A stretch of 64,000 nucleotides of DNA. It comes from Candidatus Moraniibacteriota bacterium. GTDB lineage: Bacteria; Patescibacteriota; Minisyncoccia; Moranbacterales; UBA9337. The stretch lies in the NCBI GenBank assembly GCA_026985555.1, contig JALSQF010000007.1:1099-65098 (forward strand), in the 5' to 3' direction. The notes beneath the pieces were generated by a model that had not been told where the DNA came from, ran no database searches, and worked only from the letters and a program-made list of their open reading frames with translations. This document shows positions 1-64,000 of this stretch, one piece after another (within the stretch, counting starts at the first letter, position 1; every line of letters begins with the position of its first letter). A program made the position numbers and the translations under genes.

Positions 1-266
1 AGTATTGAGAGCATAGGCTGCGTAGGAAGTGCAGTTGCATTGGGCGAATTTCCATTTGTCAACATAATAACCACCGTCTGCATTAGTCCATGAATCACAG
101 GGAAATTGATTCCCATTTTCAGAGCATTTGGAGTAAATATAATATCCGGGAACAATACCTCTGGACCAATAGGACAAACACTCTTATACGGATAATTATT
201 CTCCGCTAAAGAAACATTTACAAAACAACCTATCATTAACCATACTAACCAGATTACTTTTTTCAT
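1..266 (-). CDS. Partial secreted protein with a CHAP/peptidase-like motif; two overlapping open frames, possible frameshift
   Basis: Minus-strand ATG at 266 opens a signal-peptide-like N-terminus (MKKVIWLVWLMIGCFVNVSLA). The -1 frame downstream (open from about 185 to 1) reads YWSRGIVPGYYIYSKCSENGNQFPCDSWTNADGGYYVDKWKFAQCNCTSYAAYALNT, which contains a CHAP-domain-like Q-C-x-x-(Y/F/W) cysteine motif. The ORF runs off the window start. Confidence 0.3.
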   Translation of the reverse strand, partial: MKKVIWLVWLMIGCFVNVSLAENNYPYKSVCPIGPEVLFPDIIFTPNALKMGINFPVIHGLMQTVVIMLTNGNSPNATALPTQPMLSI

Positions 267-430
267 AACCAATCTCCTTTGTTTTTTTGGTTTTAACAAC
301 AGTTTTGCTTTTTTACTTTTTTCTCGTTTTTTTCTCCTTTGTTTAATTGTTAAAGTACTACTTTTTTTGATTATTTAACATTGTAAATAATCACCTTTCA
401 ATAGATAAATAACTTATCTATTGTCGGTAA

Positions 431-1198
431 TTATTTAATTGGTTGGATGGTGTTGAGGTAGATGCCGAAGGTTTTATTATTTTGATTTTGTATGTGAAAT
501 AGTTTTCTGTAGTTTGTATTGTTGATAGTGTAAGACTGAATAGACGAAAGTGTCACATTAGCACATACTAAATAATTATTTATTGCCATATTTTTTAAAC
601 TGTCACACCATTTAATTTGTGTCCAATTTTTTTTATAATTTTTTGATGCATATAATATCACTTGTGATTTTTTTAAAAATAACATATCTATCCATCCGCA
701 ACTCCAACCCTTTTCTTCGTCCAAAGTGCAACCAGATAAATTTTTGTCTGTTTCTGATTTACTAAATAACATTATGCTTTTAACATCCAAATAATCTCCT
801 TTTGGTGTGTTGTATCCTTTGTATGTTTTATAATCATACCTCAAATCCTCCTTTGTATCCTTCGTCACTAAAAACTTAATTCCCAGTTCCGGGATTTCAT
901 ACCAAACCAAATCTTTTTCTTTTTTTAGTTTTTCTATTTCTTTTGGAGAGAGTCGGGGAATCATTTGAGCTTCTAAATCCTCTGTTTTTTCTTGTTTGTT
1001 ATCATTCTTTTTATCGTATTCTTTATTCTTTCTACCTCCTTCATTTCCCCCTTGCTCTTGTTTGTCATTTTCAATAATTCTCTTTTCTACATTAACATGC
1101 ATTAAATCCGCTTTTTTCTGTAACCAAAGATAAAAACCACCGACTACAACAGCCAGTCCTAGAATTGTTAGAATTGTGATTAAGATTTTTTTGTTCAT
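431..1198 (-). CDS. Hypothetical membrane-anchored protein with a lysine/glutamate-rich linker
   Basis: 255-aa ORF with an N-terminal TM helix (ILITILTILGLAVVVGGFYLWL) followed by a low-complexity basic/acidic stretch. No recognisable catalytic motif. Confidence 0.4.
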   Translation of the reverse strand: MNKKILITILTILGLAVVVGGFYLWLQKKADLMHVNVEKRIIENDKQEQGGNEGGRKNKEYDKKNDNKQEKTEDLEAQMIPRLSPKEIEKLKKEKDLVWYEIPELGIKFLVTKDTKEDLRYDYKTYKGYNTPKGDYLDVKSIMLFSKSETDKNLSGCTLDEEKGWSCGWIDMLFLKKSQVILYASKNYKKNWTQIKWCDSLKNMAINNYLVCANVTLSSIQSYTINNTNYRKLFHIQNQNNKTFGIYLNTIQPIK

Positions 1199-1283
1199 TT
1201 GAGTTTTTTAATAATCTATTTTTATCTGCTGACTTAGAATTAATAAATGAAAATAATAGTGTCAAAATATTTTTTATATTATA

Positions 1284-1781
1284 TCATATAAAAATACTTT
1301 TAAGATGTTTTACCCAACAATGAGCTTTGGTTTTTTTAAATAAAAAAGAACGTATAGGCATATAATAAATATTATTTTGATTTAAGAAGTGATTTTTAAT
1401 TTTATTAGAAATGTTCTTTTCAAAACTAATCCAAACTGAAATAGCATCTAATTGCCAGGGTATATTTTCTTGTTGAGTTTGAAAAAGATAATAATGAATA
1501 ATTTTTTGTAAGCGATGTATTTTGTTGACATTAATATTTTCTTCAGGCAAAATATAAAAATTAAACGCATTTTTAATTAAACGACTTTTAACTTCTATAA
1601 AAATTATCTTATTATTTTTTTGAGCAATAATATCAATTTCTCCTAAACGTTTCCCTTTTCTGTTGTAAAAATTAGACTGGATAATTTTATATTGATTTTT
1701 TTTTAAATACAAAAGAGCTACTTTTTCTCCCAGCTTTCCAATATTTGATTGTTCCTTTTCAAATAGTTTTTTTCTAGACAT
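1284..1781 (-). CDS. YraN-family (UPF0102) endonuclease
   Basis: 165 aa. The GEIDIIA...FIEVKSR motif is typical of the YraN/UPF0102 PD-(D/E)xK nuclease fold. Confidence 0.55.
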   Translation of the reverse strand: MSRKKLFEKEQSNIGKLGEKVALLYLKKNQYKIIQSNFYNRKGKRLGEIDIIAQKNNKIIFIEVKSRLIKNAFNFYILPEENINVNKIHRLQKIIHYYLFQTQQENIPWQLDAISVWISFEKNISNKIKNHFLNQNNIYYMPIRSFLFKKTKAHCWVKHLKSIFI

Positions 1782-1835
1782 ATTAATTAACTTTTGTTAT
1801 TATAATAACATAAAAATAATTTTTAATTTAAAAAT

Positions 1836-2204
1836 ATGGCTCTCAGTGAAGAAATTTTAAAAGAATTAAAAGAAAAATTAATAATTGAAAAGGAGAGATT
1901 AAAAAAAGAATTAAGAAAAATTGCACAACCAGTAGATGATGATGAATATAAAACAATTTATGAGGATATCGGAGAAGAGAAAGATGAAAACGCTACTGAA
2001 GTTCAAATGTATGCTAATCGGTTAGCTGTTAAAGAAGATCTAGAAAGACAGTTAAAAGATGTAGAAAATGCTTTAAAAAAAATAGAAGAACATAAATATG
2101 GAATTTGTGAAAAATGTGGAAAAGAGATAGAAATAGAGAGATTAAAGGCTTATCCAGCGGCTAAAACTTGTATCCGATGTGCTCGTGAAAATCAAGGAGA
2201 ATAA
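1836..2204 (+). CDS. DksA/TraR-family C4 zinc-finger protein
   Basis: C-terminal CEKCGKEIEIERLKAYPAAKTCIRCA four-cysteine zinc finger after a coiled-coil N-terminus. The length and architecture fit DksA-like proteins. Confidence 0.6.
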   Translation: MALSEEILKELKEKLIIEKERLKKELRKIAQPVDDDEYKTIYEDIGEEKDENATEVQMYANRLAVKEDLERQLKDVENALKKIEEHKYGICEKCGKEIEIERLKAYPAAKTCIRCARENQGE

Positions 2205-2214
2205 AATCAGAAAT

Positions 2215-2652
2215 ATGCTTAAAAAAGTCATTTTCTATCTTTCTTTATTAATAGTATTGATTTTTTTTGATCAATTTTTTAAGCAAGCAATTATTCATCA
2301 AATTAAGACTCCTTTTATTTGTAATAAGTTTTTTTCTTTTGGGATAAATATCTCTTTTGGGTATTTAGGAATAATTTTGTTTTTATGGTTAAGTTTTTTC
2401 TTTTGGCAAAGAAAAAACATTATTTTTTTCTTAAGAAAAAAAAGAGGAACTCAAATGGCTCTAGCTTTTATTTTAGCTGGAGCTATAAGTAATCTAATAG
2501 ATAGGGTAAAACAAGGTTGTGTTATTGATTTTATTAATATTCATATTTTAAATTATCCCTGGTTTAATTTAGCGGATATTTTTATTGTAATAGGTAGTTT
2601 TTATTTAGGATTGCTAATTTTAATAAATAAAAAAGAAATTTTAAACACATAA
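2215..2652 (+). CDS. lspA: Lipoprotein signal peptidase (signal peptidase II)
   Basis: Four TM segments. The NLIDR and FNLADIFIVIG motifs are characteristic of LspA. The start was moved to the internal ATG at 2215 (the track ORF starts at 2179 and overlaps the upstream gene), with an AAGGAGA Shine-Dalgarno 15 nt upstream. Confidence 0.7.
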   Translation: MLKKVIFYLSLLIVLIFFDQFFKQAIIHQIKTPFICNKFFSFGINISFGYLGIILFLWLSFFFWQRKNIIFFLRKKRGTQMALAFILAGAISNLIDRVKQGCVIDFINIHILNYPWFNLADIFIVIGSFYLGLLILINKKEILNT

Positions 2653-2662
2653 TATTAATTTT

Positions 2663-4183
2663 ATGTCTTCTAAAGTTTTTTCAGCGGCTACAATAGGATT
2701 AGAAAGTAAAGTGGTAGAAGTAGAAGTAGATGTCTTAACTCAAGGTATACATCATTTTTCTATAGTGGGATTGCCTGATACATCCATTAAAGAAGCTAAA
2801 GACAGAGTAGCTAGTGCAATAAAAAATAGTGGTTTTTCCCCTCCTCATCAGTCAGGGAGAATAACAGTAAATTTAGCTCCCGCTGATTTACCCAAAATCA
2901 ATCCTTTATATGATTTACCAATGGCGCTAGGCGTTTTAATGGCCACTAATCAATTAAATTTTGATTATAAAAAAAAGATTTTTTTAGGAGAACTTTCTTT
3001 AGATGGAAGATTACGTTCGGTGCAGGGAGTTCTACCTATAGCTTTGATGGCTAAAAATTTAGGGTTTCAAGAAATGTATTTACCTAAAGATAATGCGGCA
3101 GAAGCTAGTGTGGTAAAAGATTTAAAAATTGTTCCAGTAGAAACACTTTTTTCTTTAGCAAAACATTTGTTAGGGGAAAAAAAGATTTCTTATTTTTCTT
3201 TTCCTGAAAGAGAAAAGCTTTTTCAAAACAATCAGTGGAAAGTAGATATGAAGTATATCAAAGGGCAAGAGCAGGCCAAAAGAGCTTTAGAAATTGCTTC
3301 TGCGGGTGGTCACAATATTCTTTTAAATGGGCCTCCTGGTTCTGGAAAAACGCTTTTAGCTAAAACTGTTCCTTCTATACTACCACGTTTAACATTAGAA
3401 GAGTCTTTAGAAATCACTAAAATTTTTTCTGTATCTGGAAATTTATCTAAAGATATTTCGTTAATTACTCAACGTCCTTTTCGTTCTCCTCATCATAGTG
3501 CAAGTGCTGTATCTTTAATTGGAGGAGGAAGTTATCCAAAGCCAGGAGAAATAAGTTTAGCGCACAGAGGAGTTTTGTTTTTAGATGAGTTTGCTGAATT
3601 TCCTCGTAACGTGATGGAAAATTTACGTCAACCATTAGAAGATGGAATTGTAACTGTTTCTCGCGCTAAAGGAACTTTAAAATTTCCTGCTAAATTTATT
3701 TTAATTGCCGCTATGAATCCATGTCCTTGCGGCAATGCAACTGATCCTGAAAAAATTTGTACTTGTTCTCCTCAACAAATTATTAATTATCAAAGAAAAA
3801 TTTCTGGACCTATTTTAGACAGAATAGACTTACAGATAGAAGTTCCTCGTTTAAAATTTGAAAAATTACAAGAGGATGGTCAAGCTGAAAGTAGTGCGCA
3901 GATAAGAAAAAGAGTGGAAAAAGCTCGTTTTATTCAAAAAAGACGTTTCAAGAATACAAAAATTATTACTAATAGTGAAATGTCCTCTCAAGAAATAAAA
4001 AAATTTTGTCCCTTAGACAACTTATCTATTCAATTATTAAAAAAGGCAGTAAATAGCTTAAATTTAAGTGCTAGAGCCTATTATCGTATTATTAAAATTG
4101 CGCGCACCATTGCTGATTTATCTGGCGAAGAAAATATTTTATCTCAACACATTGCTGAAGCTGTGCAATATCGTTTTAAATAA
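2663..4183 (+). CDS. comM: YifB/ComM-family Mg-chelatase-like AAA+ ATPase
   Basis: The N-terminus MSSKVFSAATIGLESKVVEVEVD is a Lon-like substrate domain. It has Walker A GPPGSGKT, Walker B VLFLDEF and a C-terminal ComM helix-turn-helix. Length is 506 aa. Confidence 0.85.
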   Translation: MSSKVFSAATIGLESKVVEVEVDVLTQGIHHFSIVGLPDTSIKEAKDRVASAIKNSGFSPPHQSGRITVNLAPADLPKINPLYDLPMALGVLMATNQLNFDYKKKIFLGELSLDGRLRSVQGVLPIALMAKNLGFQEMYLPKDNAAEASVVKDLKIVPVETLFSLAKHLLGEKKISYFSFPEREKLFQNNQWKVDMKYIKGQEQAKRALEIASAGGHNILLNGPPGSGKTLLAKTVPSILPRLTLEESLEITKIFSVSGNLSKDISLITQRPFRSPHHSASAVSLIGGGSYPKPGEISLAHRGVLFLDEFAEFPRNVMENLRQPLEDGIVTVSRAKGTLKFPAKFILIAAMNPCPCGNATDPEKICTCSPQQIINYQRKISGPILDRIDLQIEVPRLKFEKLQEDGQAESSAQIRKRVEKARFIQKRRFKNTKIITNSEMSSQEIKKFCPLDNLSIQLLKKAVNSLNLSARAYYRIIKIARTIADLSGEENILSQHIAEAVQYRFK

Positions 4184-4193
4184 TAATTTTTTT

Positions 4194-4967
4194 ATGATTT
4201 CTTTCATTATAATAAACTATAATTCTTTTAATTTTTTACCTGTTTTATTATCTTCTATAGAAAAAAAGATTAAGGATATAGATTATGAAATTATTGTAGT
4301 TAACAATGATAAAAAGAAAATTTTTTTAGAAAATGATAGAGAAAAATATAAAAAAGTAAAAATTTTAGAAATAAATAAAAATATTGGATTTGGAGCAGGA
4401 TGTAATAAAGGAGCAAAAGTAGCTCAAGGAGAAATTCTTGTTTTTCTAAATCCAGATACAGAAATAATTTCTAATAAAATAAAAAATGTTTTAAATTTTT
4501 TTCAAAAAAATGATCAAGTTGGCGCTTTAGGTTGTCAATTAATTAATTCTGAGAATAATATTCAAGCTTGGAGCGCTGGAGTAGAAACAAATTTATTAGA
4601 TATTTTTAAAAATAATTTAGGATTTCCTAGTAGTAAAAAAATTTGGGAAAGTAAAAAAGCCTTAGAAGTTGATTGGGTAAGTGGTGCGGTTCTATTCATA
4701 AGAAAAAATATATTTTTTCAAATAAATGGATTTGATGAGAAATTTTTTCTATATTTTGAGGATCTAGATCTTTGTAAAAGAGTCAGAAAGTTAAAATATA
4801 AAATTATTTATTATCCCTTTTTTCAAGTTAGACATTGGGGTGGCAGTAGTTTTTCTAGTAAAACAAAACAAAAAAAAGAATTTTATAAATCTCAAGATTA
4901 TTATTTTCAAAAACACTTAAAAAGACAACTGTTTTGGTTGAGAATTTTACGTAAAATTTTTCAATAA
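4194..4967 (+). CDS. Family 2 glycosyltransferase
   Basis: The start IINYNSFNFL is the canonical GT2 opening, followed by a DxD-like FEDLD motif. The start was moved to the ATG at 4194 because the track ORF (4068) overlaps the end of comM. Confidence 0.7.
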   Translation: MISFIIINYNSFNFLPVLLSSIEKKIKDIDYEIIVVNNDKKKIFLENDREKYKKVKILEINKNIGFGAGCNKGAKVAQGEILVFLNPDTEIISNKIKNVLNFFQKNDQVGALGCQLINSENNIQAWSAGVETNLLDIFKNNLGFPSSKKIWESKKALEVDWVSGAVLFIRKNIFFQINGFDEKFFLYFEDLDLCKRVRKLKYKIIYYPFFQVRHWGGSSFSSKTKQKKEFYKSQDYYFQKHLKRQLFWLRILRKIFQ

Positions 4968-6317
4968 TTATTTTTTAAAGAGTTCAACTAGCAGAAAATT
5001 TAAAATTAAACCAGTTAAAAGAAAGCCACTAATTTGTGTCCAGATCCAGTGATCAAAAAAACCTATAGTTATTAATGTTCCTAGCGAAGCAAGAGTTGTG
5101 ATAGAAGAGATATTACTTGGCTTATTTTTTTTTCGGAAATTTATAAAAATAAAATAGAAAAATAATATAAGCAAAAAAACTCCTATGATTCCAATTTCAG
5201 TTAAAATTAAAAGATAGATATTATGCACTGGTTGCCATTGCCAAATAGGAATAGATGGGGTAGCTTGATGTTGATAAAGATAAATAACATAATTATTTAA
5301 ACCAATTCCTTTCCAGGGATGTTTTTGAAAAATATTCCAAGCTTGTTTTTTATAATCCCAACGTTGAGTTAAAGATGTTTGTTGGGAAATATCTAAAGAA
5401 AAACGTTGATTAAATAAAAAATAATAATGAGAAATAAAATAGAAAATAACAAAAAAACTAGCTAGTAACAAAGGATAAATTTTTTTAAAAATAAAGGATA
5501 AGGAACGATGAATATTTTTATTTAATAAAAAAATTAATATTAATAATCCAACTGTAAAACCTAGCCAGGAACTTCTAGAAAAGGTTGCTAAAAAGGAGAA
5601 AAATTGAATTAAAAAAATAATTAACAGAACAATTTTTTCTTTAATAGTTTGGGAATAAAAAAATAAAACCAATAAAAGAAGAAGGGAAATGGCTAAAAAT
5701 CCGCCAAAAATATTGGGATGATTAAATCCTCCATAAGCGCGTAAATATTTTATTCCGTTAACATTTAACTTAGCTGTTCCTCCAAAATCTAAGGAGTGAG
5801 AGCTAATTCCTAACCATTTATTGCTCCAAGTGTTTTGTTGAAAAAATTGTTGCTCCCCAATTAAAGAATGAAGAGTTAAAGAAAAAATAAAAAGAAGACT
5901 TATGCTTAAAAAAGAAATTTCATTTTTAAAATAAAACAAAAAAAGAAAAACTAAAAAAAGGATTAAAAAAAGAAGTAAATAATGATAAGATAAAACCTTG
6001 TTAGTGCTCCACAAAATAGAAAAAACAAGCCAAACAAAAAACAACAATCCAATCCAAAAATATTTTTGAGAAAAAATTAATAAAATAATTTTTTTGATTT
6101 TTGTCCAGGAACAACTCAAAAAGAAAAAGAAAAGAGAGAAAAATAAAACTATTTCAAAAAGATAAATTCCCCAACTAGCATATTGCCATTTTTCTTGAAC
6201 AAATTTTTCTTGAATAAGATAAATAGTTTGCCAAGGCAAAAGAAAAACAAATAGATAAAATAAATTTTTAGAAAAAGCTTGGAGTAATTTTAAATTCATT
6301 TTATAATTGTAACACAA
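4968..6317 (-). CDS. O-antigen ligase (Wzy_C)-family polytopic membrane protein
   Basis: About 12 TM helices. The FSRSSWLGFTVGLLIL periplasmic-loop motif is typical of the Wzy_C/O-antigen ligase family. Confidence 0.55.
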   Translation of the reverse strand: MCYNYKMNLKLLQAFSKNLFYLFVFLLPWQTIYLIQEKFVQEKWQYASWGIYLFEIVLFFSLFFFFLSCSWTKIKKIILLIFSQKYFWIGLLFFVWLVFSILWSTNKVLSYHYLLLFLILFLVFLFLFYFKNEISFLSISLLFIFSLTLHSLIGEQQFFQQNTWSNKWLGISSHSLDFGGTAKLNVNGIKYLRAYGGFNHPNIFGGFLAISLLLLLVLFFYSQTIKEKIVLLIIFLIQFFSFLATFSRSSWLGFTVGLLILIFLLNKNIHRSLSFIFKKIYPLLLASFFVIFYFISHYYFLFNQRFSLDISQQTSLTQRWDYKKQAWNIFQKHPWKGIGLNNYVIYLYQHQATPSIPIWQWQPVHNIYLLILTEIGIIGVFLLILFFYFIFINFRKKNKPSNISSITTLASLGTLITIGFFDHWIWTQISGFLLTGLILNFLLVELFKK

Positions 6318-6328
6318 ATAGTAAAAAT

Positions 6329-6727
6329 ATGTTTAATTATTTAGGAATAGATTGGGGAAAAAATAAAATAGGATTAGCTTTAGCGGATGGAGAAAATAAA
6401 ATTGCACTGGCTTATCTTACTTTAAATAATGATAATAATTTTTTTAACTTATTGCAAAAAATTATTAAAAAAGAAAAAGTAAAATATATAATTATTGGAG
6501 TACCTTATTATTTTAATCAAACAGATAATCTTATTGAAATAAAAAGGATGGCGAAGCAATTAGAAGAGAAATTTTTTTTGAAAGTATTTTTTCAGAATGA
6601 AATGTTTACTACTCAATCAGCGCAAAAAAATTTGAAAGAGAAAGGTATAAGAAATATCAAAAAATTAGATAATCAGGAATCGGCACGTATTATTTTGCAG
6701 GATTGGTTAGACAGGAATTTGATTTAA
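6329..6727 (+). CDS. ruvX: Holliday junction resolvase-like protein RuvX/YqgF
   Basis: LGIDWGKNKIGLALAD is the YqgF/RuvX N-terminal RNase-H-fold motif. Length 132 aa. Confidence 0.75.
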   Translation: MFNYLGIDWGKNKIGLALADGENKIALAYLTLNNDNNFFNLLQKIIKKEKVKYIIIGVPYYFNQTDNLIEIKRMAKQLEEKFFLKVFFQNEMFTTQSAQKNLKEKGIRNIKKLDNQESARIILQDWLDRNLI

Positions 6728-7669
6728 AATATTTTCTACATCCTGAAGGTTTTTTATTTGGACAGCTTGTTGTTTCCAGTGCTTTGAGTGAGGCATGCCT
6801 TTTAAATAAAAAGATAAATGGGAACGAAACCTAAGAAAAGGATTTTCTTTTTGAGAATAATATTTTTGTATAAGTTGAGCATGTTGAAAGATAATTTGTT
6901 TAAAATTAGGTTGTTGATAAGGTGGAGTATAATTAGAAGTAAAATTAGAGGTGAAATATTTTTTTATTTCTTGAAAAATCCAAGGGTTTCCTAAACTAGC
7001 TTGCCCTATCATAAGAAACGGAATATTCGTTTTTTTATGATAAGAATAAGCATCTTGGGGTGTTTTTATTCCTCCATTATAAACAACAGGAATTTTTAAA
7101 TTTTTTTGTAATTGGGTTATTGTTTCCCAGTGAGGTTTTTCAATGAACATTCCTTGTAAGGTGCGAGCATGAACGACTAACTGGTTAATTCCAGCTTCTT
7201 CCAATAAGTTAGCCCAACTTAATATTTCAGTTGGTTGTTTTATACCTAGTCTGGTTTTTAAGGATAGAGGCAAAGATATTTTATCTTTAATAGAGTGGAT
7301 GATTTCTATTACTTGATGGATATTATTTATTTGTATAGCTCCGTAACCAGCTTTTTGCGCTTTAGGAACAGGACAACCTAAATTAATATCAATACCAAAA
7401 GGTTTAATTTCTTTTTCAATAATACTAGCTGCTTGAGACATGGCAGAGGCTGATTTTCCAAAAATCTGCACCCAATAATTTTTTTCCTTTGGAGAATATT
7501 TTTCTGCCAAAAAAAGAGATTTATTATTATCTAATGAGTGTCTTACTATGCCTTCAGAACTTACCATTTCACTCCAAGTAATATCGGCTCCTAATTGCTG
7601 GCATATTTGACGAAAAGCTTTATCTGTAAATCCAGCCATAGGAGCTAAAATTAATTTAATTTGAGACAT
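6707..7669 (-). CDS. tRNA-dihydrouridine synthase
   Basis: LILAPMAGFTDKAFRQ...GADITWSEMVSSEG is the Dus-family TIM-barrel signature, with conserved GCP and lysine motifs. Length 320 aa. Confidence 0.8.
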   Translation of the reverse strand: MSQIKLILAPMAGFTDKAFRQICQQLGADITWSEMVSSEGIVRHSLDNNKSLFLAEKYSPKEKNYWVQIFGKSASAMSQAASIIEKEIKPFGIDINLGCPVPKAQKAGYGAIQINNIHQVIEIIHSIKDKISLPLSLKTRLGIKQPTEILSWANLLEEAGINQLVVHARTLQGMFIEKPHWETITQLQKNLKIPVVYNGGIKTPQDAYSYHKKTNIPFLMIGQASLGNPWIFQEIKKYFTSNFTSNYTPPYQQPNFKQIIFQHAQLIQKYYSQKENPFLRFRSHLSFYLKGMPHSKHWKQQAVQIKNLQDVENILNQIPV

Positions 7670-7761
7670 AAATATTTTTTAGATAATTCTTTATAAAATT
7701 TAAATTATTCTTATTTTGACAAACTTTTAGAAAAAGGTAAACTTTATAAAGAAAAGTTATT

Positions 7762-8289
7762 ATGTTAAAATATTTTTTTCTAATAGGACTATTGTTATTT
7801 ATTGCTTCCTTCCAAGTTTTTGGAATTAATCCTTGGTTTTCTTTTTGGAGTCCTAGTTTGGTTTTGATGTTTATTTTAGCATTAGTATGGTCTTTTGAAT
7901 GGAAAACTGTTTTTTGGTTAATTGTTTTTTTAGGAATAGTTTTGGATCAACTAACTTTTTTAAAAATAGGAAGTTTTCTTATTTTGTTTTTATTTTTAGG
8001 TTATTTTTTTTATTGGTTAAAACAGAAAGTTTTCTGGAATCAAAGCAGAGGAAATAATTTTTTAATTTTTATAAGCATTAATTTTATTTATATAATATTT
8101 ATCCTTTTTAAGGAAGGATTATTTTTTGAGAATAACTTTAAAATTGATATTATAATAAATATTTGGAAAAATAATTTTTCTTTTTTGAAAATGATATTTA
8201 TATTTTTAATTAATGCTTTATTGTTTTTCTCTTTTATAAAAATAATTAAAAAAATTAGTTTTAATTTCTTTCTAAAAAATAAGTTGTAG
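7762..8289 (+). CDS. Polytopic membrane protein, possibly MreD-like
   Basis: 175 aa with about five TM helices and no signal peptide, immediately upstream of PBP2. This is the position MreD occupies in mreBCD-mrdA operons. The assignment rests on position and size only. Confidence 0.3.
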   Translation: MLKYFFLIGLLLFIASFQVFGINPWFSFWSPSLVLMFILALVWSFEWKTVFWLIVFLGIVLDQLTFLKIGSFLILFLFLGYFFYWLKQKVFWNQSRGNNFLIFISINFIYIIFILFKEGLFFENNFKIDIIINIWKNNFSFLKMIFIFLINALLFFSFIKIIKKISFNFFLKNKL

Positions 8290-8300
8290 GAAACATACTA

Positions 8301-10199
8301 ATGTTTTTAAAAAATAAACCAACAAATAAATTTTTTCAAAAAACAAACGAAATAGAAGATGCCGTGCTTTCTCTTTCTGAAAAAGAAGTAACTATTATTG
8401 AAAAAAAGCCTCATCTTTTTTGGTTAAATTTTTTTTGGTGGATAATAATATTATTCTTATTAATATTGAGTGGAAGAGTTTTCTATTTAACTGTGGTAAG
8501 AGGTAATTATTATAATAAACTTGCTCAGAAAAATAAAATTCGTTCTTTAATTATAAAAGCTCCACGTGGCTTAATTTATGATTATAAAAGAAGATTATTA
8601 GTGCATAATATTCCAAGTATGAACGTAGTTGTTTATCCTTATGATCTTCCTTCTCAAAGTAAAAAAAGAAAAGAAATAGCAGAAAAATTAGCTAAAATAT
8701 TAAAAATTAATAGAGGTGAGATTTGGGGAATACTAGAAAATAGTGAGAAAAACATTGATAAAATTTATATATTAAAAAAAGGTGTTTCTTATGATGAATC
8801 TTTAAAAATAATAGAAAGAGCATCAGAGTTTCCTGGTGTTAAAATTGAAAAAGATGCTTTACGTCAATATGTGGATGGAATGATTTTTTCTCATTTAATT
8901 GGTTATACTGGGAAAATAGAGAAAAATGAATTAGATAAATTAAAAAAATATGGATATTTTATGTTTGATGATATTGGCAAAAGTGGTTTAGAAAAGTCTT
9001 ATGAAAAAATTTTGCGCGGAAAATTTGGTTATAAAAAAATAGAAGTTGATGCACAGGGGAAAATGAAGACAAGCTTAGGAGAACAAAGTCCTCAACCAGG
9101 AAATGATTTAGTTTTAAATATAGATGCGGATTTACAAAAAAAAATTTATGATGTTTTATCTCAAATATTAGAAAAAGAAAAATTAAAAGCAGCAGCGGCA
9201 GTAGCTTTAAATCCTAAAAATGGTGGAGTGCTAGCTTTGGTTAGCCTTCCTAGCTATGATAATAATCTTTTTGCACAAGGAATAACTTTAAAAGATTATC
9301 AGAAGTTGATTACTAATCCTTTAAAACCAATGTATAATAGAGCTCTAACAGGAGAATATCCACCAGGGTCCACTATAAAACCATTGTTAGCAGCAGCTGC
9401 GTTGAAAGAAGGTGTTATTACAGAGCATACGCAAATAGAAAGTAAAGGTGGAATTAAAGTAGGTAAATATTATTTTGGAGATTGGAAAGCTCATGGCTGG
9501 ACTGATGTTAGAAGAGCCATTGCTGTTTCTAGTGATGTTTTCTTTTATTCAGTAGGGGGAGGATATGGAAATATTAAAGGAATGGGAATGAGCACTATGA
9601 AGAAATATGAAGAATTATTTGGCTTAAATCATTTAACAGGAATAGATCTTCCAAATGAATCTACAGGTTTTATTCCTGACGAAAATTGGAAAAAACAAAA
9701 ATTTAATGAGCCTTGGTATAGAGGAAATAGTTATCATGCTGCTATTGGTCAAGGGTATATTACTGTTACTCCTTTACAAATTGCTAATTATATTTCGGCT
9801 ATAGCTAACAAGGGAACGTTATTTAAACCAAGAGTAGTTTCTCAAATTATTAAAAATAATGGTGAAACAATTAACTTGCCTCCTCAGATAATTAGGAAAA
9901 ATTTCATAGATAAATCTATTTTAAAAATAGTTAGAGAAGGTATGCGTATGACTATTACTCAAGGAACAGCTCAAATGTTAAAAGAATTACCAGTGGAAGT
10001 GGCTGGTAAAACAGGAACAGCTCAGTTTGGAAATAAAAACAAAACTCATGGTTGGTTTGTTTCTTTTGCTCCTTATAAAGATCCTAAAATAGTATTAGTT
10101 ATCTTATTTGAAAATCAAGAGGGACATGGATACTATGCTGTTCCTGCTACAAAAGAAATATATCAGTGGTATTTTCAAAATAAAAAAATACAAGAGTAA
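8301..10199 (+). CDS. mrdA: Penicillin-binding protein 2 (peptidoglycan D,D-transpeptidase)
   Basis: N-terminal TM anchor, a PBP dimerisation domain, and the transpeptidase motifs STIKP (SxxK), SSD (SxN) and KTGT. Confidence 0.85.
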   Translation: MFLKNKPTNKFFQKTNEIEDAVLSLSEKEVTIIEKKPHLFWLNFFWWIIILFLLILSGRVFYLTVVRGNYYNKLAQKNKIRSLIIKAPRGLIYDYKRRLLVHNIPSMNVVVYPYDLPSQSKKRKEIAEKLAKILKINRGEIWGILENSEKNIDKIYILKKGVSYDESLKIIERASEFPGVKIEKDALRQYVDGMIFSHLIGYTGKIEKNELDKLKKYGYFMFDDIGKSGLEKSYEKILRGKFGYKKIEVDAQGKMKTSLGEQSPQPGNDLVLNIDADLQKKIYDVLSQILEKEKLKAAAAVALNPKNGGVLALVSLPSYDNNLFAQGITLKDYQKLITNPLKPMYNRALTGEYPPGSTIKPLLAAAALKEGVITEHTQIESKGGIKVGKYYFGDWKAHGWTDVRRAIAVSSDVFFYSVGGGYGNIKGMGMSTMKKYEELFGLNHLTGIDLPNESTGFIPDENWKKQKFNEPWYRGNSYHAAIGQGYITVTPLQIANYISAIANKGTLFKPRVVSQIIKNNGETINLPPQIIRKNFIDKSILKIVREGMRMTITQGTAQMLKELPVEVAGKTGTAQFGNKNKTHGWFVSFAPYKDPKIVLVILFENQEGHGYYAVPATKEIYQWYFQNKKIQE

Positions 10200-10211
10200 A
10201 AGTTTATTATT

Positions 10212-11519
10212 TTATTCTTGTTTGTTTAGTAAAAATAAAGCTATACGATTATAAAAAATGGTTAGAATTAGTTTGCTACTTGCTAAAGATATAAATAACC
10301 ACTCAATGGTAAAGGAGTTATTTATATAGGCAATGAAAATCAAAAAAATAAAAACAAACAAAGCTAAAATTGTTCCTTTGTTTTGGTAATAATATCCAGA
10401 AGAATGTAAACTAGCTAAAATCCATCCGTATAAATTGGCGCTAAAATGAAATAAAAAATAAAAACTTAAGATTATAAGCCAATTCCAATGAAGAGGATAA
10501 TCTTTTCCAAAAAAATAAAAAAGAATGCGCATTAAAAAAATATAACCAATAAAAATAGGAAGAGATAATTTTATTAAAAATTGATTGATTTTATTATAAA
10601 TTTTTTTCTTATTAACCAATTTAGTAATAGATGGGAAAAACACATTAACGAAAAGTTGAATAAGTCTAGCGCTTAATAAAATAGAAATAGTATAATAAGC
10701 CGAATATATTCCTAACTGATATGTTCCTAAAAGAGTGATGATAACAATTTTATCCAAACCTTTAAAAACTAAAGTGCTTAAAGAATTAATTATTCCGTAG
10801 CGAGAATAATTAAAGATTTGACGAATGTTTTTAAGGTAAACTAAAGATAAAGAAAAGTATTTTCTAATATAATGAAAATAAAGGAGAATTAAAATCGTTC
10901 CTCCAATTAAAATAGCAACTAAATAACTTTTATAAGTGGATTGTTTTAATAAAAAAATATTAAAAACTAATATCAATAATACAGAAATTCCTTCAGTTAT
11001 TTTAGATATAGATTGATATTTGAATTTTTTAGATCCCCGAATAATGGCTTCAGCTATTCTTTTATTAGCAATCAATAATCCTAACAATAATGAAGATAAT
11101 AAAATAGTTAAATTAACCCCCTCAATGTTTAAAAGAAAAAAAGAAGATAATATTAAAAGAGAAAATATTGTTAAACAAAGAAAGATAAAAAGAAAATAAA
11201 AAGAAGAAATATATTTTATTCTTTTCTTTTTCTCTGGATACTTAGAAATAAAGTAAGTTATTCCTGTATCAATATCTAAAACTAATAGTATGGAAAGTAT
11301 ATTGCCAATAGCTAAAATAAAATTATATTTCCCATATTCTTCCGGTCCTAACCAACGTCCAGCTAAAATATTAGCTAAAAACAAAAAGGAAAAAGCCAAT
11401 AAACCTCCTCCCATTGACCAAAAACTATTATGTAAAAATTTTTGAACATTTTTTCCTGGTAGTTGTTGAAAAACTATTTGATAAAAATGATTCAATAGAA
11501 TATTTTTTTTATTAAACAT
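10212..11519 (-). CDS. Polysaccharide/oligosaccharide flippase (Wzx/MOP superfamily)
   Basis: 435 aa with about 12-14 TM helices, and the typical location between glycosyltransferases. Confidence 0.55.
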   Translation of the reverse strand: MFNKKNILLNHFYQIVFQQLPGKNVQKFLHNSFWSMGGGLLAFSFLFLANILAGRWLGPEEYGKYNFILAIGNILSILLVLDIDTGITYFISKYPEKKKRIKYISSFYFLFIFLCLTIFSLLILSSFFLLNIEGVNLTILLSSLLLGLLIANKRIAEAIIRGSKKFKYQSISKITEGISVLLILVFNIFLLKQSTYKSYLVAILIGGTILILLYFHYIRKYFSLSLVYLKNIRQIFNYSRYGIINSLSTLVFKGLDKIVIITLLGTYQLGIYSAYYTISILLSARLIQLFVNVFFPSITKLVNKKKIYNKINQFLIKLSLPIFIGYIFLMRILFYFFGKDYPLHWNWLIILSFYFLFHFSANLYGWILASLHSSGYYYQNKGTILALFVFIFLIFIAYINNSFTIEWLFISLASSKLILTIFYNRIALFLLNKQE

Positions 11520-11521
11520 AT

Positions 11522-12793
11522 TTATATTTTTTTGTTTTCGTTTTCTTTAATAACTTCCTTATATATTTGAAAAAGTTTTTTGTAATATAATTCTTCGTTG
11601 TTTATTTTATGCACACGTTGAAAGGCTTTCTTCCCCATTTCCTTTGCTTTCTGAGGATTGGAAATTAATTTTAATATTTTTTCAGCCAAATCTATTTTGT
11701 CTCTAGCTTCAAAAATAAGTCCACTTTTTTCGTTTTCAATCATTTCTGGTGTTCCTCCTAGATTGGATACAATTACTGGTGTGCCAAAGGCCATTGATTC
11801 AGAAATGGCTACAGGAGAGTTGTCGTACCAAATTGAAGGAAGAACAGTAAAACGAGCTTTTTGAAAAATATTTTTCCAATCCCGAGTATTTTTAGCTAAA
11901 AATCCTTTAAATTTTACGACATCGGTTATGTTTAACTTTTGAGCTAATTGGTGAAGTTTTTTTTCGGATGGTCCTTTTCCTACGATTAACAATTTATGAT
12001 TAAATAATTGTTGATTATTTTTTAAAAAAGCAACTGCTTTTAATAAAATATCTAATCCTTTTTCTTCGGATATTCTACCTACGTAAGCAAAATAATTTCT
12101 CTTTTCAAAATCAGCTTCAAATTGAGAAAAATTAAGCACATTGCGTAAAAGACTTATTTTTTTAGAAGGTATTCCCGCTGAAGAAACTATATCTATCATA
12201 AACTGACTAGGAGCTAAAAAGCGATTAACTTTAGTGTAAGTTTTTTTCCATTTATGGAAATAAGCTTCTAACATAGCTACGAAACTTATAGCATAAGAAT
12301 CTTTTAAACATTTATGTATAAATGTATTGTAATATCTTCCTTGCAAGCATTTTTGGCAAATATGTCCTTGTGTAAATAATTTATAATTAGGGCAAACGAT
12401 CTTATAATCAGATAATTTAAATACAATTGGAATATGATATTTTTTTAAAGAATCTATAATAGAAGGCGTAATATAATGATAAATATTGTGAATATGGGCT
12501 ATATCGGGTTTTTCTTTTTGAAGAAGTATTTCTAATTTTTTTTTCGCTTCACGATTATAAATAGAACGTATTCCTAATTTTATTTTCTCTCTAAAATTTT
12601 TAGTTTGATTAATATCAAAATGAGAAATAAAATATTTACTATAAGGAGATTTTTCATTAGTTTTATCCTGCATTGAAAATATAATAACTTGGTGTCCTCT
12701 TTCTTCTAATAGTTTTTTAGTTTCAAAAAAGGCTGAAACTGATCCGCCTCCTCGTTGAAAACTATAATATTTATGAATTTGAAGTATTTTCAT
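11522..12793 (-). CDS. Family 4 (GT-B) glycosyltransferase
   Basis: N-terminal MKILQIHKYY...GGG plus the C-terminal EG-P motif (GLDILLKA...EEKG...SIWYDNSP...ESMAFGTP) are typical of GT4/RfaB-like enzymes. Confidence 0.75.
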   Translation of the reverse strand: MKILQIHKYYSFQRGGGSVSAFFETKKLLEERGHQVIIFSMQDKTNEKSPYSKYFISHFDINQTKNFREKIKLGIRSIYNREAKKKLEILLQKEKPDIAHIHNIYHYITPSIIDSLKKYHIPIVFKLSDYKIVCPNYKLFTQGHICQKCLQGRYYNTFIHKCLKDSYAISFVAMLEAYFHKWKKTYTKVNRFLAPSQFMIDIVSSAGIPSKKISLLRNVLNFSQFEADFEKRNYFAYVGRISEEKGLDILLKAVAFLKNNQQLFNHKLLIVGKGPSEKKLHQLAQKLNITDVVKFKGFLAKNTRDWKNIFQKARFTVLPSIWYDNSPVAISESMAFGTPVIVSNLGGTPEMIENEKSGLIFEARDKIDLAEKILKLISNPQKAKEMGKKAFQRVHKINNEELYYKKLFQIYKEVIKENENKKI

Positions 12794-12883
12794 AAAACAG
12801 CTAGATATTACTAAACTTTCTTGTTATAATAGTAACTACATTATAACATAAGATAGTTTATTTAAATAATAATTAGATAAGTT

Positions 12884-14248
12884 ATGAATAATTTTTTTCA
12901 AAAAACTGTGGGATTAGTATTGATAGTAGGTCTTTTATTTATTTTACTTTTAAGCTTTTTTCTTAATTGGAATATACTTACCACAATCTTTTTTCTGTTA
13001 GTGTGGATTTTCTTGCCAATTATTTTTAGTAATCCACTCTTAGGTTTTTTTATTTTTCTAATCATACGTCCTTCAATAGATACTATTTCTAATCAATATA
13101 ATTTACATTTAAGTGAAAATATTAGCATTAATTTAGCTTCTGCTATGGGAATTTTTGTTATATTTTTTACTTTATTTTATATAATAAAAAATCGTCTTAA
13201 TATTTTAAAAATTCCTTTATTCTGGATAATGATTTTTTTTTGGTTAGTTGTTAATATTAGTATTTTTTATTCTTTAAGTCCTTTAGCTAGCATACATGAA
13301 TCTGTTCGTGTGTTGAGTATTTTCTCTCTTTTTTTTCTAGCTTATTTTTTAGGAAATAATTTTCAAAACAGAAAGAAAATTATAAAAAGTATTTTAATTT
13401 CTGCTTGTATCCCAGTAATTTGGGCCATTATTCAGTTACTTACACACAGTGGATTAGGGGGAACATCTGGAATTGAAAGTCGTCTTTATGGAACGTTTGT
13501 GCATCCCAACTCTTTTGCTTCCTTTTTGATTATTATCTTTGTTTTAACTTTTTATTTTGTATGGAAATATAAGCAAGAATATGATTCAAAAAAAATTTAT
13601 TTTTGGTTGTATCTGGGATTGTTATTTATCATAAGTTTTTTATTGTTAGAAACCTTTAGTAGAGGAGCTTGGTTAGCTATGCTAACATTTTTTTTGTTAT
13701 TCGGAACTATTCGTTCTCCTAAAATTATTGTATTTTTAGGAGGTTTTTTAATTTTTTTATTCTTCACTATGCCTACTTTTCACGATAGAATAGAGGATAT
13801 TTATAATCCACCAGCAGATAGTTCTATTGTGTGGCGTTTTCAAAAATGGCAACGAGTTTTTAGCGTAATTAAAAAACATCCTTGGATAGGAGTAGGAGCA
13901 GGAACAGAAGTTCTTGTTCACGAAAAAGAATATGGATATTATGCGGGAAATCCTTATACACACAATGATTTTCTGAAAATATGGTTGGAAAATGGAATGC
14001 TAGGTTTGATTGCCTATTTAGCTTTAATATTTAGTGTCATTGTTCAACTTATAAAAAAATATTATCAAAGCAAAAGTGATAATGATAAATTTTTATTTTT
14101 AATAGCCATACTTTTATTTTTAGCGGAACTAGTTTTTTCTATGAGTAGTAATATTTGGCGAGGTACAGCTACTATGTGGATATTGTGGGCTTTTTTAGGG
14201 ACAATATTAAGTATTTCTGTTTCATCTAAAAAAAAGATAATTTATTAA
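12884..14248 (+). CDS. O-antigen ligase (Wzy_C)-family membrane protein, paralog of 4968-6317
   Basis: Polytopic. It has the FSRGAWLAMLTFFLL loop motif and the C-terminal HNDFLKIWLENGMLGL stretch typical of the Wzy_C family. Confidence 0.55.
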   Translation: MNNFFQKTVGLVLIVGLLFILLLSFFLNWNILTTIFFLLVWIFLPIIFSNPLLGFFIFLIIRPSIDTISNQYNLHLSENISINLASAMGIFVIFFTLFYIIKNRLNILKIPLFWIMIFFWLVVNISIFYSLSPLASIHESVRVLSIFSLFFLAYFLGNNFQNRKKIIKSILISACIPVIWAIIQLLTHSGLGGTSGIESRLYGTFVHPNSFASFLIIIFVLTFYFVWKYKQEYDSKKIYFWLYLGLLFIISFLLLETFSRGAWLAMLTFFLLFGTIRSPKIIVFLGGFLIFLFFTMPTFHDRIEDIYNPPADSSIVWRFQKWQRVFSVIKKHPWIGVGAGTEVLVHEKEYGYYAGNPYTHNDFLKIWLENGMLGLIAYLALIFSVIVQLIKKYYQSKSDNDKFLFLIAILLFLAELVFSMSSNIWRGTATMWILWAFLGTILSISVSSKKKIIY

Positions 14249-14325
14249 TTTTTTTAGATATTGATTTTAAAAATATGTTATAATAAAAAAACTGTTATAT
14301 AGAAACAAAAATTAAAAAATAAAAT

Positions 14326-15069
14326 ATGTTTTTAGCCAAAGAAAGAAACCAAAAGAAAAGGAAGAGAACAAAAAGAAAAAAAACAATTAAAAGAAAACAA
14401 AACAAAAAAAGAAGTACTCTTTTCTTTTTAACTTTTTTTTCAAAAAAGAAAAAGACTAAGAAAAAGAAAAAAACAAAGAGAAAAAGAACAACAAAATCAA
14501 AAAATTTTTTATGGGTTAAATTAATTAAAATAAACTATGAAAGAATTACTCAAAAAATAGCTTTAATTGCTTTATTGTCATTGTTTTTTTTGATTATTTT
14601 TATAAATTATCAAACCATAGCTATTTCCTTGACCATAGAAACCAATGAGCACATAACGAAAATGATAAAAATTAATCAAAAAATTAAACAGCAAGAAGTT
14701 TGTTTGGAAAACGATTTAGATCTTTTAAAAGAGCATACTTTAACACTTAATGAAAGAAAAAAAATAATGCAAGATTTACGCGCTATGAACGAAATAAGCG
14801 CTGAAGTTTATCATGAAGTTTTTTCTTTTGAAAATGATTTAAGTGTTAATTTATGGATTCAAAAAAATAACTTTAATTCTATAATCAAAGCTTATAATAA
14901 TGCTAGAGTTTTAAAAATAGACGCTGATAATCTTACTCAAGATTTAAGATATTTGGTTTTCCTTGGTCATGTTAATTCTTTTCAATTAAAACTTACCGAA
15001 AAAGATTTAATTTTATTAAAGGAAAAATCTTCTTTAGTGGAAGAAAATTTATTTTTTCTTAAAAAATAA
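14326..15069 (+). CDS. Hypothetical single-pass membrane protein with a polylysine N-terminus (start uncertain)
   Basis: The ORF begins in a 190-bp polypurine tract giving KKRKRTKRKK..., then one TM helix (IALIALLSLFFLIIFI) and a coiled-coil-like C-terminus. There is no in-frame ATG between the basic tract and the TM. Confidence 0.35.
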   Translation: MFLAKERNQKKRKRTKRKKTIKRKQNKKRSTLFFLTFFSKKKKTKKKKKTKRKRTTKSKNFLWVKLIKINYERITQKIALIALLSLFFLIIFINYQTIAISLTIETNEHITKMIKINQKIKQQEVCLENDLDLLKEHTLTLNERKKIMQDLRAMNEISAEVYHEVFSFENDLSVNLWIQKNNFNSIIKAYNNARVLKIDADNLTQDLRYLVFLGHVNSFQLKLTEKDLILLKEKSSLVEENLFFLKK

Positions 15070-15110
15070 AATTTATTTTTTGTTAATTGTAAAATGTTTA
15101 ATTTAAATTT

Positions 15111-17138
15111 ATGAAATTATTCAAAAAATATTATTACTGGCTAATCATAGTAGTATCTTTTGTGTTTTTGTTTATTTCTATTTTTAATGCTCAAAATGAT
15201 GCCTTAACTTTTGATGAAGTAGCGCATATTCCGGCAGGATATTCTTATTTAACTTTGCATGATATGCGTCTTAATCCAGAACATCCTCCTCTTATTAAAG
15301 ATTTAGCGGCTTTTTCGTTATTATTTCAAAAATTAAGGTTTAATATAGAAAAAGATTTCTGGAAAAAAGATATTAATGGACAATGGGAGGCGGGACATGA
15401 TTTATTATGGCAAGAAAATAATGATCCAGATAAAATTGCTTTTTGGTCCCGGTTGCCCATCATAATAATTTCTTTATTATTAGGTTTATTTATTTTTAAA
15501 TGGACAAAAGAATTAGCAGGTGTTTATGCGGGATTGCTAGCTTTTTTACTTTATTCTTTTGATCCTAATATTTTAGGACATAATCATTTTGTTACAACTG
15601 ATATTGGTATTGCAGCTTTTTTAACTTTTTCTTTTTATTATTTTGTTAAATTTATAGTTAATCCTAATTGGAAGAATACATTTTGGGGTGGTATTTTTTT
15701 AGGGTTAGCCCATGTAGCAAAATTTTCATCTATTACTCTTATTCCTTTATATGGATTAATTTTATTTTCCTATCCCTTACTTAAAGCAGAAAAGGAAGAG
15801 AAAAAGTTGTCTTTTAAAAATATTGTTAAAAAACGATTATTAAAATTAAGTCAGTATTTATTAAAAGGATCAGTAGCTTTTCTGTTATCTTTTTTGATTA
15901 TTTGGCTAGTTTATTTACCTAGTGTTTGGTCAGCTTCTCCTCAATTTTTAGAAAAAACCATACAGCATTATATTCCACGGAATACTTTTGTTAATAATTG
16001 GTTGATTTTTTTGAATCATTATTGGACAACACGTCCTTTTAGTGAATATGGGTTGGGGTTAGCTATGGTTTTTCAGAGAGTAGCAGGTGGAAATGGGGCT
16101 TATTATTTCGGACAAGTTTCTAGCCAAGCGTTTCCTTCTTATTTTCCGGTGGTTTTTCTAATGAAGGAAACTTTAGCTTTTTTATCTTTTCTGTTTATTA
16201 CTTTTTTAGCAGGGCTATACTTTTTACCTAAAATTTGCAAAAGCATTTTAAATTGGTTGAAACCAAGCACCGCTAAAATCAAAGAAAATTCTAATCAAAC
16301 AGATTTTGTTTTAGTTAGTTTAATTCTTCTCTGGGGATATTTCTTGTTATATAGTTATATTAGTATAACAGGAAATCTGAATATTGGTTTACGTCATCTT
16401 TTTCCCGTTTTTCCTCCTTTAATTATTTTAGTTGCTGTTACCATAATTAAATTGGAAAAAATATTTTTTCATCGTTATCGTGTGGTATATCAAACTAGTA
16501 TAGTTATTCTATTAGCTCTATTAATTTTAGAAACTCTTAGCGCTTATCCTTATTACTTATCTTTCTTTAATAAGGCTGTGGGTGGACCTAAAAATGGTTA
16601 TCACTATGTAACTGATTCTAATGCTGATTGGGGACAAGATTTAAAAAGATTGAAAAAGTGGTTAGATCAACATCCAGAAATTAAAAAAATTAAAGTTGAT
16701 TATTTTGGTGGAGGTAATCCTCAATATTATTTAGGTAATAGATTTGAACCTTGGTGGGATAGCAAGCGACCTATAGAATCTGGATATTATGCTATCTCTA
16801 CTAATTTTCTAATGGGAAGTCTTTATGATAAAGAAAAAAAGGATAATCAAAGTTATCGTTGGATTTTGAAAAATAATCTCCATCCTATTTATCAAATAGG
16901 AACGTCTATTCTTGTTTATTATATTTCACCTCAAGAAGAAAAAACAATTCAGCTATCTCATAAAATAAGAAAGTGTCCAGAAGAATGGATAATTAATGCA
17001 ATGCCAACAATCCAATCAAAAGAAAATCAAAAAAACAAAGAGTATTTTATTTATAAAGGAAAAAGCTATAAAAAAGAAGAATTTGATTTAGATTGGGTTA
17101 AAAATAATTGTGAAGTTAAAAAAATAATTGCTTATTAA
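15111..17138 (+). CDS. GT-C-fold glycosyltransferase (family 39 / ArnT-PMT-like)
   Basis: 675 aa with about 12 TM helices. The N-terminal LTFDEVAHIPAGYSY carries the DE catalytic motif of PMT/ArnT-type transferases, and there is a C-terminal soluble domain. Confidence 0.6.
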   Translation: MKLFKKYYYWLIIVVSFVFLFISIFNAQNDALTFDEVAHIPAGYSYLTLHDMRLNPEHPPLIKDLAAFSLLFQKLRFNIEKDFWKKDINGQWEAGHDLLWQENNDPDKIAFWSRLPIIIISLLLGLFIFKWTKELAGVYAGLLAFLLYSFDPNILGHNHFVTTDIGIAAFLTFSFYYFVKFIVNPNWKNTFWGGIFLGLAHVAKFSSITLIPLYGLILFSYPLLKAEKEEKKLSFKNIVKKRLLKLSQYLLKGSVAFLLSFLIIWLVYLPSVWSASPQFLEKTIQHYIPRNTFVNNWLIFLNHYWTTRPFSEYGLGLAMVFQRVAGGNGAYYFGQVSSQAFPSYFPVVFLMKETLAFLSFLFITFLAGLYFLPKICKSILNWLKPSTAKIKENSNQTDFVLVSLILLWGYFLLYSYISITGNLNIGLRHLFPVFPPLIILVAVTIIKLEKIFFHRYRVVYQTSIVILLALLILETLSAYPYYLSFFNKAVGGPKNGYHYVTDSNADWGQDLKRLKKWLDQHPEIKKIKVDYFGGGNPQYYLGNRFEPWWDSKRPIESGYYAISTNFLMGSLYDKEKKDNQSYRWILKNNLHPIYQIGTSILVYYISPQEEKTIQLSHKIRKCPEEWIINAMPTIQSKENQKNKEYFIYKGKSYKKEEFDLDWVKNNCEVKKIIAY

Positions 17139-17141
17139 TTT

Positions 17142-18260
17142 TTAATTTAACAAAAAATCTAATGTTTCTTGGGCGCACTTTTCCCAAGAAAAATTTTTAA
17201 TCCAATTTTTTCCTTCGGCTATCATTTTTTCTTGTAGTATCTTATTGTAAAGCACATTTTCAATCAATTTAGCTAATTCATTTATGTTTTTTTCTGAAAA
17301 ATATTGAACAGCTTTTCCTCCTACTTCTGTTAAACTAGAATTGCGCGCTGCAAGCGTAGGTGTATTGCTAGCTAAAGCTTCTAAAATGGGGATACCAAAT
17401 CCTTCATAAAAAGAAGGAAAAACAAAGAGAGAGGCGTTTTGATACAAGGTAGTTATCTCTTGAAAATTTATTTTTCCAGTTAAAATAATGTCTTGAGAAA
17501 AAGGACTATTTTGAATAGTTTGAATAGTTTTTTTCCATTGCCAAGCTTTTTCTCCTGCTAAAACTAATTTAAAAGAGGACAAATTGTTTTTTTTAAAAAT
17601 TTCAAAGGCTTGAATAAGAGTTATTAAATTTTTTCTGGGTTGAATAGCTCCTACATATAAAATAAATTGTGATTTGTGGAGATTGAATTTTTTTAGAATT
17701 TTATTTGTTACATCCTTTTTGGGTTGTTTGAAAAACAAAGATTTATCAAAACCATGATAAATAACTTTAATCTTTTCTTCTTTAATATGAGGATAAAAAT
17801 TTAAAATATCTTGTTTGGTAGAATGTGAAACAGCAATGATTTTAGTTGATTTCTTGATAGCTAGATCAGTTAATATATTAAGTTTAGAAAGATTTTTAAA
17901 AGTAAAATATTGAGGAAATTTTTTAAAAGCAAGATCATGAATAGTAACTATTGTTTTAAGTCGTTTTTTTCTAAGCAAAGGAATATTATGCATTGGCATC
18001 CAAAGAATATCAACATTCTCTTTCCAGATATTCCAAGAAAAACTAGTTTGAGTCCATAAAAGGGGAAAATTAATTTTTTTAAAATAATAATTAGAAAAAT
18101 TAGGAGGGGTAAGTTGAGAATTAAATTTATTTTTATGATAAATTAAAAAATCGTTTTGAGGAGAAAGTTTACCAAAATATTTTAAAAGATTATAAAGATA
18201 AACTCTTGTTCCATCAATACGATTGTTATCTAAATCAGCTGCTTGGATTGCAATTTTCAT
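17142..18260 (-). CDS. Family 4 (GT-B) glycosyltransferase
   Basis: MKIAIQAADL N-terminus and the GT4 C-terminal block (FVFPSFYEGFGIPILEALASNTP). Confidence 0.75.
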   Translation of the reverse strand: MKIAIQAADLDNNRIDGTRVYLYNLLKYFGKLSPQNDFLIYHKNKFNSQLTPPNFSNYYFKKINFPLLWTQTSFSWNIWKENVDILWMPMHNIPLLRKKRLKTIVTIHDLAFKKFPQYFTFKNLSKLNILTDLAIKKSTKIIAVSHSTKQDILNFYPHIKEEKIKVIYHGFDKSLFFKQPKKDVTNKILKKFNLHKSQFILYVGAIQPRKNLITLIQAFEIFKKNNLSSFKLVLAGEKAWQWKKTIQTIQNSPFSQDIILTGKINFQEITTLYQNASLFVFPSFYEGFGIPILEALASNTPTLAARNSSLTEVGGKAVQYFSEKNINELAKLIENVLYNKILQEKMIAEGKNWIKNFSWEKCAQETLDFLLN

Positions 18261-18328
18261 TTATCTTTAAATTAGTTAGAAATAATGATATAATTATAAT
18301 ATAAAAACAGGAAATAAAAAATAAATAT

Positions 18329-19789
18329 ATGAGATTTAAAAAACTTATTTATTTAGCAATAATTAGTTTTATTATTTTTCCAGTAGCAACTTTTGCTTCA
18401 GTAGGCAACAATGCTAAAATAAGATTTCTTCATCATTCTACTGGAGGAAATCTTTATTCCCAAGGCAATGTAGCTAGTTGGTTTACCAACTATAATGCTA
18501 ATCATGGTACAAATTATACTATTTCAGAAATAAATTATCCTACTAACGGTTATCCTTGGAACAATTATCCTTATGATTGGTGGAATTTATGGGTAACGGA
18601 AAATCCAGACGGAACACCAAGAACTCCCGCTTGTCAAAACGGAAATGCTAATATGGAATGTTTAAATAACTTAACTTCTCAATATGATGTAATTATCTTT
18701 AAACATTGTTTTCCTGGAGCTCATATTCAGCCAGATACCGGCAATCCAGACGTAACCTCTGATGTGAAAACATTAGAAAATTATAAAGCGCAGTATAGAG
18801 CTATTAGAAAAGAACTAGATAAATATCCCAATAATTTATTTATAGTTTGGACGTTAGTTCCTTTACATAGATTAGCTACAGATACTGAAGAAGCAAGTAG
18901 AGCTAAACAATTTGTAGATTGGGTGAAAAATAATTGGTTAACGGAAGACGGACAATCTCATCCCAATATAAAAATATTTGATTTTTGGAGCCAGGTAGCA
19001 GAAACAAATCCTAATCCACCTCAAGGAGAAGTAAATACTTTAAAATTTAATTATGAAAGAAGTCATACAGCTAATGATTCTCATCCTAATACTTTAGCCA
19101 ATCAAACCGTTGGACCAATTTTTGCTCAAAGTATAGTTGATGATATAAATGAATTTCAGAATCAAGATAGTAATGATGAAAATAATAATGGAAATACTAG
19201 TAATTCTAATAATCAAGGAGGAAGAGTTAATATTAAAAAATTAGAAATTAAATTTAATTCTAAGAAAAAAGCAAAAAAACTTTCAAAAAGAAAAAAAATT
19301 TACTCTAAAAAAAATAAAATTAAATTTAAAGGAATAGTGGAAGGACTATATCAAGGAAAAATAGAAATTTATATTGATAAGAAATTGAAAAAAATAATTG
19401 AATTAAAAGAGAAAGAAAGATGGGGTAAAAAAATAAAATTCAAAAAAAACGGGACACATTGGATAAGGTTTAAATATATAAATAATCAAGGGAAAGTTGT
19501 TAAAAAGTCTAGAAAATATAAAATTAAAATTGATGCTCAAAAACCAAAATTTAAAAAGATGCCATCATTTTTAATGAAACGTAAAGGAGATAGGGTTTGG
19601 TGGAAAGCTACCGATAATGATAAGATAAAATATTATAAATATTATTTTTGTGGCAAGAAAAAAATAACCAAAAAGGGTTCTTTTATTATTCCAGCTAATA
19701 TTTCCAGAGGATTACATCGGCTCAAGATTAAAGCTTATGATAAAGCGGGAAACAAAACTACTAAATATGTTGTTATTTTTGTAAGATAA
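18329..19789 (+). CDS. Secreted protein with an SGNH-hydrolase-like N-domain and a lysine-rich C-terminal tail
   Basis: Signal peptide (FIIFPVATFASVG). A block-V-like D-x-HPN appears twice (DGQSHPN, NDSHPNTLAN). The last 180 aa are about 35% Lys. The function call is weak. Confidence 0.35.
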   Translation: MRFKKLIYLAIISFIIFPVATFASVGNNAKIRFLHHSTGGNLYSQGNVASWFTNYNANHGTNYTISEINYPTNGYPWNNYPYDWWNLWVTENPDGTPRTPACQNGNANMECLNNLTSQYDVIIFKHCFPGAHIQPDTGNPDVTSDVKTLENYKAQYRAIRKELDKYPNNLFIVWTLVPLHRLATDTEEASRAKQFVDWVKNNWLTEDGQSHPNIKIFDFWSQVAETNPNPPQGEVNTLKFNYERSHTANDSHPNTLANQTVGPIFAQSIVDDINEFQNQDSNDENNNGNTSNSNNQGGRVNIKKLEIKFNSKKKAKKLSKRKKIYSKKNKIKFKGIVEGLYQGKIEIYIDKKLKKIIELKEKERWGKKIKFKKNGTHWIRFKYINNQGKVVKKSRKYKIKIDAQKPKFKKMPSFLMKRKGDRVWWKATDNDKIKYYKYYFCGKKKITKKGSFIIPANISRGLHRLKIKAYDKAGNKTTKYVVIFVR

Positions 19790-19812
19790 AATTTTTTTAA
19801 CCCTGTTTTTAA

Positions 19813-19852
19813 CTTTCTGGCTATTTAAATATCCATTTAAATAGCCAGAAAG
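19813..19852. repeat. Perfect 40-bp palindrome CTTTCTGGCTATTTAAAT-ATCC-ATTTAAATAGCCAGAAAG followed by a T-run; copy 1 of a three-member repeat family, also a likely intrinsic terminator
   Basis: 18-bp arms with a 4-nt loop, read directly from the sequence. TTTTTT follows at 19853-19858. It lies in the intergenic gap after the 18329-19789 gene. Confidence 0.8.
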
Positions 19853-19947
19853 TTTTTTAAAAATGAACACTTTACATACAACTTGACTATTGTTATAATT
19901 ATTAAATAATTAGTTATTTAATAAAAAAATAAACAAAGGAGGAAATT

Positions 19948-20487
19948 ATGCATAATTTTTTTTCTTTTTTATTGCAAAGTAATTGTGTTTTGAGTGTATG
20001 TATAATAAGTGTTATAACGGTTGTAATAGCTGGTTTATTTTTATGGTTGGAGCAAAAAAATAGAAATGAGATAATAGCTTTGTTTCATATTAGAGCTAGA
20101 TCTAATATTCTCAAAAATTATTTATCAAGGAAAAATAAATTATCAGAAGGTGAAATAACTATTCTTATGAATAGATGTGTTCAAATAAAATATTGGCTGG
20201 AACAGTTATCAGGAGAGTTTTATTTGACAAGAGCAGGCTTCTTAAAAAAGACAGATAAAACGAAACATAGGTTACCTCAAGCGAGTATGGTAAATTGCTC
20301 TGTGATTGTAGATGATTTAATTTGGGAGGAACACCAAGGAGTTTTTATTTTAGAATTAAATCTAGTGAATAAATCTAAAAAAACCGATATAGTTGTTTGG
20401 AAAAAACAAGGAAAAATAAAACTCCAACTAAAATTATTCTACAATATGAAAAAATTTCCTATTTTTGCGGATATGTTTTTTTCTTAA
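19948..20487 (+). CDS. Hypothetical membrane-anchored protein
   Basis: Strong AAGGAGG Shine-Dalgarno 6 nt upstream, an N-terminal TM helix, and no recognisable domain. It is followed by a strong terminator. Confidence 0.4.
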   Translation: MHNFFSFLLQSNCVLSVCIISVITVVIAGLFLWLEQKNRNEIIALFHIRARSNILKNYLSRKNKLSEGEITILMNRCVQIKYWLEQLSGEFYLTRAGFLKKTDKTKHRLPQASMVNCSVIVDDLIWEEHQGVFILELNLVNKSKKTDIVVWKKQGKIKLQLKLFYNMKKFPIFADMFFS

Positions 20488-20499
20488 ATTTTTAAAATA

Positions 20500-20540
20500 A
20501 AAGGATCTAAGTTTTTTTAATTTAGATCCTTTTTTGTTTT
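20500..20540 (+). terminator. Rho-independent terminator
   Basis: Stem AAAGGATCTAA / TTAGATCCTTT (11 bp) with an 11-nt loop, then TTTTTGTTTT. Confidence 0.65.
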
Positions 20541-20663
20541 ATTAAATTTTTAAGTTTATAAAAAATTAATCTTTTTCTAACAACTAAATAGATTAATCAA
20601 ATAGTTTGATTTTTTCTAACTTCTATTATAAATTTAAAAGAGTAAACAATTAAGAATAAAATT

Positions 20664-23600
20664 ATGTTTTCTTCTGTAGATGTGCATAAAAAAATAGCTG
20701 AAAGAGAAAAAGAAATATTAAAACTTTGGAAAGAAAAAAAAGCTTTTGAGAAATCGTTAAAATTAACTAAAAATAAACCAAGGTATACTTTTTATGATGG
20801 ACCTCCTTTTGCTACGGGAACACCACATTACGGACATATTGTAGCCAGTGTTATGAAAGACATGGTTCCTCGTTATTGGAGTATGCGAGGCTATTATGTG
20901 GAAAGACGTTGGGGTTGGGATTGTCATGGATTGCCCATTGAAAATATTGTAGAGAAGGAAATGGGTTCTCAAAAGAAAAAAGATATAGAAAAGATTGGTG
21001 TAGCTAAGTTTAATCAAATGTGTCGGAGTAAAGTTTTAAGTTATGTAGAGGACTGGAAGAAAGTTATTAATCGCTTAGGTCGTTGGGTAGATATGGAAAA
21101 TGCTTACAAAACTATGGATTTAGAATATATGGAATCAGTTTGGTGGGTATTTAAACAGCTTTATGATAAAAAACTTATTTATAAAAATTATCGTTCTTTG
21201 CATATTTGTCCTCGTTGTGAAACTACCCTTTCTCAATCAGAGGTAACCGAAGGATATAAGGATATAAAAGATTTATCAGTGATTGCTAAATTTAAACTAA
21301 AACCCAATCAAAAAATAAATAAGCAAGAAGTTAAGAACAATGCTTATATTTTAGCTTGGACAACGACGCCTTGGACATTGCCAGGAAACGTGGCTTTGGC
21401 AGTAGGTCCAAAGATAAAATATTCTGTAATAGAAGTCCAAGAAAATAATCAGCAAGAAATTTATATTATAGCGCAACCAAAAGTTAAAGAAATATTAAAT
21501 GAAACATATCAAAATTATAAAATTTTAGCAGAGGTAAAAGGAAAAGAATTAGTCGGTTTAAAATATGAACCATTATGGAACACTTATACTCAGGATAGAA
21601 ACTTAAAAAACAGAGAAAATGGTTGGCGAATAGTTGAGGCTGATTTTGTAACTACTAAAGAAGGAACGGGAGTAGTGCATATTGCTCCGGCTTTCGGAGA
21701 AGACGATATGAAATTAGGTAAAGAAAAAAAATTACCTTTTGTTCAACATGTGGGAATGGATGGAATAGTTGATAAAAAAGTAGAAGCGGTAGGTGGTTTA
21801 AATGTCAAACCAATTGATAATCCTCAATCCACAGATGTAGAGGTGATTAAATATTTAGCTAGTAAAAAACTTTTGTTTCACAAAGAAAAATATGAACATA
21901 GTTATCCTCACTGTTGGCGATGTGATAGTCCTTTAATTAACTATGCTACTTCTTCTTGGTTTGTAAAAGTTACTGCTCTTAAGAAAGAAGCAATTCAATT
22001 AGCTCAAAAAATTAACTGGTCTCCGGCACACATTAAAACAGGACGTTTCGGCAAGTGGCTAGAAGGAGCTAGAGATTGGTCAATTTCTCGTCAACGATTT
22101 TGGGCTTCTGTAATTCCTATTTGGGAATGTGATCAGTGTGGAAAAAGAAAAGTTTTTGGTTCTACACGAGAAATTAATCAAAAGTTAGGAAAATTTTTAG
22201 TTTTAAGACATGGTGAAGCTGAAAATAACATTAAAAAAATTTGTTCTTCTTTAGTAACAGATAAATATTCCCTAACAGAAAAAGGAAGAAAACAAGTAAT
22301 TGCAACGGCTAAAAAATTAGAAAAAGAAAAAATAGATCTTATTCTAGCTTCTGACTTAATAAGAACAAAGGAAACCGCCGAAATTATAGCTCAAAAATTA
22401 GGCGTAAAAATTATTTTTGATAAACGTTTAAGAGAGGTAAATGTAGGAAAGTTTAATGGGAAAACTTTTAATGAAATTAAAGATTTTAAAGAAAAATGGA
22501 ATCAAGGAAAAAATATTCAATTTCCTCAAGGAGATAGTTGGGAAAGTATTAAAGAAAGAGTAACTAATTTTTATAATGATATTTTTTTAAAGTATAGAAA
22601 CAAAAATAAAAATATTTTAATTATTTCTCATGCGGATATTCTAATAACTTTAGAAGCTATATTGAAAGGGAAGAATTATAAGGCGCAGATTAAAAAAATT
22701 TATCAAAATAATTATATTAAAAACGGGGAATTAAGAAAAATTAATTACAAATTACTAGATTTACACAAGCATATAGTAGACGGGATTACTTTTAGTTGTG
22801 ATAAAAGAGGATGTCAAGGACAAATGAAAAGAGTGCCAGACGTTTTAGATACTTGGTTTGATAGCGGATCTATGCCATATGCTCAAAAACATTATCCTTT
22901 TGAAAATAAAAAAATTTTTGACAAAACTTTTCCAGCTGATTTTATTGCAGAGGGACAGGATCAGACTAGAGCCTGGTTTTATTATTTACACGTATTAGCT
23001 ATAGCTTTAAAACACAAACCAGCCTTTTATAATGTTATAGTAAATGGAATTGTTTTAGCGGAAGATGGAAAAAAAATGAGTAAGAAATTAAAAAATTATC
23101 CTGATCCAATGGAAATGTTTGAGAAATATGGCGCTGATGCAGTTCGTTTTTACCTAATGAGTTCCCCAGTGGTAGCGGCGCAAAATTTAAATTTTTCTGA
23201 AAAAGAGGTGGCCGAAATTGTAAGAGGAACTATTAGGATGTTGTTTAATTCTTATAGTTTTTTTATTACTTACGCTAAAATTGATCATTGGAAACCCCAG
23301 AAAAAAAATAATTTAAAAAGAAAAAATTTATTGGATAGATGGATTATTTCAGAATTAAATTTGTTAGTTAGAGAATTTAATCACAAAATGGAGGCTTATC
23401 AACTGCATAAGGCCACTCGTTTATTACCTGATTTTATTGATAATTTATCTAATTGGTATATACGGCGTAGTCGTCGTCGTTTTTGGAAAAGTGAAAACGA
23501 CGAAGACAAACAAGAAGCTTATGAAACTTTATATTATGTTTTACTTACTTTAAGCAAAATTATTGCTCCAGTTATGCCTTTTCTAGCGGAGGAGATATAT

Positions 23601-24227
23601 TCTAATTTAGCAAATAGTTTTCAAAAAAAATGGCAATCAGTTCACTGGCAATCATTTCCTCAAAGTCAAGAAAATTTAATTGATGAAAAAATCAATCAGA
23701 AAATGAAAAAAACGAGAGAAATTATTAGAGAAGCTTTGCAGTTAAGATCACAAGCGCAAATTAAAGTGAGACAACCTCTCAGTGTTCTTTATTTAGATTT
23801 TTCTGATAATTTTAATGCAGATTTAAAAGAAGTCATTCAAGAAGAAGTGAATATTAAGAAAATTATTTTTTTGAAAAAGGAAAATAAAAAAGTATTAAAA
23901 GAAAATCAAAAAAATATTATTTGGAATGAAACAAAAACAATCGGATTAGATAAAAACATAACTAATGATTTAAAACTAGAAGGACAAGCTAGAGAAATTA
24001 TTCGTTTTATTCAGCAGTTACGTAAAAAAGCTAATTATAACTTAGACGATAGAATTCAAGTGACGTATCAAGGTAAGGAAGAAGTTTGGCAAAGGTTTGG
24101 AGATCTGATTTCTAAGGAAGTTTTAGCCGCCCAAGTAAGTAATTCTTATTCTCAAGTAAAAAATTTTGATATAAAAGACAAGCAAGAAATAGAAAATGAT
24201 TGGTTAGAAATAAAATTAAAAAAATAG
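20664..24227 (+). CDS. ileS: Isoleucyl-tRNA synthetase, type 2 (archaeal/eukaryote-like), with an inserted histidine-phosphatase (PGAM-family) domain
   Basis: HIGH motif PHYGHIV, KMSKS motif KMSKKL, and the IleRS editing and anticodon-binding regions. Between the two zinc-knuckle halves (WECDQCG ... SCDKRGCQ) lies an extra domain of about 185 aa. It carries LRHGEAENN (the RHG catalytic motif), SDLIRTKETAEII and a C-terminal ISHADIL (the SH(G) motif). Confidence 0.9.
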   Translation: MFSSVDVHKKIAEREKEILKLWKEKKAFEKSLKLTKNKPRYTFYDGPPFATGTPHYGHIVASVMKDMVPRYWSMRGYYVERRWGWDCHGLPIENIVEKEMGSQKKKDIEKIGVAKFNQMCRSKVLSYVEDWKKVINRLGRWVDMENAYKTMDLEYMESVWWVFKQLYDKKLIYKNYRSLHICPRCETTLSQSEVTEGYKDIKDLSVIAKFKLKPNQKINKQEVKNNAYILAWTTTPWTLPGNVALAVGPKIKYSVIEVQENNQQEIYIIAQPKVKEILNETYQNYKILAEVKGKELVGLKYEPLWNTYTQDRNLKNRENGWRIVEADFVTTKEGTGVVHIAPAFGEDDMKLGKEKKLPFVQHVGMDGIVDKKVEAVGGLNVKPIDNPQSTDVEVIKYLASKKLLFHKEKYEHSYPHCWRCDSPLINYATSSWFVKVTALKKEAIQLAQKINWSPAHIKTGRFGKWLEGARDWSISRQRFWASVIPIWECDQCGKRKVFGSTREINQKLGKFLVLRHGEAENNIKKICSSLVTDKYSLTEKGRKQVIATAKKLEKEKIDLILASDLIRTKETAEIIAQKLGVKIIFDKRLREVNVGKFNGKTFNEIKDFKEKWNQGKNIQFPQGDSWESIKERVTNFYNDIFLKYRNKNKNILIISHADILITLEAILKGKNYKAQIKKIYQNNYIKNGELRKINYKLLDLHKHIVDGITFSCDKRGCQGQMKRVPDVLDTWFDSGSMPYAQKHYPFENKKIFDKTFPADFIAEGQDQTRAWFYYLHVLAIALKHKPAFYNVIVNGIVLAEDGKKMSKKLKNYPDPMEMFEKYGADAVRFYLMSSPVVAAQNLNFSEKEVAEIVRGTIRMLFNSYSFFITYAKIDHWKPQKKNNLKRKNLLDRWIISELNLLVREFNHKMEAYQLHKATRLLPDFIDNLSNWYIRRSRRRFWKSENDEDKQEAYETLYYVLLTLSKIIAPVMPFLAEEIYSNLANSFQKKWQSVHWQSFPQSQENLIDEKINQKMKKTREIIREALQLRSQAQIKVRQPLSVLYLDFSDNFNADLKEVIQEEVNIKKIIFLKKENKKVLKENQKNIIWNETKTIGLDKNITNDLKLEGQAREIIRFIQQLRKKANYNLDDRIQVTYQGKEEVWQRFGDLISKEVLAAQVSNSYSQVKNFDIKDKQEIENDWLEIKLKK

Positions 24228-24238
24228 TATTTAAAAAC

Positions 24239-24270
24239 CGCAATCAAATTTGATTGCGATTTCTTGTTTT
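24239..24270. terminator. Bidirectional rho-independent terminator between convergent ileS and the 24300-24821 gene
   Basis: Perfect 20-bp palindrome CGCAATCAAATTTGATTGCG followed by ATTTCTTGTTTT. It is flanked by A-runs on the other side. Confidence 0.6.
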
Positions 24271-24299
24271 CACTAAAATTCTATTTAAAATTTAAAATA

Positions 24300-24821
24300 T
24301 TATTTTCGTTTCATCTTCCAAAAACATTCTCTCCTCAAATTTATAACTTCACTTTGAGAGGAGGTGTAATTTTTGTCAAAAAAACTAATCATATTGAAAA
24401 TATTTTTCTCATCGTAAATTTTATCAAGACTTTTGAAAAATTTATCAACTAGATCAACATCTTCTCTTACTGAAAGGTCTAAAGTGTGAATAATATTTGA
24501 TTTAAGTTGAAGCAATACACTGCATATTGTCACACAATATTTTTCGCTATTCAGAGCCTTACCTGTTTTATATAGGTATTCACCGTAAAAAAGTAAGTAA
24601 CGCTCCTTCTTTTTTTCATCATTTTCTTTTTTAATCTCTCTTAAAATATTTTTATTTAGGAGAGATATAATTTCATTACCCATAATCCGTAGTTGATTCT
24701 GATAAGTCGTTTTTATTTTTTCCTTAATTTCCTGAAAAAATAAAAAAAGAAGATAGAAAATAATAACAAAAAAAACAATAACAACAGAATGTTGCGTAAA
24801 AAGATTCGTGTAATTTTCCAT
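24300..24821 (-). CDS. Hypothetical membrane-anchored protein
   Basis: AGGAGG Shine-Dalgarno upstream on the minus strand. N-terminal TM helix (VVIVFFVIIFYLLFLFF). No recognisable domain. Confidence 0.4.
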   Translation of the reverse strand: MENYTNLFTQHSVVIVFFVIIFYLLFLFFQEIKEKIKTTYQNQLRIMGNEIISLLNKNILREIKKENDEKKKERYLLFYGEYLYKTGKALNSEKYCVTICSVLLQLKSNIIHTLDLSVREDVDLVDKFFKSLDKIYDEKNIFNMISFFDKNYTSSQSEVINLRRECFWKMKRK

Positions 24822-24944
24822 TTCTTGCCTCCTTTTTTATTCTTTATTTTAAAAAACTTAATTCAAATTATTGTATTGATTTTTTCTTTTTTGTCAAGTT
24901 TTCCTGTTTTTTTGTTGATTGTTTTAATTATTTTGTTCTTTTTT

Positions 24945-24984
24945 CTTTCTGGCTATTTAAATGGATATTTAAATAGCCAGAAAG
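24945..24984. repeat. Perfect 40-bp palindrome, copy 2 of the repeat family; the loop is GGAT, so it is the inverted copy of 19813-19852
   Basis: CTTTCTGGCTATTTAAAT-GGAT-ATTTAAATAGCCAGAAAG. The arms are identical to copy 1 and the loop is its reverse complement. It lies in the divergent intergenic region between the 24821(-) and 25093(+) gene starts. Confidence 0.8.
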
Positions 24985-25092
24985 AAATTTTAATTTAACG
25001 AAAAAGTTTTTAAAATGAAGTTTTATTTTTTGTTTAATAGAGAAGAATATTTATTTGCTCCTTGATTAAATTTATTGTATAATTCAACTAAT

Positions 25093-26370
25093 ATGGAAAA
25101 GAAAAAGAAAAAATCTTTTTTTGTTTTAATGCTTTTGCTACTAATTATTAGTTTAGTAATAACTAATAAAAGTTTTTATTTTGCTAAAGTATTTGCTTCA
25201 GAATCAGAGGAAAAAGTTTCTAACAAAAAAGTAAAAGAAACTAAAAGTGATATTAAAACTTTAGAAAATAAAATAGAAAAAGCCGAGGCTTACAAAAAAT
25301 CTTTAGAAAATAAATTAAACCATATACAAGGATCTGTTTATTATACTCAAAAAGAAATTAATAAAACAAAACGATTAATTAAAGATACGGAAGAAAATAT
25401 TGCTAGAATGGAAGCAGAAATAAAACAAATTAATAATCGTTTAGAAGTGCAAAAAAAAATTCTTGCTGGTCTTACTTGGCAATTTTATAAAGAGTCCAAG
25501 AAACCTCTTTTGTTAGGATTACTAGGAGAAGGAAGTTTAGCTCAAGCTACTTTTGAAAAAGAAAGAATAACTATTTTAAAAGAAAAGATTCTTGCTTTAA
25601 TTGACGATATAAAAAAAGATAAAGAAAAGTTTACTAAAAGTAAAGAAAAATTAAGTGATAGCAAGGAAGAAAAGAATAAGCTTCTTTCTTTAAAACAAGC
25701 GCAACAACATAGCTTGCTACAAGAAAAACAAATTACTCAATCAAGAGTAGCTAAAAAAAACAGAGAAATTGCTAATATGCGAGCGCGTTTAAGTCGTTTA
25801 AGAGTCAATTTATCTAGAATGTTAGGTAAAGTATATAATACTCAAGACATAGAAGAAGCCGCTAAAATAGCGAGTAAATCTACAGGAGTGCGGAAAGATT
25901 TTTTGATGGGTATGTTGGTGGTAGAGTCAGATTTAGGTCGTTATACGGGAGGTTGTAATTACAAGGAAAGCAGAATGAGTAGTTATCGGAAAAAAATATT
26001 TAAAGATATTTGTAAAAGTTTAGATTTAAATTATAAAAAACAAAAAGTATCTTGTCCTCCTAAAAGTTATCGTGGAACAGGAGGAGCGATGGGGGTAGCG
26101 CAATTTATGCCAGATACTTGGAATGCTTACAAAACATCCATAGCTTTGCACACTGGACATAATCCTCCTAATCCCTGGAATTTAGTAGACGGAGTAACCG
26201 CTATGGCTTTAAAATTGGCTAAGGTGCCAGGTGTAACTTCTCATAAAAAATCAGGAGAGAAAAATGCTGCCAAACTTTATCTTTCGGGTTCTACCTCTAG
26301 TAAATTTAATTGGTATGCTGAAAGAGTTTTATATTGGGCGGATCATTATGAAAAATTATTAAATAATTAG
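25093..26370 (+). CDS. Secreted/anchored coiled-coil protein with a C-terminal lytic-transglycosylase (MltB/SLT-like) domain
   Basis: N-terminal hydrophobic segment, then about 230 aa of heptad-rich coiled coil. The C-terminal VESDLGRY...GAMGVAQFMPDTW resembles the lysozyme-like fold of MltB-family transglycosylases. The start was moved to the ATG at 25093 because the track start is a TTG. Confidence 0.5.
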   Translation: MEKKKKKSFFVLMLLLLIISLVITNKSFYFAKVFASESEEKVSNKKVKETKSDIKTLENKIEKAEAYKKSLENKLNHIQGSVYYTQKEINKTKRLIKDTEENIARMEAEIKQINNRLEVQKKILAGLTWQFYKESKKPLLLGLLGEGSLAQATFEKERITILKEKILALIDDIKKDKEKFTKSKEKLSDSKEEKNKLLSLKQAQQHSLLQEKQITQSRVAKKNREIANMRARLSRLRVNLSRMLGKVYNTQDIEEAAKIASKSTGVRKDFLMGMLVVESDLGRYTGGCNYKESRMSSYRKKIFKDICKSLDLNYKKQKVSCPPKSYRGTGGAMGVAQFMPDTWNAYKTSIALHTGHNPPNPWNLVDGVTAMALKLAKVPGVTSHKKSGEKNAAKLYLSGSTSSKFNWYAERVLYWADHYEKLLNN

Positions 26371-26382
26371 AAAAATAAAAAT

Positions 26383-27141
26383 ATGGAAAACAAAAACAAT
26401 ATTTTAAATACTGCACTACTGGCTGGAATTTTTGTTATGTTAGCTTACTTAATTTTTATTGAAAAAAATATTAATGTGGAAATGATAAATACTAAGGGAG
26501 AAGAAAAAACTATTGCCGTTTCCGCTCAAGCAGAAAAATTTATTAAACCTGACACAGCTTCTTTAAATTTTTCTCTATTAAAAAAATCTAGTAGTGTTGC
26601 CACAGCTACTGATTCAATTAATAAACGTAGCCAGTCTTTAATAAAAGCATTAAAAAAACTAGGTGTTCAAGAAAAAGATATTAAAACAATAAATTATAAT
26701 ATCTATCCAGAATATTTTTATAATGAAGGAAAAAAGAAATTTGATGGATATAGGGTAACTCAACAATTTAAAGTAATTATACGTGATTTAGATAAAGCTT
26801 CTCAAATACTATCTTTAATAAATAATTCAGAAGTAGATAACGTTTCGCAGTTAAATTTTTATATAGATAAAACTGATGAAATAAAAAATAATCTTAGAAA
26901 AGAAGCTATTAAAAAAGCGAAAGAAAAAGCTCGGCAATTGTCAAGAGATTTAGGCGTTTCTTTGAATAAAATTGTGGGTTTTCAAACAAATAAAGGTGGC
27001 CCTTTCTATCAAGAAGCAAAAGCTATGACTTGGGATGCAAGCAAAGTGGAAGGAAACAATAAGAAAAGTGAGCCTATTTTACCTTCAGGAGAAAATAAAT
27101 TTCAAGAAAAAGTAACTATTATTTATAAAATAGATAATTAA
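26383..27141 (+). CDS. SIMPL/DUF541-domain protein (BP26/Omp28-like), membrane-anchored
   Basis: N-terminal TM helix. The spacing of conserved residues (KPDTASLNFSL ... GY ... V ... DL ... A ... A ... LGVSLNKIVGF) matches SIMPL-domain periplasmic proteins. Confidence 0.45.
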   Translation: MENKNNILNTALLAGIFVMLAYLIFIEKNINVEMINTKGEEKTIAVSAQAEKFIKPDTASLNFSLLKKSSSVATATDSINKRSQSLIKALKKLGVQEKDIKTINYNIYPEYFYNEGKKKFDGYRVTQQFKVIIRDLDKASQILSLINNSEVDNVSQLNFYIDKTDEIKNNLRKEAIKKAKEKARQLSRDLGVSLNKIVGFQTNKGGPFYQEAKAMTWDASKVEGNNKKSEPILPSGENKFQEKVTIIYKIDN

Positions 27142-27148
27142 AATAATT

Positions 27149-27820
27149 ATGAGTAGGGTTATTTTAGATATAGAAACAATTGGTAAAAATTTTGATGATT
27201 TAGATAAAAAATCTCAAGAATATCTTTTGCAATTTGCGCAAGACAAAAAGGAAAAAGAAGAAATAAAAGATCGTCTAGCTCTCTATCCTTTTACGGGAGA
27301 AATAGTTGCTATTGGTTTGTTAAATCCAGACACAAATAAAGGTGTAATGTATTATCAAAACAACAAAAAAGGAAAAGAAATTTTTCAAGAAAAAGGAATT
27401 AAATTTGAAACAGGATCAGAAAAAGAAATTTTAAAAAATTTTTGGGAAGACATACGCAGTTATCAGCAAATAATTACTTTTAATGGACGAGGATTTGACG
27501 CTCCTTTTTTACATTTACGGAGTGCTTTATTGAAAATTAGACCAACTAAAAATTTAATGCCTTATCGTTACGATTATAAAATTCATTGTGATTTAATGGA
27601 GCAACTAACTTTTTATAGCGCAACTAGAAAGTTTAATTTAGATTTTTATACGCGATCCTTTGGTATTAAAAGTCCTAAGGATGACGGTGTAGATGGTTCT
27701 CAAGTGGGAGAATTATATAAAAAAGGAAAATATAAGGAAATTGCAAGATATTGTGTGCGTGATTTGCAAGCTACACGAGAATTGTATGAATATTGGGAAA
27801 AATATTTAAAATTGGAATAG
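27149..27820 (+). CDS. RNase-H-like 3'-5' exonuclease (YprB / PolB-exonuclease-like)
   Basis: ExoI-like VILDIETIG, ExoII-like ITFNGRGFDAPFL and ExoIII-like YCVRDLQATRELY motifs. Confidence 0.55.
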   Translation: MSRVILDIETIGKNFDDLDKKSQEYLLQFAQDKKEKEEIKDRLALYPFTGEIVAIGLLNPDTNKGVMYYQNNKKGKEIFQEKGIKFETGSEKEILKNFWEDIRSYQQIITFNGRGFDAPFLHLRSALLKIRPTKNLMPYRYDYKIHCDLMEQLTFYSATRKFNLDFYTRSFGIKSPKDDGVDGSQVGELYKKGKYKEIARYCVRDLQATRELYEYWEKYLKLE

Positions 27821-27825
27821 GGTTT

Positions 27826-28437
27826 ATGTTTAAAAAAGGGGATTTTTCAAAAAATTCTGATATAATAAAAAATGTTTCAGAAACAGAACAATTTTCTGGT
27901 AGTCATATTGTTGGCAAAAAAGAAAAAAGTGAAAATAATCAGGATAATCCAGAAGAGCATACTTTTCAGCAAAGAATGCAAGAGTTAGAAATTAAAAAAC
28001 AGGAACTAAGAAAATTTTTTGGCAAAGAAATTAATTTGGGGAACGCAGAACAGGAATTAAATTTATGGAAAGGAGAACAGCGAGATATAAAACAAGAAAA
28101 AGATAAAGAAAAAAATGGTTTTAAAAAAGTAATTTTAAAAGAAAGAAGTCAGAATAATGAAATGGAAAATGAATTTCAAGCAGTAAAAAAAAGTCTTGTT
28201 TTATTAAGAAAAAAAATAGCTATGAGTTTAGAAAAATGGAAGAATTTAGAAAATAAAAAAGTTACAGATCAAGTAAATTTGATTTATTGGAAAGATGTTT
28301 TTCAAGATATTCTACAAGAGGGTGAAGTAGAACCATTAAAAAATGAAACAGTTAATATGTGGACAAGAAGAATAGTGAAACTAGCTTTTAAAGAAGGTAA
28401 AATTAGCCAATTAGTGCAAAAATTAGAAAATTTATAA
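27826..28437 (+). CDS. Hypothetical charged coiled-coil protein
   Basis: About 40% K/E with heptad periodicity and no TM. The ATG at 27826 was chosen within the track ORF. Confidence 0.35.
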   Translation: MFKKGDFSKNSDIIKNVSETEQFSGSHIVGKKEKSENNQDNPEEHTFQQRMQELEIKKQELRKFFGKEINLGNAEQELNLWKGEQRDIKQEKDKEKNGFKKVILKERSQNNEMENEFQAVKKSLVLLRKKIAMSLEKWKNLENKKVTDQVNLIYWKDVFQDILQEGEVEPLKNETVNMWTRRIVKLAFKEGKISQLVQKLENL

Positions 28438-28456
28438 ATTTAATAATAAAAAAAAT

Positions 28457-28897
28457 ATGTGGAATCAAAATCAAAATAATCAAAAACAAGAGAATTCACA
28501 AGAAAAAAAAGTTAATCTAGATAAATTAAAAAAAGATATTCAGTTTTCTCAAAAAAAAGAACAAGAAAATAGTCAAGAAAAAAGTGAACGAATTTCATCT
28601 TTAGAAAAAAAAGAGAATATTTATGATAAAATTTTAAGAAGCGTCAAAAAACAAGTAGAGGAAGATACTTCTCCTCAAGAAATAAAAAAAGATGCAGAAG
28701 AAATAGCAGATGAGAAAAGTGCGGAAGATCAGGTTAAAATGTTAGTAAAATTAGCTCAACACAGAGGGGTAGTGCATGCAGTAAAAGTAGCTCAACATAT
28801 GGAAAATTATTATATTTTGGATAGACTTCATGACGAAATGAGTTTAGGAGAAAGGATGTATCAATCTTTAGAAAAGGAAAATTTGATTAAAGAATAA
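28457..28897 (+). CDS. Hypothetical acidic/charged small protein
   Basis: 146 aa, Q/E/K-rich, no TM. Confidence 0.3.
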   Translation: MWNQNQNNQKQENSQEKKVNLDKLKKDIQFSQKKEQENSQEKSERISSLEKKENIYDKILRSVKKQVEEDTSPQEIKKDAEEIADEKSAEDQVKMLVKLAQHRGVVHAVKVAQHMENYYILDRLHDEMSLGERMYQSLEKENLIKE

Positions 28898-28903
28898 AAA
28901 TTT

Positions 28904-31393
28904 ATGAATTTAGATTTACTTTTAATTAGTATTATTATTGTTTCTGCTGTAATTTCTTTGCTAAGCGGTCTTTGGTTATTGATAAAAAGTTTTCTTACTT
29001 TTCGGGCGCAAATTAATTATTCTATCAATATGGATTTAGAAATAGTGAGAGTTTCTTTGCCTACTGATGATAATCAGGAACATTCTCTTAATAATCAAGA
29101 ACGACCTGCTTGGAAAAATGAAATAAAATTAATGGAACAATGGTTGGGTACCTTATCAGCATTAAGAGTAAAAAAAACTTGGAAAGAATGGTTTTATGGT
29201 GATCCTTATATTGCTTTAGAAATAACTAATCCTTCCGATGACGAAGAAATTAGTTTTTATTTATCTGTGCCAAAAAAATTTAGAGAAAGAATAGAAAAAC
29301 AAATTCATAGTTTTTTCCCCGAGGCTAAGCTAGAAGGTGTTTCTGATTATACAATTTTTACACCTAATAGTTATACAGCCATAGCTTTTGTTAAATTAAA
29401 AGAAGAACCATTCCTTCCACTTAAAACTTATGAAACAATGGATGCAGATCCCTTAAATGAAATTTCTAATGCTATTAGTAAACTAAACACTATAGAAGAA
29501 GGAGCTACCTTACAATTAGTTCTTGGTCCAGCGCCTAAAGAATGGCGAAGAAATGGTTTAAAAATAGCTCATGAAATGCAACAAGGAAAACAATTAAAAA
29601 AAGTTTACCATTCTTCTTGGTTAGGAAAAGCATTCAAGGAGATAGGAAAAGGGATTTTAACCGTTCTTTTTTATAAAACTAAAACGGATGCTAATATTAG
29701 CAACACAAAGGATAAAGATGAACCGATACAATTAACTCCAGAAGAACAAGAATTAATTAAAACAATAGAAACAAAAGCAAAAAAACCAGCTTTTCAAGTT
29801 AATATTAGAATTATATCTTCAGCTAGTACACCTGAGAGAGCAGAAGAGATTTTAGCGCAGATGGAAAATTCTTTAGCTCAATTTGAAAATCCGGAAGTGA
29901 ATAATTTCGTAATAACGGAAAGAAAAAAAGATAAAAAAATGGTCTTTAATTATATCTTCCGTAATTTTAATCCAGAAAAAGCTATAATTTTAGGAGTAGA
30001 AGAAATTGCTAGTCTTTTTCATTTTCCTACTTCTCTTACTAAAACACCTAAAATTAAATGGCTAAAATCTGGAACAGCTCCTCCGCCTGTACATATTCCT
30101 CAAAAAGGCATTTTATTAGGATTTAATGACTATAGAGGAGTTAAAACAGAAATTCGTTTAGCTGATAATGACAGAAGAAGACATTTATATACTATTGGAC
30201 AAACGGGAACAGGAAAATCTACTTTTTTAACTGAAATGGCTAAACAAGATGTTAAAAATGGAAAAGGGATTTGCGTTGTTGATCCTCATGGTGATTTAGT
30301 AGAGGATATTTTAACTGCTATTCCTAAAGAAAGAGCAGAGGATGTTATATATTTTAATCCGGCTGATACAGAAAGACCTTTGGGTTTAAATATGTTAGAA
30401 TATGAAAAACCAGAGGAAAAAAGTTTTGTAGTAAATGAAATGATTAGTATTTTTGATAGACTTTATGATTTAAAACAAACTGGAGGACCGATGTTTGAAC
30501 AATACGCGCGAAATGCTATGTTGTTAATAATGGAACATCCAGAATCCGGATCTACTTTAATGGAAATTTCTAAAGTCTTAGCCAATGAAGATTTTAGAAA
30601 AATGAAGTTAGATCATTGTAAAAATCAAGTGGTAAAAGATTTTTGGATTAAGGAAGCTGAAAAGGCAGGAGGAGAAGCGGCTTTGGCTAATATCGTTCCT
30701 TATGTAACTTCTAAATTAAATACTTTTGTAACTAATGATATAATGCGTCCTATTATTGCTCAGCAAAAAAGTAGTTTGGATTTTAGAGAAATTATGGATA
30801 GTGGAAAAATATTATTAGTTAATCTTTCTAAGGGAAAACTGGGAGAAATTAATAGTCATCTATTAGGTATGGTGGTAGTGGGAAAAATTTTGATGGCAGC
30901 TCTTAGTAGAGTAGATTTACCAGAAAAGAAAAGAAAAGATTTTTATCTTTATATTGATGAATTTCAAAATGTGACTACTGATTCTATCGCTCAAATTTTA
31001 TCTGAAGCGCGAAAGTATCATCTTAATTTAATTATCGCGCATCAATTTATCGGACAATTAAGTGAAGAAATATCTAAAGCTGTTTTTGGTAATGTAGGTT
31101 CTCTTTGCGCTTTTAGAGTTGGACCAGAAGATGCTGAATTTTTAGAAAAACAATTTGAACCGATTTTTCATCGCAATGATTTAATTAATATAAACAATTA
31201 TAGTTGTTATACTAAATTATTGCTAAACGGAGAAACTAGTCGTCCTTTTGATATGAAAACTTATCCACCCTCTGAAGGTGATCAAGAGTTAGCTAACAAT
31301 ATAAAAGAACTTTCTCGTTTAAAATATGGAAGGGATAAAAAGATAATAGAAGAGGAAATTAATAGTAGAAATGTAAATTTGAGTAAATTTTAA
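28904..31393 (+). CDS. Membrane-anchored VirD4/TraG/TraD-family type IV coupling-protein-like P-loop ATPase
   Basis: N-terminal TM helix, then an uncharacterised domain of about 400 aa, then Walker A GQTGTGKST and Walker B YLYIDEF. The C-terminal DEFQNV...ARKYHLNLIIAHQFIGQL matches the DE...R...QS..QL pattern of the TraG-D_C domain. Confidence 0.55.
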   Translation: MNLDLLLISIIIVSAVISLLSGLWLLIKSFLTFRAQINYSINMDLEIVRVSLPTDDNQEHSLNNQERPAWKNEIKLMEQWLGTLSALRVKKTWKEWFYGDPYIALEITNPSDDEEISFYLSVPKKFRERIEKQIHSFFPEAKLEGVSDYTIFTPNSYTAIAFVKLKEEPFLPLKTYETMDADPLNEISNAISKLNTIEEGATLQLVLGPAPKEWRRNGLKIAHEMQQGKQLKKVYHSSWLGKAFKEIGKGILTVLFYKTKTDANISNTKDKDEPIQLTPEEQELIKTIETKAKKPAFQVNIRIISSASTPERAEEILAQMENSLAQFENPEVNNFVITERKKDKKMVFNYIFRNFNPEKAIILGVEEIASLFHFPTSLTKTPKIKWLKSGTAPPPVHIPQKGILLGFNDYRGVKTEIRLADNDRRRHLYTIGQTGTGKSTFLTEMAKQDVKNGKGICVVDPHGDLVEDILTAIPKERAEDVIYFNPADTERPLGLNMLEYEKPEEKSFVVNEMISIFDRLYDLKQTGGPMFEQYARNAMLLIMEHPESGSTLMEISKVLANEDFRKMKLDHCKNQVVKDFWIKEAEKAGGEAALANIVPYVTSKLNTFVTNDIMRPIIAQQKSSLDFREIMDSGKILLVNLSKGKLGEINSHLLGMVVVGKILMAALSRVDLPEKKRKDFYLYIDEFQNVTTDSIAQILSEARKYHLNLIIAHQFIGQLSEEISKAVFGNVGSLCAFRVGPEDAEFLEKQFEPIFHRNDLININNYSCYTKLLLNGETSRPFDMKTYPPSEGDQELANNIKELSRLKYGRDKKIIEEEINSRNVNLSKF

Positions 31394-31402
31394 TTTATAG
31401 TT

Positions 31403-33940
31403 TTATTTAGATAATAATTTAAATTCTACAGTATTTGTTTTTCTGTTAAGATTAATTTTAATATGAGTTATTAGATTAGTTGGGTTTTGAATAGTTTTAT
31501 TCTCAAGTAATTCTTTGGCTAAAGGAATTTCAATATATTTTTGAATATTTTTACGCACAAGACGAGCACCTTCTTGATCATCAATACTTTTTTCAGTTAT
31601 CCATTTAATAAGATTAGAATCAAAACTTATATTAATTTTTTGATAAGCAAGATTTTTTTCTAGCTCCTTTAAGTGTAAGCGGACTATTTTATTAAGGTTA
31701 GATGAACTGAGTTTTTGAAAAACAAGAATATCATCTAAACGGTTAAGTAATTCAGGACGAAATTGTTTTCTTAATTTTTTTAAAATATCCTTTTTAATTT
31801 CTTCAATTTCTTTTTTTTGTGTTCCTTTTTTTGAATATTTAGAAAATCCAATGGAGTTAATTTGATTAAAATTCTCAGTTCCTAAATTAGAAGTTAGAAT
31901 AATTATAGTATTTTTAAAATCTATTTTGTGTCCACTAGCATCAGTTAGGAAGCCTCCATCTAGTATTTGCAACAAGATGTTACTTATATCAGAGTGAGCT
32001 TTTTCAATTTCGTCAAAAAGAATAAGACTATAAGGTTGACGTTTTATTTTTTCGGTTAATTGTCCGCCTTCTTCATATCCAATATAACCGGCGGGAGCTC
32101 CAATTAAACGTGAGATATTATGACGCTCCATAAACTCGCTCATATCAATACGAATTAAGGATTGAGGAGAATTGAAAAAATAATTGGCTAGACTTTGCGC
32201 TAAAAAAGTTTTTCCAACCCCAGTTGGTCCCACAAAAAGAAAAGAAGCTAGTGGTTTAGGTAAATTAGATATTCCGCTTTGCGAATAATAAAGAGTATCG
32301 GTAATTTTTTCTATAATTTTCTTTTGTCCAATAACAATTTGATTTAATTTTGAAGGGAGTTTTTTTAATTTATCAGACTGAGAAGAAAGAATTTTTTCAA
32401 GAGAGATTCCTGTATTATCAGCAATAGTTTGTGCAACATGTAACAATTCTAGATTTGCTTCTTTTTCTTTTTTATTTTTTAATGTTTTTTTAATTCTTTT
32501 AATTTTATTTAATAATTGCTTTTCTTCTTTTTCTTTTTTAATAGCCTCAGTATAACGTTCTTCTAAAATTAAATATTCCTTTTGTTTAGTTAACTGTTTG
32601 CGATATTGTTTTAATTGGATAATTCTTTTTTCTTGAGTGTCATTCTGCTGATTATGTAAATAAGCAGAACTTTCATCTAAAACGTCAATAGCTTTATCAG
32701 GAAAAAAACGTTCTGGCAAATAACGTTGAGTTAATTGAATAATTTTTTCTAAAATATGATCGGAAATGTTTATGGAATGATATTTTTCAAAATCTTTTCT
32801 AATTCCTTTTAAAATAGTGAGTGTTTCCTGAAAAGAAGGTTCAGTGACTTGAATAGTTTGGAAGCGTCTTTCTAAGGCAGCATCTTTTTCAATGTATTTT
32901 TTATATTCATCAAAAGTGGTGGCGCCAATACATTGTATTTCTCCACGGGATAAAGCAGGTTTTAAAATATTAGCTGCATCTAGAGATCCATTAACATTCC
33001 CTGTTCCCACTAGAGAATGAATTTCATCTATAAAAAGGATTATATTTTTATCATGTTTTACCTCTTTTATGATTTCCTTAAGTCGGTTTTCAAATTCTCC
33101 TCTAAAAGTTGTTCCTGCCACGACAGCTGTTAAATCAAGGTTGATAATTTTTTTATTAAGAAGATTATAAGGAACGTTTCCTTTTTTTATTTCTAAAGCT
33201 AATTTTTCTACAAGAGCTGTTTTACCTACTCCTGGATCACCAATTAAAAGTGGATTGTTTTTTATTTTTCTACTAAGAATATTTATTATTTTATTAATTT
33301 CTTTTTTTCTTCCTATGATAGAATGAGATTTGTAAAAATTTTGTTTATTAAGAATTGTGCCAAATTCTTTTAAATAGCCGCTTTCTTTTTCATATTCAGA
33401 GGATTTTAAATTAGAACGAAAAGGTAAATTAAATAATTTGGCTAACTGATCAGGTGTTATTTTCATTTGAGAAAAAGTGGTATCAGATGTTTCTATAGTT
33501 CTAAGTGGCTTATCAAAAGTATCAATTATTTTTTTAACAGAAGGTAGTGGATTTTCTATTAGGGTATAAATTAAGTGTTCCGTTCCTACATAAGAAAAAC
33601 CAGCTGTTCCCGCAATGGAAAAAGCTCTTATAAGAATATTTTTTAATTCTTGAGAGAAATTGTTTAAAGTGGTGTTATTCAGTTTACTAGAAAAAAGATG
33701 CTTAATTTTTTGAGATTCAATAGTAGTTTTAAACTGTTGTAAAATCTTTTTATTTTCAATACTTTGCGCTCCCATTTGAATTAAAATATTTCTTCCAGCA
33801 CTTCCTTTTTGTGATAAAATAGCCAAAAGTAAATGATCAGGATTAACTTTTTTAAAGCCATAATAACGAGATATTTCAATCGCTTTTAAAAGACTTTCTT
33901 TAGCATTGTGAGTTAATTTTTGCAATATTTTATCGTTCAT
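31403..33940 (-). CDS. Clp/Hsp100 AAA+ chaperone (ClpC-like ATP-binding subunit)
   Basis: Two Clp_N repeats, NBD1 GDPGVGKT with DEIH, NBD2 GPTGVGKT with [10 protein letters not shown], and the sensor-2 GARLVRK. The spacing between the NBDs (about 335 aa) fits ClpC better than ClpB. Confidence 0.85.
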
Positions 33941-34085
33941 GTTACAATAGTTAAAAATTGTTAATTTTTTAATGTTGTTGTATAATTTAAGTATACTTTA
34001 TTAATTTTAGAATGTATTGATATTATTAAGTCTTTCTTAATAAAAGTCAAATCTTTTAAATATTAAGCGGATTAAAATAAAAATA

Positions 34086-35243
34086 ATGTGGAACTTGTTT
34101 AAAGCTAAATCAAATGTTTTTTTAGGAGTAGATTTTGGAACTTCTTCTATTAAAGTTGTGGAGTTATTGTATGATAATGATAGAACTCATTTGAAAAATT
34201 ATGGTTGGATTGATTTTAAAAAACAACCGAAAAAAGATGATGCTAATAATTTAAATATTGTTTTAGATACGACAGAGAAAAATAACAGACAAATGAATTT
34301 AAAAAATAGTTTAGCTGTTTTGTTATCTGCTATGAAACCAGAATCACATTCTGTTTATGCAGCTATGCCAGGTATAAGTGGACTTGTGGCCTTAATAGAT
34401 TTTCCTCAAATGGATAAAAAAGAATTAGATAAAGCTATTCAATACGAAGCTCATAAATATATTCCTGTTCCGTTAGATGAAGTTTATTTAAGTTGGGATG
34501 TAGTTTCCAGAATTAAAGATGAAGAAACAGGACTGTTGTCTTTATATAACCAAAAAAATGAAAGAAAGGATACTAAAAAAAACAAAAATAAAAAAGCTAT
34601 GCAAGTTTTGTTAGTAGCAGCACCTAAAGATGAAGTAGAAAATTATGAGAATCTAATTACATCCTTAAATTTTAAAATGACATCCTTAGAATTATCTATG
34701 TTTGCGAGTGCGCGATCTTTAGTGGGGGACGACTTGGGCGGTTATCTCATAATTGATATAGGAGCGGATACAACAGATATTATTTTAGTAGATAGAGGAG
34801 TAATTAAAATTAATAGAATTATAGATGTAGGAGGAAATGAAGTTACTAAGGCTGTAGCTTCTAGTATGAATATATCTTGGCAAAGAGCAGAATCTTTTAA
34901 AAGACAAAAAAGAGGAATAATTTTTAGTCAAAATAGTCAATTGATTATACCTGCATTAGATTTAATTTCTGGAGAAGCAATCAGAACTATAGAGAATTAT
35001 CGTCACAAAAGTTTAACGGATGTTAGGATAGATAAAATTATTTTATCAGGAGGAGGTTCTCGTTTAAGTGGCATAGATAAATATTTTTCTCAAGCATTAA
35101 ATATATCAACTGAAATAGGAAATCCATGGAAAGGAATTGTGATAGATAAAAATATAGAAAAAAAAGTTAAAAACTATGGGACATCTCTGGCAGTGGCTAT
35201 TGGTCTAGCTGAAAAAGGAATAAAAGATTTTCAACGAAATTAG
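34086..35243 (+). CDS. pilM: Type IV pilus assembly protein PilM (actin-like ATPase fold)
   Basis: N-terminal FLGVDFGTSSIKVVEL phosphate-1 motif of the actin/FtsA fold, and a C-terminal GG-S glycine-rich motif. First gene of a pilMNO-pilB cluster. Confidence 0.7.
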   Translation: MWNLFKAKSNVFLGVDFGTSSIKVVELLYDNDRTHLKNYGWIDFKKQPKKDDANNLNIVLDTTEKNNRQMNLKNSLAVLLSAMKPESHSVYAAMPGISGLVALIDFPQMDKKELDKAIQYEAHKYIPVPLDEVYLSWDVVSRIKDEETGLLSLYNQKNERKDTKKNKNKKAMQVLLVAAPKDEVENYENLITSLNFKMTSLELSMFASARSLVGDDLGGYLIIDIGADTTDIILVDRGVIKINRIIDVGGNEVTKAVASSMNISWQRAESFKRQKRGIIFSQNSQLIIPALDLISGEAIRTIENYRHKSLTDVRIDKIILSGGGSRLSGIDKYFSQALNISTEIGNPWKGIVIDKNIEKKVKNYGTSLAVAIGLAEKGIKDFQRN

Positions 35244-35399
35244 AATATTTTAAAAGTTGTTTGACAAAGTTTAATTTTAGGTTAAAATTAAAATAATAAG
35301 ATAATTATTTTAATTTTTTTATTATTTAATAAAAATAAAAATAAAAAATAATTTTTTGATTTTTTTAGTAGTTTTACTAAAAAAAATTAAAACAAAAAA

Positions 35400-35939
35400 A
35401 TGGTTAATATTGACTTTCATGAACAAGTAGAACAACAAAATGAAGAAAACAAAGGGGCCGTTTCATTTTTAACGGGATGGCAGATATCTGTTCTTCTTCT
35501 TCTGGTAGTTTTTACTATTTATGGAGTAAGTTACTATTATAAAAAAATAGTAAAAAATCAAGTGAAAAAAGTAGAATTAGCTATTCAAAAAGAAAAACAA
35601 ACTGTTAATAAAGATGATATTAAAACGGTAGTTAATTTTGTGAAAAGAAAAAATGTAATTGAAAAAGTTAATTCTCAAGAAAACTCTGAAGCTTTAGCTA
35701 AACTTTTAATGCTGGAGAAAAATATTAATCAAGGAATTTATCTAACATCTTATAATTATTCTAAAAATCAGTCAGTAATTGAAATAAAAGGGATAGGAGC
35801 TAATTATCATACCGTTGCTCAGCAAGTATATAATTTTAAAAATGATAGTCAAAATGTTCGTTTTGTAAAAATACATACAGTAAATAAAAATGAAGATGGT
35901 GGAGTTGATTTTGGTTTAACAATTGGTCTTAAAAACTAA
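35400..35939 (+). CDS. PilN-like bitopic pilus assembly protein
   Basis: 179 aa. Short cytoplasmic N-terminus, one TM helix (ISVLLLLVVFTIYGV) and a periplasmic domain. Position between pilM and the PilO-like gene. Confidence 0.45.
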   Translation: MVNIDFHEQVEQQNEENKGAVSFLTGWQISVLLLLVVFTIYGVSYYYKKIVKNQVKKVELAIQKEKQTVNKDDIKTVVNFVKRKNVIEKVNSQENSEALAKLLMLEKNINQGIYLTSYNYSKNQSVIEIKGIGANYHTVAQQVYNFKNDSQNVRFVKIHTVNKNEDGGVDFGLTIGLKN

Positions 35940-36013
35940 ATATTTTTTAATTAATATAAAAACAAATAATTTCTTTTTTGTAATCTTAGATTACAAAAAA
36001 GAAAAATAAAAAT

Positions 36014-36841
36014 ATGAGACTAAAGTTATTCTTCTTTCCTACAGCATTACTTATTACAGTTGTTATGTTTATTTGGTATATTTATCCTTTGTGGCAGGGA
36101 AAGGGAGGTATATCTGATCAGCACAAAAAACTAAAAGAAACAAAACAAACCTTAGAGACTTTTCGGGCTAAAAAAACTTCGTTGAATCAAGCAGTTGAGA
36201 TGCTAGATAATCACAATGATGACGTAAAATTTGCTTTTCAATTTATTCCTTTAAAAAGTAACGATTTGTTTATTTTAAATTCCTTAAGTCAAATAGCTGA
36301 TCAATCGGGATTGATTTTAAATTCAATTAATGTGAGCGAAGAAAAAAAGAGTAATAAAAAAGAGCAAAGCGAAAAAAATAAAACAGTAGATGTGCTTAAT
36401 GATATGAATTGGAGAAGTGCAGTTGCTTCTGTTAATGTAATAGGAAGTTATGAACAAGTTAAAAGTTTTTTAACTAGTCTTTATCATCTTGATAGGTATA
36501 ATCAAATAGATTCTTTGGATATAGAAACTAATAATAAATCAGAAAATGCAAACGAAAATGAAAATCAAGCCAATTTGTTAACATTTAATGCTAAAATTAA
36601 TTTCAGATATCTTCCAGATGCATTAATACCAGTTGAAGGGGAAGAAAAATTTTTAGATAATTTTCAGTTTTCTGAAAATTATTTTAATTTTTTAGCTATC
36701 AATAGTTTAAAAGAAAAAAATAATATTCAATCACAGGGAGGTGGTTTAGAAGAGGGTATTACTGGTCAAATAACCAATCCATTCACTCCTTTTTCTTCTA
36801 ATACTGTTAATGTCGCTAGTGCTAATAATACTTCTAATTAA
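36014..36841 (+). CDS. PilO-like bitopic pilus assembly protein
   Basis: N-terminal TM, a coiled-coil segment (KKLKETKQTLETFRAKK), and a periplasmic domain with a low-complexity tail. Assigned by position and topology. Confidence 0.4.
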   Translation: MRLKLFFFPTALLITVVMFIWYIYPLWQGKGGISDQHKKLKETKQTLETFRAKKTSLNQAVEMLDNHNDDVKFAFQFIPLKSNDLFILNSLSQIADQSGLILNSINVSEEKKSNKKEQSEKNKTVDVLNDMNWRSAVASVNVIGSYEQVKSFLTSLYHLDRYNQIDSLDIETNNKSENANENENQANLLTFNAKINFRYLPDALIPVEGEEKFLDNFQFSENYFNFLAINSLKEKNNIQSQGGGLEEGITGQITNPFTPFSSNTVNVASANNTSN

Positions 36842-36979
36842 TTTGAATTAGCTTAAGCTTGGAATGATATAAATATAAAAATTATACACATTTTACTGTA
36901 TTGCAGTTATTATATAATTATACTTATCTTTTGTGATTAAAAAAATAAAACTAAAAAACAAAAATAGAAAAAGAAATAG

Positions 36980-38674
36980 ATGGATAAAAATTCAAAAAAT
37001 AAAAAATCAAATCAAATTAAAAAAAACTTAGCGTTAAAAAAAGAAGCTGATGCAATGGGCATTTCTTTTTTAGAAGAAGCTCCCTCTAAAATTAAAAAAG
37101 AGGTACTTTATTTAATTAATCGTGAATTGGCTAGAAAATATAAGATGGTTGTTTTTGAAAAAAGAGGAAATTTGATTAAAGTAGCCATGAGTGATCCTCG
37201 TAATATTGAAGCTTTAAATATTTTACGTTTTTTAGCAGAAAAAAAGAAGTTAGAAATAGAAATTTATCTAACAGCAGAAAATACTATTCAAGAAATGATT
37301 GATCAGTATGAAACTACAGAAAAAGCCGTGGAAAATGTTTTAAGATCTTTTCAGCTGGAAAATGAGAAAAGAAAAAATAAGATTGAAGAGAAAAAAGGTG
37401 ATCTTGATGAATATAATGAAATGTTACAAGACGCGCCTGTTTCAAAATTAGTTAAAGTAATTGTTAGTCATGCTATAGAAGGACGAGCTAGTGATATTCA
37501 TATTGAACCTGTCGGGAAAGAATATAAAGTTCGTTTTAGAATTGATGGTATTTTGCATACTTCTTTAGTTTTACCAAGAGAAGTGGGGTTGGCAGTCATT
37601 TCAAGAGTAAAAATATTATCTAATTTAAAAATAGACGAAAAAAGAAAACCTCAGGATGGAAGATTTTCTATGGAATGGGAGGATGAACAAATTGATTTTC
37701 GTGTTTCTACTTTTCCGGTAGTGGAAGGTGAAAAGGTGGTAATGAGAGTTTTAGACAAAGAGGGTGTGTCTATTTCTGTAAAGCAGTTAGGCTTAATAGG
37801 AAGAAATAAAGAGATTTTAACTAATTTAGATGAAAGTAATGGAATTATTTTAATGACAGGTCCGACAGGGTCTGGAAAATCAACTACTCTTTATACTCTT
37901 TTGCAAATGATTGATAAGGAAGCAAAAAACATAGTAACCTTGGAAGATCCAGTGGAATATTCCATTGATGGTATTAATCAAAGTCAAATTAAACCAGAAA
38001 TAGGTTATACTTTTGCTACTGGATTGCGTTCTATCTTAAGACAAGATCCTGATGTTATTATGGTAGGAGAAATTAGGGATAATGAAACAGCAGAATTAGC
38101 TATTCATGCTGCTTTAACTGGACATTTGGTTTTCTCCACTTTGCATACTAATAATGCTATCGGGGCTGTTCCTCGTTTAATAGATATGGGACTAGAACCA
38201 TTTTTAATCACTTCTTCCTTAAGAGTAGTAGCAGCACAAAGATTAGTGAGAAGAGTTTGTAATAATTGCAAAATAAAAAAAGATATTGGACAAACTACTA
38301 AAGAAAGAATTAAAAATGAAATTAAAAATATTTCTACTAAAGAATTGAAAAAATATAAGATTAATGATAGAATGGTAGAGGATATGTTTTTTTATCAAGG
38401 AAAAGGTTGTGAAAAATGTAATGGTTCTGGTTATAAAGGAAGAATTGCTGTTTATGAGTGTGTAAGAATAGATAATAAAAAAATGGAAGAAAAAATTTTA
38501 GAAGGAGCCAATGAAAATGAATTAGAAAATATCGCTAGAAAACAAGGTTTTATTGATATGCGACAAGATGGAATTTTAAAAGCTTTATTAGGGCTGACTT
38601 CTTTATCGGAAATAGAGAGGGTAACTAAAGGGAGTATGACAGTTGGAGGAGATGTTGGTGATGATAGAGGGTAG
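36980..38674 (+). CDS. pilB: Type IV pilus assembly ATPase PilB (GspE family)
   Basis: N1E-like N-terminus, Walker A GPTGSGKSTT, Asp box, His box (TGHLVFSTLHTN), and the tetracysteine motif CNNC...CEKCNGSG. Confidence 0.85.
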   Translation: MDKNSKNKKSNQIKKNLALKKEADAMGISFLEEAPSKIKKEVLYLINRELARKYKMVVFEKRGNLIKVAMSDPRNIEALNILRFLAEKKKLEIEIYLTAENTIQEMIDQYETTEKAVENVLRSFQLENEKRKNKIEEKKGDLDEYNEMLQDAPVSKLVKVIVSHAIEGRASDIHIEPVGKEYKVRFRIDGILHTSLVLPREVGLAVISRVKILSNLKIDEKRKPQDGRFSMEWEDEQIDFRVSTFPVVEGEKVVMRVLDKEGVSISVKQLGLIGRNKEILTNLDESNGIILMTGPTGSGKSTTLYTLLQMIDKEAKNIVTLEDPVEYSIDGINQSQIKPEIGYTFATGLRSILRQDPDVIMVGEIRDNETAELAIHAALTGHLVFSTLHTNNAIGAVPRLIDMGLEPFLITSSLRVVAAQRLVRRVCNNCKIKKDIGQTTKERIKNEIKNISTKELKKYKINDRMVEDMFFYQGKGCEKCNGSGYKGRIAVYECVRIDNKKMEEKILEGANENELENIARKQGFIDMRQDGILKALLGLTSLSEIERVTKGSMTVGGDVGDDRG

Positions 38675-38707
38675 CTTAAAATATTTTTATTTTTTAGTAA
38701 TAAACAT

Positions 38708-39094
38708 ATGACACAAAAAAAATCTCAAAAAAAAGTAGTTTTATTAGTAGAAGACGATATTTTTATTAGAGAAATTTATGATAGAAAAATAACTGCTGAA
38801 GGATATGAGGTAGAATTAGCTAAGGATGGAGTAGAAGCTATTAATTTTTTAAAAAAACAAATCCCGGATTTAATTTTATTAGATATTGTAATGCCCAGAA
38901 TGGACGGAAGAGAAGTTTTAGCAAAATTAAAATCTCATAAAGAATGGAAAAATATTCCGGTTATAATGTTAACTAATCTTTCTGAAAAAGAAGAAATAGA
39001 AGAAGAACTGGGGCAAGGAGTAGATGAGTATATAATTAAAGCGCATTTTACTCCATCAGAAGTAATGGCTAAAATAAAAAAATTTTTAATTTGA
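38708..39094 (+). CDS. Stand-alone CheY-like response-regulator receiver domain
   Basis: VLLVEDD...LLDIVMP(R)MDG with the phospho-acceptor Asp, then T and K (KAHF) receiver motifs. 128 aa with no output domain. Confidence 0.75.
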   Translation: MTQKKSQKKVVLLVEDDIFIREIYDRKITAEGYEVELAKDGVEAINFLKKQIPDLILLDIVMPRMDGREVLAKLKSHKEWKNIPVIMLTNLSEKEEIEEELGQGVDEYIIKAHFTPSEVMAKIKKFLI

Positions 39095-39129
39095 TTAACT
39101 TTAATTAACAAAAAAACAAAAAGAAAAGT

Positions 39130-40206
39130 ATGTCACTTTTACACGCAGAGCAAAAAGTAAAAAGTTTATTGTTAACAGTTTCGCAACAAAATGCTTCTGA
39201 TATTCATTTTGTAGTGGGACGTTATCCTACCTTAAGGATTGACGGAAAGCTTTTTCCCTTACGTAAAGAAAAAGTTTTGACTGCTGAAGATACTCAGGCA
39301 GTAAGTGATGTTTTATTAACAGAAGACAATAAAAAAACGTTACTTGACGCTGGTCAAGTTGATTTTTCTTATAGTTTTGAAAATAAATCTCGTTTTCGTG
39401 TTAATATTTATTTTCAGAAAGGAAATATTAGCATAGCTATGCGTTTAATTTCTTCTAAAATAAAAACTTTAGAAGAATTAAATTTACCTACCTCTCTTTA
39501 TGATTTTTGTAATTATTCTCAAGGTCTGATTTTAGTGACAGGACCAGTGGGTCATGGTAAATCAACCACATTAGCGGCTTTATTAGATTATATTAATCAT
39601 AATTTTGATCAAAATATTCTAACCATTGAAGATCCTATTGAATATGTTTATGAACAAGATCGTTGTATTGTTAATCAAAGGGAAATAGGTAGTGATGCTA
39701 AATCTTTTCCCGCTGCGTTAAAAGCTCTTTTTCGTGAGGATGCTAATGTGGTAATGATTGGTGAGATGCGTGATCTAGAGACTATTGGAACCACTATTAC
39801 TGCAGCAGAAATTGGACATTTAATTTTTGCTACTTTGCACACTAATAACAGCGCGCAGACCATTGATAGGATTATTGACAGTTTTCCAGCTCATCAACAA
39901 AATCAGATTCGTTTGCAATTGGCCAGTGTTCTAGTGGGAGTTATTTCCCAAAGGCTATTGCCTCGTATAGGGGGAGGAAGAGTGCCTGCTATTGAAATTA
40001 TGATTAAGAATAAAGCTATAGAAAATCTAATTAGAGAAAATAAAATCTATCAAATTGATTCGGTAATAGAAACTAATTTAGGCAACAATATGATTTCTTT
40101 AGATCGTTCTCTAGCTAATCTGGTAGAAAAAGGTCTTATTACCATGAATGATGCTACTACCTATGCTCAAGATAGAGAATATTTAAAAATGATTATTAAA
40201 GGGTAA
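39130..40206 (+). CDS. pilT: Twitching-motility retraction ATPase PilT
   Basis: 358 aa. Walker A GPVGHGKSTT, IEDPIEYV Asp box, His box (GHLIFATLHTN) and the PilT-specific AIENLIRE motif. It lacks the PilB N-domain. Confidence 0.85.
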   Translation: MSLLHAEQKVKSLLLTVSQQNASDIHFVVGRYPTLRIDGKLFPLRKEKVLTAEDTQAVSDVLLTEDNKKTLLDAGQVDFSYSFENKSRFRVNIYFQKGNISIAMRLISSKIKTLEELNLPTSLYDFCNYSQGLILVTGPVGHGKSTTLAALLDYINHNFDQNILTIEDPIEYVYEQDRCIVNQREIGSDAKSFPAALKALFREDANVVMIGEMRDLETIGTTITAAEIGHLIFATLHTNNSAQTIDRIIDSFPAHQQNQIRLQLASVLVGVISQRLLPRIGGGRVPAIEIMIKNKAIENLIRENKIYQIDSVIETNLGNNMISLDRSLANLVEKGLITMNDATTYAQDREYLKMIIKG

Positions 40207-40281
40207 TTGTGAAAAAAGAATAAATATAGTATAATTTGTTTAAGAATTTTTATTAAAAATATAAATCGGAAAAACAAAAAT

Positions 40282-41490
40282 ATGATCTTTATTTTTAAAG
40301 CTAAAACAAACAAAGGCGATATCAAAAAAGGAAAAATAGAAGCATTAAGCAGAGAAGCAGCTGTGCGGACTTTACAAGATAATAATTTAATACCCATCTT
40401 TATCACACAACAGAAGGAAGAACCAGAAATTTTAAAAGAATTAAAAAGAGTCTGGGAAGGAGTTACTACTAAAGATTTAATGTTTCTTTTTCGTCAGTTA
40501 GCTACTTTGATTGGAGCTAGAGTGCCTATTGTATCATCCTTAAAAGCTATTTCAGATCAAAGCAATAACAAGTATTTAAAAGAAGTCTTAAATGATATTA
40601 TAGAAAATGTAGAAGATGGAATGTCTTTATCAGAAGCTATGAAAAATCATCCCGATGTTTTTTCTAGTATAGAAATAAATTTAATTGCTGCTGGAGAAGT
40701 TTCTGGTGGCTTACAGAAAACCATAGAATATATTGCTAACAATATAGAAAAAAACTATAAACTAACTTCTAAAGTAAAAGGAGCTTTGTTTTATCCTGCT
40801 TTTGTGGTGAGTGCTGCGGGTTTAATTGGATTTCTAACAATTAGTTTTATTTTACCTAATATTACTAGCATTATTAAAGACATGGAATTAGAGGTGGCTT
40901 GGTATACTCAAGCATTGATGTCTTTAGGTGATTTTATGAAAGCTTATTGGTGGGCGGTTTTAATAGCTATATTTAGTGCTATAGGTGGTTTTATTTATTA
41001 TATTAATACTTCTGCAGGAAGAAAAGATTGGGATATTTTGCAGTTGAAAATACCTGTTATTGGAAAAATATTACGCTATGTCTATCTTTCTCGTTTTGGA
41101 AGTAATTTAGCTATTCTTTTAAAAGGGGGTTTGCCAGTGGTGAAAGCCTTGATTATTTCTTCTAGTGTAGTAGGTAACGGAGTGTATCGGGGTATAATTT
41201 TAAAAGCGGCTGATGAAGTGAAGGTAGGAGGAACAATGAGTAGTTATTTTCAAGGTGTCAGAGAAATTCCACCCATTGTTACTAAAATGATTAAAGTGGG
41301 AGAGGAAACAGGAAAGCTAGATGAATCCTTATCTAATGTGGCTAATTTTTATGAAGGAGAAGCTGATAATATGGTAAGAAATTTATCTACCTTAATTGAA
41401 CCGGTATTAATTGTTATTTTAGGCATAGGTGTAGCTATTTTAGTGTTTGGAATTATGATGCCTATTTATGGAATTATTAATCAATTGTAA
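40282..41490 (+). CDS. pilC: Type IV pilus inner-membrane platform protein PilC (GspF family)
   Basis: Two GspF repeats with three TM helices. The spacing fits the T2SSF domain. Confidence 0.8.
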   Translation: MIFIFKAKTNKGDIKKGKIEALSREAAVRTLQDNNLIPIFITQQKEEPEILKELKRVWEGVTTKDLMFLFRQLATLIGARVPIVSSLKAISDQSNNKYLKEVLNDIIENVEDGMSLSEAMKNHPDVFSSIEINLIAAGEVSGGLQKTIEYIANNIEKNYKLTSKVKGALFYPAFVVSAAGLIGFLTISFILPNITSIIKDMELEVAWYTQALMSLGDFMKAYWWAVLIAIFSAIGGFIYYINTSAGRKDWDILQLKIPVIGKILRYVYLSRFGSNLAILLKGGLPVVKALIISSSVVGNGVYRGIILKAADEVKVGGTMSSYFQGVREIPPIVTKMIKVGEETGKLDESLSNVANFYEGEADNMVRNLSTLIEPVLIVILGIGVAILVFGIMMPIYGIINQL

Positions 41491-41617
41491 ACAGATATTT
41501 TTTAAAGAGTAATAATCTGTTATAATAGATAAAGTGAAACATTAATAATAATTTGAAGAAGGAAAGTTTTAATATAGTTAATAACTAAAATAAAAATAGA
41601 ATGGAGGTGAAATATAA

Positions 41618-42061
41618 ATGATAAATCAAACTAAAAAAGGATTTACTTTAATTGAATTATTGATTGTGATTGCTATTATTGGTATTTTAGCTTCTATTAT
41701 TTTGGTAAGTTTGAATAGTGCAAGAAATAAGGCAACGGTAGCTGCCTATAAGTCAACAGTTAGTAGTTTAGTTCCGGCAGTAACAATGTGTTGTGATAAT
41801 GCTACTAATACTCTTCAAACTACTGCTGGAAGTGATATATGTAGTGTTGCAGTTGGTTCTAATCTTCCTTCAGCAGCTGATATGAAAGCATCATCTGTAA
41901 CATATGCATCTGTAAATGATTGCAGCACAAGTAATCCTGCTATTTCCGTTACACCTGCAGGCTTACCTATCTCTGCTTGTAATGCAACTGTTTATGTGTC
42001 AACACAAGGAATTTATTCTGATTCTAGTTTAACAACTTCTGGTTTTCCGTCAGGTTGTTAA
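41618..42061 (+). CDS. Type IV pilin (class III signal peptide), Cys-rich variable domain, ends in SGC
   Basis: [20 protein letters not shown] is a prepilin leader with G-1, F+1 and E+5. GGAGGTG Shine-Dalgarno upstream. Elevated local GC and Ala/Ser/Thr content. A terminator lies downstream. Confidence 0.75.
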
Positions 42062-42079
42062 TTTCACTCAAAGATTTTT

Positions 42080-42117
42080 TTGCTTGTTGAATAATTCAAC
42101 AAGCAAGTTAAGTTTTT
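42080..42117 (+). terminator. Rho-independent terminator after the first pilin gene
   Basis: 12-bp stem TTGCTTGTTGAA / TTCAACAAGCAA with a 3-nt loop, then a TTTTT run. Confidence 0.6.
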
Positions 42118-42508
42118 GAATGAAATAATATATGGTTTATTTATTAAGTGGCGCACAATGAAAACAGATCAAATAGCGATTAAAAAACATTTTTTAATTT
42201 TCATATTTAGTGGGTTGTTTTTAATGGGAACACTATTTTTATTTGGAAAAGCCAGTAATCAAGCAAATATTAAAAAAGTGGAGTTTGGTTATCCCTTTAG
42301 TTTTTTAAAAGAAGATTTCAGTGATTATAATGAAAATTTTTCTTTTTTTCCTCGTTATTTTAAATTAGAACTAAAAAAGCTTTTTTGGAAAAATGTTAAT
42401 TGGATAAATTTGTTATTCTCTTGGCTAAGCATATTTTTTGGTTTAGAATTAATTATTTATATATTAGAAGAAATAATTTTTAGAATTAAATTGAGATTTA
42501 AAAAATAA
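42116..42508 (+). CDS. Hypothetical small membrane protein between the two pilin paralogs
   Basis: 130 aa with two TM helices and no motif. Confidence 0.3.
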   Translation: MNEIIYGLFIKWRTMKTDQIAIKKHFLIFIFSGLFLMGTLFLFGKASNQANIKKVEFGYPFSFLKEDFSDYNENFSFFPRYFKLELKKLFWKNVNWINLLFSWLSIFFGLELIIYILEEIIFRIKLRFKK

Positions 42509-42515
42509 AAAGAAA

Positions 42516-42938
42516 ATGAAAATAAATTTTAAAAAAAAAGGATTTACTTTAATTGAATTATTGATTGTGGTGGCCATTATTAGTATTTTAGTGTCTGTTA
42601 TTTTAGTTTCAGTTATTTCCGGCAAAAGAAAAGCAAAAGATGCTTCTTTCAAGAGCACTGTTAGTAGTTTAAGTAAAGCGATGGTGATGTGTTGTGGTAA
42701 AAGAAATGGATTAATTCAAACAGATGTAGATGGGAGTGTGTGTAATCCTCCTGATGCAGGAGTTAATTATCCAGGATCTGATAGTATTGGTAGCATAGAT
42801 GTTTCTGCAGGTTCTAATCATAATTGTTCTAATGGCTCTTTTCGTGTAACTGTTACTCCAGGAAGTAAAAATAAAGGTAATTGTAATAGTGCAGTAATTA
42901 CAATAAATGGTCCTGATTATAGTAATTCTGGATGTTAG
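42516..42938 (+). CDS. Type IV pilin, paralog of 41618-42061
   Basis: [20 protein letters not shown] leader. It shares the KSTVSSL...MCC core and the terminal SGC with the first pilin. Confidence 0.75.
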   Translation: MKINFKKKGFTLIELLIVVAIISILVSVILVSVISGKRKAKDASFKSTVSSLSKAMVMCCGKRNGLIQTDVDGSVCNPPDAGVNYPGSDSIGSIDVSAGSNHNCSNGSFRVTVTPGSKNKGNCNSAVITINGPDYSNSGC

Positions 42939-42975
42939 TTTTTTAATCAAGAATAATCAATTTTTAATAGGAAAT

Positions 42976-43782
42976 ATGGAGTTGATTATATTTTTTATTG
43001 TAGGTCTTATGGTGGGTAGTTTTTTGAATGTGGTAATTTATCGCTTAAACTTAGCAGAATCTATTTTTTGGGGAAGATCACATTGTCCTCATTGTAAGGC
43101 TAAAATTAATTGGTATGACAATATTCCTTTGTTAAGTTTTATTTTGTTGCAAGGAAAATGTCGCTATTGTGGAGAAAAAATATCTTGGCAATATCCTATA
43201 GTGGAATTTTCAACGGGATTATCTTTTATCTTGTTAGCGGAAATTTTTTTGCAAAATCATTCTTGGTTAAATTGGTTAGAAGTAATTTTTTATTTGGTGT
43301 TAGTAAGTTTACTGATAGTTATTTTGGTCTACGATCTTAAGTTTTTAAAAATACCTTTATTAATTATTTGGTTAGCCGTAGCTTGGACAAGCGCTTATTA
43401 TTTATTAGTAGATAGCTTTAATTTTCCTGTTTTAATTAATTTTTGGGATTCTCGTTTTTTAAGCGGTTTAATAGGCGGAGCGATAGCCAGTAGCTTCTTT
43501 TTATTTTTAGTAATTATTTCACGAGAAAAATGGATGGGAATGGGAGATGTTTATTTGGGTTTTTTAATCGGATTAGTAATTGGTTGGCCAAATATTTTAT
43601 TAGTTTTAATGCTTTCTTTTTTGTTAGGATCAGTGGTAGGACTTACTTTAGTGATAAGTAAAAGAAAAAAAATGAGTAGCCAATTACCTTTCGGACCATT
43701 TTTAATAATTAGTTTATTTTTAATTATTTTTTTGTTAAAATTTTTTCCAGCTATAGATAGTTATTTAAGATTTTATTATTAA
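42976..43782 (+). CDS. pilD: Prepilin peptidase / N-methyltransferase (A24 family)
   Basis: Tetracysteine CPHC...CRYC zinc motif, the catalytic Asp region DLKFLKIP, and the GMGDVYL motif. The start was moved to the ATG at 42976 within the track ORF. Confidence 0.8.
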   Translation: MELIIFFIVGLMVGSFLNVVIYRLNLAESIFWGRSHCPHCKAKINWYDNIPLLSFILLQGKCRYCGEKISWQYPIVEFSTGLSFILLAEIFLQNHSWLNWLEVIFYLVLVSLLIVILVYDLKFLKIPLLIIWLAVAWTSAYYLLVDSFNFPVLINFWDSRFLSGLIGGAIASSFFLFLVIISREKWMGMGDVYLGFLIGLVIGWPNILLVLMLSFLLGSVVGLTLVISKRKKMSSQLPFGPFLIISLFLIIFLLKFFPAIDSYLRFYY

Positions 43783-43805
43783 ATAAAAAATAATTTTCCA
43801 TAAAA

Positions 43806-44297
43806 ATGTTTAATGCAATAAAAAATTATAAAAAAAATCAAGGAGTAACCTTAATTGAATTAGTGGTAGTAATAGCTATTATTAGTATTATGTCAGTGGT
43901 TGTTTTGGTTATAGTGAGTAAACAAACAAGAACTAAAAAAGATTTAGAAATAGAGGCTAGAAAAGTTCTAGCCGTTATAGAACAAACAAGAAATTTTTCT
44001 TTAACGGGTAAAAACGCTGGAACAAATAATTGCACAAATAATGTTTTTGAAGCTGCTATGGGTGGAGATCATACTAAATATGGTATTTCTGGTTGTAATT
44101 CTGTTGTCTATAATTTAAGCTCTGGTTTTACTTTTGATTCGTCTGTTAGTTTTGCTTTTAGTATTCCACATGGTAAACTAGATTTTGGAAGTGGGTGCAA
44201 AGATGTGCATATAAAGAAAAATAATCAGCATTATCATATTTGTGTTTATTCCAATGGAGAAGTTGAATTAAAGGGAGGTCAAAGTTGTGGTTGTTAA
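43806..44297 (+). CDS. Pilin-like protein (prepilin-type N-terminus, Cys-rich C-terminus)
   Basis: NQGVTLIELVVVIAIISIM leader. The C-terminus GGQSCGC is reminiscent of the SGC ends of the major pilins. Confidence 0.55.
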   Translation: MFNAIKNYKKNQGVTLIELVVVIAIISIMSVVVLVIVSKQTRTKKDLEIEARKVLAVIEQTRNFSLTGKNAGTNNCTNNVFEAAMGGDHTKYGISGCNSVVYNLSSGFTFDSSVSFAFSIPHGKLDFGSGCKDVHIKKNNQHYHICVYSNGEVELKGGQSCGC

Positions 44298-44331
44298 CTA
44301 AATTTATAAAATTATCCAAAGAAAAAATATT

Positions 44332-44937
44332 ATGTTAAAAAAGAATCTTAAAAAACAGAAAATTAAGAAGAAGAAAAGAAATTATTTTCTTCCGGGTTTT
44401 TCTTTGGGAGAGGTTCTTTTATCCGTATTTATTTTAGCTTCAGTTTTAACTGTGGCAGTGGGATTAATAGCTGGAGATTTGCGCTATATGATAAATAGCC
44501 AAGATAGGGTAATTGCTAGTGGTTTAGCCCAGGAAGGAATAGAATTAGTGATGAATATTCGGGATAATAATTGGGAGAAAGGAAATGGAGCCTTTGAAAA
44601 TGGTTTTCCTAATGATAGTAGTTATAATCAAATAATAAATTATGATAGTAATAGTCTAGAATCAGGATCAAGAAAGAACAAATTAAATATTAATAACAAT
44701 AATTTTTATACTCACAATAGTGGCACAGAGACAAAGTTTCAAAGAAAAATTATTGTTAATTATTATCAAAATGGTAGTAGTATCAATAGTAAAAATAATG
44801 CTGACGAAGCAGAAATATTTTCAGTAGTTATATGGGGAAATAGTTTTCCATCAGGAACATCAATAAATGAAAGTAATTGTAATGCTTCTACTAAGTGCGC
44901 CTTTGCTAAAGTAACCTTAACTAAATGGAATGGATAA
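44332..44937 (+). CDS. Minor pilin/pseudopilin-like protein
   Basis: PGFSLGEVLLSVFILASVL is a prepilin cleavage/methylation motif with Glu at +5. It overlaps the next gene by 8 nt. Confidence 0.5.
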   Translation: MLKKNLKKQKIKKKKRNYFLPGFSLGEVLLSVFILASVLTVAVGLIAGDLRYMINSQDRVIASGLAQEGIELVMNIRDNNWEKGNGAFENGFPNDSSYNQIINYDSNSLESGSRKNKLNINNNNFYTHNSGTETKFQRKIIVNYYQNGSSINSKNNADEAEIFSVVIWGNSFPSGTSINESNCNASTKCAFAKVTLTKWNG

Positions 44938-45478
44938 AAATATGTTAAAGAAAAAAATAATCTTTAAGGACAAGAGAAACAAGCAAGCTTTTACTTTAAT
45001 AGAAGTAGTGGTCGCTATGGCAATTTTTTCTATTATTATGTTAGCGGTTACTCAGGTTTTTGTGAGTATTATAAAAAGTTATCGGGTAGCTAAACGAATG
45101 CAAAGAAATATAGAAAATTCTCAGTATGCATTGAATTTTATTAGTAAAACACTGAGAACGAGTGAAATAAAAGATTCTTCTGATCCTTCTACTTTAGAAC
45201 TTTTTGATCCTTCTCAGGGAAAGTGTTTTGTTTTTCAATTAAAGGATAATCATTTGCAATGGGCATCAGATGATTCAAATTCTCCTACTCAATTATCTGA
45301 GTGTAATTTTGGTAGTATGTTCCCAGTTAATTTTATTAATAGTGAAATTACCGGTAGATTTCTTATAGTTTCAAATAATTCAGGAAATACAGTAGGAAAA
45401 GTGACGATTAATTTAACAACACAAGAGGGAAATAAGTCAGCTCATTTTCAAACTACACTTTCTTTAAGAAATCATTAA
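44930..45478 (+). CDS. Minor pilin/pseudopilin-like protein
   Basis: KQAFTLIEVVVAMAIFSI prepilin leader. Confidence 0.55.
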   Translation: MDKNMLKKKIIFKDKRNKQAFTLIEVVVAMAIFSIIMLAVTQVFVSIIKSYRVAKRMQRNIENSQYALNFISKTLRTSEIKDSSDPSTLELFDPSQGKCFVFQLKDNHLQWASDDSNSPTQLSECNFGSMFPVNFINSEITGRFLIVSNNSGNTVGKVTINLTTQEGNKSAHFQTTLSLRNH

Positions 45479-45479
45479 A

Positions 45480-45701
45480 ATGTTGCGTCTTTATATTAAA
45501 GTTATCCCTCGTTCTCAAAAAAATAAAATAGAAAAAATATCTGCTGAAGAATATAAAATTTGGGTAACTGTTCCTCCGGAAAAAGGAAAAGCTAACCAAG
45601 CGGTGATTGAAGTCTTAGCTGACTATTTTCAAAAATCAAAAAGCAGAATTCAAATTAAAGCTGGAAAAAGTAGTCGTCAAAAAATAGTTGATATTTTTTA
45701 A
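45480..45701 (+). CDS. DUF167 / YggU-family protein
   Basis: 73 aa. The LYIKVIPRSQKNKI...KGKAN..VIEVLADYF pattern matches YggU/DUF167. Confidence 0.55.
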   Translation: MLRLYIKVIPRSQKNKIEKISAEEYKIWVTVPPEKGKANQAVIEVLADYFQKSKSRIQIKAGKSSRQKIVDIF

Positions 45702-45742
45702 TTTATAGTGTATACTATCAAGATAAAATAATTTATTAAGAT

Positions 45743-45770
45743 AAACTTTTCTCAAGGAAAGTTTTTTATT
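45743..45770 (+). terminator. Weak candidate intrinsic terminator after the pilus operon
   Basis: 7-bp stem AAACTTT/AAAGTTT with an 8-nt loop, followed by TTTTTTATTT. AT-rich, so low free energy. Confidence 0.35.
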
Positions 45771-45780
45771 TGTCAAAAAT

Positions 45781-47574
45781 ATGGAAATTAGAAATATAGC
45801 AATGATTGCCCATGTTGATCATGGTAAAACTACACTAACAGATGCTCTAATGCAACAAGCAGGTATGGTTAAGGAGGAAACTACGATGGATAGTAACGAC
45901 TTAGAAAAGGAAAGGGGCATTACCATTTATGCTAAAAATACTTCTATTTTTTATCAAGGAACAAAAATTAATATTGTAGATACTCCTGGACACGCTGATT
46001 TTGGTAGTGAAGTGGAAAGAGTTTTGCGCGCAGTGGATGCAGTTCTCTTAATTGTTGATGCCCAAGAAGGTCCTATGCCACAAACGAAATTTGTTTTAAA
46101 AAAATCTTTAGAACTAGGATTAAAACCCATTGTAGTCATTAATAAAATTGATAAACCGGCAGCACGTATTGCGGAAGTGGAAGAAGAAATTTTTGAATTG
46201 TTTTTAGATTTAGGAGCTAATGATGAGCAATTAGAATTTACTACTGTTTATACTGTTGCTAAACAGGGCATAGCAAAATTAAATAAGGAAGATAATCAAA
46301 AAAACAATCTCAATGATTTATTAGATGTTATTTTAAAAGAAGTTCCAGTGGCTTCTCAAAAAGAATGGCAAGAAAAAGAATTTCGTTTACAGCCTTTTAA
46401 TTTAGGTTATGATGAATTTTTAGGTCGTTTAGCTATTGGTCGTATTTACGAAGGAAAAATCAAAACGGGACAAGAAGTTTTTATTAAAAATATTCATCAA
46501 ACTAACAGAAAAGGAAAAATTACGCAATTATTTGTTTTTGAGGGAATCCAAAGGAAAGAAGTAGAAGAAGCTAGTGCCGGAGAAATTGTTATGCTAGCTG
46601 GTTTACCAGATATTGATATAGGAGAAACTATAACGAAAACAGAAAAAGCAGAATTGTTGCCAGCTATTGAAATTGATGAACCAACCATTACTTTAAATTT
46701 TTTAGTTAACGATTCTCCTTTTGCAGGAAAGGAAGGTAATCTAGTTACTAATCGTCAGATAAGAGAAAGGTTGCAAAAAGAATTAGAAGTTAACGTTGGT
46801 TTAAAAATTGATTTTTCTGCTAGTGATCATTATGCGGTATCAGGTAGAGGAGAATTGCATATTGCTATTTTATTAGAGAATATGAGGCGGGAAGGTTATG
46901 AGCTTCAAATTTCTCAACCGCAAGTTATTATTAAAGAAAATTCTCAAGGGAAAAAACAAGAACCTTTTGAAGAAGTTATTATTGAAGTTCCTGATGAAAT
47001 GAGTGGGGACGTGATTAAAAAGTTAGGGCAGCGAAAGGGAAATTTAATGACTATGCAATCAGAAAACGGAACAACTAGAATGGTTTTTGAAATTCCTACA
47101 CGAGGACTTTTAGGTTATAGAAATGAATTTGTAGTAGATACTAGAGGAGAAGGAATATTTTATAGTCGGGTAATTGGTTTTAGAGATTTTGTGGGTTCTA
47201 TTACGAGACATGTTTATGGTTCTATGATTTCTAAAGGAACAGGAAAAGCGTTAGGTTTCTCTCTATATAACTTACAGGAAAGAGGCATTTTATATATTGG
47301 AGCAGGAGAGGAAGTTTATGAAGGAATGGTAATTGGTAATGTTTCTAAAGGTAATGATATGGTGGTTAATCCACTAAAAGGAAAACACCTTACCAACATG
47401 AGAGCTTCTGGATCAGATGAAGCTATTCAGCTAACTCCTCCTTTAAAATTAAACTTAGAAAAAGGAATGGAGATTATGAAGAAAGATGAGTATTTAGAAA
47501 TTACTCCTCAGAGCATTCGTTTACGCAAGCAAGTTTTAAATGAAATAGAAAGAAAGAGAGCTAAAAGAAAATAA
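45781..47574 (+). CDS. typA: Translational GTPase TypA/BipA
   Basis: NIAMIAHVDHGKTTLTD G1 motif, DTPGHADF G3, NKIDK G4, and EF-G-like domains. 597 aa. Confidence 0.9.
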   Translation: MEIRNIAMIAHVDHGKTTLTDALMQQAGMVKEETTMDSNDLEKERGITIYAKNTSIFYQGTKINIVDTPGHADFGSEVERVLRAVDAVLLIVDAQEGPMPQTKFVLKKSLELGLKPIVVINKIDKPAARIAEVEEEIFELFLDLGANDEQLEFTTVYTVAKQGIAKLNKEDNQKNNLNDLLDVILKEVPVASQKEWQEKEFRLQPFNLGYDEFLGRLAIGRIYEGKIKTGQEVFIKNIHQTNRKGKITQLFVFEGIQRKEVEEASAGEIVMLAGLPDIDIGETITKTEKAELLPAIEIDEPTITLNFLVNDSPFAGKEGNLVTNRQIRERLQKELEVNVGLKIDFSASDHYAVSGRGELHIAILLENMRREGYELQISQPQVIIKENSQGKKQEPFEEVIIEVPDEMSGDVIKKLGQRKGNLMTMQSENGTTRMVFEIPTRGLLGYRNEFVVDTRGEGIFYSRVIGFRDFVGSITRHVYGSMISKGTGKALGFSLYNLQERGILYIGAGEEVYEGMVIGNVSKGNDMVVNPLKGKHLTNMRASGSDEAIQLTPPLKLNLEKGMEIMKKDEYLEITPQSIRLRKQVLNEIERKRAKRK

Positions 47575-47593
47575 AATATTTTTAACTAAAAAA

Positions 47594-49078
47594 TTATTTT
47601 TCTTTTAATGTAATATAAGAGAGATTTTGTAAATGATTGTGTTTATGAATAAAATATAAACGATCTTCAAAAGAATTAAAAGTGATTTTTGCAGATGCAT
47701 TAGAACAAGTAAATAAATCTTGCATATTCCGATAATCTCTCTGATCTAACTCAATGATTTTAATTTGTTTTCCTGCATTGAAAATAATATGTTCATAATC
47801 TTTATACCATTGAACATTATTTATTTTTTGAGAAAAACGAGTGATATTTTGAATTTCATCTTCTGAACGAATGGGTTGAGTTTTCCAATCACGAGTAAAA
47901 TAAACAAAAATTTCATTATTATTCCAATAAAGTAATTTTTTACCATCATCAGAAAATTGAGCATTAATAATGTTATTGTTTAATAATTTTTGATAATATT
48001 TTCTTTCTCCTTGATTATAAATATAAAGATTTCTTTCATTGTCTATAATAAATCCTCTAGTTTTATCATAAATAACTATTTTAGTGGATGGTTGTAATAC
48101 TTTATCAGAAAAAGGTTGAGTGACGGATTGGGGATCCTGATAACTTTCACCAGCTATGCGATAAATAATTGCGTCTAGAGAGGATAGAAAATAAAGTTCT
48201 TTGTCAGAAATATTATAAGCTACAATATTTTCTAATATTTTTTGAGGCTGATAAGTTTCGTTGTTAATTTTATCTAAATATAGAGCGTAAAGATTATGAT
48301 GAGCAAGAAAAAATAATCTATTTTTTTTCTTGTCATCCCAACGAACTTGTTTTATTTCCTGAGAAAAAGGAAAATTATGTTGTGAAAGTATTTCATTTAA
48401 ATTTATAATTTCTTTAGTTTTTAAAGTATAAATAAAATATTGAAAATTTTTTTCCTGATCAAGGAGAGGAATAATTAATTGCCTTTCATTAGGAGACCAT
48501 TCTATATTTTCAGAATTTAGAGGCAAAAAAGAAAATTTATCGGAAGCAAAAATATTTGTTTTTGTAAATTCTCCAAAGAGTTTTCCTTGAATTTTTAATA
48601 AAGAAATAACTATTCGCTTTCCTTTTCTTTCTTCTAAAGCAATTTTTTTATTGGAAGGGGCAATAAAAAAATTAATTAAATTATAATTAGAAAAATAAAA
48701 ATTTTCTTGATAATGTGTTTTAGCTAAGAAAATATTCCAAAATTCAGTAGAAATACCACTATGAACTATGATATGTTTTTGCCAAGTTTGATGTTTATCA
48801 GCTACGATAGAAAGAAAATGTTCTCCAGGATGAATGCCGTCAATATTGTAAGCATAATTTAAAAAATCAATTTTTCTGTCAGGTATTTTTTTGTTGTCTA
48901 AATAAATTCTTATTTTTTTTAAAGTCGTTTTTATAGTAACGGAACCGGTGTAAACAAAAATCCCGCGTTCTCTATTAAAGCGATAACCGAAAGAATAAAT
49001 GATGATAGAAGTGGCAGAGAATAAAAAAAGAAAAGTTAGAATCCAAAAAAGAATCTTGCGCGAGAGAGAACTGTTCAT
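47594..49078 (-). CDS. Hypothetical membrane-anchored protein with a PEGA-like beta-sandwich and a beta-propeller-like C-terminus
   Basis: N-terminal TM helix. The VTIKTTLKKIRIYLDNKKIP...GEHFLSIVADKHQTW segment resembles a PEGA domain. The C-terminus has repeated Y/W-rich beta-strand motifs. Confidence 0.3.
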   Translation of the reverse strand: MNSSLSRKILFWILTFLFLFSATSIIIYSFGYRFNRERGIFVYTGSVTIKTTLKKIRIYLDNKKIPDRKIDFLNYAYNIDGIHPGEHFLSIVADKHQTWQKHIIVHSGISTEFWNIFLAKTHYQENFYFSNYNLINFFIAPSNKKIALEERKGKRIVISLLKIQGKLFGEFTKTNIFASDKFSFLPLNSENIEWSPNERQLIIPLLDQEKNFQYFIYTLKTKEIINLNEILSQHNFPFSQEIKQVRWDDKKKNRLFFLAHHNLYALYLDKINNETYQPQKILENIVAYNISDKELYFLSSLDAIIYRIAGESYQDPQSVTQPFSDKVLQPSTKIVIYDKTRGFIIDNERNLYIYNQGERKYYQKLLNNNIINAQFSDDGKKLLYWNNNEIFVYFTRDWKTQPIRSEDEIQNITRFSQKINNVQWYKDYEHIIFNAGKQIKIIELDQRDYRNMQDLFTCSNASAKITFNSFEDRLYFIHKHNHLQNLSYITLKEK

Positions 49079-49096
49079 AAAAAAATAAATTTAAGG

Positions 49097-49169
49097 TGCG
49101 CCGTGAGGGATTCGAACCCCCGACCATCAGCTTAAAAGGCTGCTGCTCTACCACCTGAGCTAACGGCGC
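49097..49169 (-). tRNA. tRNA-Lys (anticodon UUU)
   Basis: The reverse complement reads GCGCCGT-TA-GCTC-AGGTGGTA-GAGC-A-GCAGC-CTTTTAA-GCTGA-TGGTC-GGGGG-TTCGAAT-CCCTC-ACGGCGC-A with a 7-bp acceptor stem. It has a TTCGAAT T-loop, a UUU anticodon flanked by C/U and A, and a CC-tail. Confidence 0.85.
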
Positions 49170-49318
49170 TTAAAAATATTGCAAAAAGAACAACAATTAA
49201 TATTATTGACCAAACTAAAAAAATAGTCAATACTTTAAAATAACTTTCATTTTTAATATTATGTGTTATTATAACATATAATATTGTTTATAAAACATTA
49301 TAATATTACCAAAATCTT

Positions 49319-50338
49319 ATGTCTGAAAAAAGAAGCATAGATATTTCTACAAAAATTATTCTTAAAATAGTAATTGTCTTTTTAGGATTATGGTTTTTGT
49401 TTTTAATTCGTGATATTTTAGTGTTGCTAATTATAGCTTTAATATTAACAGCGGCTTTAGAACCTTTAATAAATTGGTTAGAAAAGAAAAAAATACCTCG
49501 TTCTTTAAGTATAATGTTAGTTTATTTCTTTCTTTTTTTAACAATAGGAGGAATGTTTTCTTTTTTGATTCCAGCTGTTATTTATCAGTTTAAAGAATTA
49601 ATGCAAAAATTTCCTCAGTATCTTAATAGTTTTAGTGAGCAATTTTATATTTTTAAAAATTATTTACACGATCAAGGCGTTAATTTAGAAATAGAACAAT
49701 TAGTTAATCAAGCGGGAAATGGATTAACCTATTCTTCTAAAAGTATTTTTTCCACTACCTTAGGAGTTTTTTCTGGTTTTATTTCTACGATAGCTATTTT
49801 TTCTTTGACTTTTTATATGTTAGTTAGAAAAGATGGAATAGAAGAGTTTTTACAAGTGATCATTCCTAAAAATTATATTTCTAGAGTAATTGAAATAACA
49901 CATAAAATAAAACATAAATTAAGTTGGTGGATGTTAGGACAATTATCTATAATGTTTATTATTTTTCTTTTAGATTTTACGGTATTGTATTTATTAAATA
50001 TTCCTTATGCTTTAACTTTAGCTGTTATAGGAGGAACATTAGAGTTGATTCCTTATGCTGGACCTATTTTATCTACAATCATTGCTTCAATAGTCGGTTT
50101 TTTTGTTTCTCCTATAATAGGATTTTTTGTTTTAGGGAGTTATATTATTATTCAACAAATAGAAAATCATATTATTTTACCTCAAATAATGAAAAAGGCA
50201 GTGGGGCTTAATCCAGCTATTGTTATTTTAGTTATTTTAATTGGAGCTAAATTAGCCGGGATTATGGGAGCTATTTTAGCTGTTCCTTTAGCCACTGCTT
50301 TAGGTGTAGTTATTAAAGAAATTCTAAGAGATAAATAA
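49319..50338 (+). CDS. AI-2E family transporter (UPF0118 / PerM-like)
   Basis: 339 aa with about eight TM helices. The conserved ELIPYAGPIL and C-terminal GILAVPL segments are typical of the AI-2E family. Confidence 0.65.
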   Translation: MSEKRSIDISTKIILKIVIVFLGLWFLFLIRDILVLLIIALILTAALEPLINWLEKKKIPRSLSIMLVYFFLFLTIGGMFSFLIPAVIYQFKELMQKFPQYLNSFSEQFYIFKNYLHDQGVNLEIEQLVNQAGNGLTYSSKSIFSTTLGVFSGFISTIAIFSLTFYMLVRKDGIEEFLQVIIPKNYISRVIEITHKIKHKLSWWMLGQLSIMFIIFLLDFTVLYLLNIPYALTLAVIGGTLELIPYAGPILSTIIASIVGFFVSPIIGFFVLGSYIIIQQIENHIILPQIMKKAVGLNPAIVILVILIGAKLAGIMGAILAVPLATALGVVIKEILRDK

Positions 50339-51304
50339 ATGGTTTCTAAAAATCAATTAGTTAAAAATATTTGGACAACAATTTGTTTTTATGATGCTCT
50401 GAATTATCCTCTAACTAGCTTTGAAATTTGGAAATTATTGATTAATGAAAAATCTCTTTCTTCTTCTAAAAAGTTTAATGTTAAAGAGAATCAATTTTCC
50501 TTAGATGAAATTGAAGATGCACTTTTGGAAAATAGCTTTTTGAAATCAAAAATTAAATCTCAAAAAGGATTTTATTTTTTAAAAGGGCGAGAATACTTAA
50601 TATGGCAACGTCTTCAAAAAGAAAAAATTTCTGGGCAAAAAATAAAAAGATTAAAAAGGATAATAAAATTTCTGCGTTGGATTCCTTTTTTAAGAGCAAT
50701 TTTAATAACAGGAAGATTAGCCTCTAAAACTGCTGATGAAAAAAGCGATTGGGATATTTTAGTAATAACTCAAGCGGGCAGAATTTGGACAGCGAGAACC
50801 GGGATAACTTTAATAACAGAATTAATTGGAAAAAGAAGAAAAGGTAAAAAAATAAAAGACAGAATTTGTTTGAATTATTTTATTACTGAACGAAGTCTTA
50901 CTATAAGCGTGCAGGATTTGTTTGCCTCTCATGAATATTTTTTTGCTATTCCTTTATTTGATACGGGTGATGTCTTTTTTCGTTTTAGAAAAAACAATAT
51001 TTGGATTAAAAAAATACGGCCTCATTATTTTTTAGAAAATAATTCTTCTTTTTGTTTAAAAGATGATTATTTGAGTAAATTTTTAAGAAATAAACTAGAA
51101 TTTTTAATTAATTTTCTTCAAGGAGATAAAATTGAAAAATGGTTATCTCAATGGCAAACAAAAAAAATTAAGAAAAATCCGCTTACTCATTTAAAAGGTA
51201 GTTTAATAAGAGCTTCTTCTAGTGAATTAGTTTTTCTTCCTCGTCCTGCTGGACCGCGGATTTTTGAAAAATTTAAAAAAATTAAAAAAGAAGCATTTTT
51301 TTAA
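50339..51304 (+). CDS. Hypothetical protein
   Basis: 321 aa. Start codon abuts the previous gene's stop. No confident motif. A weak nucleotidyltransferase-like DWDILV segment. Confidence 0.3.
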   Translation: MVSKNQLVKNIWTTICFYDALNYPLTSFEIWKLLINEKSLSSSKKFNVKENQFSLDEIEDALLENSFLKSKIKSQKGFYFLKGREYLIWQRLQKEKISGQKIKRLKRIIKFLRWIPFLRAILITGRLASKTADEKSDWDILVITQAGRIWTARTGITLITELIGKRRKGKKIKDRICLNYFITERSLTISVQDLFASHEYFFAIPLFDTGDVFFRFRKNNIWIKKIRPHYFLENNSSFCLKDDYLSKFLRNKLEFLINFLQGDKIEKWLSQWQTKKIKKNPLTHLKGSLIRASSSELVFLPRPAGPRIFEKFKKIKKEAFF

Positions 51305-51324
51305 AAACTAACTTAATAAAAAAA

Positions 51325-51346
51325 CGATTTTAAAATCGCTTTTTTA
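51325..51346. terminator. Weak bidirectional terminator-like palindrome between convergent genes
   Basis: CGATTTTAAAATCG palindrome flanked by an A-run and a T-run. Confidence 0.3.
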
Positions 51347-51372
51347 ATTTATTTTTTAGCAAAAGAAGAATA

Positions 51373-51549
51373 TTAAACAGTAACTTTATTTAAAGTTTTA
51401 ATGCAACGAGAGCAAATTCTCATTTTTTTACCCTCAATAGTTTTAGTTTGTAAGTTTATTTTAAATTTTCTTTTTGTGGCAATGTTAGAATGACTGCGAG
51501 AATGGCCAGATTGAGTTCCACGTCCACAAATTTCACAAGTTCTACTCAT
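51373..51549 (-). CDS. rpmB: 50S ribosomal protein L28 (not in the ORF track, 58 aa)
   Basis: Minus-strand translation [58 protein letters not shown]. The M-S-R-x-C-E-I-C-G-K/R opening and SHS...TKR are the L28 signature. Confidence 0.75.
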
Positions 51550-51623
51550 AAAATAAATTTTAATATTGCTTAATCATAATTTTTAGGTTAGCATAAGAAA
51601 TATAATTTGTAAAGTGTAAATCA

Positions 51624-52325
51624 ATGGCTGAAACAATTTTAATTTTATTTCAAGTGATTGTTTTAATTATGTCAGTAGTTATTCATGAGGTATCTCATGG
51701 TTTAGCAGCTTTGTATTTAGGTGATTCTACAGCGCAACGCGCTGGTAGACTAACACTTAATCCATTGAAACACCTGGATCTCTGGGGTTCTATCATTGTT
51801 CCTCTTTTAATGATTGTTACTTTAGGAATTGGTTTTGGTTGGGCAAAACCTGTTCCGTATAATCCTTATAATTTAAAGGATCAAAAAAATGGTCCAGCGC
51901 TAGTGGCTTTAGCTGGTCCACTGGCTAATTTAATAGTAGCTTTAGTTTTTGGTTTAGCAGCAAGATTTATTCATCTTAATTATTTAGCGCAGCAGGATAT
52001 TATAAAGGAATTTCTAGCTAGTAATTATGAAAATCTTAGTTTAAGTATCTCAGGATCTTTTCTGGCTATTTTTTATTTATTATTTATTATGATAGTGGTA
52101 ATCAACGTTTTGTTAGCTTTTTTTAATTTAATTCCTATTCCTCCTTTAGATGGTTCTAAAATTTTATTTGCTATAATTCCCTTAAAGATGGAAACTAAAA
52201 TTGTTTTAGAGCAATTTGGTTTTATGCTATTGTTAATTTTTATTTTCTTTTTTTCTCCTTTGCTAAGTTATTTTTTACAGGGAAGCTTAAGGCTATTCTT
52301 TCATTATGTAGTAGGAATTGGATGA
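51624..52325 (+). CDS. Site-2 protease family (peptidase M50-like) membrane metalloprotease
   Basis: HEVSHGLAA is the HExxH motif inside a TM helix. It is polytopic, with a downstream NLIPIPPLDGS motif (LDG) typical of S2P/SpoIVFB-like proteases. Confidence 0.7.
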   Translation: MAETILILFQVIVLIMSVVIHEVSHGLAALYLGDSTAQRAGRLTLNPLKHLDLWGSIIVPLLMIVTLGIGFGWAKPVPYNPYNLKDQKNGPALVALAGPLANLIVALVFGLAARFIHLNYLAQQDIIKEFLASNYENLSLSISGSFLAIFYLLFIMIVVINVLLAFFNLIPIPPLDGSKILFAIIPLKMETKIVLEQFGFMLLLIFIFFFSPLLSYFLQGSLRLFFHYVVGIG

Positions 52326-52334
52326 TTTAAGTTT

Positions 52335-52871
52335 ATGAAAAATGTTTTACCTTTAAATTTTTATGAAAAACATCCTCAAGAAGTAGCTCAAGCATTGATA
52401 GGAAATTATCTGGTTAGAGAATTTAGAGGGAAAATTATTAAAGGGATAATTACAGAAACAGAGGCTTATTATAATGAAACTGATTTAGCTTCTCATGCGC
52501 GCTTTGGAAAAACTAAACGTAATTATCCGATGTTTGGTCCAGCAGGAAAAGTTTATGTTTATTTAATTTATGGAATGTATTATTGTTTTAATGTGGTTAC
52601 AGAAAAAAAGAATCAACCAAGCGCTGTTTTGATTAGGGCTGTAAAAATTAAAGATGTAGATTATCAGAAAACTAACGGACCAGGGAAATTAACTCGCCAG
52701 TTAAGAATTTCTAAAAGTTTAAATTATTGGAATTTAACCAAAGGGAAAAAAATTTGGATTGAAAAAGGTAAAAAAATTTCTCTAAATAAAATTGAACAAA
52801 CTCCTAGAATTGGAGTAGAATATGCGCAACAATCAAGCCAATGGTTATGGAGATTTGTGTTAAAATTTTAG
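52335..52871 (+). CDS. DNA-3-methyladenine glycosylase (Mpg/AAG family)
   Basis: LPLNFYEKHPQEVAQALIG...ITETEAYY...GPAGKVYVYLIYGMYYCFNVV matches the Mpg family. Confidence 0.8.
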   Translation: MKNVLPLNFYEKHPQEVAQALIGNYLVREFRGKIIKGIITETEAYYNETDLASHARFGKTKRNYPMFGPAGKVYVYLIYGMYYCFNVVTEKKNQPSAVLIRAVKIKDVDYQKTNGPGKLTRQLRISKSLNYWNLTKGKKIWIEKGKKISLNKIEQTPRIGVEYAQQSSQWLWRFVLKF

Positions 52872-52891
52872 TATTTTATAAATTATAATTT

Positions 52892-53920
52892 ATGCTTTAT
52901 TTAATATCATTTTTTGCTTCTTTTCTTACCGCTTTTTTGGCATTATTTTTATTAGTTAAAATAACTTCTTATTTTAAAATTAAAAGCAGAAAAAACAAAA
53001 GACACATTCATGCTATTCAAGTTTCTCGCTTAGGAGGAGTGGCAATTATTTTAGCTTTTGTAATAGGAATATTAGTTAATCCTTATCTTGTTTTAGAGAA
53101 TCAACATTTAGCTATTATCTTATCTAGTGGAATAATTTTAATAATTGGATTAGCAGATGATTTTTGGAAATTAGATTGGAAAACTCAACTTTTTTTTCAG
53201 GTAGCCATAGCTATTTTAATTTTTATTTTAGGCATTCAAATAGAATATATTACTAATCCTTGGGGTGGAATGTTTTTTTTAAAAACAGGACGTTGGCTTT
53301 TACCTAGTTTGTTGTTAGGTATTATTTGGATTGTAACTTTAATGAACGCTATGAATTGGTTAGACGGATTAGATGGTTTAGCAGGAGGAATAATCTTAAT
53401 TGGAAGTTTTATTATTTTTGCCTTAAGTTTAAAACCAGAAGTTGATCAACCGCCTTTAGCTATTATAGCCGTTAGCTTAATGGGCGCTATTTTAGCTTTT
53501 CTTTTTTTTAATTTTTATCCAGCTAAAATTATGGCTGGAACAAGCGGTTCTATGTTTATGGGATTTATTCTAGCAGTATTAGCTATTTTTGCGGGAGCTA
53601 AAATAGCTACTACTTTATTAGTTTTAATTCTTCCTTTACTAGATGCTTTTTGGGTTTTATTAGAACGTTTTTATAGGGGTACATCTTTAGTTAATCCAGA
53701 CCAGAGGCATTTACATTATAAACTTTTAAAGTTAGGTTATTCTCCACGTCAAATTGCTTTTTTCTTTTATGGTTTAACTATATTAATGGGTTGGTCAGCT
53801 TTACAATTATCAACAAGAGAAAAATTGAAAATTCTTTTAGGCGTAGCTTTTATTTTAGTAATGACTATTATTATTGTTACTAATCTACTAGAAAAAAAGT
53901 CAAAGAAAAATAATTTTTAA
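52892..53920 (+). CDS. Polyprenyl-phosphate N-acetylhexosamine-1-phosphate transferase (WecA/TagO, MraY superfamily)
   Basis: About 10 TM helices. The conserved NAMNWLDGLDGLAGG cytoplasmic loop of the MraY/WecA family is present. The 342-aa size fits WecA/TagO rather than MraY. Confidence 0.75.
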   Translation: MLYLISFFASFLTAFLALFLLVKITSYFKIKSRKNKRHIHAIQVSRLGGVAIILAFVIGILVNPYLVLENQHLAIILSSGIILIIGLADDFWKLDWKTQLFFQVAIAILIFILGIQIEYITNPWGGMFFLKTGRWLLPSLLLGIIWIVTLMNAMNWLDGLDGLAGGIILIGSFIIFALSLKPEVDQPPLAIIAVSLMGAILAFLFFNFYPAKIMAGTSGSMFMGFILAVLAIFAGAKIATTLLVLILPLLDAFWVLLERFYRGTSLVNPDQRHLHYKLLKLGYSPRQIAFFFYGLTILMGWSALQLSTREKLKILLGVAFILVMTIIIVTNLLEKKSKKNNF

Positions 53921-53937
53921 AATAAGAAAAAAATTTT

Positions 53938-54816
53938 ATGTGGAGATGGAGAAAAATAGTTTATAGTGTTTTATTAATTATTTTTGTATTAGATGTTGTT
54001 TTAGCTTTAATAATTAGAAGCAGTTTTTTTTCTCAAAAATTTCAAATAATATTTTTTAACATAGGACAAGGAGACGCTATTCTAGTTCAACAAGGAAAAA
54101 ATCAAGTTTTAATTGATGGAGGAAGATCGGAAAAAAAACTTTTAGAAAAGTTAGGAAAATATGTGCCTTTTTGGGACAGAGAGATAGAAGTGATAGAAGC
54201 TACTCATCCTGATAGTGATCACATTACAGGATTAATTGGAGCTTTAAAAAATTATAAGGTTGATTATATTTTAAAAACCAGAAATCAGAGCCAAACAAAG
54301 ACTTTTCAGGCTTTTCAGCAAGCTATCAAGGAAGAAGTAAGAAATGGCGGAAAAATTTTAGAAGCTTCTCAAGGACTGAAAATTAAGTTTCCGCAAGGAG
54401 GAGAAGCTAAAATAATATATCCTTTTAACCCACTTCAAAATAATTCTTTTAACAAAAATGAAAACAGTATAGTTACTCAAATTCTTTATAAAAAAAATTC
54501 TTTTTTACTAATGGGAGATCTTCCTAGTCAACAAGAAAGAGAATTAATTAAACATCATTTATCTCTTCAGTCGCAAGTTTTAAAAATAGGGCATCATGGC
54601 TCTCGTTCGTCTAGTTGTAATGAATTTTTAACTTATGTACATCCTCAAGTGGCTATTATTTCAGTGGGAAAAAATAGTTATGGGCATCCCCATAAAGAGG
54701 TTTTAAAGCGATTAGTTCAACATCAGATTAAATTTTGGCGGACGGATAAAGTAGGAGATATAGAATATCTTTGCAACAAGGATGAGTGTCATTTGGTTTT
54801 ATCTCAAGAGAAATAA
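53938..54816 (+). CDS. Stand-alone ComEC/Rec2-type metallo-beta-lactamase domain protein with an N-terminal TM anchor
   Basis: FFNIGQGDAILVQ...IDGG, THPDSDHITGL (HxHxDH) and KIGHHGSRSSS motifs of the ComEC C-terminal MBL domain. It lacks the competence-channel domains. Confidence 0.65.
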   Translation: MWRWRKIVYSVLLIIFVLDVVLALIIRSSFFSQKFQIIFFNIGQGDAILVQQGKNQVLIDGGRSEKKLLEKLGKYVPFWDREIEVIEATHPDSDHITGLIGALKNYKVDYILKTRNQSQTKTFQAFQQAIKEEVRNGGKILEASQGLKIKFPQGGEAKIIYPFNPLQNNSFNKNENSIVTQILYKKNSFLLMGDLPSQQERELIKHHLSLQSQVLKIGHHGSRSSSCNEFLTYVHPQVAIISVGKNSYGHPHKEVLKRLVQHQIKFWRTDKVGDIEYLCNKDECHLVLSQEK

Positions 54817-54825
54817 ACAATTAGT

Positions 54826-54875
54826 TTTCTGGCTATTTAAATATCCATTTAAATGGATATTTAAATAGCCAGAAA
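54826..54875. repeat. Perfect 50-bp palindrome, the extended copy 3 of the repeat family (contains both the ATCC and GGAT units)
   Basis: TTTCTGGCTATTTAAAT-ATCC-ATTTAAAT-GGAT-ATTTAAATAGCCAGAAA. Its 3' flank (GAAATTTTA) is shared with copy 2. Confidence 0.8.
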
Positions 54876-55124
54876 GAAATTTTACCTAAATTGGCTTAAA
54901 AAATAACTTAACTTTTTAAGGTTTACTTTTAAAAAATCAGAAGAAAAAATTTTTTAAATTCAATTTTTGGAAAATCTAGAATTTGAGTTTAAGAGGATAA
55001 GTTAAAAAGTTTGCTAAAAATATCTATTAAGTAGTATTAATAATATATTGACAAATTATTTTAAATATGTTATTTCTAGACAACTAGTTATTTAACAAAA
55101 AAAGAAATCAAGGAGGATTAAAAA

Positions 55125-55643
55125 ATGAAAAAGTTTATTATTGTTGTGTTGGTGGTTTTGTGTTTTGTTGAGATTTCTTACGGATATAGAGTTTCAATAA
55201 ATGAGGATATTGAGGGCAGGGGATTTTCTTCAATAGAAGTTAAATTTCCGTTTTTTGACAAGAAATCTAAATGTTATTATCAAGAAAACTTCTATCCAGG
55301 TAAAAATGGTAATGTTGTTTTTCTATGTACCGATCCTGGAGATGGTAAAATAATTTATGCCAGAAGACGTTTTTCTATAACTGACCCGCCGGTTTGTATT
55401 ATAACAGAATACAAACCTCCAGCCATTTGGGAATGGGGAAGTTTAGGATGTACTAGTGAGATAACAATGATTAAAAAAATATATTTTAAATGGGGGAATA
55501 AAACAGTAGTAAGCATTCCTCCTTATCAGTTTCCTGAAAAAGGTATTACTGATAAACAGGTTGCTTCTGTGCAGTTGTTTATGAAATTTTTTGAAGATGT
55601 TTTTCAAAAAAAAGTAAAAAAGAAAATAAAATATCACTGGTGA
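55125..55643 (+). CDS. Small secreted Cys-containing protein
   Basis: AGGAGG Shine-Dalgarno 8 nt upstream and a signal peptide (MKKFIIVVLVVLCFVEISYG). 172 aa with 6 Cys. A strong terminator follows. Confidence 0.4.
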   Translation: MKKFIIVVLVVLCFVEISYGYRVSINEDIEGRGFSSIEVKFPFFDKKSKCYYQENFYPGKNGNVVFLCTDPGDGKIIYARRRFSITDPPVCIITEYKPPAIWEWGSLGCTSEITMIKKIYFKWGNKTVVSIPPYQFPEKGITDKQVASVQLFMKFFEDVFQKKVKKKIKYHW

Positions 55644-55667
55644 TATTTTATTTTCTTTTAAAATGAG

Positions 55668-55700
55668 AACCTTGCTATTAAGCAAGGTTTTTTATTTTTA
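55668..55700 (+). terminator. Rho-independent terminator
   Basis: 9-bp stem AACCTTGCT/AGCAAGGTT, loop ATTA, then TTTTTTATTTTTATTT. Confidence 0.7.
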
Positions 55701-55813
55701 TTTACTTTTTTGGAAAGTTTCTTTGAAATATAGTTGTTACTTCTTTGAAAATATGTTATATTAAAAATGAAATTTTTTATATTTTTTAAATAATCATTTT
55801 AAAAAAGGATTTA

Positions 55814-57793
55814 ATGATTTTCAGTCAGAAAACAAAAAGAAAAAAAAAGAATAAACTTAAAATTTTATTTTTAGCAGTTTTGATAATTTTTATTTTTTCA
55901 GGAAGTAATTTAAAGGTGTGTTTAGCAGAAAGAACATGGCAGCCGTCTGATGCATTTGGTATTCAAAAAAGTGGTTGGTTATATTATTTAGGTGGGTGGG
56001 GATTAACAGATTATGTATATGATTTTTTTACTGGACATATTAAAAATAACTGGAGATCAATGGGTCAAGTAATAAAGGATACAGCTACAGATGGTTTTCT
56101 TTGGGTTTTTAATTGGATATTATTTGCAGTTTGGTGGGTTTTAGCTTGGTTTATTGGAATAGCAGGGTTACTTTTTGATTGGGCAATAGATGCTAATAAT
56201 TTAAAAGCAATTATTCATAATGAAGGGATTTATGATGCCTGGAAGATTGTGAGAGATTTTCTTAATTTAGGATTTATTTTAGTTTTACTTTTCAGTGCTT
56301 TTTCTACGGTATTTCAAATTGAAAAATATCATTTAAAAAAAATTCTTTTGATGTTAGTTTTGATGGCGCTTTTAGTTAATTTTAGTTTTCCTATTTCACG
56401 TTTCATTATTGATTCTTCTAATATGACGATGTATTATTTATTAAATCAACGTTTCAGTGACGAATCTAGGAGCGATAGCATTAGCTCTAAAATAATGTAT
56501 TATTCTAACATAACCAGACAGTTTGTTCCTAATATAAGTAAAACAAATGCAAATTATACAAAGCAAATTTTAATTGTAATCATTTTTACTTTCATTTTAA
56601 TGATAACCTTGGCATCTCTAGCAGCTATTATGGTTGTGCGTATTTTTGCTTTGGCTTTGCTAATTATTTTTTCTTCGGTTGGTTTTGTAGCTGCTATTTT
56701 GCCTAGCGCAGAATCTTTTTCTAGTAAATGGTGGGATAATTTATTTAAATATTCTTTTGTGGGACCAACAATGATATTTATGTTAATTATATCTTTTCGG
56801 ATGATGGATAGCTTAGGTGGGAGCGAATTAGGAAGCGCCATAAATCAATTAAAAACTTTAGCTTCTGATTATGATCCTGTTAGCGGAGAAATAGCAAAAC
56901 AAAGCATAGCTGACGCGGCTTATTTTTTTCTTCCGATAGTTTTACTCTGGGCTTCTATTTTGGTGGCGCAATCCATGGGTGTTTATGGAGCTAGCGCAGT
57001 GGTTAATACAGCAGGTAGAGTTAAAAGTTGGGGAGCAAAATATTTAACAGGTTATAGTTTAGCTAAGTGGGGTGTAAAAACTTTGCCCAAAAAAGCAGTT
57101 CAATCAACCGGTGTTCCTGGTGGCGTGAAACAAAGATGGCTTAGTTTTAAAGACAGGTTAGAGTCTAAACAAAAAAGTAGAGAAGCTCGTGTGGCAGCTC
57201 GTTTAGGAGATAAAACAGCTAAAAGAAAAGATATGTTAAGAAGAGCGGATGAATATGAAAAAGAACATATTATAGATGATGAATTAAAAAATAGAGCTAA
57301 GAAAGGAGATAATGCAGCTGCTTATGCTTTGGCTAATAGAGGGAAAATGGATAGAGAGACCTATTTGAGTGTGCAGGATAAAATAAAAGATAAAGAAGTT
57401 CTGGATATAATTAATGGCAAAGTTAAAGAAAAGAGAATTGATTTAGTGGTTGATTATAAAGTTAATAATCCTATAGAATTAAGTAAAGCAAGAAATCAAT
57501 TAGCTCAAATTCAGGGTGTAGAACCAGGATCAATTAATGATGAAGATGTAAAAGAATATATTGTTCGTGAAGAAATAGGAAATTTATCGCCAGAACAATT
57601 TGCAGGACAAAACTGGAAGGGTATAAATACTGATATTAGTAGGAGAGGAAATGAAAAATTAGCTGATACAATTAAAGAAGTAACGGAAAAAACTTTTGAT
57701 GAAATGTCAGAAGATGCTAAAAAAAGAATACGTTCTAATGTAAGTGCTAATCAAGCTAAAGTTCTTAGAAAAGAATTTGCGGTAATTGTTTAA
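55814..57793 (+). CDS. VirB6/TrbL-like polytopic membrane protein (T4SS channel candidate)
   Basis: Signal/anchor, then about six TM helices rich in Trp/Phe, then a 250-aa charged cytoplasmic tail. Assigned by topology plus its position in the cluster with VirB3-like and VirB4 genes. Confidence 0.35.
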   Translation: MIFSQKTKRKKKNKLKILFLAVLIIFIFSGSNLKVCLAERTWQPSDAFGIQKSGWLYYLGGWGLTDYVYDFFTGHIKNNWRSMGQVIKDTATDGFLWVFNWILFAVWWVLAWFIGIAGLLFDWAIDANNLKAIIHNEGIYDAWKIVRDFLNLGFILVLLFSAFSTVFQIEKYHLKKILLMLVLMALLVNFSFPISRFIIDSSNMTMYYLLNQRFSDESRSDSISSKIMYYSNITRQFVPNISKTNANYTKQILIVIIFTFILMITLASLAAIMVVRIFALALLIIFSSVGFVAAILPSAESFSSKWWDNLFKYSFVGPTMIFMLIISFRMMDSLGGSELGSAINQLKTLASDYDPVSGEIAKQSIADAAYFFLPIVLLWASILVAQSMGVYGASAVVNTAGRVKSWGAKYLTGYSLAKWGVKTLPKKAVQSTGVPGGVKQRWLSFKDRLESKQKSREARVAARLGDKTAKRKDMLRRADEYEKEHIIDDELKNRAKKGDNAAAYALANRGKMDRETYLSVQDKIKDKEVLDIINGKVKEKRIDLVVDYKVNNPIELSKARNQLAQIQGVEPGSINDEDVKEYIVREEIGNLSPEQFAGQNWKGINTDISRRGNEKLADTIKEVTEKTFDEMSEDAKKRIRSNVSANQAKVLRKEFAVIV

Positions 57794-57801
57794 TTTGTCA
57801 T

Positions 57802-59079
57802 ATGCAAACTAAATTTAAATTTTCTCAACTGAATAAAAAAAAGCAAATAGAGTTGTGCACCCTGCCACAAAGTGTTTTTGTTACAGTTAATCCAGATGAT
57901 GAAACAGAGGAAGATATAGAAAATCGTCAAGAAAAATTTTTAGCTTTACCGACAGATATAAAGGAAAAATTAGTTTCTTATGAAACGGCTAAAATTATTC
58001 AAAAGATTGGTAAAAAATATAACTTAGAGCTATTGCAATTAGCCTCTCTAGCGCGTGCTATCAGAAGTTATTATTTTAAAGAATTAAAGCTAGATGATTT
58101 TCCGCGAATTTTTATTAGAGAGGCAAAAATTGATAGGGAAACAGCGCAAAATATTTCTCAAGAACTAATTAATAAAATTATAAACAATAACAATGTATCA
58201 AATAAAATAAAAGAAAATATAATTTTATTGCCGATACAACAGGCCTTAAATCAGTATGAAAGGTTAGGAGAGCAGACAATTACTAGTGAAAGAATAAAAA
58301 TTAAACCTTTATCGGAATCGGCCCGTCCATCTATAAAAAATTGGATTTATGATTATCATTATCATTTAGGAACAGGAAGCCATACCGTTATGGAAAGAGG
58401 AAACTATTTGTTTCATAGTGAAAATACAAAAAAATTAACCAATATGGAAAGAAAGAAATTAGCGCTTATTTTAAAATCATTGGATGAGCAAGATCCTTTA
58501 AAAATAGATAAAGAAAAAGAGGAAGTTATTTTTCCGGTAGAAAATAATATAGATTTAGTTGATCTTTATCCAAAACCGAAAAAAAAGATGCGACATATTA
58601 AACAGAAAATAGAAAATAATTTTCCTAATAATTTTTCTTCAAATAAAATTTCTAAAAATATTTCTAAAAATAAACAAAGAAAAGCTTCTTTTCAAAAGAA
58701 AAAGGTTAAATTAGCTAAAGAAACTATTTCTCATCCAGAACATTGGTTAGTAGGTCAAGATCATAAAACGATGTTTCAGTCTGTCTTTAATGAATTAAAG
58801 AACAAAGAAAAGGATCAAGCACAATTAAAAACAGAAATGAAAAATAAAGTTGATAAAACTAAACAATATAAAGAAAATAAGCAGTCTGATCAAAAAACAA
58901 TGAAAAAGGATTCAAAAAGTATTGATAATACTAAAAAAAATAAAGATGAATTTAATCAATTAAAGAAAGATACTAAAAACAACTATTTAAAATCAAGATT
59001 GTTTCGCATTCGTCCCAGTGGCGCGCAAAGAGAGATTTTAAAAAGCGCGCAAAATGTAATTAACTTAAAAGAAAAATAA
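57802..59079 (+). CDS. Hypothetical soluble protein in the T4SS-like cluster
   Basis: 425 aa, K/E/N-rich, no TM. Confidence 0.3.
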   Translation: MQTKFKFSQLNKKKQIELCTLPQSVFVTVNPDDETEEDIENRQEKFLALPTDIKEKLVSYETAKIIQKIGKKYNLELLQLASLARAIRSYYFKELKLDDFPRIFIREAKIDRETAQNISQELINKIINNNNVSNKIKENIILLPIQQALNQYERLGEQTITSERIKIKPLSESARPSIKNWIYDYHYHLGTGSHTVMERGNYLFHSENTKKLTNMERKKLALILKSLDEQDPLKIDKEKEEVIFPVENNIDLVDLYPKPKKKMRHIKQKIENNFPNNFSSNKISKNISKNKQRKASFQKKKVKLAKETISHPEHWLVGQDHKTMFQSVFNELKNKEKDQAQLKTEMKNKVDKTKQYKENKQSDQKTMKKDSKSIDNTKKNKDEFNQLKKDTKNNYLKSRLFRIRPSGAQREILKSAQNVINLKEK

Positions 59080-59085
59080 ACAACA

Positions 59086-59484
59086 ATGCTATTTAATGTT
59101 CCTCAGTTTGTTGATATAGAAGATAAAATAGTAGGGCCCTTTACTGCTAAGCAGTTGCTTTGGATGTTTGGTATGGCTGCTGTTTTATTAATTGTATGGA
59201 ATGTTTTTGATCAAAAAACTTTTTGGATTTCAAGTATTCCTATTGTTTTACTTTTTTTAGCGTTAGCTTTTTATCGTCCTTTTGGATTGCCTTTTATTAA
59301 ATTTATTTTTCTAACAATCTTATTTTTAATAAGACCTAAGGTGTATGTTTGGCAGAGAGAGGTAGGTCCCATAAGAAAAAATCTGGTTGAAAATTTAGAA
59401 AAAGTTTCTAAGAAAAAGAAAAAAACTAAAAAATTTGAAACAAAAAAAGCGAAACAAATAGCTCAGTTAATGGATAAATACTAA
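59086..59484 (+). CDS. PrgI/VirB3-like small membrane protein
   Basis: 132 aa with two TM helices after a short N-terminus (GPFTAKQLLWMFGMAAVLLIV). Size, topology and its position directly upstream of VirB4 match VirB3/PrgI/TcpE-like proteins. Confidence 0.4.
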   Translation: MLFNVPQFVDIEDKIVGPFTAKQLLWMFGMAAVLLIVWNVFDQKTFWISSIPIVLLFLALAFYRPFGLPFIKFIFLTILFLIRPKVYVWQREVGPIRKNLVENLEKVSKKKKKTKKFETKKAKQIAQLMDKY

Positions 59485-59513
59485 TTTATTATTTATTGGT
59501 AAATAATTATTTT

Positions 59514-60197
59514 ATGAAATTATTTAAAAAGAAAGCAACTAAAAATCCAGCCATTAGCACTCAACGTTATGTAGACGTGGATAGTGTCAAGGATAATGTG
59601 ATTATTTTAAAAAATGGTTCTTTAAGAGCGGTTTTAATGGTGTCTTCTATAAATTTTGATTTAAAATCTGCTGAGGAGCAGGATGCTATTATTGCGAGTT
59701 ATCAAAATTTTCTTAATTCTTTAGATTTCTCTGTGCAAATTATAGTCAACTCTCGTCGTTTTGATATTAACCCTTATTTGAAAATGTTAAGAGAAAAAGA
59801 AATGTTACAAGAAAATGAATTATTAAAAATGCAAATAGCTGAATATCATGATTTTATTAAAAGTCTAGTAGATGTTTCTCAAATAATGTCAAAAATGTTT
59901 TATATAGTTGTTCCTTTTTATCCAGTGGAGAATAAAAAAGGTGGTATAATAGATAGAATTACAAATGTAATTATGCCTGAAAAAAAATTTATTTTTAATA
60001 AAGAAATTTTTGAAACGTATAAAAATCAGCTTTGGCAAAGAGTGGAGCAGGTACAGACAGCTTTGAATGGAACAGGAATTAGAATGGTTTTATTAAAAAC
60101 GGACGAATTAATAGAGTTATTGTATAATTCTTATAATCCATCTTTAGAGAGATATAGTACACTTAAAGATGTGGATAAGTTAGATTTTGAAATTTAA
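59514..60197 (+). CDS. VirB4 N-terminal-domain-like protein (possible split VirB4)
   Basis: DNVIILKNGSLRAVLMVSSINFDLKSAEEQDAIIASYQNFLNSLDFSVQIIVNSRR resembles the conserved N-terminal domain of VirB4/TrbE/CagE ATPases. The track ORF starts at a TTG (59496), so the ATG at 59514 is preferred. Confidence 0.45.
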   Translation: MKLFKKKATKNPAISTQRYVDVDSVKDNVIILKNGSLRAVLMVSSINFDLKSAEEQDAIIASYQNFLNSLDFSVQIIVNSRRFDINPYLKMLREKEMLQENELLKMQIAEYHDFIKSLVDVSQIMSKMFYIVVPFYPVENKKGGIIDRITNVIMPEKKFIFNKEIFETYKNQLWQRVEQVQTALNGTGIRMVLLKTDELIELLYNSYNPSLERYSTLKDVDKLDFEI

Positions 60198-60229
60198 TGT
60201 TTTAAATAATTATTTATTTAATTTTTATA

Positions 60230-62083
60230 GTGGTTATGTTTTTTAGCGAAAAGAAGCCTAAAACAAAAAAAGAAATAGAAACAATGGATGCCATTTCAGC
60301 TAATGAGAGTTTATATAAAGAAGGATTAAGCACCTTGCGTGATTTAATTGCCCCAGCTGCTATTAAAACTGCTCCTCAATATGTAGAAATAGGTGATGCT
60401 TTTTCTAAAACGATTTTTGTAATGACCTATCCTAAATTTTTAAATACAAACTGGTTTTCTCCCATTATTAATATTGATTTTCCTCTAAATATTGCTATGT
60501 TCATACATCCAATGGAAACAGCTGACGTTTTAAGAAATTTGAGAAAAAGTGCTACCCAAGTGCAATCTCAAATAAATATAGAAGCTGAAGAGGGAAAAAT
60601 TCGTAATCCAGTTTTAGAATCAGCTCTTACTAATATAGAGGATTTGCGAGATAAACTGCAACAAGGAACAGAAAGGTTTTTTCGTTTTGGTCTTTATATC
60701 ACTGTTTTTGGTGAAGATTTAAGTGAAGCAGAGAAAAATATTGCTTCGGTAGAAACTATTTTAGAAGCCCAATTAGTTTATACTAAACCAGCTATTATGA
60801 GAATGGAGCAGGGGTTGATTTCAACCATACCTTTAGGTGAGGACAAATTAGATGCAGCTAATAATTTAAACACTTCTCCTTTATCTACCACTTTTCCTTT
60901 TGTTTCTTCCGATTTAACTTCTAATCAGGGAATTTTATATGGAATCAATCGTCATAATAATAGCCTTATTTTATTTGATCGTTTTGAAATGGAAAATGCT
61001 AATATGGTTATTTTTGCTAAATCAGGAGCAGGAAAAAGTTATATGGTTAAATTAGAAATTCTAAGATCAATGATGCTGGATACCGATATTATCGTAATTG
61101 ATCCCGAAAATGAATATAAGCATTTAAGTGAAACAGTGGGAGGTTCTTTTGTAAAGATTTCTCTTAATTCTAAAGTGCATCTTAATCCATTTGATTTACC
61201 CAAACCCAGAAAAGATGAGGATAATGCAGATATTTTTAGGTCTAGCGTAGCTCAATTAATTGGTTTGTTACATATTATGTTAGGTTCGGTAACTCCTGAA
61301 GAAGATTCTATATTAGATGAAGCTATTAGAGAAACTTATGCAGTTAGAGATATAACTCCAGAAAGTAATTTTAATATTTTAACTAAAGATGCTTTTCCTA
61401 CAATGACAGATCTTTATGAAGTTTTACGTAACATGGATGGAGCTGAATCCTTAACTCAACGTTTAAAAAAATATACGGAAGGAATTTTTGCTGGATTTAC
61501 TAATCATCATACTAATATAGAAATAAATAATCAATTGATGGTATTTAATATTAGAGATTTAGAAGATGAATTAAGGCCAGTGGCAATGCATTTAATTATG
61601 CAATATGTTTGGAACGAAATGAGAAGTGAATTGAGAAAAAGATTGTTAATAGTAGATGAGGCTTGGATAATGATGCGACATGAAGATGCAGCCGCTTTTT
61701 TCTTTAGTATAGCTAAACGTTGTCGTAAGTATTATACGGGATTAACTACTATTACACAGGATATTAATGATTTTATGACATCTAGATATGGAAAACCTAT
61801 TATAACCAACTCTTCTTTACAAGTACTTTTAAGACAATCTCCAGCTTCTATTGATACCATTACTGAAACTTTTTACCTTACTGAACAAGAAAAATTTTTA
61901 CTTTTAGAAAGTAACGTAGGAGAAGGAATATTTTTTGCTGGCAATAAGCATGCAGCAATAAAAGTGGTTGCTTCTTACAGTGAAGATCAAATTATAACTT
62001 CTGATCCACGTCAATTATTAGAAATAGAAGAGGCTAAAAAAGAATTAGAAGAGGAAGATGAGCATTTTGAAGAAAGAAAATAA
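60230..62083 (+). CDS. VirB4-family type IV secretion ATPase (central plus C-terminal ATPase domains)
   Basis: Central VEIGDAFSKTIFVMTYPKFLNTNWFSPIINIDF region, Walker A AKSGAGKSY, and the VirB4-type Walker B LLIVDEAWIMM (the DEAW motif). GTG start per the ORF track. Confidence 0.7.
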   Translation: MVMFFSEKKPKTKKEIETMDAISANESLYKEGLSTLRDLIAPAAIKTAPQYVEIGDAFSKTIFVMTYPKFLNTNWFSPIINIDFPLNIAMFIHPMETADVLRNLRKSATQVQSQINIEAEEGKIRNPVLESALTNIEDLRDKLQQGTERFFRFGLYITVFGEDLSEAEKNIASVETILEAQLVYTKPAIMRMEQGLISTIPLGEDKLDAANNLNTSPLSTTFPFVSSDLTSNQGILYGINRHNNSLILFDRFEMENANMVIFAKSGAGKSYMVKLEILRSMMLDTDIIVIDPENEYKHLSETVGGSFVKISLNSKVHLNPFDLPKPRKDEDNADIFRSSVAQLIGLLHIMLGSVTPEEDSILDEAIRETYAVRDITPESNFNILTKDAFPTMTDLYEVLRNMDGAESLTQRLKKYTEGIFAGFTNHHTNIEINNQLMVFNIRDLEDELRPVAMHLIMQYVWNEMRSELRKRLLIVDEAWIMMRHEDAAAFFFSIAKRCRKYYTGLTTITQDINDFMTSRYGKPIITNSSLQVLLRQSPASIDTITETFYLTEQEKFLLLESNVGEGIFFAGNKHAAIKVVASYSEDQIITSDPRQLLEIEEAKKELEEEDEHFEERK

Positions 62084-62099
62084 AAATAAATTTTAAATT

Positions 62100-62492
62100 A
62101 TGTTTTTGGGACTACCTTTTTCAATTGCTATATTTTATATAGTAGCTCTGGCAATAGCCATACTAAAAGATTTATTAGATTTGGTTTTTATAACATCTCT
62201 TCCTGGTATTGGATCTATTTTAACTTTGCTTTTTTCTGGTTTAATATTCATTCTTATTTTTTTAGCTGGAATAATGGGTATAATTTTAGGCAAAGGAAAA
62301 ACGAAAATAAGTTCTACTATGAGGTTTTTAAGGTTTTTGAAACGTTTCGGAGTATTTTTAGGAGGAACAGTTACAGAGGAGCTGTTGGGTTTAAATTTTT
62401 TTCCTTTTGAAACAGTTACAGTAGCAATAATTATGTGGATGCATGGTCATTCCTATAAGAAAGCCAAAAAAGAAAAAAACCAAGGTAGTTAA
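62100..62492 (+). CDS. Small polytopic membrane protein
   Basis: 130 aa, about four TM helices, basic C-terminus. Confidence 0.3.
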   Translation: MFLGLPFSIAIFYIVALAIAILKDLLDLVFITSLPGIGSILTLLFSGLIFILIFLAGIMGIILGKGKTKISSTMRFLRFLKRFGVFLGGTVTEELLGLNFFPFETVTVAIIMWMHGHSYKKAKKEKNQGS

Positions 62493-62518
62493 TTATTCTA
62501 ATTTTAAAATAATAGCAG

Positions 62519-63196
62519 ATGAGAAAAAATATAGAGAAAAAAATAAAACCGTTAGATAAAAAATTTTTTTTCGTTTCCATTTTTTTCCTAATTTTGATTT
62601 TAATAAGTCAATATTATCCTATAAATAAGGACGACACTTTTCAAAATATTAGTTTAGCTATTGTTTTTATGTTGGTAATACCTATTTTATTTATTAAAAT
62701 AGTTCTCAAAGAAAAACTAGAAAGCTATGGCTTTAAATTAATAACCAAAAAGAAAGTAATTTTTAATATTATATTGTTTTTAATGATTGTTCTAGTGTTA
62801 TTTTTAGCACTATTTAAATATATTTTAATTAAGCAAAATTATAATTTACCTCTTATTTTTCATCAATATTTTCTCTCCTTTTTTCTTTTAGAGTTTTTAG
62901 TTATGTCCCTAGTTTTATTATTGATAGAAGTTTTTTTCAGAGGCGTTATTCAGTTTTTTTTAGAACAATATTTTAGTTCAATAAAAGCTATATTATTGCA
63001 ATCAATATTATTTTTTCTTCTTTTGTATTTTTCTGGCTCAAAAAATGAAATATTAGAATGGCCTTTTTTACAATTGATTTTAATAGCTCCTCTAGCTGGT
63101 TGGATTGCTAAAGAAAGTAAATCCTGGTTTTATTCTTGGCTATTTAGTTGGTTATTTATGATTTTAAGTGATGCAATTATTATTTATTTTAAATAA
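62519..63196 (+). CDS. CPBP-family (CAAX protease / Abi) intramembrane metalloprotease-like protein
   Basis: Polytopic. LLIEVFFRGVIQ matches CPBP motif 1 (EExxxR with FRG). Confidence 0.4.
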   Translation: MRKNIEKKIKPLDKKFFFVSIFFLILILISQYYPINKDDTFQNISLAIVFMLVIPILFIKIVLKEKLESYGFKLITKKKVIFNIILFLMIVLVLFLALFKYILIKQNYNLPLIFHQYFLSFFLLEFLVMSLVLLLIEVFFRGVIQFFLEQYFSSIKAILLQSILFFLLLYFSGSKNEILEWPFLQLILIAPLAGWIAKESKSWFYSWLFSWLFMILSDAIIIYFK

Positions 63197-63255
63197 GTTG
63201 TCAATAAATAAAAAAAAGGTTAAAATAAAAATAAAGAAAATATAAAAAACAAAAT

Positions 63256-64000
63256 ATGAAAAAAATAATAAAAATAAACTCAATCTTTTTCATAATTTTT
63301 GTAGGGATTTTTTTAAATTTTAAAAATGTTTCAGCTATTGTTGTGCATAGTATCACTAGATCAGCTGTAATGGACGTAATACGTTATACAGAAGATCATT
63401 ATCATATTGATGATAATAGTGTGAGAGATTCTATGGAAAGAATGAATGTAGCTAATCGGAAAGGATCAGCGCCAGAAGTTAAACTCTTTTTTTCTCCTAG
63501 TGACCCTAAGCCAGGAGAAAAAATAACCGCTACTGCTTTACCGATGTATTTTTCTCAACCTAAAGAGAAATCTTATTTTACTTGGTATTTAAAACAAAAA
63601 GGGTGTGATTTATGTGAAAATAATTCTACTGTGAATAGATGTTCTTCTATGCAATTAAAAAAATGTGATGAAAATAAAGATAATAGAGTTACCGTAGAAG
63701 ACTGGAAAATAACAGCTATGAAAATAATTGCTCAAAATGGTTTTGACAAAAATACAGAGGGTAAAAATAATACTGATGATGATGGTTACCGTGCTCATTT
63801 AGGAGGAGATACTAATCGTCGTCCTACTTTTGGATATCATTGTTTTTTACATGACTTTAATAATGGAAAAAATTATGAAATGATAAATCATTGTGAGCAT
63901 ATTTTTCCTAATGCTTTATTGTTTAGGGATGGAAGGACGCATCACTATGTAACAGGAGACGGAGTTTTTGGTAAAGATGAAGAATCTTTTTGGGGGACTG
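63256..64000 (+). CDS. Secreted Cys-rich protein (partial, runs off the window end)
   Basis: ATG at 63256 with a signal peptide (MKKIIKINSIFFIIFVGIFLNFKNVSA). Open to the end of the window. Multiple Cys/His (CDLCEN, HCFLHDF, HCEH). Confidence 0.4.
   Translation, partial: MKKIIKINSIFFIIFVGIFLNFKNVSAIVVHSITRSAVMDVIRYTEDHYHIDDNSVRDSMERMNVANRKGSAPEVKLFFSPSDPKPGEKITATALPMYFSQPKEKSYFTWYLKQKGCDLCENNSTVNRCSSMQLKKCDENKDNRVTVEDWKITAMKIIAQNGFDKNTEGKNNTDDDGYRAHLGGDTNRRPTFGYHCFLHDFNNGKNYEMINHCEHIFPNALLFRDGRTHHYVTGDGVFGKDEESFWGT

Follow-up and report, generated by a model that had tools for sequence, protein, structure and literature searches.

The window analysed here is a 64-kb stretch of DNA from the metagenome-assembled genome (MAG) of an uncultured Patescibacteria species. 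Within it, two 40-bp palindromes flank a segment that contains a 179-aa ORF, ileS (1187 aa) and a convergent 173-aa ORF. A third palindrome of the same kind lies further downstream, and the features concerned are:

19813..19852, no strand: copy A, the 40-bp two-box form with loop ATCC
20499..20533, plus strand: terminator-like hairpin of the 179-aa gene, outside the repeat family
24239..24258, plus strand: terminator-like hairpin belonging to ileS, CGCAATCAAATTTGATTGCG plus a T-rich tail, outside the repeat family
24945..24984, no strand: copy B, the 40-bp form with loop GGAT and arms as in copy A
54826..54875, no strand: copy C, the three-box form, a 50-bp perfect palindrome (the 52-bp family unit occupies 54825-54876)

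Copy A has the layout CTTTCTGGCTATTTAAAT-ATCC-ATTTAAATAGCCAGAAAG and, like copy B, makes up a hairpin with 18-bp arms. The two copies, each of 40 nt and separated by 5092 nt, are 100% reverse complements, which bears out the original prediction of perfect palindromes that are inverted copies of each other, coordinates included. That prediction had also placed ileS and two putative membrane-protein ORFs in the segment, and one N-terminal hydrophobic segment was indeed found in each of the 179-aa and 173-aa ORFs. The perfect palindromes extend privately beyond the shared sequence, to 19811-19854 for A and 24942-24987 for B. Copy A begins 24 nt past the stop codon of the plus-strand gene at 18329-19789 and is followed on its 3' side by TTTTTT at 19853-19858 and then by a promoter-like site for the gene at 19948. 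Copy B is situated in the middle of the intergenic region of two divergent genes, the 173-aa ORF (24300-24821, minus strand) and an SLT-domain gene on the plus strand with its start at 25075 or 25093. The 12-mer GGCTATTTAAAT, with at most one mismatch, occurs 11 times against an expectation of 1.85, a number reached in 0 of 100 shuffles. Copies A and B are unchanged in the NCBI assembly GCA_054022635.1 and in that of a second strain, GCA_054024795.1, and copy C has the same sequence in ENA ERZ27262668. Chance or an assembly artefact is thus ruled out by the shuffles and by the identity across independent assemblies and strains. In the Logan unitigs of two read sets, unitig ends or starts fall within the palindromes.

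Copy C, which the original prediction had overlooked, is located about 10 nt past the stop codon of an MBL-fold gene (53938-54816) and reads TTTCTGGCT-ATTTAAAT-ATCC-ATTTAAAT-GGAT-ATTTAAAT-AGCCAGAAA; the same site in strain 2 carries the 40-bp GGAT form. The unit of the family can be written as (C/T)TTT-CTGGCT, two to three repeats of ATTTAAAT-NNNN, and then AGCCAG-AAA(G/A). Three ATTTAAAT boxes make a 52-bp unit and two boxes a 40-bp one, so that the 40-bp forms correspond to the three-box form minus one 12-bp unit. The boxes are themselves 8-bp palindromes, set at a fixed 12-bp spacing in a perfect dyad. The core of 36-48 bp (TTCTGG...CCAGAA) is invariant in 13/13 copies, and neither copies with 1-2 mismatches nor solo boxes or one-box forms were found in roughly 170 kb. 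Asymmetry of the 40-bp form is confined to the 4-nt loop, and both orientations occur, unrelated to gene direction. A larger element hidden around the palindrome was rejected, since conservation drops to the background level after 4 nt outside CCAG (about 2 nt past the core) and the intergenic regions are otherwise unrelated. Stems are 18-25 bp long, with predicted free energies of -26 to -32 kcal/mol as RNA (z-scores -8 to -10.6) and -17 to -22 kcal/mol as DNA hairpins. The left flanks are rich in T and the right flanks in A, and the two tend toward mutual inverted complements (run-length permutation p=5e-5), with marginal column-wise covariation over 14 positions (36-39 of 500 shuffles as high). 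For five copies the private extension of the arms into the flanks is real, without being proof of selection. Insertion of the element into pre-existing terminator hairpins is unlikely, as removal of the core leaves only short AT palindromes without a loop, and several of these are in divergent regions.

The original prediction had called for a count of the motif, and we found at least 13 copies in one genome, three in the window and 10 on five contigs of metagenome Ga0256833. These contigs belong to the genome of the window because the MAGs GCA_054022635.1 and GCA_054024795.1 carry both. The copies are clustered on six contigs, and 3.7-6.3 kb separate the members of several pairs; some 13 copies is a low number for a REP family. 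All 13 are intergenic, compared with an intergenic share of 5% in the window (p about 1e-17). Five, including B, lie between divergent genes, eight in co-directional contexts and none between convergent genes, and each copy precedes at least one gene. An association with promoters was not supported by these contexts, as intergenic length predicts such a mix (p=0.34 and 0.47). Next to the copies stand housekeeping genes with no relation to one another, such as secD|secF, trx|ftsE, thrS|grx, gyrA, ndk and smc. An all-against-all comparison of the flanking proteins gave no paralogues and no common function, which speaks against a regulon, and the palindrome-bearing intergenic regions have nothing else in common.

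Several of these positions suggest transcription termination. It can be envisaged that the copies are primarily intrinsic, possibly bidirectional, terminators or insulators, and that a good terminator module was reused across the genome. Copy A is followed by its T-run soon after a stop codon, copy C lies close behind another, a terminator scan flags copy B on the plus strand, and the RNA hairpins are predicted to be very stable. T-runs fall on the downstream side in 5/8 co-directional contexts against 0/8 by eye (Wilcoxon p=0.047 for run length), and long AT-rich hairpins follow genes elsewhere in the genome. However, a usable U-tract is present in only about half of the eight co-directional copies, and the downstream excess of T-runs is marginal (p 0.05-0.13, the upper value, 0.13, being that of the best-window T-count). 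Terminators would be harmful at the secD|secF copy and at a site in the sister species 19 nt before a start codon, while ileS and the 179-aa gene have separate terminator-like hairpins. Nor does termination account for the 100% sequence identity, since a terminator needs a structure and not a particular sequence. Termination cannot define the family because 5/13 copies, B included, lie between divergent genes, a context that no annotated transcript reaches. Shared intrinsic terminators, as once proposed for this locus, therefore fit some copies, A and C among them, and do not cover the whole family, and we regard a primary terminator function as unlikely.

The perfect dyad, the 8-bp palindromic boxes at fixed spacing and the identity of all copies would also suit two or three ATTTAAAT boxes bound by a protein, either a regulon factor or a chromosome organiser of the parS/matS/Noc type. 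The position of each copy upstream of at least one gene, the clustering of copy pairs and the presence in the sister species of palindromes with the same 12-nt modular layout and another sequence, as co-evolution of site and protein would give, point in the same direction. Against this, the spectrum of degenerate sites expected of binding sites is absent, the nearest start codon lies anywhere between 62 and 462 nt away, the contexts are those that intergenic length alone predicts, and the neighbouring genes share no function. The number of boxes differs even between near-identical strains, orthologous positions in the sister species have no site, and, unlike parS, matS or Noc sites, the copies are wholly excluded from coding DNA. 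Such binding sites are consequently quite improbable as the basis of the family, and the earlier suggestion of an operator for a dimeric regulator fails on the same sites, distances, neighbours and unit-number polymorphism.

The inverted arrangement of A and B raised the further idea that they serve as recombination sites through which the 5.1-kb ileS segment inverts or is excised. Besides the 40-bp perfect inverted repeat itself, a k=31 unitig of SRR8439172 spans exactly the A-B interval, and the graph at k=31 leaves the orientation unfixed. This break is, however, expected of a k=31 graph at any repeat of at least 31 bp, and the assemblies show a single orientation in GCA_054022635.1, in the source of the window and in GCA_054024795.1 (strain 2). 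The gene order ileS->SLT->SIMPL->RNase H is also found in the sister species, without the palindromes, and no recombinase or invertase is encoded within the window. Moreover, ileS is essential and single-copy, and other copy pairs enclose unrelated gene sets. We therefore consider inversion or excision, which had been among the initial candidates, very improbable. Since ileS has its own hairpin at 24239..24258, it is independent of copy B. The statement that the palindromes bracket ileS is true of their positions and does not extend to a special cassette, as the copies belong to a dispersed family; their placement on both sides of ileS is a coincidence within a locally clustered family. For the annotation of the window the value of this result is mainly negative, in that ileS belongs to no mobile or invertible cassette.

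The family appears to be restricted to one species. A search of 185,579 species-representative genomes yielded no full copy and 25 half-matches, all attributable to chance, and no copy was found in other metagenomes. A phage or plasmid origin was rejected, as viral contigs and phage and plasmid collections gave no meaningful match to the motif. A known RNA family was likewise excluded: at the Rfam gathering score only tRNA-Lys was detected, and at E<=1 only sub-threshold look-alikes of miRNA precursors, which reflect generic hairpin similarity. A sister species (IleS 68% and BipA 80% identical) has the same gene order and lacks a palindrome in the orthologous positions of B and C; different perfect palindromes built from 12-nt units (ACGTTATTACGA) occur in others of its intergenic regions, among them the one 19 nt ahead of a start codon.

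Comparison of two strains that are ~99.5% identical indicates how the copies change. At 2/9 shared sites the strains differ by one 12-bp unit, compared with 0.19 indel events expected, and the data show frequent gain and loss of single 12-bp units. This turnover also accounts for the loops ATCC and GGAT, as deletion of either unit of the three-box form leaves one or the other. Hairpin-templated replication errors, such as template switching at quasipalindromes, would yield all three kinds of change seen here: alternative loops, a 12-bp unit gained or lost between ATTTAAAT direct repeats, and copy-specific arm complementarity that grows into unique flanks. Hairpin-mediated minute inversion and slipped-strand deletion are, however, mutational processes and not a family of elements; hairpin-templated errors explain the variation among copies and not their origin or spread. 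No empty/filled site pair was found between the two strains, with 9/9 compared sites filled in both. The sister species, with its IleS only 68% identical, is too distant for a base-level alignment of empty sites.

Taken together, these results make it probable that the palindromes are a small, species-specific, non-coding dispersed repeat family of the REP/MITE-like kind. This candidate had been raised at the outset, and it agrees with the 13 copies, their exclusively intergenic location, sharp boundaries and restriction to one species, and their non-orthologous positions relative to the sister species. We infer that the element is mobile. A trans-acting activity, perhaps a hairpin-specific transposase or some kind of recombination, would copy it to new intergenic sites; insertions would survive only at sites that leave genes undisrupted. 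Once transcribed, a copy would be predicted to fold into an 18-25 bp hairpin. Copies just past a stop codon and followed by a U-run may then act as intrinsic terminators or as hairpins that protect the 3' end, which is most likely for copy A and possible for copy C and a few others. For copies between divergent genes, B included, the role of an inert passenger is probable. Alternatively, strong selection on a putative protein-binding site could have kept all copies perfectly identical. Neither the window nor some 60 kb of annotated related loci yielded a transposase, RAYT or recombinase, and no longer element with the same termini, as a parent IS would be, was detected in the window, the related loci or the phage and plasmid collections. 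Target-site duplications are also absent, the flanks not being direct repeats.

The REP/REPIN elements of Proteobacteria are mobilised by RAYT Y1 transposases, the gene for which is typically REP-flanked. The palindromes share with them a short length (about 35-50 bp), hairpin formation, multiple copies, strictly extragenic placement, a sequence private to a species and the lack of target-site duplications. Both also occur within operons, as at secD|secF here, and behind stop codons, as possible RNA 3'-end hairpins. In contrast to REPs, the element here is a perfect palindrome of 12-bp units that lacks both a bulge and an asymmetric GTAG-like head, and thus has no intrinsic orientation; it has ~13 copies rather than hundreds, no RAYT gene was seen in the window and related loci, and it resides in a Patescibacteria bacterium. 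Among classical E. coli REPs a position between divergent genes is rare, whereas five copies are so placed here. Like MITEs (Correia/NEMIS of Neisseria and RUP/BOX of Streptococcus), the family is non-coding, dispersed and intergenic, has inverted termini and can supply terminators or influence neighbouring transcripts. MITEs, however, are usually 100-400 bp long, with terminal inverted repeats around an internal region, while the whole element here is one palindrome of 40-52 bp. The target-site duplications of MITEs are direct, whereas the flanks here are inverted complements, and no parent IS was found in the sequences searched.

Two other systems bear comparison. TIGR arrays are long tandem alternations of short repeats and 9-nt spacers beside a Tas (Nop-domain) gene; a Tas-associated array was rejected, as the palindromes are isolated, contain 2-3 units with invariant 'spacers' and have no adjacent Tas-like gene. 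DNA uptake sequences are known as inverted pairs in terminators, namely the DUS of Neisseria and the USS of Haemophilus (Kingsford et al. 2007, cited in PMC13155455). As in these sequences, an identical motif recurs here as the arms of hairpins downstream of genes; the genome encodes type IV pili, and a ComEC-like MBL-domain protein adjoins copy C. Uptake sequences differ in that they occur about once per kb and also inside genes, whereas the element here has ~13 copies, never in coding DNA.

A broader and rather doubtful proposal is that related Patescibacteria each possess a private family of perfect palindromes made of 12-bp units (here ATTTAAAT+4, in the sister species ACGTTATTACGA). Such families might co-evolve with a hairpin- or cruciform-binding enzyme or protein, or serve as structure-dependent insulators or supercoil sinks between genes. 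If this were true, private families with a binding partner would be to CPR bacteria what the REP-RAYT pairing is to Proteobacteria, and selection would act on unit number and on compensating growth of the stem into unique flanks (stems kept at ~20-25 bp).

The very small genomes of Patescibacteria/CPR bacteria are considered poor in mobile DNA and dispersed repeats, and our literature search found no description of REP-like elements in them. The family described here is similar to REP/MITE-like repeats known from other bacteria, of the "junk or semi-domesticated" kind, and provides a lead toward the putative enzyme that copies it. It is, in addition, a natural example of palindrome dynamics, with 12-bp slippage, loop flipping and arm extension. 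Because the number of units varies between strains that are 99.5% identical, the repeat could be used as a strain-typing marker. It is also known to break contigs in k-mer assemblies.

The two palindromes flanking ileS in the window, termed here copies A and B, are exact inverted 40-bp copies of each other as originally claimed: a repeat finder returned 40 nt at 100% complementarity with 5092 nt between them. Each copy is also a hairpin on its own. The gene content proposed for the A-B segment likewise held, with three genes comprising a membrane-type ORF, ileS and a convergent membrane-type ORF. The original prediction overlooked a third copy, copy C.

Palindromes and A-B segment genes in the window
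19813-19852: copy A, reading CTTTCTGGCTATTTAAAT-ATCC-ATTTAAATAGCCAGAAAG, with a private perfect palindrome at 19811-19854
A-B segment, gene 1: 179-aa ORF, hydrophobic segment at the N-terminus
20664-24227: gene 2, ileS, 1187 aa
24300-24821, minus strand: gene 3, convergent 173-aa ORF, hydrophobic segment at the N-terminus
24945-24984: copy B, 18-nt arms as in copy A, loop GGAT, with a private perfect palindrome at 24942-24987
54826-54875: copy C, TTTCTGGCT-ATTTAAAT-ATCC-ATTTAAAT-GGAT-ATTTAAAT-AGCCAGAAA, a perfect palindrome of 50 bp that includes both "loops"

The arm 12-mer, with at most one mismatch allowed, occurs 11 times in the window against 1.85 expected, a count reached in none of 100 shuffles. 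The repeat is built from an 8-bp palindromic box spaced 12 bp apart, and the 40-bp, two-box form is the 52-bp, three-box form without one 12-bp unit. Removing ATCCATTTAAAT from the three-box form gives the GGAT form, and removing ATTTAAATGGAT gives the ATCC form; A and B are therefore not necessarily one element in two orientations, and could be both possible slippage products of one symmetric parent.

The full palindrome was absent from 185,579 bacterial and archaeal species (one genome each), in which GGCTATTTAAATNNNNATTTAAAT gave 25 single matches, none extending into the palindrome. Viral contigs gave no match, and phage and plasmid collections no meaningful match. A metagenome scan recovered 10 more full copies (six three-box, four two-box) on five contigs, all from the single metagenome Ga0256833, bringing the known total to 13. 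These five contigs have no DNA in common with the window besides the palindrome. They nevertheless belong to the same organism as the window, since the NCBI MAG GCA_054022635.1 has contigs matching the window at 100% identity and includes the secDF locus of contig Ga0256833_1000565 as well, while in a second MAG, GCA_054024795.1, the window and two further palindrome contigs have homologous counterparts. By its IleS and BipA homologues, the organism falls within the Patescibacteria, near Moranbacteria, and the G+C content of the window and palindrome contigs is 27-29% throughout.

The core TTCTGGCTATTTAAAT...ATTTAAATAGCCAGAA is unchanged in all 13 copies. Beyond CCAG, information content is high at four positions (AA, A/G, G/A) and falls to background from position 5, and the palindrome-bearing intergenic regions have nothing else in common; the element is thus the 40- or 52-bp palindrome alone, with sharp ends. 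Neither copies with one or two mismatches nor solo boxes nor a one-box form were found in the ~170 kb of palindrome-bearing genome. RNA from either strand is predicted to form stems of 20-24 bp without interruption, closed by 4-nt loops (-26 to -32 kcal/mol; z-scores -8.4 to -10.6 on both strands), and the predicted DNA free energy of the copies is -17 to -22 kcal/mol.

Past the common core, flank complementarity is private to each copy. The complementary flank run averages 4.9 within copies vs 3.0 between copies (permutation p=5e-5). Five of the six two-box copies account for this excess, with runs of 6-11 bp; three-box copies have 2-5 bp (Mann-Whitney p=0.03). Because two-box arms extend further into their flanks, total stems cluster at 16-25 bp. 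Column-wise covariation over 14 flank positions was marginal, with 36-39 of 500 shuffles equally high. In the five two-box copies we regard the arm extension as real. It could stem from hairpin-templated correction (quasipalindrome template switching, an established mutational process), from subfamily masters that were symmetric, or from selection on the length of the stem.

The second MAG represents another strain (strain 2), 99.2-99.9% identical to that of the window (strain 1), and nine palindrome sites could be compared between the two. Seven, A and B among them, have the same form and orientation in both. Site C is three-box in strain 1 (three assemblies) vs two-box GGAT in strain 2, and the site preceding sfsA, three-box in Ga0256833, has the two-box GGAT form in strain 2. 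At site C, the left arm is followed by ATCC in a Logan unitig from SRR33214773, unlike the allele of that MAG, which suggests within-population heterogeneity. Two unit-indel events occurred in ~410 bp, where the overall gap rate predicts 0.19 (p=0.016), and the unit number of the palindrome is hypermutable. No palindrome substitutions separate the strains; fewer than one is expected at ~0.15% background divergence, so this zero is uninformative on selection.

Several other differences between the strains were observed. The 173-aa ORF adjoining copy B, a hypervariable ORFan encoding a small membrane protein and absent from the sister species described below, contains ~75 of the 112 strain differences over 23.5 kb, against a background of ~0.15%; these include 33 bp of insertions, which bring the product to 184 aa in strain 2. 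Strain 1 has a restriction-modification island in the gatA-gyrB interval (locus L050, 8843-11180), with N6/N4 methyltransferase, DpnI-like, AF_1447-like and DpnII-like genes, that strain 2 (locus L051) lacks. Where Ga0256833 has a 2.1-kb segment with a 342-aa ORF (locus L030, 6411-8508), strain 2 has 0.2 kb (locus L046, 4277-4475); the right boundary of the segment is ~55 bp away from the palindrome that precedes gyrA.

All 13 copies are intergenic, though only 5% of the window is (p about 1e-17). Eight have co-directional neighbours and five have divergent ones, and no copy occupies a convergent spacer. A promoter association, which this distribution might suggest, was rejected: the counts match the lengths of the intergenic classes (p=0.34, 0.47), and zero convergent copies is expected because convergent spacers are tiny in the palindrome-bearing genome. 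The nearest start codon is 62 to 462 nt away. Flanking genes are housekeeping and unrelated (secD|secF, trx|ftsE, thrS|glutaredoxin-like, gyrA, ndk, smc, peroxiredoxin, sfsA, pilin-like), and all-against-all BLASTP found no paralogy among their proteins.

Against this background of 13 dispersed copies, the bracketing of ileS is incidental: other close pairs, 3.7-6.3 kb apart, flank the unrelated gene sets ftsEX-secD, SLT-MiaB-like-KAS-thrS and gyrA-rpsO-NYN. These pairs also speak against the proposal that A and B are recombination sites for inversion or excision of the 5.1-kb segment, as do its identical orientation in the window, GCA_054022635.1 and strain 2 and the lack of a recombinase near it. 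The ileS-to-SLT order is also found in the sister species, which has no palindromes there. A Logan k=31 unitig runs exactly from 19823 to 24969; its ends show only that a k=31 graph breaks at a 40-bp repeat.

The idea of shared terminators fits copy A and does not extend to the family. Copy A lies 24 nt past the stop codon of the gene at 18329-19789 and is followed by TTTTTT, 3' of which is a promoter-like site for the next gene (TTTACA-17-TATAAT, with an upstream TG); from this arrangement, it is very likely the terminator of that gene. Copy C begins ~10 nt past the MBL gene stop codon, with a weak T-tail. Across the eight co-directional copies, T-runs are found more often transcription-downstream, a marginal bias (run length p=0.047; T count p=0.13). 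Five copies, B among them, lie between divergent genes and one between secD and secF, while ileS and the 179-aa gene have terminator-like hairpins of their own (24239-24258 and 20499-20533), separate from copy B and the other repeat copies. Termination is therefore not what defines the family, but a role that some copies have plausibly acquired.

The nearest other genome is that of a sister species (ENA ERZ23491050 scaffold_451; IleS 68%, BipA 80% identical), which keeps the gene order ileS-SLT-SIMPL-RNase H-...-ClpB-PilM-...-BipA-...-MraY-like-MBL and lacks the 179-aa and 173-aa ORFs. In its orthologues of the intergenic regions that hold B and C there is no palindrome, and it has palindromes of its own elsewhere.

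Palindromes in the sister species
L038 (uvrD-ileS locus), 9582-9623: 42 bp, perfect, intergenic between uvrD and ileS
L053 (MraY-like-MBL locus), 18400-18447: 48 bp, perfect, intergenic between MraY-like and MBL, with its end 19 nt ahead of the MBL start codon

Both share TTACGAACGT and consist of 12-nt units, with two copies of ACGTTATTACGA in each arm; their sequence is unrelated to the window family and their 12-nt modular layout is alike. Palindromes of this design are thus gained at different positions in the two lineages, with a sequence private to each. Such lineage-specific sites and sequence are the behaviour of a REP-like repeat, not of conserved regulatory sites, and the suggestion of long operators is not borne out.

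Of the candidates proposed, a REP/MITE-like family is the one that the evidence supports. Like REPs or very small MITEs, the repeat is a short, extragenic, species-specific, multi-copy hairpin without target-site duplication, found inside operons and after stop codons. Unlike REPs, it lacks an asymmetric head and its copy number is low. No RAYT, the REP partner, was seen in the visible part of the genome; transposase, RAYT and recombinase domains were absent from the window and annotated related loci, which cover part of the genome. Unlike MITEs, it has no direct target-site duplication. No parent IS was found in the window, the related loci or the phage and plasmid collections. The architecture does not match a TIGR array, and the palindrome matches no Rfam family. 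Since some defining features of the named families are missing and others were unseen in the visible genome, we class the repeat with small dispersed palindromic repeats in general, as a new member, and outside REP/RAYT proper. The CPR literature searched held no description of palindromic repeats of this kind, and within it this is the first such family found in a Patescibacteria genome. Its notable features are the 12-bp modular design, whose layout but not sequence is common to the sister species, the hypermutable unit number and the stems privately extended into unique flanks. Taken as a whole, the original observation of paired palindromes was confirmed and its interpretation partly supported.

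Other features of the window were recorded. Downstream of copies A and C, the leaders of the 179-aa and 172-aa ORFs have in common a 33-nt stretch, 88% identical (19911-19943 and 55085-55117), ending at the ribosome-binding site ...TAGTTATTTAAYAAAAAAAKAAAYMAAGGAGG. Two perfect palindromes are single-copy: one at 55618-55659 (20-bp arms) overlaps the stop codon of the gene at 55125-55643, and one at 35970-36004 (17-bp arms) lies between pilN-like and pilO-like genes, its left arm T-rich and right arm A-rich, as in the repeat family. IleS has a His_Phos_1 (PF00300) histidine-phosphatase domain (aa 512-671) inserted in its class I synthetase catalytic domain; the insertion is present in most of the closest Patescibacteria IleS homologues and missing from a second group of ~1000 aa. 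The stretches 34086-45478, 28904-31393 and 59086-62083 hold pilus and secretion genes: a large type IV pilus cluster encodes PilM/N/O, two T2SSE ATPases, T2SSF, a prepilin peptidase and at least five N_methyl pilins, and type IV secretion-like genes (TrwB/VirD4-like, PrgI and a TraG/VirB4-like P-loop protein) are scattered outside it.

Follow-up and report, generated by a model that had tools for sequence, protein, structure and literature searches.

Coupling proteins (T4CPs) such as TrwB of plasmid R388, VirD4, Cag-beta and DotL contain a P-loop NBD with an all-alpha insertion, and in canonical members a TM domain, usually of two helices, reportedly leads straight into the NBD. Several T4CPs and VirB4 are served by small regulators or adaptors, as exemplified by the pairs CagZ-Cag-beta, IcmS/IcmW/LvgA-DotL and VirB3-VirB4. 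In the sole genetically tractable species of Patescibacteria, epibiotic growth requires the T4SS, and a Tn-seq study (Wang et al. 2023) recognised no coupling protein within the Se T4SS cluster. A recent survey (Quinonero-Coronel et al. 2025; PMC12102498) reports VirD4-type homologues in 2,918 and VirB4 in 2,417 of 3,035 genomes and states that T4CPs are often encoded apart from virB4, with 148 of 5,713 t4cp homologues located near that gene. Moreover, it reports that the t4cp homologue of Southlakia, which may or may not be of the DUF8128 type described below, is non-essential and that the T4SS is essential there.

The gene studied here lies within a window of 64,000 nucleotides, the whole stretch of DNA that was analysed, from a Candidatus Moraniibacteriota bacterium. 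The open reading frame 28904..31393 (+ strand, as are all domains given below; ATG start) encodes a protein of 829 amino acids, an identical copy of which exists in public data together with homologues numbering in the thousands at E=0. The protein begins with a single TM helix (28916..28993), a strong hydrophobic segment at residues ~5-30 that is modelled as one long helix. It is followed by an N-domain of ~370 amino acids (29006..30118; residues 35-405), a P-loop ATPase of the VirD4/TrwB type with a helical insertion (30119..31282), and a C-terminal helical tail (31283..31393) with the conserved sequence ...KELSRLKYGRD...EI..R, for which two helices are modelled at residues 794-808 and 812-828. 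The Walker A motif GQTGTGKS is located at 30197-30220 (residues 432-439), and the Walker B/DEFQN motif at 30944-30970 forms part of a TraG-D_C stretch, YLYIDEFQNV...ARKYHLNLIIAHQFIGQL, spanning residues 681-719. Both stretches are invariant among diverse homologues, the invariant residues being G432, G435, G437, K438, D685, E686, H713 and Q714. In the predicted full-length model, for which the pTM is 0.47 and the inter-domain confidence is low, the all-alpha domain corresponds to a helical block at residues ~503-618, and the N-domain contains a variable disordered loop at residues ~236-274. Thus far, the initial annotation had been accurate, with exact coordinates, the Walker A and B and TraG-D_C-like motifs in place, and the single TM helix recovered. 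A TM segment (KD19 of at least 1.6) is present in 29 of 34 short-form homologues and in none of 23 long forms, and because the latter are devoid of any TM helix, membrane anchoring is not universal in the family.

Profile searches place the motor among the coupling proteins. The Pfam family TrwB_AAD_bind matched residues 419-736 (4e-11, 42.8 bits with a gathering score of 20.5), and T4SS-DNA_transf (32.7 bits, gathering score 20.1), TraG-D_C (23.8 bits, gathering score 22) and DUF87 likewise exceeded their thresholds, so that the three families proposed initially for checking all match. Among 22 diverse family members, TrwB_AAD_bind was matched by 21, T4SS-DNA_transf by 12 and TraG-D_C by all 22. 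The best PDB sequence matches were TrwB (2.6e-7) and DotL (2e-5), and a Foldseek comparison of the predicted ATPase with TrwB gave target-normalised TM-scores of 0.61-0.65 at 16-17% identity. In contrast, FtsK_SpoIIIE (E 0.052, under its cut-off) and HerA_C (E 0.043) were far weaker in Pfam, HerA entries in the PDB profile search reached E 0.01-0.04 compared with ~1e-7 for TrwB, and the NCBIfam equivalog models all scored far under their cut-offs, e.g., HerA with 14 bits against 970 and CD1115 with 44 bits against 250. These sequence matches support the assignment as a putative membrane-anchored homologue of VirD4/TraD-type coupling proteins, rather than of FtsK/SpoIIIE or HerA, as had been surmised.

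The weak HerA matches, together with a PADLOC match to mad8 (54 bits) and the occurrence of relatives on plasmids and in a phage, could be taken to indicate that the protein serves an ICE as its active conjugative T4CP, or is a defence ATPase of the MADS/HerA type. However, the mad8 match is limited to the P-loop region (residues 423-746), and neither a relaxase, an integrase nor other mad genes were detected in the window; among the three upstream genes PADLOC yielded no MADS match and solely a weak DEDDh match for an exonuclease. Moreover, the GC content is uniform, the neighbours are housekeeping genes, and the family extends across Patescibacteria classes with 63-83% identity among many genomes, which is consistent with vertical inheritance. 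A mobile or defence function is therefore scarcely credible.

The protein departs from canonical T4CPs in that its N-terminal anchor does not directly precede the NBD; one TM helix is followed by the additional ~370-aa domain. This domain had been described as novel and without recognisable homology. Although residues 35-405 had no match in the copy of Pfam searched, the precomputed annotation of the identical protein and of all 120 homologues listed assigns PF26449 (DUF8128), which revises that view. DUF8128 is very widespread and extends to the coupling proteins of phage G and of conjugative plasmids from monoderm bacteria and archaea; a literature search on DUF8128, and on replication-relaxation proteins with DUF87, returned nothing relevant. 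The N-domain is predicted to adopt an alpha/beta fold that resembles the N-terminal domain of VirB4/TrwK, its sole significant structural relatives. At the sequence level, hhalign comparisons were not significant, either with a profile of 56 VirB4 N-terminal domains (profile-profile, E 0.32) or with single sequences of the VirB4 N-terminal domain or TrsD, and we therefore treat the putative kinship as structural only. When candidates for a full VirB4 profile were inspected for TrsD-VirB4 fusions, the long VirB4 homologues proved to be without TrsD.

An HMM built from the N-domain recovered plasmid, phage and archaeal members (E 3e-19 to 1.5e-39). These relatives include proteins encoded on B. 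subtilis plasmids (WP_121549396.1 on NZ_CP032854.1 and WP_144625398.1 on NZ_OX419581.1), a protein of Embleya (WP_331738717.1 on NZ_CP108778.1) and gp156 of Bacillus phage G. As in the window protein, with which they share 24-30% identity over 80-90% of the length, a DUF8128-like N-domain is followed by an ATPase of the VirD4 type that carries the TraG-D_C motif. The architecture thus occurs within conjugation-type T4SS operons of Bacillota, Actinomycetota, haloarchaea and phage G, where the T4CP gene is encoded beside VirB4 and/or a Replic_Relax protein. In the phage G, haloarchaeal and Embleya loci its immediate predecessor is VirB4, and on the Bacillus and Embleya plasmids the next gene encodes the Replic_Relax protein. 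The window gene, in contrast, is chromosomal, is linked to neither relaxase nor T4SS genes, and is preceded by a small partner gene. The VirD4 protein of pLS20 was also considered as a member; it is a canonical 2-TM protein and therefore stands outside the DUF8128 lineage.

Given the VirB4-type N-domain, the protein might be a second VirB4-like assembly ATPase, i.e., a subunit that energises or assembles the T4SS or its pilus rather than receiving substrates. Apart from the predicted fold, the whole-protein architecture is colinear with that of VirB4, and the linker motif LNTEELASIFHFP is similar to LNTSPLSTTFPFV of VirB4. However, the motor of the window protein differs from VirB4/TrwK, and from the patescibacterial TrsD and VirB4 pair, in matching VirD4 families: AAA_10, P-loop_TraG and CagE were not matched in Pfam (AAA_10 was matched weakly by two of the 22 family members), and TrwK was absent from the PDB profile-search matches in which TrwB scored 2.6e-7. 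In addition, the gene does not adjoin VirB3/PrgI, sequence similarity of the N-domain to that of VirB4 is not detectable, and the plasmid relatives coexist with a bona fide VirB4 and adjoin Replic_Relax, which is the position of a T4CP. We consider an assembly role improbable.

The neighbourhood is organised as described in the initial annotation. Upstream of the ATPase gene lie a PolB-exo/RNase-H-like exonuclease (27149-27820; PF10108, 1e-21) and two highly charged proteins (27793-28437, without family, and 28457-28897), and downstream lie the convergent clpC gene (31403-33940) and a type IV pilus locus starting at 34086. From this arrangement a DNA import and processing module had been proposed that would scavenge nucleotides by combining competence-like pili with a coupling-type translocase and the 3'-5' exonuclease next to it. 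The tight same-strand gene run 25075-31393, within which no terminator-like site was found on the + strand, is compatible with such a unit, as are the nearby pilus locus and the conservation of the block in an 83%-identical relative; a promoter scan showed no enrichment over shuffles and is uninformative because the DNA is AT-rich. Nevertheless, when every window neighbour was compared by tblastn with 80 species-level loci and the ORFs within +/-6 kb were clustered without bias, the exonuclease was found within 10 kb of the ATPase in one of the 80 loci and adjacent to it in none; ClpC came within that distance in three, PilM in two and the first charged protein in none. The block of exonuclease, charged protein and ATPase is kept only in the 83%-identical relative, which alone has a homologue of the first charged protein, and is already lost in a Moranbacterium of 68% identity. 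Furthermore, the window exonuclease lacks relatives in the phage and plasmid loci; the '3'-5' exonuclease' that lies at the border of the conjugation locus in Embleya is unrelated to it. In Southlakia, deletion of comEC abolishes competence, and DNA uptake therefore proceeds via ComEC (review PMC12857230). Since only the product of 28457-28897 is conserved, the module fails the synteny criterion set for it in the initial annotation and is rejected, and an import function appears very improbable.

This second charged protein, referred to as the type-1 partner (28457..28897, + strand), is by its conservation across loci the sole genuine conserved partner of the ATPase among its window neighbours. 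It is a small, hydrophilic protein of 146 amino acids whose stop codon lies 6 nt before the ATPase start, and whose C-terminal conserved core reads ...KG[VI]xxA[VI]xx[VA]...[DN]P[YH][IL]xDxFHDxL; no Pfam family, database name or TM segment could be assigned to it. With an iterated HMM, it was detected as the gene immediately preceding the ATPase in 18 of the 80 loci and in two further ones (E 1e-13 to 1e-32). The same HMM matches residues ~40-130 of ~27 long-form ATPases without a TM helix, which therefore represent fusions of the partner to the ATPase N-terminus, where it takes the place of the TM helix. In other lineages a second, unrelated small partner (type-2) replaces type-1; a relaxed type-1 HMM gave no significant match to the type-2 upstream ORFs, and Pfam yielded no credible family for the partner families or the long-form N-extension. 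Homologues of type-2 or of 'down212' and a second paralogue of the ATPase were not found in the window, and type-1 is missing from the plasmid and phage DUF8128 loci. A small protein whose gene neighbours that of its ATPase, and which some lineages join to the ATPase N-terminus, is reminiscent of CagZ-Cag-beta, IcmS/IcmW/LvgA-DotL and VirB3-VirB4, including VirB3-VirB4 fusions. The analogy draws on what is established for these systems, together with PDB entry 8dol, encountered in the Foldseek search. The type-1 partner differs in having no sequence similarity to CagZ, IcmS/IcmW/LvgA or VirB3, and from the last of these also in being soluble.

A candidate cognate T4SS cluster, inferred to be linked to the ATPase, is located at 55814..63196 on the + strand (Pfam P-loop_TraG/AAA_10 and PrgI) and encodes a VirB6-like multi-TM protein (from 55814), PrgI/VirB3 (from 59086), a TrsD-like protein (from 59496) and VirB4 (60230-62083; families of the AAA_10/P-loop_TraG/CagE type). 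Its distance from the ATPase gene, put at 25 kb initially, amounts to 24-29 kb, depending on whether the cluster start (55814) or VirB4 (60230) is taken. The VirB4, PrgI and TrsD-like proteins of the window have counterparts on the Embleya plasmid, where the matching genes stand immediately before that of the DUF8128-type T4CP. The cluster itself encodes no coupling protein and no relaxase; relaxase families were not detected among the annotated window ORFs, nor was a Replic_Relax homologue in the window or in 83 CPR loci. In being VirD4-type, chromosomal, far from virB4 and without a relaxase, the gene almost certainly belongs to the 't4cp' class of Quinonero-Coronel et al. 2025 (PMC12102498), which, as far as that survey was searched, makes no mention of the DUF8128 N-domain, the VirB4-like fold, partner genes or fusions.

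The dispersed location also raises the question whether the ATPase is an exapted motor, i.e., a T4CP descendant that no longer works with a T4SS and, together with its partner, drives another membrane-associated or cytoplasmic translocation or remodelling of DNA or protein. This would fit the excess of VirD4-type over VirB4 genomes and the rarity of t4cp near virB4 in the survey (PMC12102498), mirrored here by the lack of T4SS-cluster genes within 10 kb of the ATPase in all 80 loci, as well as the dispensability of the Southlakia homologue, with the caveat on its type noted above. It would equally suit the long forms, which lack a TM helix and reside in a secY-adk-map...ndk housekeeping neighbourhood, and the lineage-specific partners missing from the plasmid relatives. 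On the other hand, a location apart from virB4 is common for T4CPs according to the same source, incompleteness of MAGs inflates the apparent absence of VirB4, the ancestral operon partners PrgI, TrsD and VirB4 are all kept in the window genome, and the conserved neighbours point to no alternative pathway. We regard such an exaptation as possible, though doubtful.

Taken together, the best explanation as a whole, to which we assign a probability of roughly 0.6, is that the gene represents a distinct T4CP lineage that has been domesticated in Patescibacteria, acts with a small partner and probably serves the chromosomal T4SS. These ultra-small bacteria would have kept the coupling motor of an ancestral conjugation machine, built from a membrane anchor, a DUF8128 N-domain with a VirB4-like fold, a hexameric TrwB/VirD4-type P-loop motor with an all-alpha insertion and a conserved tail, as a gene that is now chromosomal and vertically conserved. 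During domestication the relaxase would have been lost, the gene displaced from the PrgI-TrsD-VirB4 cluster, and the small soluble partner gained immediately upstream, to be fused or swapped in other lineages. The ATPase may form a membrane-proximal hexamer in which DUF8128 would provide a docking platform, comparable to the VirB4 N-domain on VirB3/VirB8, and the partner could act as an adaptor or regulator like CagZ for Cag-beta or IcmS/W for DotL; ATP hydrolysis would then drive the delivery of a substrate unrelated to conjugation, with the chromosomal T4SS as its most plausible recipient. Of these elements, the analysis shows the architecture, the family ties, the pattern of separate and fused partners, the missing relaxase and the lack of synteny with the exonuclease. 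A bolder version, which we judge rather unlikely, holds that DUF8128-type ATPases form a hitherto undescribed third branch of the VirB4/VirD4 motor superfamily, in which a retained VirB4-type docking domain at the N-terminus is combined with a VirD4-type motor, either as an evolutionary stage between the two T4SS ATPases or as the form ancestral to the coupling protein; in Patescibacteria they would have become core machinery of near-universal occurrence, equipped with a dedicated adaptor, be it separate, fused or swapped, and delivering non-DNA cargo required for the epibiotic lifestyle.

With respect to the biology of these bacteria, the analysis removes the tempting reading of the locus as a DNA scavenging module as unsupported and offers a concrete handle on the coupling step and the substrate of the Patescibacteria T4SS. 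The dispersed t4cp homologues, left unexplained in the 2025 survey (PMC12102498), almost certainly include this gene, whose coupling-protein lineage is found beside the PrgI-TrsD-VirB4 homologues of an Actinomycetota plasmid and, in phage G as well as on a haloarchaeal plasmid, beside VirB4. The predicted VirB4-like docking domain prompts a structural hypothesis on how docking of a T4CP might proceed without the usual TM domain, and the partner and the ATPase form a two-gene unit in which the partner is a candidate adaptor.

The gene proposed in the initial annotation was confirmed at 28904-31393 on the plus strand, where an ATG start opens a reading frame of 829 amino acids. The predicted membrane anchor corresponds to a strongly hydrophobic stretch at residues ~5-30, and the motor motifs are likewise present, with Walker A (GQTGTGKS) at residues 432-439 and the Walker B and TraG-D_C motifs at residues 681-719 (YLYIDEFQNV...ARKYHLNLIIAHQFIGQL). 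Residues ~410-750 match the Pfam models TrwB_AAD_bind, T4SS-DNA_transf, DUF87 and TraG-D_C, all above the gathering score. No NCBIfam match reached its threshold; ranking highest were those to CD1115, a VirD4-like family, and to models of TraD. When PDB sequences were searched with a profile, TrwB (2.6e-7), DotL (2e-5) and HerA (~0.01) were returned, without any match to TrwK. Among 22 diverse members of the family, DUF87 and TraG-D_C were found in all 22, TrwB_AAD_bind in 21, and AAA_10 in just two. Judged by sequence, the motor is VirD4-type, not VirB4-type. The close homologues all belong to Moranbacteria and other Patescibacteria. Within the Moranbacteria, identities are 63-83% for the whole protein and 50-74% for the N-domain, where LTPEEQE and FHFP-S-T-TPKIKWLK are among the invariant motifs. 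On this basis the ATPase is a core gene under strong constraint. The GC content is ~27% across the whole window.

The region between the membrane helix and the motor had been described as novel and devoid of recognisable homology. This description has to be withdrawn, as PF26449 is precomputed at the N-terminus of the identical protein and of all 120 listed homologues; a second annotation source names this family DUF8128. The Pfam copy used here matched nothing in residues 1-400 because it predates the PF26449 model. A search of residues 35-405 against 1.84 billion cluster representatives produced 1,758 clusters with E <= 1e-3, of which 153 reached E <= 1e-30; in the full-length matches (~800-930 aa) DUF8128 is N-terminal. 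The predicted model of the full-length ATPase, in which the inter-domain geometry is poorly defined (pTM 0.47), matches complete TrwK chains in colinear order across ~870-950 columns (E ~1e-13); for TrwB and Cag-beta the alignment is limited to the C-terminal half, with target-normalised TM-scores of 0.61-0.65 and ~0.5, respectively. A profile of 128 N-domain sequences did not significantly match one built from the N-region of patescibacterial VirB4 (E 0.32), the sole aligned piece being a linker motif (LNTEELASIFHFP versus LNTSPLSTTFPFV). At the level of the families, profile alignment with VirB4 gave E 1.7e-4 for the ATPase halves and a colinear full-length alignment at E 5.7e-5. As sequence-level confirmation was not obtained, the term VirB4-N-domain-like is a structural statement that rests on the predicted model.

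The family is not confined to Patescibacteria. A tblastn search with the whole ATPase against 72,556 plasmids yielded 404 records, 24 of which align over 80% or more of the query with 24-30% identity and derive from Bacillus, Streptomyces/Embleya, Clostridium, haloarchaea, Sulfolobus and others. The N-domain alone retrieved 16 plasmids (haloarchaea, B. subtilis) and Bacillus phage G, and the patescibacterial N-domain HMM matched proteins of B. subtilis (3e-30 and 1.5e-39), Embleya (3e-19) and phage G (gp156, 7e-33). The contexts of these relatives are conjugation loci. On the B. subtilis plasmids the ATPase relative is followed by a Replic_Relax protein, TcpD/TcpE and an AAA_10 VirB4-type ATPase, and the order on the Embleya plasmid is PrgI(+TrsD-like), XF1762, VirB4, ATPase relative, Replic_Relax and NlpC/P60. 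On the plasmid of Halalkalicoccus sp. CGA53 (NZ_CP144124.1, locus L087), a VirB4-containing 'conjugal transfer protein' directly precedes a free-standing DUF8128-like ORF (7704-9047, 447 aa, E 1.7e-26), which overlaps by 4 nt the start of the gene for a 1,023-aa ATPase (9044-12115) and shows that the N-domain can be separated as a module. In phage G (locus L088, 2192-6334), gp155, a TrsD-like+VirB4 fusion, directly precedes gp156, a protein of 825 aa that is annotated as 'MsbA-like' and comprises the full DUF8128 and VirD4-type ATPase; the two are a T4SS ATPase pair in a jumbo phage genome.

The T4SS cluster of the window (55814-63196, plus strand) encodes a multi-TM VirB6-like protein of 659 aa, a charged 425-aa protein without family, PrgI/VirB3 (59086), a TrsD-like protein (59496, 233 aa), VirB4 (60230-62083) and two small membrane proteins, and it contains neither a coupling protein nor a relaxase. 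VirB4 is 34% identical to the Embleya VirB4 over 592 aa (E 1.6e-108), and PrgI matches the Embleya PrgI gene. The same Embleya gene, together with phage G gp155, is also matched by the TrsD-like protein, which shows a faint TraC_F_IV match. Given these matches and the plasmid gene orders, relatives of the T4SS genes and of the ATPase are operon neighbours outside Patescibacteria. In the window, T4SS genes and ATPase are separated by 24-29 kb, in line with the ~25 kb first estimated, with housekeeping genes around. Among the annotated ORFs of the window there was no relaxase, and a search for Replic_Relax homologues found none, either in the window or across 83 patescibacterial loci.

The neighbourhood itself was described correctly. 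A gene for an SLT-type transglycosylase (25075) and one for a SIMPL/DUF541 protein (26383) are followed by the PolB-exo/RNase-H-like exonuclease (27149-27820), a first charged ORF (27793-28437, plus strand, 214 aa, TTG start, without family) that overlaps the exonuclease gene, and a second charged ORF (28457-28897, plus strand, without family). Beyond the ATPase lie the convergent gene for ClpC (31403-33940) and, from 34086, the type IV pilus locus. A perfect 20-bp stem at 24942-24987 (TTTCTTTCTGGCTATTTAAAT...ATTTAAATAGCCAGAAAGAAA, then a T-run), located between a minus-strand gene (24300-24821) and the SLT gene, is the sole strong terminator-like hairpin of the region; it lies upstream of the whole gene run 25075-31393 and is probably a terminator bounding its start. 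Two further genes deserve mention. The isoleucyl-tRNA synthetase (20664-24227, plus strand, 1,187 aa) carries a His_Phos_1 histidine-phosphatase insert (RHG motif, residues 512-671, E 3.7e-33) that splits its tRNA-synt_1 catalytic domain and recurs in an 83%-identical relative. Within the pilus locus, a stand-alone response-regulator receiver domain (38708-39094, plus strand, 128 aa) lies between the PilB- and PilT-type ATPases, as it does in the close relative.

From this arrangement a DNA import and processing module comprising the ATPase, the exonuclease and the pili had been proposed. Synteny does not support this proposal. Scanning one genome per species gave 80 loci across Patescibacteria, including Moran-, Komeili-, Uhr-, Nomura-, Woese-, Peregrini- and Magasanikbacteria, and every window neighbour was searched against them by tblastn within +/-10 kb. 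The exonuclease was found near the ATPase homologue in a single locus, 6.7 kb off, SIMPL in one, ClpC in three and PilM in two; the SLT protein and the first charged protein were found in none. Only the second charged protein recurs, in 9 of the 80 loci and each time directly upstream of the ATPase. Moreover, unbiased clustering of ORFs within +/-6 kb revealed no widely kept DNA-processing gene. The 83%-identical relative retains the entire block IleRS-SLT-SIMPL-Exo-227aa-161aa-ATPase-ClpC-PilM, and a 68%-identical Moranbacterium just the upstream 145-aa ORF. The first charged protein, with a homologue in the 83%-identical relative alone (E 2e-12), is a fast-evolving or lineage-specific gene.

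The second charged protein, hereafter the type-1 partner, ends 6 nt before the ATPase ATG; it belongs to no Pfam family, is unnamed in the sources searched and lacks a TM segment. An HMM iterated from it recovered 18 upstream ORFs besides the window's own (E 1e-13 to 1e-32), with the conserved core ...KG[VI]xxA[VI]xx[VA]...[DN]P[YH][IL]xDxFHDxL. The ATPases occur in short forms (~790-870 aa), 29 of 34 with a TM helix ahead of the N-domain, the other five appearing to have truncated or miscalled starts, and in long forms (~900-970 aa), none of 23 with such a helix. In virtually every long form (27 loci and several database proteins; best E 1e-10 to 1e-12) the HMM matches residues ~40-130, and it matches no TM-anchored short form. 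This is a Rosetta-stone fusion, which marks the small protein as a functional partner of the ATPase; once fused, the small protein stands in place of the membrane helix. The long forms (L021, L022, L031, L032, L041, L042 and others) have a conserved genomic home that differs from that of the short forms, a housekeeping setting with secY-adk-map upstream and ndk and a metallo-beta-lactamase-fold protein downstream. In 16 further loci (L007, L011, L012, L013, L015, L025, L026, L039, L040, L052, L056, L057, L066, L068, L071 and L073) a second, apparently unrelated family of 150-315 aa, type-2, is encoded directly upstream of the ATPase, with the C-terminal motif ...IExILSEDLxDLY...KGEETA...WLKxIPGVNKFFLEQEAKIKTDKI. 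Downstream, 11 of these 16 share a gene for a ~212-aa protein (EGVFDGQNMVGPDGKxYSVPANYASKSKLVEGD...), most also with a DnaX-like gene; neither protein has a credible Pfam family. Of the ~70 loci whose upstream sequence was usable, 61 have a type-1 partner, type-2 partner or fusion; neither partner family occurs in the related plasmid loci.

Taken together, we interpret the ATPase as a coupling protein of a distinct, little-described lineage combining DUF8128 with a VirD4-type motor, which entered Patescibacteria along with the monoderm-type T4SS, assigned to MPF-FATA in a survey (PMC12102498). The gene would then have been domesticated: it is chromosomal, vertically conserved and relaxase-less, it lies apart from the T4SS cluster, and lineage-specific small partners accompany it. 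This agrees with the counts of the same survey, whose authors leave room for exaptation: 5,713 VirD4-type homologues in 2,918 of 3,035 genomes, just 148 near virB4, and just 109 relaxases (PMC12102498). Wang et al. 2023 likewise described a Southlakia T4SS cluster without recognisable coupling and relaxase proteins. The main rival explanation is full exaptation to a T4SS-independent role. Three observations speak for it: the homologues are more widely distributed than VirB4 (2,918 versus 2,417 genomes), long forms lack a TM helix, and the Southlakia homologue, which may or may not be DUF8128-type, is reported to be non-essential. Under the coupling-protein interpretation, a hexameric motor would be held at the membrane by its own helix, and long forms would be recruited by other means. 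Much as the VirB4 N-domain docks on VirB3/VirB8, DUF8128 could provide a docking layer close to the membrane, and the small partner might act as an adaptor or regulator, comparable to CagZ/Cag-beta, IcmSW/DotL and VirB3-VirB4 fusions. Through ATP hydrolysis, a non-conjugative substrate would be delivered, the chromosomal T4SS being its most plausible destination.

T4CP homologues have been reported from Patescibacteria before, Pfam already lists the N-domain as a DUF, and the ATPase is not a new kind of system. In the literature searched we came across no mention of a VirB4-like fold for DUF8128, of DUF8128 as the mark of a T4CP lineage shared with Bacillota, Actinomycetota, haloarchaeal plasmids and phage G, or of a conserved partner gene that can also be fused or replaced. 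The ATPase and its partner bear on the cargo of the essential patescibacterial T4SS and its mode of transport, and are useful to T4SS and CPR specialists because they provide testable handles on this question.

Follow-up and report, generated by a model that had tools for sequence, protein, structure and literature searches.

A chromosomal, non-conjugative type IV secretion locus in a Moranbacteria-like Patescibacterium

The gene cluster that begins at position 55814 of the 64,000-nucleotide stretch of DNA analysed here (the window) is a genuine type IV secretion system (T4SS) locus, chromosomal and non-conjugative, carried by a Moranbacteria-like Patescibacterium. It adds a further member to a known system, of the kind already described across the ultra-small Patescibacteria (CPR) in 2023–2025, and is kin to the MPF_FATA systems that monoderm bacteria use for conjugation. 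The cluster matches the Patescibacteria-clade T4SS of Quinonero-Coronel et al. 2025 (PMC12102498), and its nearest neighbours in sequence point to membership of this clade. That study reports VirB4, TrsD, PrgI, VirB6, a distant T4CP, rare relaxases, and a chromosomal site in 2,407 Patescibacteria genomes. We consider it probable that the locus is a typical chromosomal, vertically inherited Patescibacteria T4SS; the published phylogeny likewise concludes vertical inheritance (PMC12102498). In the initial annotation, this CPR genome was proposed to encode a minimal T4SS of Gram-positive style, in which VirB4 is split, PrgI/VirB3 and VirB6 proteins are present, the coupling ATPase lies at a distance, and a relaxase is missing. 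This description holds, and its monoderm-style, probably non-conjugative reading is the published view of the system (PMC12102498; PMC10633639). Its component set, presented there as an open novelty, had already been catalogued in 2025 over 3,035 Patescibacteria genomes (PMC12102498).

All nine annotated ORFs are present on the + strand. From 55814 on, the genes are tightly packed, with gaps of 6–59 nt, in the order VirB6-C-PrgI-TrsD-VirB4-G-CPBP-I. The upstream boundary of this operon is a terminator-like hairpin on the + strand (55665–55692) with a 12-bp stem and a T-run, located at 9852–9879 of the source-contig record L081, whose sequence equals that of the window, at an offset of 45813, without a single mismatch. 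The hairpin lies in the 170-nt gap that separates the operon from ORF A (55125–55643, + strand), which encodes a 172-aa protein with a signal peptide and four Cys in its mature part. ORF A has no Pfam or NCBIfam match and no tblastn counterpart among 80 related virB4 loci; this lack of a counterpart, together with the hairpin, places it probably outside the T4SS operon. Of its earlier description as a secreted, Cys-rich member of the cluster, secretion stands, Cys-richness is weak, and membership is doubtful. A stand-alone gene for a ComEC C-terminal MBL domain (53938–54816) lies upstream of ORF A and the hairpin, a tRNA-Lys gene lies ~6 kb upstream of the cluster, and a TolB-like propeller is encoded just past the window end. 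GC content is 28.7% within the cluster versus 27.6% elsewhere, and the window also holds genes for IleRS, ClpB, BipA, and PBP2, as well as a type IV pilus locus; no scanned window ORF matched dnaA or dnaN.

The arrangement was compared with that at the virB4 loci of 80 related species-level genomes. The order PrgI-TrsD-VirB4 is found again in nearly all of them, and the full VirB6-C-PrgI-TrsD-VirB4-G-CPBP-I order recurs in Moranbacteria-like genomes. Such an arrangement is far from anything expected by chance, the order being found again in 80 species-level genomes. Two of the checks put forward in the initial annotation, profile searches and synteny in relatives, returned positive results, with PrgI and VirB4 models matching above cut-off and the gene order recovered across these genomes.

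The operon opens with an extended VirB6/TrbL-family polytopic membrane protein of 659 aa (55814–57793, + strand), in which ~440 aa make up the helical membrane domain and the last 219 aa a highly charged tail. Domain and fold assignments agree with its annotation as VirB6-like with a long charged tail. In protein C (425 aa; 57802–59079, + strand), the N-terminal ~250 aa form a conserved domain, and the tail is K-rich and of low complexity. The protein has no predicted TM segment, in keeping with its annotation as soluble, and no fold match among solved structures. Its gene accompanies virB4 at 64 of 66 related loci, a near-universal linkage that equals those of PrgI and TrsD in conservation. 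The 132-aa PrgI/VirB3-like small membrane protein (59086–59484, + strand) scores above the PF12666 cut-off (31.9 versus 27 bits), as its annotation implied, has hydrophobic segments within residues 19–88, and is syntenic in 71 of the 72 loci with enough upstream sequence.

VirB4 is split into two proteins. The TrsD-like protein (59496–60197, + strand; the source-contig gene call begins at 59514) is a separate VirB4 N-terminal domain, as suspected from the sequence, and matches NF041427 (TrsD/TraD, 1.4e-8), the VirB4_plasma profile (85–283), and the CD1110 profile (6–113); PF26593 (TraC-like) appears in its precomputed annotation. It forms its own ORF at all 79 of 79 loci, and fusion to VirB4 was never seen. 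The VirB4 ATPase itself (60230–62083, + strand) corresponds to the C-terminal two-thirds of a canonical VirB4. It scores 361.4 bits against conju_CD1110 (cut-off 325), covering 179–730 of 752 profile positions, so that the two proteins tile the profile, and matches PF19044 at 3e-28. Its motifs are intact, with Walker A (AKSGAGKS) at nt 61016–61039 and the annotated DEAW Walker B at 61655–61666. This ATPase is 53–73% identical to the VirB4 of the 80 related loci, most of which are labelled Patescibacteria MAGs. The closest plasmid VirB4s, from Actinobacteria and Firmicutes, reach no more than 35%.

The genes downstream of virB4 form a lineage-specific envelope module that comprises protein G, a CPBP-like protein, and protein I, which is large, anchored, and surface-located. 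Protein G (130 aa; 62100–62492, + strand) is polytopic and small, as annotated, with K23, D24, D27, T90, E93, and P102 invariant in an alignment of 22 homologues. It occurs in 32/34 Moran-like loci versus 1/42 others, belongs to no credible Pfam or NCBIfam family, and is unrelated by hhalign to what other lineages carry at +1 and +2. The 225-aa CPBP/Rce1-like polytopic membrane protein (62519–63196, + strand) was found in 32/34 Moran-like loci versus 0/35 others. It passes the PF02517 cut-off (25.3 versus 22.4 bits), with weak MrtS/MrtA matches, which upholds the CPBP-like part of its annotation. The protease label and canonical catalysis are doubtful because, in an alignment of 28 sequences from the family, no His is invariant or nearly so, and motif 1 reads Y/I-E-F-F-F-R-G, with the first Glu of EExxxR replaced. 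Protein I (63256–64000, + strand, cut by the window end) reaches coordinate 65892 on the source contig (L081:17443–20079) and measures 878 aa in full. Annotated as secreted and Cys/His-rich, it has a signal peptide and a large Cys-containing ectodomain, followed by a C-terminal TM anchor conserved in 27 homologues. These conserved surface proteins span 780–1135 aa, occur in 27/29 Moran-like loci versus 0/30 others, and match no Pfam or NCBIfam family.

Other candidate components lie ~24–30 kb upstream of the cluster. The 829-aa ATPase at 28904–31393 (+ strand), annotated as a VirD4/TraD-like coupling ATPase, is of the VirD4/TrwB type (PF10412, 4.2e-11; PF02534, 4.8e-8; PF12696), with one N-terminal TM segment, an unassigned N-terminal region of ~400 aa, a Walker A (GQTGTGKS), and a Walker B-like FYLYIDE. 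Its match to conju_CD1115 (9.4e-12) is far under the cut-off of that model, as are its matches to NCBIfam T4CP models. The operon starts 24.4 kb downstream of this gene, none of the 80 loci has a VirD4-like gene within 10 kb of virB4, and the protein may have a function other than T4SS coupling. One of two proposed peptidoglycan hydrolases, annotated at 25093–26370, is a coiled-coil protein, anchored in the membrane, that carries an SLT_2 lytic transglycosylase domain (PF13406, 7.2e-9; MltB matches weak) and is encoded at 25075–26370 (+ strand). Its gene is not syntenic with virB4 in related loci; though unlinked to the operon, the protein is a possible stand-in for VirB1. The other candidate, at 1–266, proved to be an 88-aa minus-strand fragment with no family match.

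The closest known systems are the Patescibacteria-clade T4SSs (PMC12102498), including S. epibionticum SEML1_0006–0019 (PMC10633639). Like the cluster, they are chromosomal, with PrgI/VirB3 and a separate TrsD-like gene ahead of an MPF_FATA-affine VirB4, a VirB6 homologue nearby, a T4CP-like gene far from virB4, and no relaxase. The cluster differs in having no VirB2-like pilin or pilin array near virB4, no peptidase or lysozyme downstream, and no dnaA/dnaN match in the scanned window ORFs; its G, CPBP-like, and protein I module is found only in the Moran-like loci sampled, and CPBP is not mentioned in the text or two of the supplementary files of PMC12102498. Among MPF_FATA monoderm T4SSs, CTn2 (CD1110 VirB4, CD1115 T4CP), pGO1/pSK41 (TrsC-TrsD-TrsE), and pCF10 (PrgH-PrgI-PrgJ) give the best matches, to VirB4 (CD1110, above cut-off), the TrsD-like protein, PrgI, and the VirD4-like ATPase. 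They share the VirB6-VirB3-VirB4 core order and the absence of outer-membrane components, but VirB4 identity is 28–35%, and the cluster, set among housekeeping genes of the chromosome and not in a mobile element, is without relaxase, oriT, in-cluster VirB1 hydrolase, recognisable VirB8-like protein or adhesin, and adjacent T4CP. The R388 Trw (VirB-type) T4SS, whose TrwI/VirB6 is seen in the stalk complex (PDB 7o3v, 8rt9), is more distant: sequence identity is 12%, the protein of the cluster has the 219-aa charged tail in addition, and searches of the cluster gave no sign of VirB5, VirB2, or partners from the outer-membrane core. Archaeal Ced and H. pylori ComB are likewise VirB4-family ATPase systems with no relaxase and a non-conjugative task, but the CedB and CedD matches are only weak, and nothing CedA-like or specific to ComB was recognised. 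The CPBP-like protein resembles CPBP/Rce1 glutamic-type intramembrane proteases (including MrtS/MrtA) in its above-cut-off domain and polytopic topology, and adjoins a C-terminally TM-anchored protein; it differs from them in the catalytic residues described above.

With no relaxase match in the window and 24 kb between the operon and the coupling-type ATPase, the cluster is not a conjugation apparatus. We consider it very improbable that it is the transfer module, intact or decaying, of an integrated conjugative element with relaxase and oriT outside the window, even though VirB4, TrsD, PrgI, and the VirD4-like protein are closest to CTn2-, pGO1-, and pCF10-type conjugation proteins, a tRNA-Lys gene lies nearby, and a minority of Patescibacteria carry relaxases (PMC12102498). 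Among ORFs of at least 90 aa, no relaxase family matched in the 64-kb window (about 68 kb with the contig extension), as initially annotated, nor did any integrase or replication family in the 64 kb. Housekeeping genes flank the cluster, and its composition is uniform. It is not in decay, as all its genes are intact with conserved motifs. Gene order and the 53–73% VirB4 identity are kept over many candidate phyla, with lineage-coherent variants, which points to vertical inheritance.

Quite unlikely, too, is a DNA-import machine like ComB or Ced that feeds a nucleotide-auxotrophic cell, possibly with the upstream ComEC-type domain. Published work has suggested uptake (PMC11665869; PMC12857230), a type IV pilus locus shares the window, and VirB4 and the VirD4-like protein match CedB (1.5e-12) and CedD (2.4e-6), but far more weakly than VirB4 matches CD1110 (361 bits). 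The ComEC-MBL gene directly upstream is separated from the operon by ORF A and the hairpin, and is syntenic with virB4 in 0/80 related loci. In S. epibionticum, comEC deletion abolishes competence and leaves cells viable, whereas the T4SS is essential (PMC12857230), so the two functions are separable. An apparatus that assembles or anchors a surface structure (a pilus-like fibre or a protein I adhesin), with no cargo translocation, is equally or slightly less probable than DNA import. It would account for the 780–1135-aa anchored protein in the operon of 27/29 Moran-like loci, and other Patescibacteria have essential VirB2-like pilin arrays beside virB4 (PMC12102498; PMC12857230). However, no VirB2-like pilin gene was detected in the cluster, protein I has a Sec signal peptide and hence no obvious need of a T4SS, and all systems studied so far use VirB6 and VirB4 as parts of the translocon.

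In a vertically inherited secretion system of this kind, PrgI would anchor the complex of TrsD and the VirB4 ATPase to the membrane next to the VirB6-family channel or platform, as in other T4SSs, with the TrsD-like protein supplying the N-terminal domain of VirB4. Protein C would probably act in the cytoplasm, partnering either the ATPase or the tail of VirB6. Protein I and the TolB-like propeller may form the wall-spanning or host-contact part; this envelope-spanning part is conjectural, since no VirB8-like, VirB1-like, or VirB2-like gene was recognised inside the operon. For proteins C, G, and I and the CPBP-like protein, it is only conserved linkage that suggests a role. Wang et al. 2023 found the T4SS to be essential for epibiotic growth of the Saccharibacterium S. 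epibionticum (PMC10633639; see also PMC12857230). The T4SS described here would most likely move proteins or other macromolecules between epibiont and host cell; tentatively, its job may be effector export, and import of host material would be conceivable, if somewhat unlikely.

[quoted passage not shown] Its nine ORFs are all found on the + strand at the coordinates used here, separated from 55814 onward by intergenic gaps of 6–59 nt. The first, ORF A (55125–55643), had been counted as a member but probably does not belong. A terminator-like hairpin (55665–55692) with a 12-bp stem followed by a T-run sets it apart from the VirB6 gene, and ORF A is never found within 10 kb of virB4 in 80 related species-level loci. 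The hairpin and this missing synteny together place the operon start at 55814. A promoter scan was uninformative (75 sites observed versus 75.6 expected). Directly upstream of the T4SS region, a stand-alone protein (53938–54816, +) matches just the C-terminal metallo-β-lactamase part of ComEC (TIGR00361 positions 413–663); its gene, too, never lies within 10 kb of virB4 in the 80 loci.

The VirB4 ATPase (60230–62083) scores 361.4 bits against conju_CD1110 (cut-off 325), covering positions 179–730 of the 752-residue profile, and matches P-loop_TraG at 3e-28. Its Walker A (AKSGAGKS, nt 61016–61039) and Walker B (LLIVDEAW) motifs are intact, the latter including the DEAW reported previously (nt 61655–61666); relative to the GTG start, the gene is called 6 nt further downstream in the database. 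The ORF immediately upstream (59496–60197), read as resembling a VirB4 N-terminal domain, matches NF041427 TrsD/TraD (1.4e-8) and aligns to positions 85–283 of the VirB4_plasma profile and 6–113 of the CD1110 profile. The TrsD-like and VirB4 products thus jointly tile one VirB4 profile, indicating a split VirB4, and the two genes are adjacent, separate ORFs, never fused, in 79 of 79 loci. In full-length VirB4s, the N-terminal domain serves membrane and partner contacts; by analogy, the TrsD-like protein would supply the domain missing from the split ATPase. The VirB3/PrgI-like protein (59086–59484) matches PF12666 (31.9 bits, cut-off 27) and, from what is known of other T4SSs, may tether VirB4 to the membrane.

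The VirB6-like polytopic protein (55814–57793, 659 aa) falls below Pfam thresholds on its own. Family transitivity and fold place its helical membrane domain among the homologues of TrbL/VirB6. Of 41 homologues in syntenic position, 14 match PF04610 (best 6.7e-10), and PF04610 or PF19590 is a precomputed annotation for many of its 362 homologues in the database. The long charged tail noted from the sequence is borne out by the final 219 residues, which contain 47 K+R and 41 D+E and mark the protein as an "extended VirB6". Used as a profile against PDB sequences, the VirB6 alignment returned coiled-coil or chance matches only. As in other T4SSs, VirB6 would form a membrane channel or platform.

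Species-representative genomes hold at least 189 relatives of this VirB4. The 80 nearest are 53–73% identical, most of them titled Patescibacteria MAGs; some TPA records among the relatives are labelled with a different taxon, for instance 'uncultured Bdellovibrionales'. The best 34 (62–73% identity) are mostly Candidatus Moraniibacteriota/Moranbacteria MAGs, and the next 46 (53–62%) include Doudna-, Komeili-, Kerfeld-, Yanofsky-, Kuenenbacteria and others. Identity is only 28–35% to the best VirB4s encoded on plasmids, which come from Actinobacteria and Firmicutes; one of these is annotated "CD1110 family". The order of the cluster is conserved in related genomes. Counting only loci with sufficient flanking sequence, three genes are near-universal beside virB4 in both the Moranbacteria-like (Moran-like) loci and the other Patescibacteria loci: PrgI (31/32 and 40/40, respectively), TrsD-like (30/32 and 42/42), and the gene for protein C (27/29 and 37/37). 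VirB6 accompanies virB4 in 21 of 23 Moran-like and 15 of 30 other loci.

Protein C (57802–59079, +) lacks a predicted transmembrane (TM) segment and is linked to virB4 in 64 of 66 loci, as tightly as PrgI and TrsD. It has ~700 diverse cluster representatives and no Pfam family, and its predicted fold (pLDDT 92) has no match among solved structures. A VirB8-like identity was rejected, given the missing TM segment and the lack of a structural match. Protein C may represent a core subunit of the Patescibacteria T4SS that has so far gone unnamed; its linkage to virB4 allows the conjecture that it acts as a cytoplasmic subunit or adaptor. No operon product has a VirB1-type hydrolase or VirB8-like family match, with structure-level tests applied to the VirB6 protein and protein C.

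Downstream of virB4, the cluster takes on a lineage-specific character. The genes for the small protein G (62100–62492), the CPBP-like protein (62519–63196), and protein I (63256 onward) are nearly confined to Moran-like loci, occurring in 32/34, 32/34, and 27/29 of these and in 1/42, 0/35, and 0/30 of the others, respectively. G is polytopic, as first described, with invariant K23, D24, D27, T90, E93, and P102. It has no credible Pfam or NCBIfam family (one of 22 members of the G family matches PF18895, at E = 0.06 only) and no profile relation by hhalign to either of the genes at positions +1 and +2 after virB4 in other lineages. The proposal that G is a VirB2-like pilin was rejected as unproven on these grounds. 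No window ORF scanned matches TrbC or T4SS_pilin, and the intergenic gaps contain no small ORF suitable as a VirB2-like pilin. In the non-Moran loci (L039–L080), the +1 gene encodes a ~200-aa bitopic protein whose architecture, one TM and a domain containing a FGSWSTDNQGANL motif, is reminiscent of VirB8, and the +2 product has a charged N-terminus and two TMs in a pilin-like layout.

The call of a CPBP intramembrane protease-like protein stood in part. An Rce1-like domain is present (25.3 bits, gathering cut-off 22.4), but the catalytic motifs are absent. CPBP proteases carry EExxxR, FxxxH, and HxxxN/D motifs. In a 28-sequence alignment of this family, motif 1 reads Y/I-E-F-F-F-R-G, missing the first Glu of EExxxR, and no His is invariant or near-invariant, making canonical proteolysis doubtful. 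Judged by its sequence, the family may consist of pseudo-proteases or use a different chemistry; its alignment as a profile against PDB sequences also gave coiled-coil or chance matches only. Protein I, continued beyond the window on the source contig (identical across 18,187 overlapping bases), has 878 aa and ends at contig-equivalent coordinate 65892. A signal peptide is present, as is a TM anchor conserved at the C-terminus, and no Pfam or NCBIfam family is matched. Protein I and its homologues are Cys-containing surface proteins of ~800–1100 aa; a search with its 248-aa N-terminal fragment gave two matches only. Speculatively, the CPBP-like protein might be a sorting protease for the anchor of protein I, as weak MrtS/MrtA matches would suggest; the lack of a conserved histidine across its family argues against this role.

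Outside the window, the source contig encodes a TolB-like propeller (contig-equivalent 65925–67025; 366 aa, N-terminal TM, TIGR02800 1.7e-6), followed by an alpha/beta hydrolase gene. The propeller gene lies downstream of virB4 in 20 of 25 Moran-like and 19 of 28 other loci, and may therefore be a further conserved T4SS-linked component; it may also be part of the Moran-like envelope module. From linkage, we conjecture that protein I and the propeller form a wall-spanning or host-contact part. A broader reading, which we hold to be rather improbable, is that the Moran-like T4SS has exchanged the VirB2-pilin and VirB8-type outer parts known from other classes for an envelope module made up of G, the CPBP-like protein, and protein I, with protein C as an unnamed core subunit.

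Further candidates of the initial annotation lie far from the operon. The VirD4/TraD-like ATPase (28904–31393), located 24 kb away, is borne out by matches to PF10412 (4e-11) and PF02534 above their cut-offs, with PF12696 also matched. Besides a single N-terminal TM, it carries the Walker A motif GQTGTGKS and the sequence FYLYIDE, which resembles a Walker B; its matches to NCBIfam T4CP equivalogs fall far short of the cut-offs, so membership in a T4CP subfamily is not established. Immediately upstream, the region 27149–28897 (+) encodes a 3'-5' exonuclease of the PolB type as a protein of its own (PF10108, 1e-21), together with a pair of ORFs of 214 and 146 aa without a family match; these genes may form a unit with the VirD4-like gene. 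Of the two peptidoglycan-hydrolase candidates, the one at 25075–26370 has an SLT_2 domain (7e-9) and is retained, whereas that at 1–266 is an 88-aa minus-strand fragment with no family match. The sole SLT gene of the window is 29 kb from the operon, and neither this gene nor the VirD4-like one occurs within 10 kb of virB4 in the 80 loci.

The absence of a visible relaxase is upheld: none of the ORFs of 90 aa or longer across the 64-kb window matches a relaxase family in Pfam, and the same ORFs match no integrase or plasmid replication family. An integrative conjugative element inserted at tRNA-Lys was considered and rejected: the 3' end of the tRNA faces the opposite direction from the cluster, and integrase families went unmatched. 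Housekeeping genes surround the cluster (IleRS, ClpB, BipA, PBP2, and cell-envelope glycosyltransferases). The GC content of the window ranges from 27 to 31%, with 28.7% in the cluster versus 27.6% in the rest, and the cumulative GC skew climbs steadily. Conjugative MPF_FATA T4SSs carried on mobile elements differ in this setting; the locus also departs from them in its lack of a relaxase and of an in-cluster VirB1-type hydrolase or VirB8-like protein. On sequence grounds, a role in conjugation appears unlikely.

The window holds other loci of note. A complete type IV pilus locus (34086–45478, +) encodes PilM, PilN, PilO, PilB-type and PilT-type ATPases, PilC, a response regulator, several N-methyl pilins, and a prepilin peptidase. 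In the 1187-aa IleRS-like protein (20664–24227, +), residues 512–671 match a histidine phosphatase domain (PF00300, 3.7e-33) that splits the class I synthetase domain in two, an unusual insertion or fusion. A glycosyltransferase ORF with a GTG start (4068–4967, +) overlaps a Mg-chelatase-like/ComM-type gene (2663–4183, +) by 116 nt, and its real start is probably further downstream.

This kind of T4SS is already published. In a search of 3,035 Patescibacteria genomes, VirB4 formed a monophyletic clade within MPF_FATA and was present in 2,407 assemblies, with TrsD as the most frequent partner and PrgI/VirB3 and VirB6 near virB4 (Quinonero-Coronel et al. 2025, PMC12102498). In the same survey, the systems are chromosomal, T4CP homologues lie mostly far from virB4, relaxases occur in only 103 genomes, and VirB2-like pilins, present in many genomes, are frequent near virB4 without being universal. 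The present locus shares the VirB4 with MPF_FATA affinity, the separate TrsD-like gene, the nearby PrgI and VirB6 genes, the chromosomal location, the distant T4CP-like gene, and, across the 64-kb window, the lack of a relaxase. It differs in that no pilin gene was detected and in the added module of G, the CPBP-like protein, and protein I; CPBP is unmentioned in the text and two text supplementary files of PMC12102498.

An orthologous cluster, SEML1_0006–0019, is essential for growth of S. epibionticum, the one genetically tractable member, on its host, and protein export or another capacity was suggested (Wang et al. 2023, PMC10633639). Reviews since then hold what the system does to be completely unknown (PMC11665869) and discuss effector delivery or host-molecule uptake (PMC11665869, PMC12857230). 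As its task, we would put export of effectors or macromolecules to the host ahead of import, with assembly of a surface structure in third place. The cluster leaves knowledge of the system itself unchanged, and what it adds, modestly, lies in its accessory genes. The window provides a further clean, complete T4SS example, from a Moranbacteria-like lineage, with two leads for dissecting the machine: the near-universal, virB4-linked protein C, with no predicted TM and no solved-structure match, and a surface module specific to the lineage, at a locus without a detected pilin gene.
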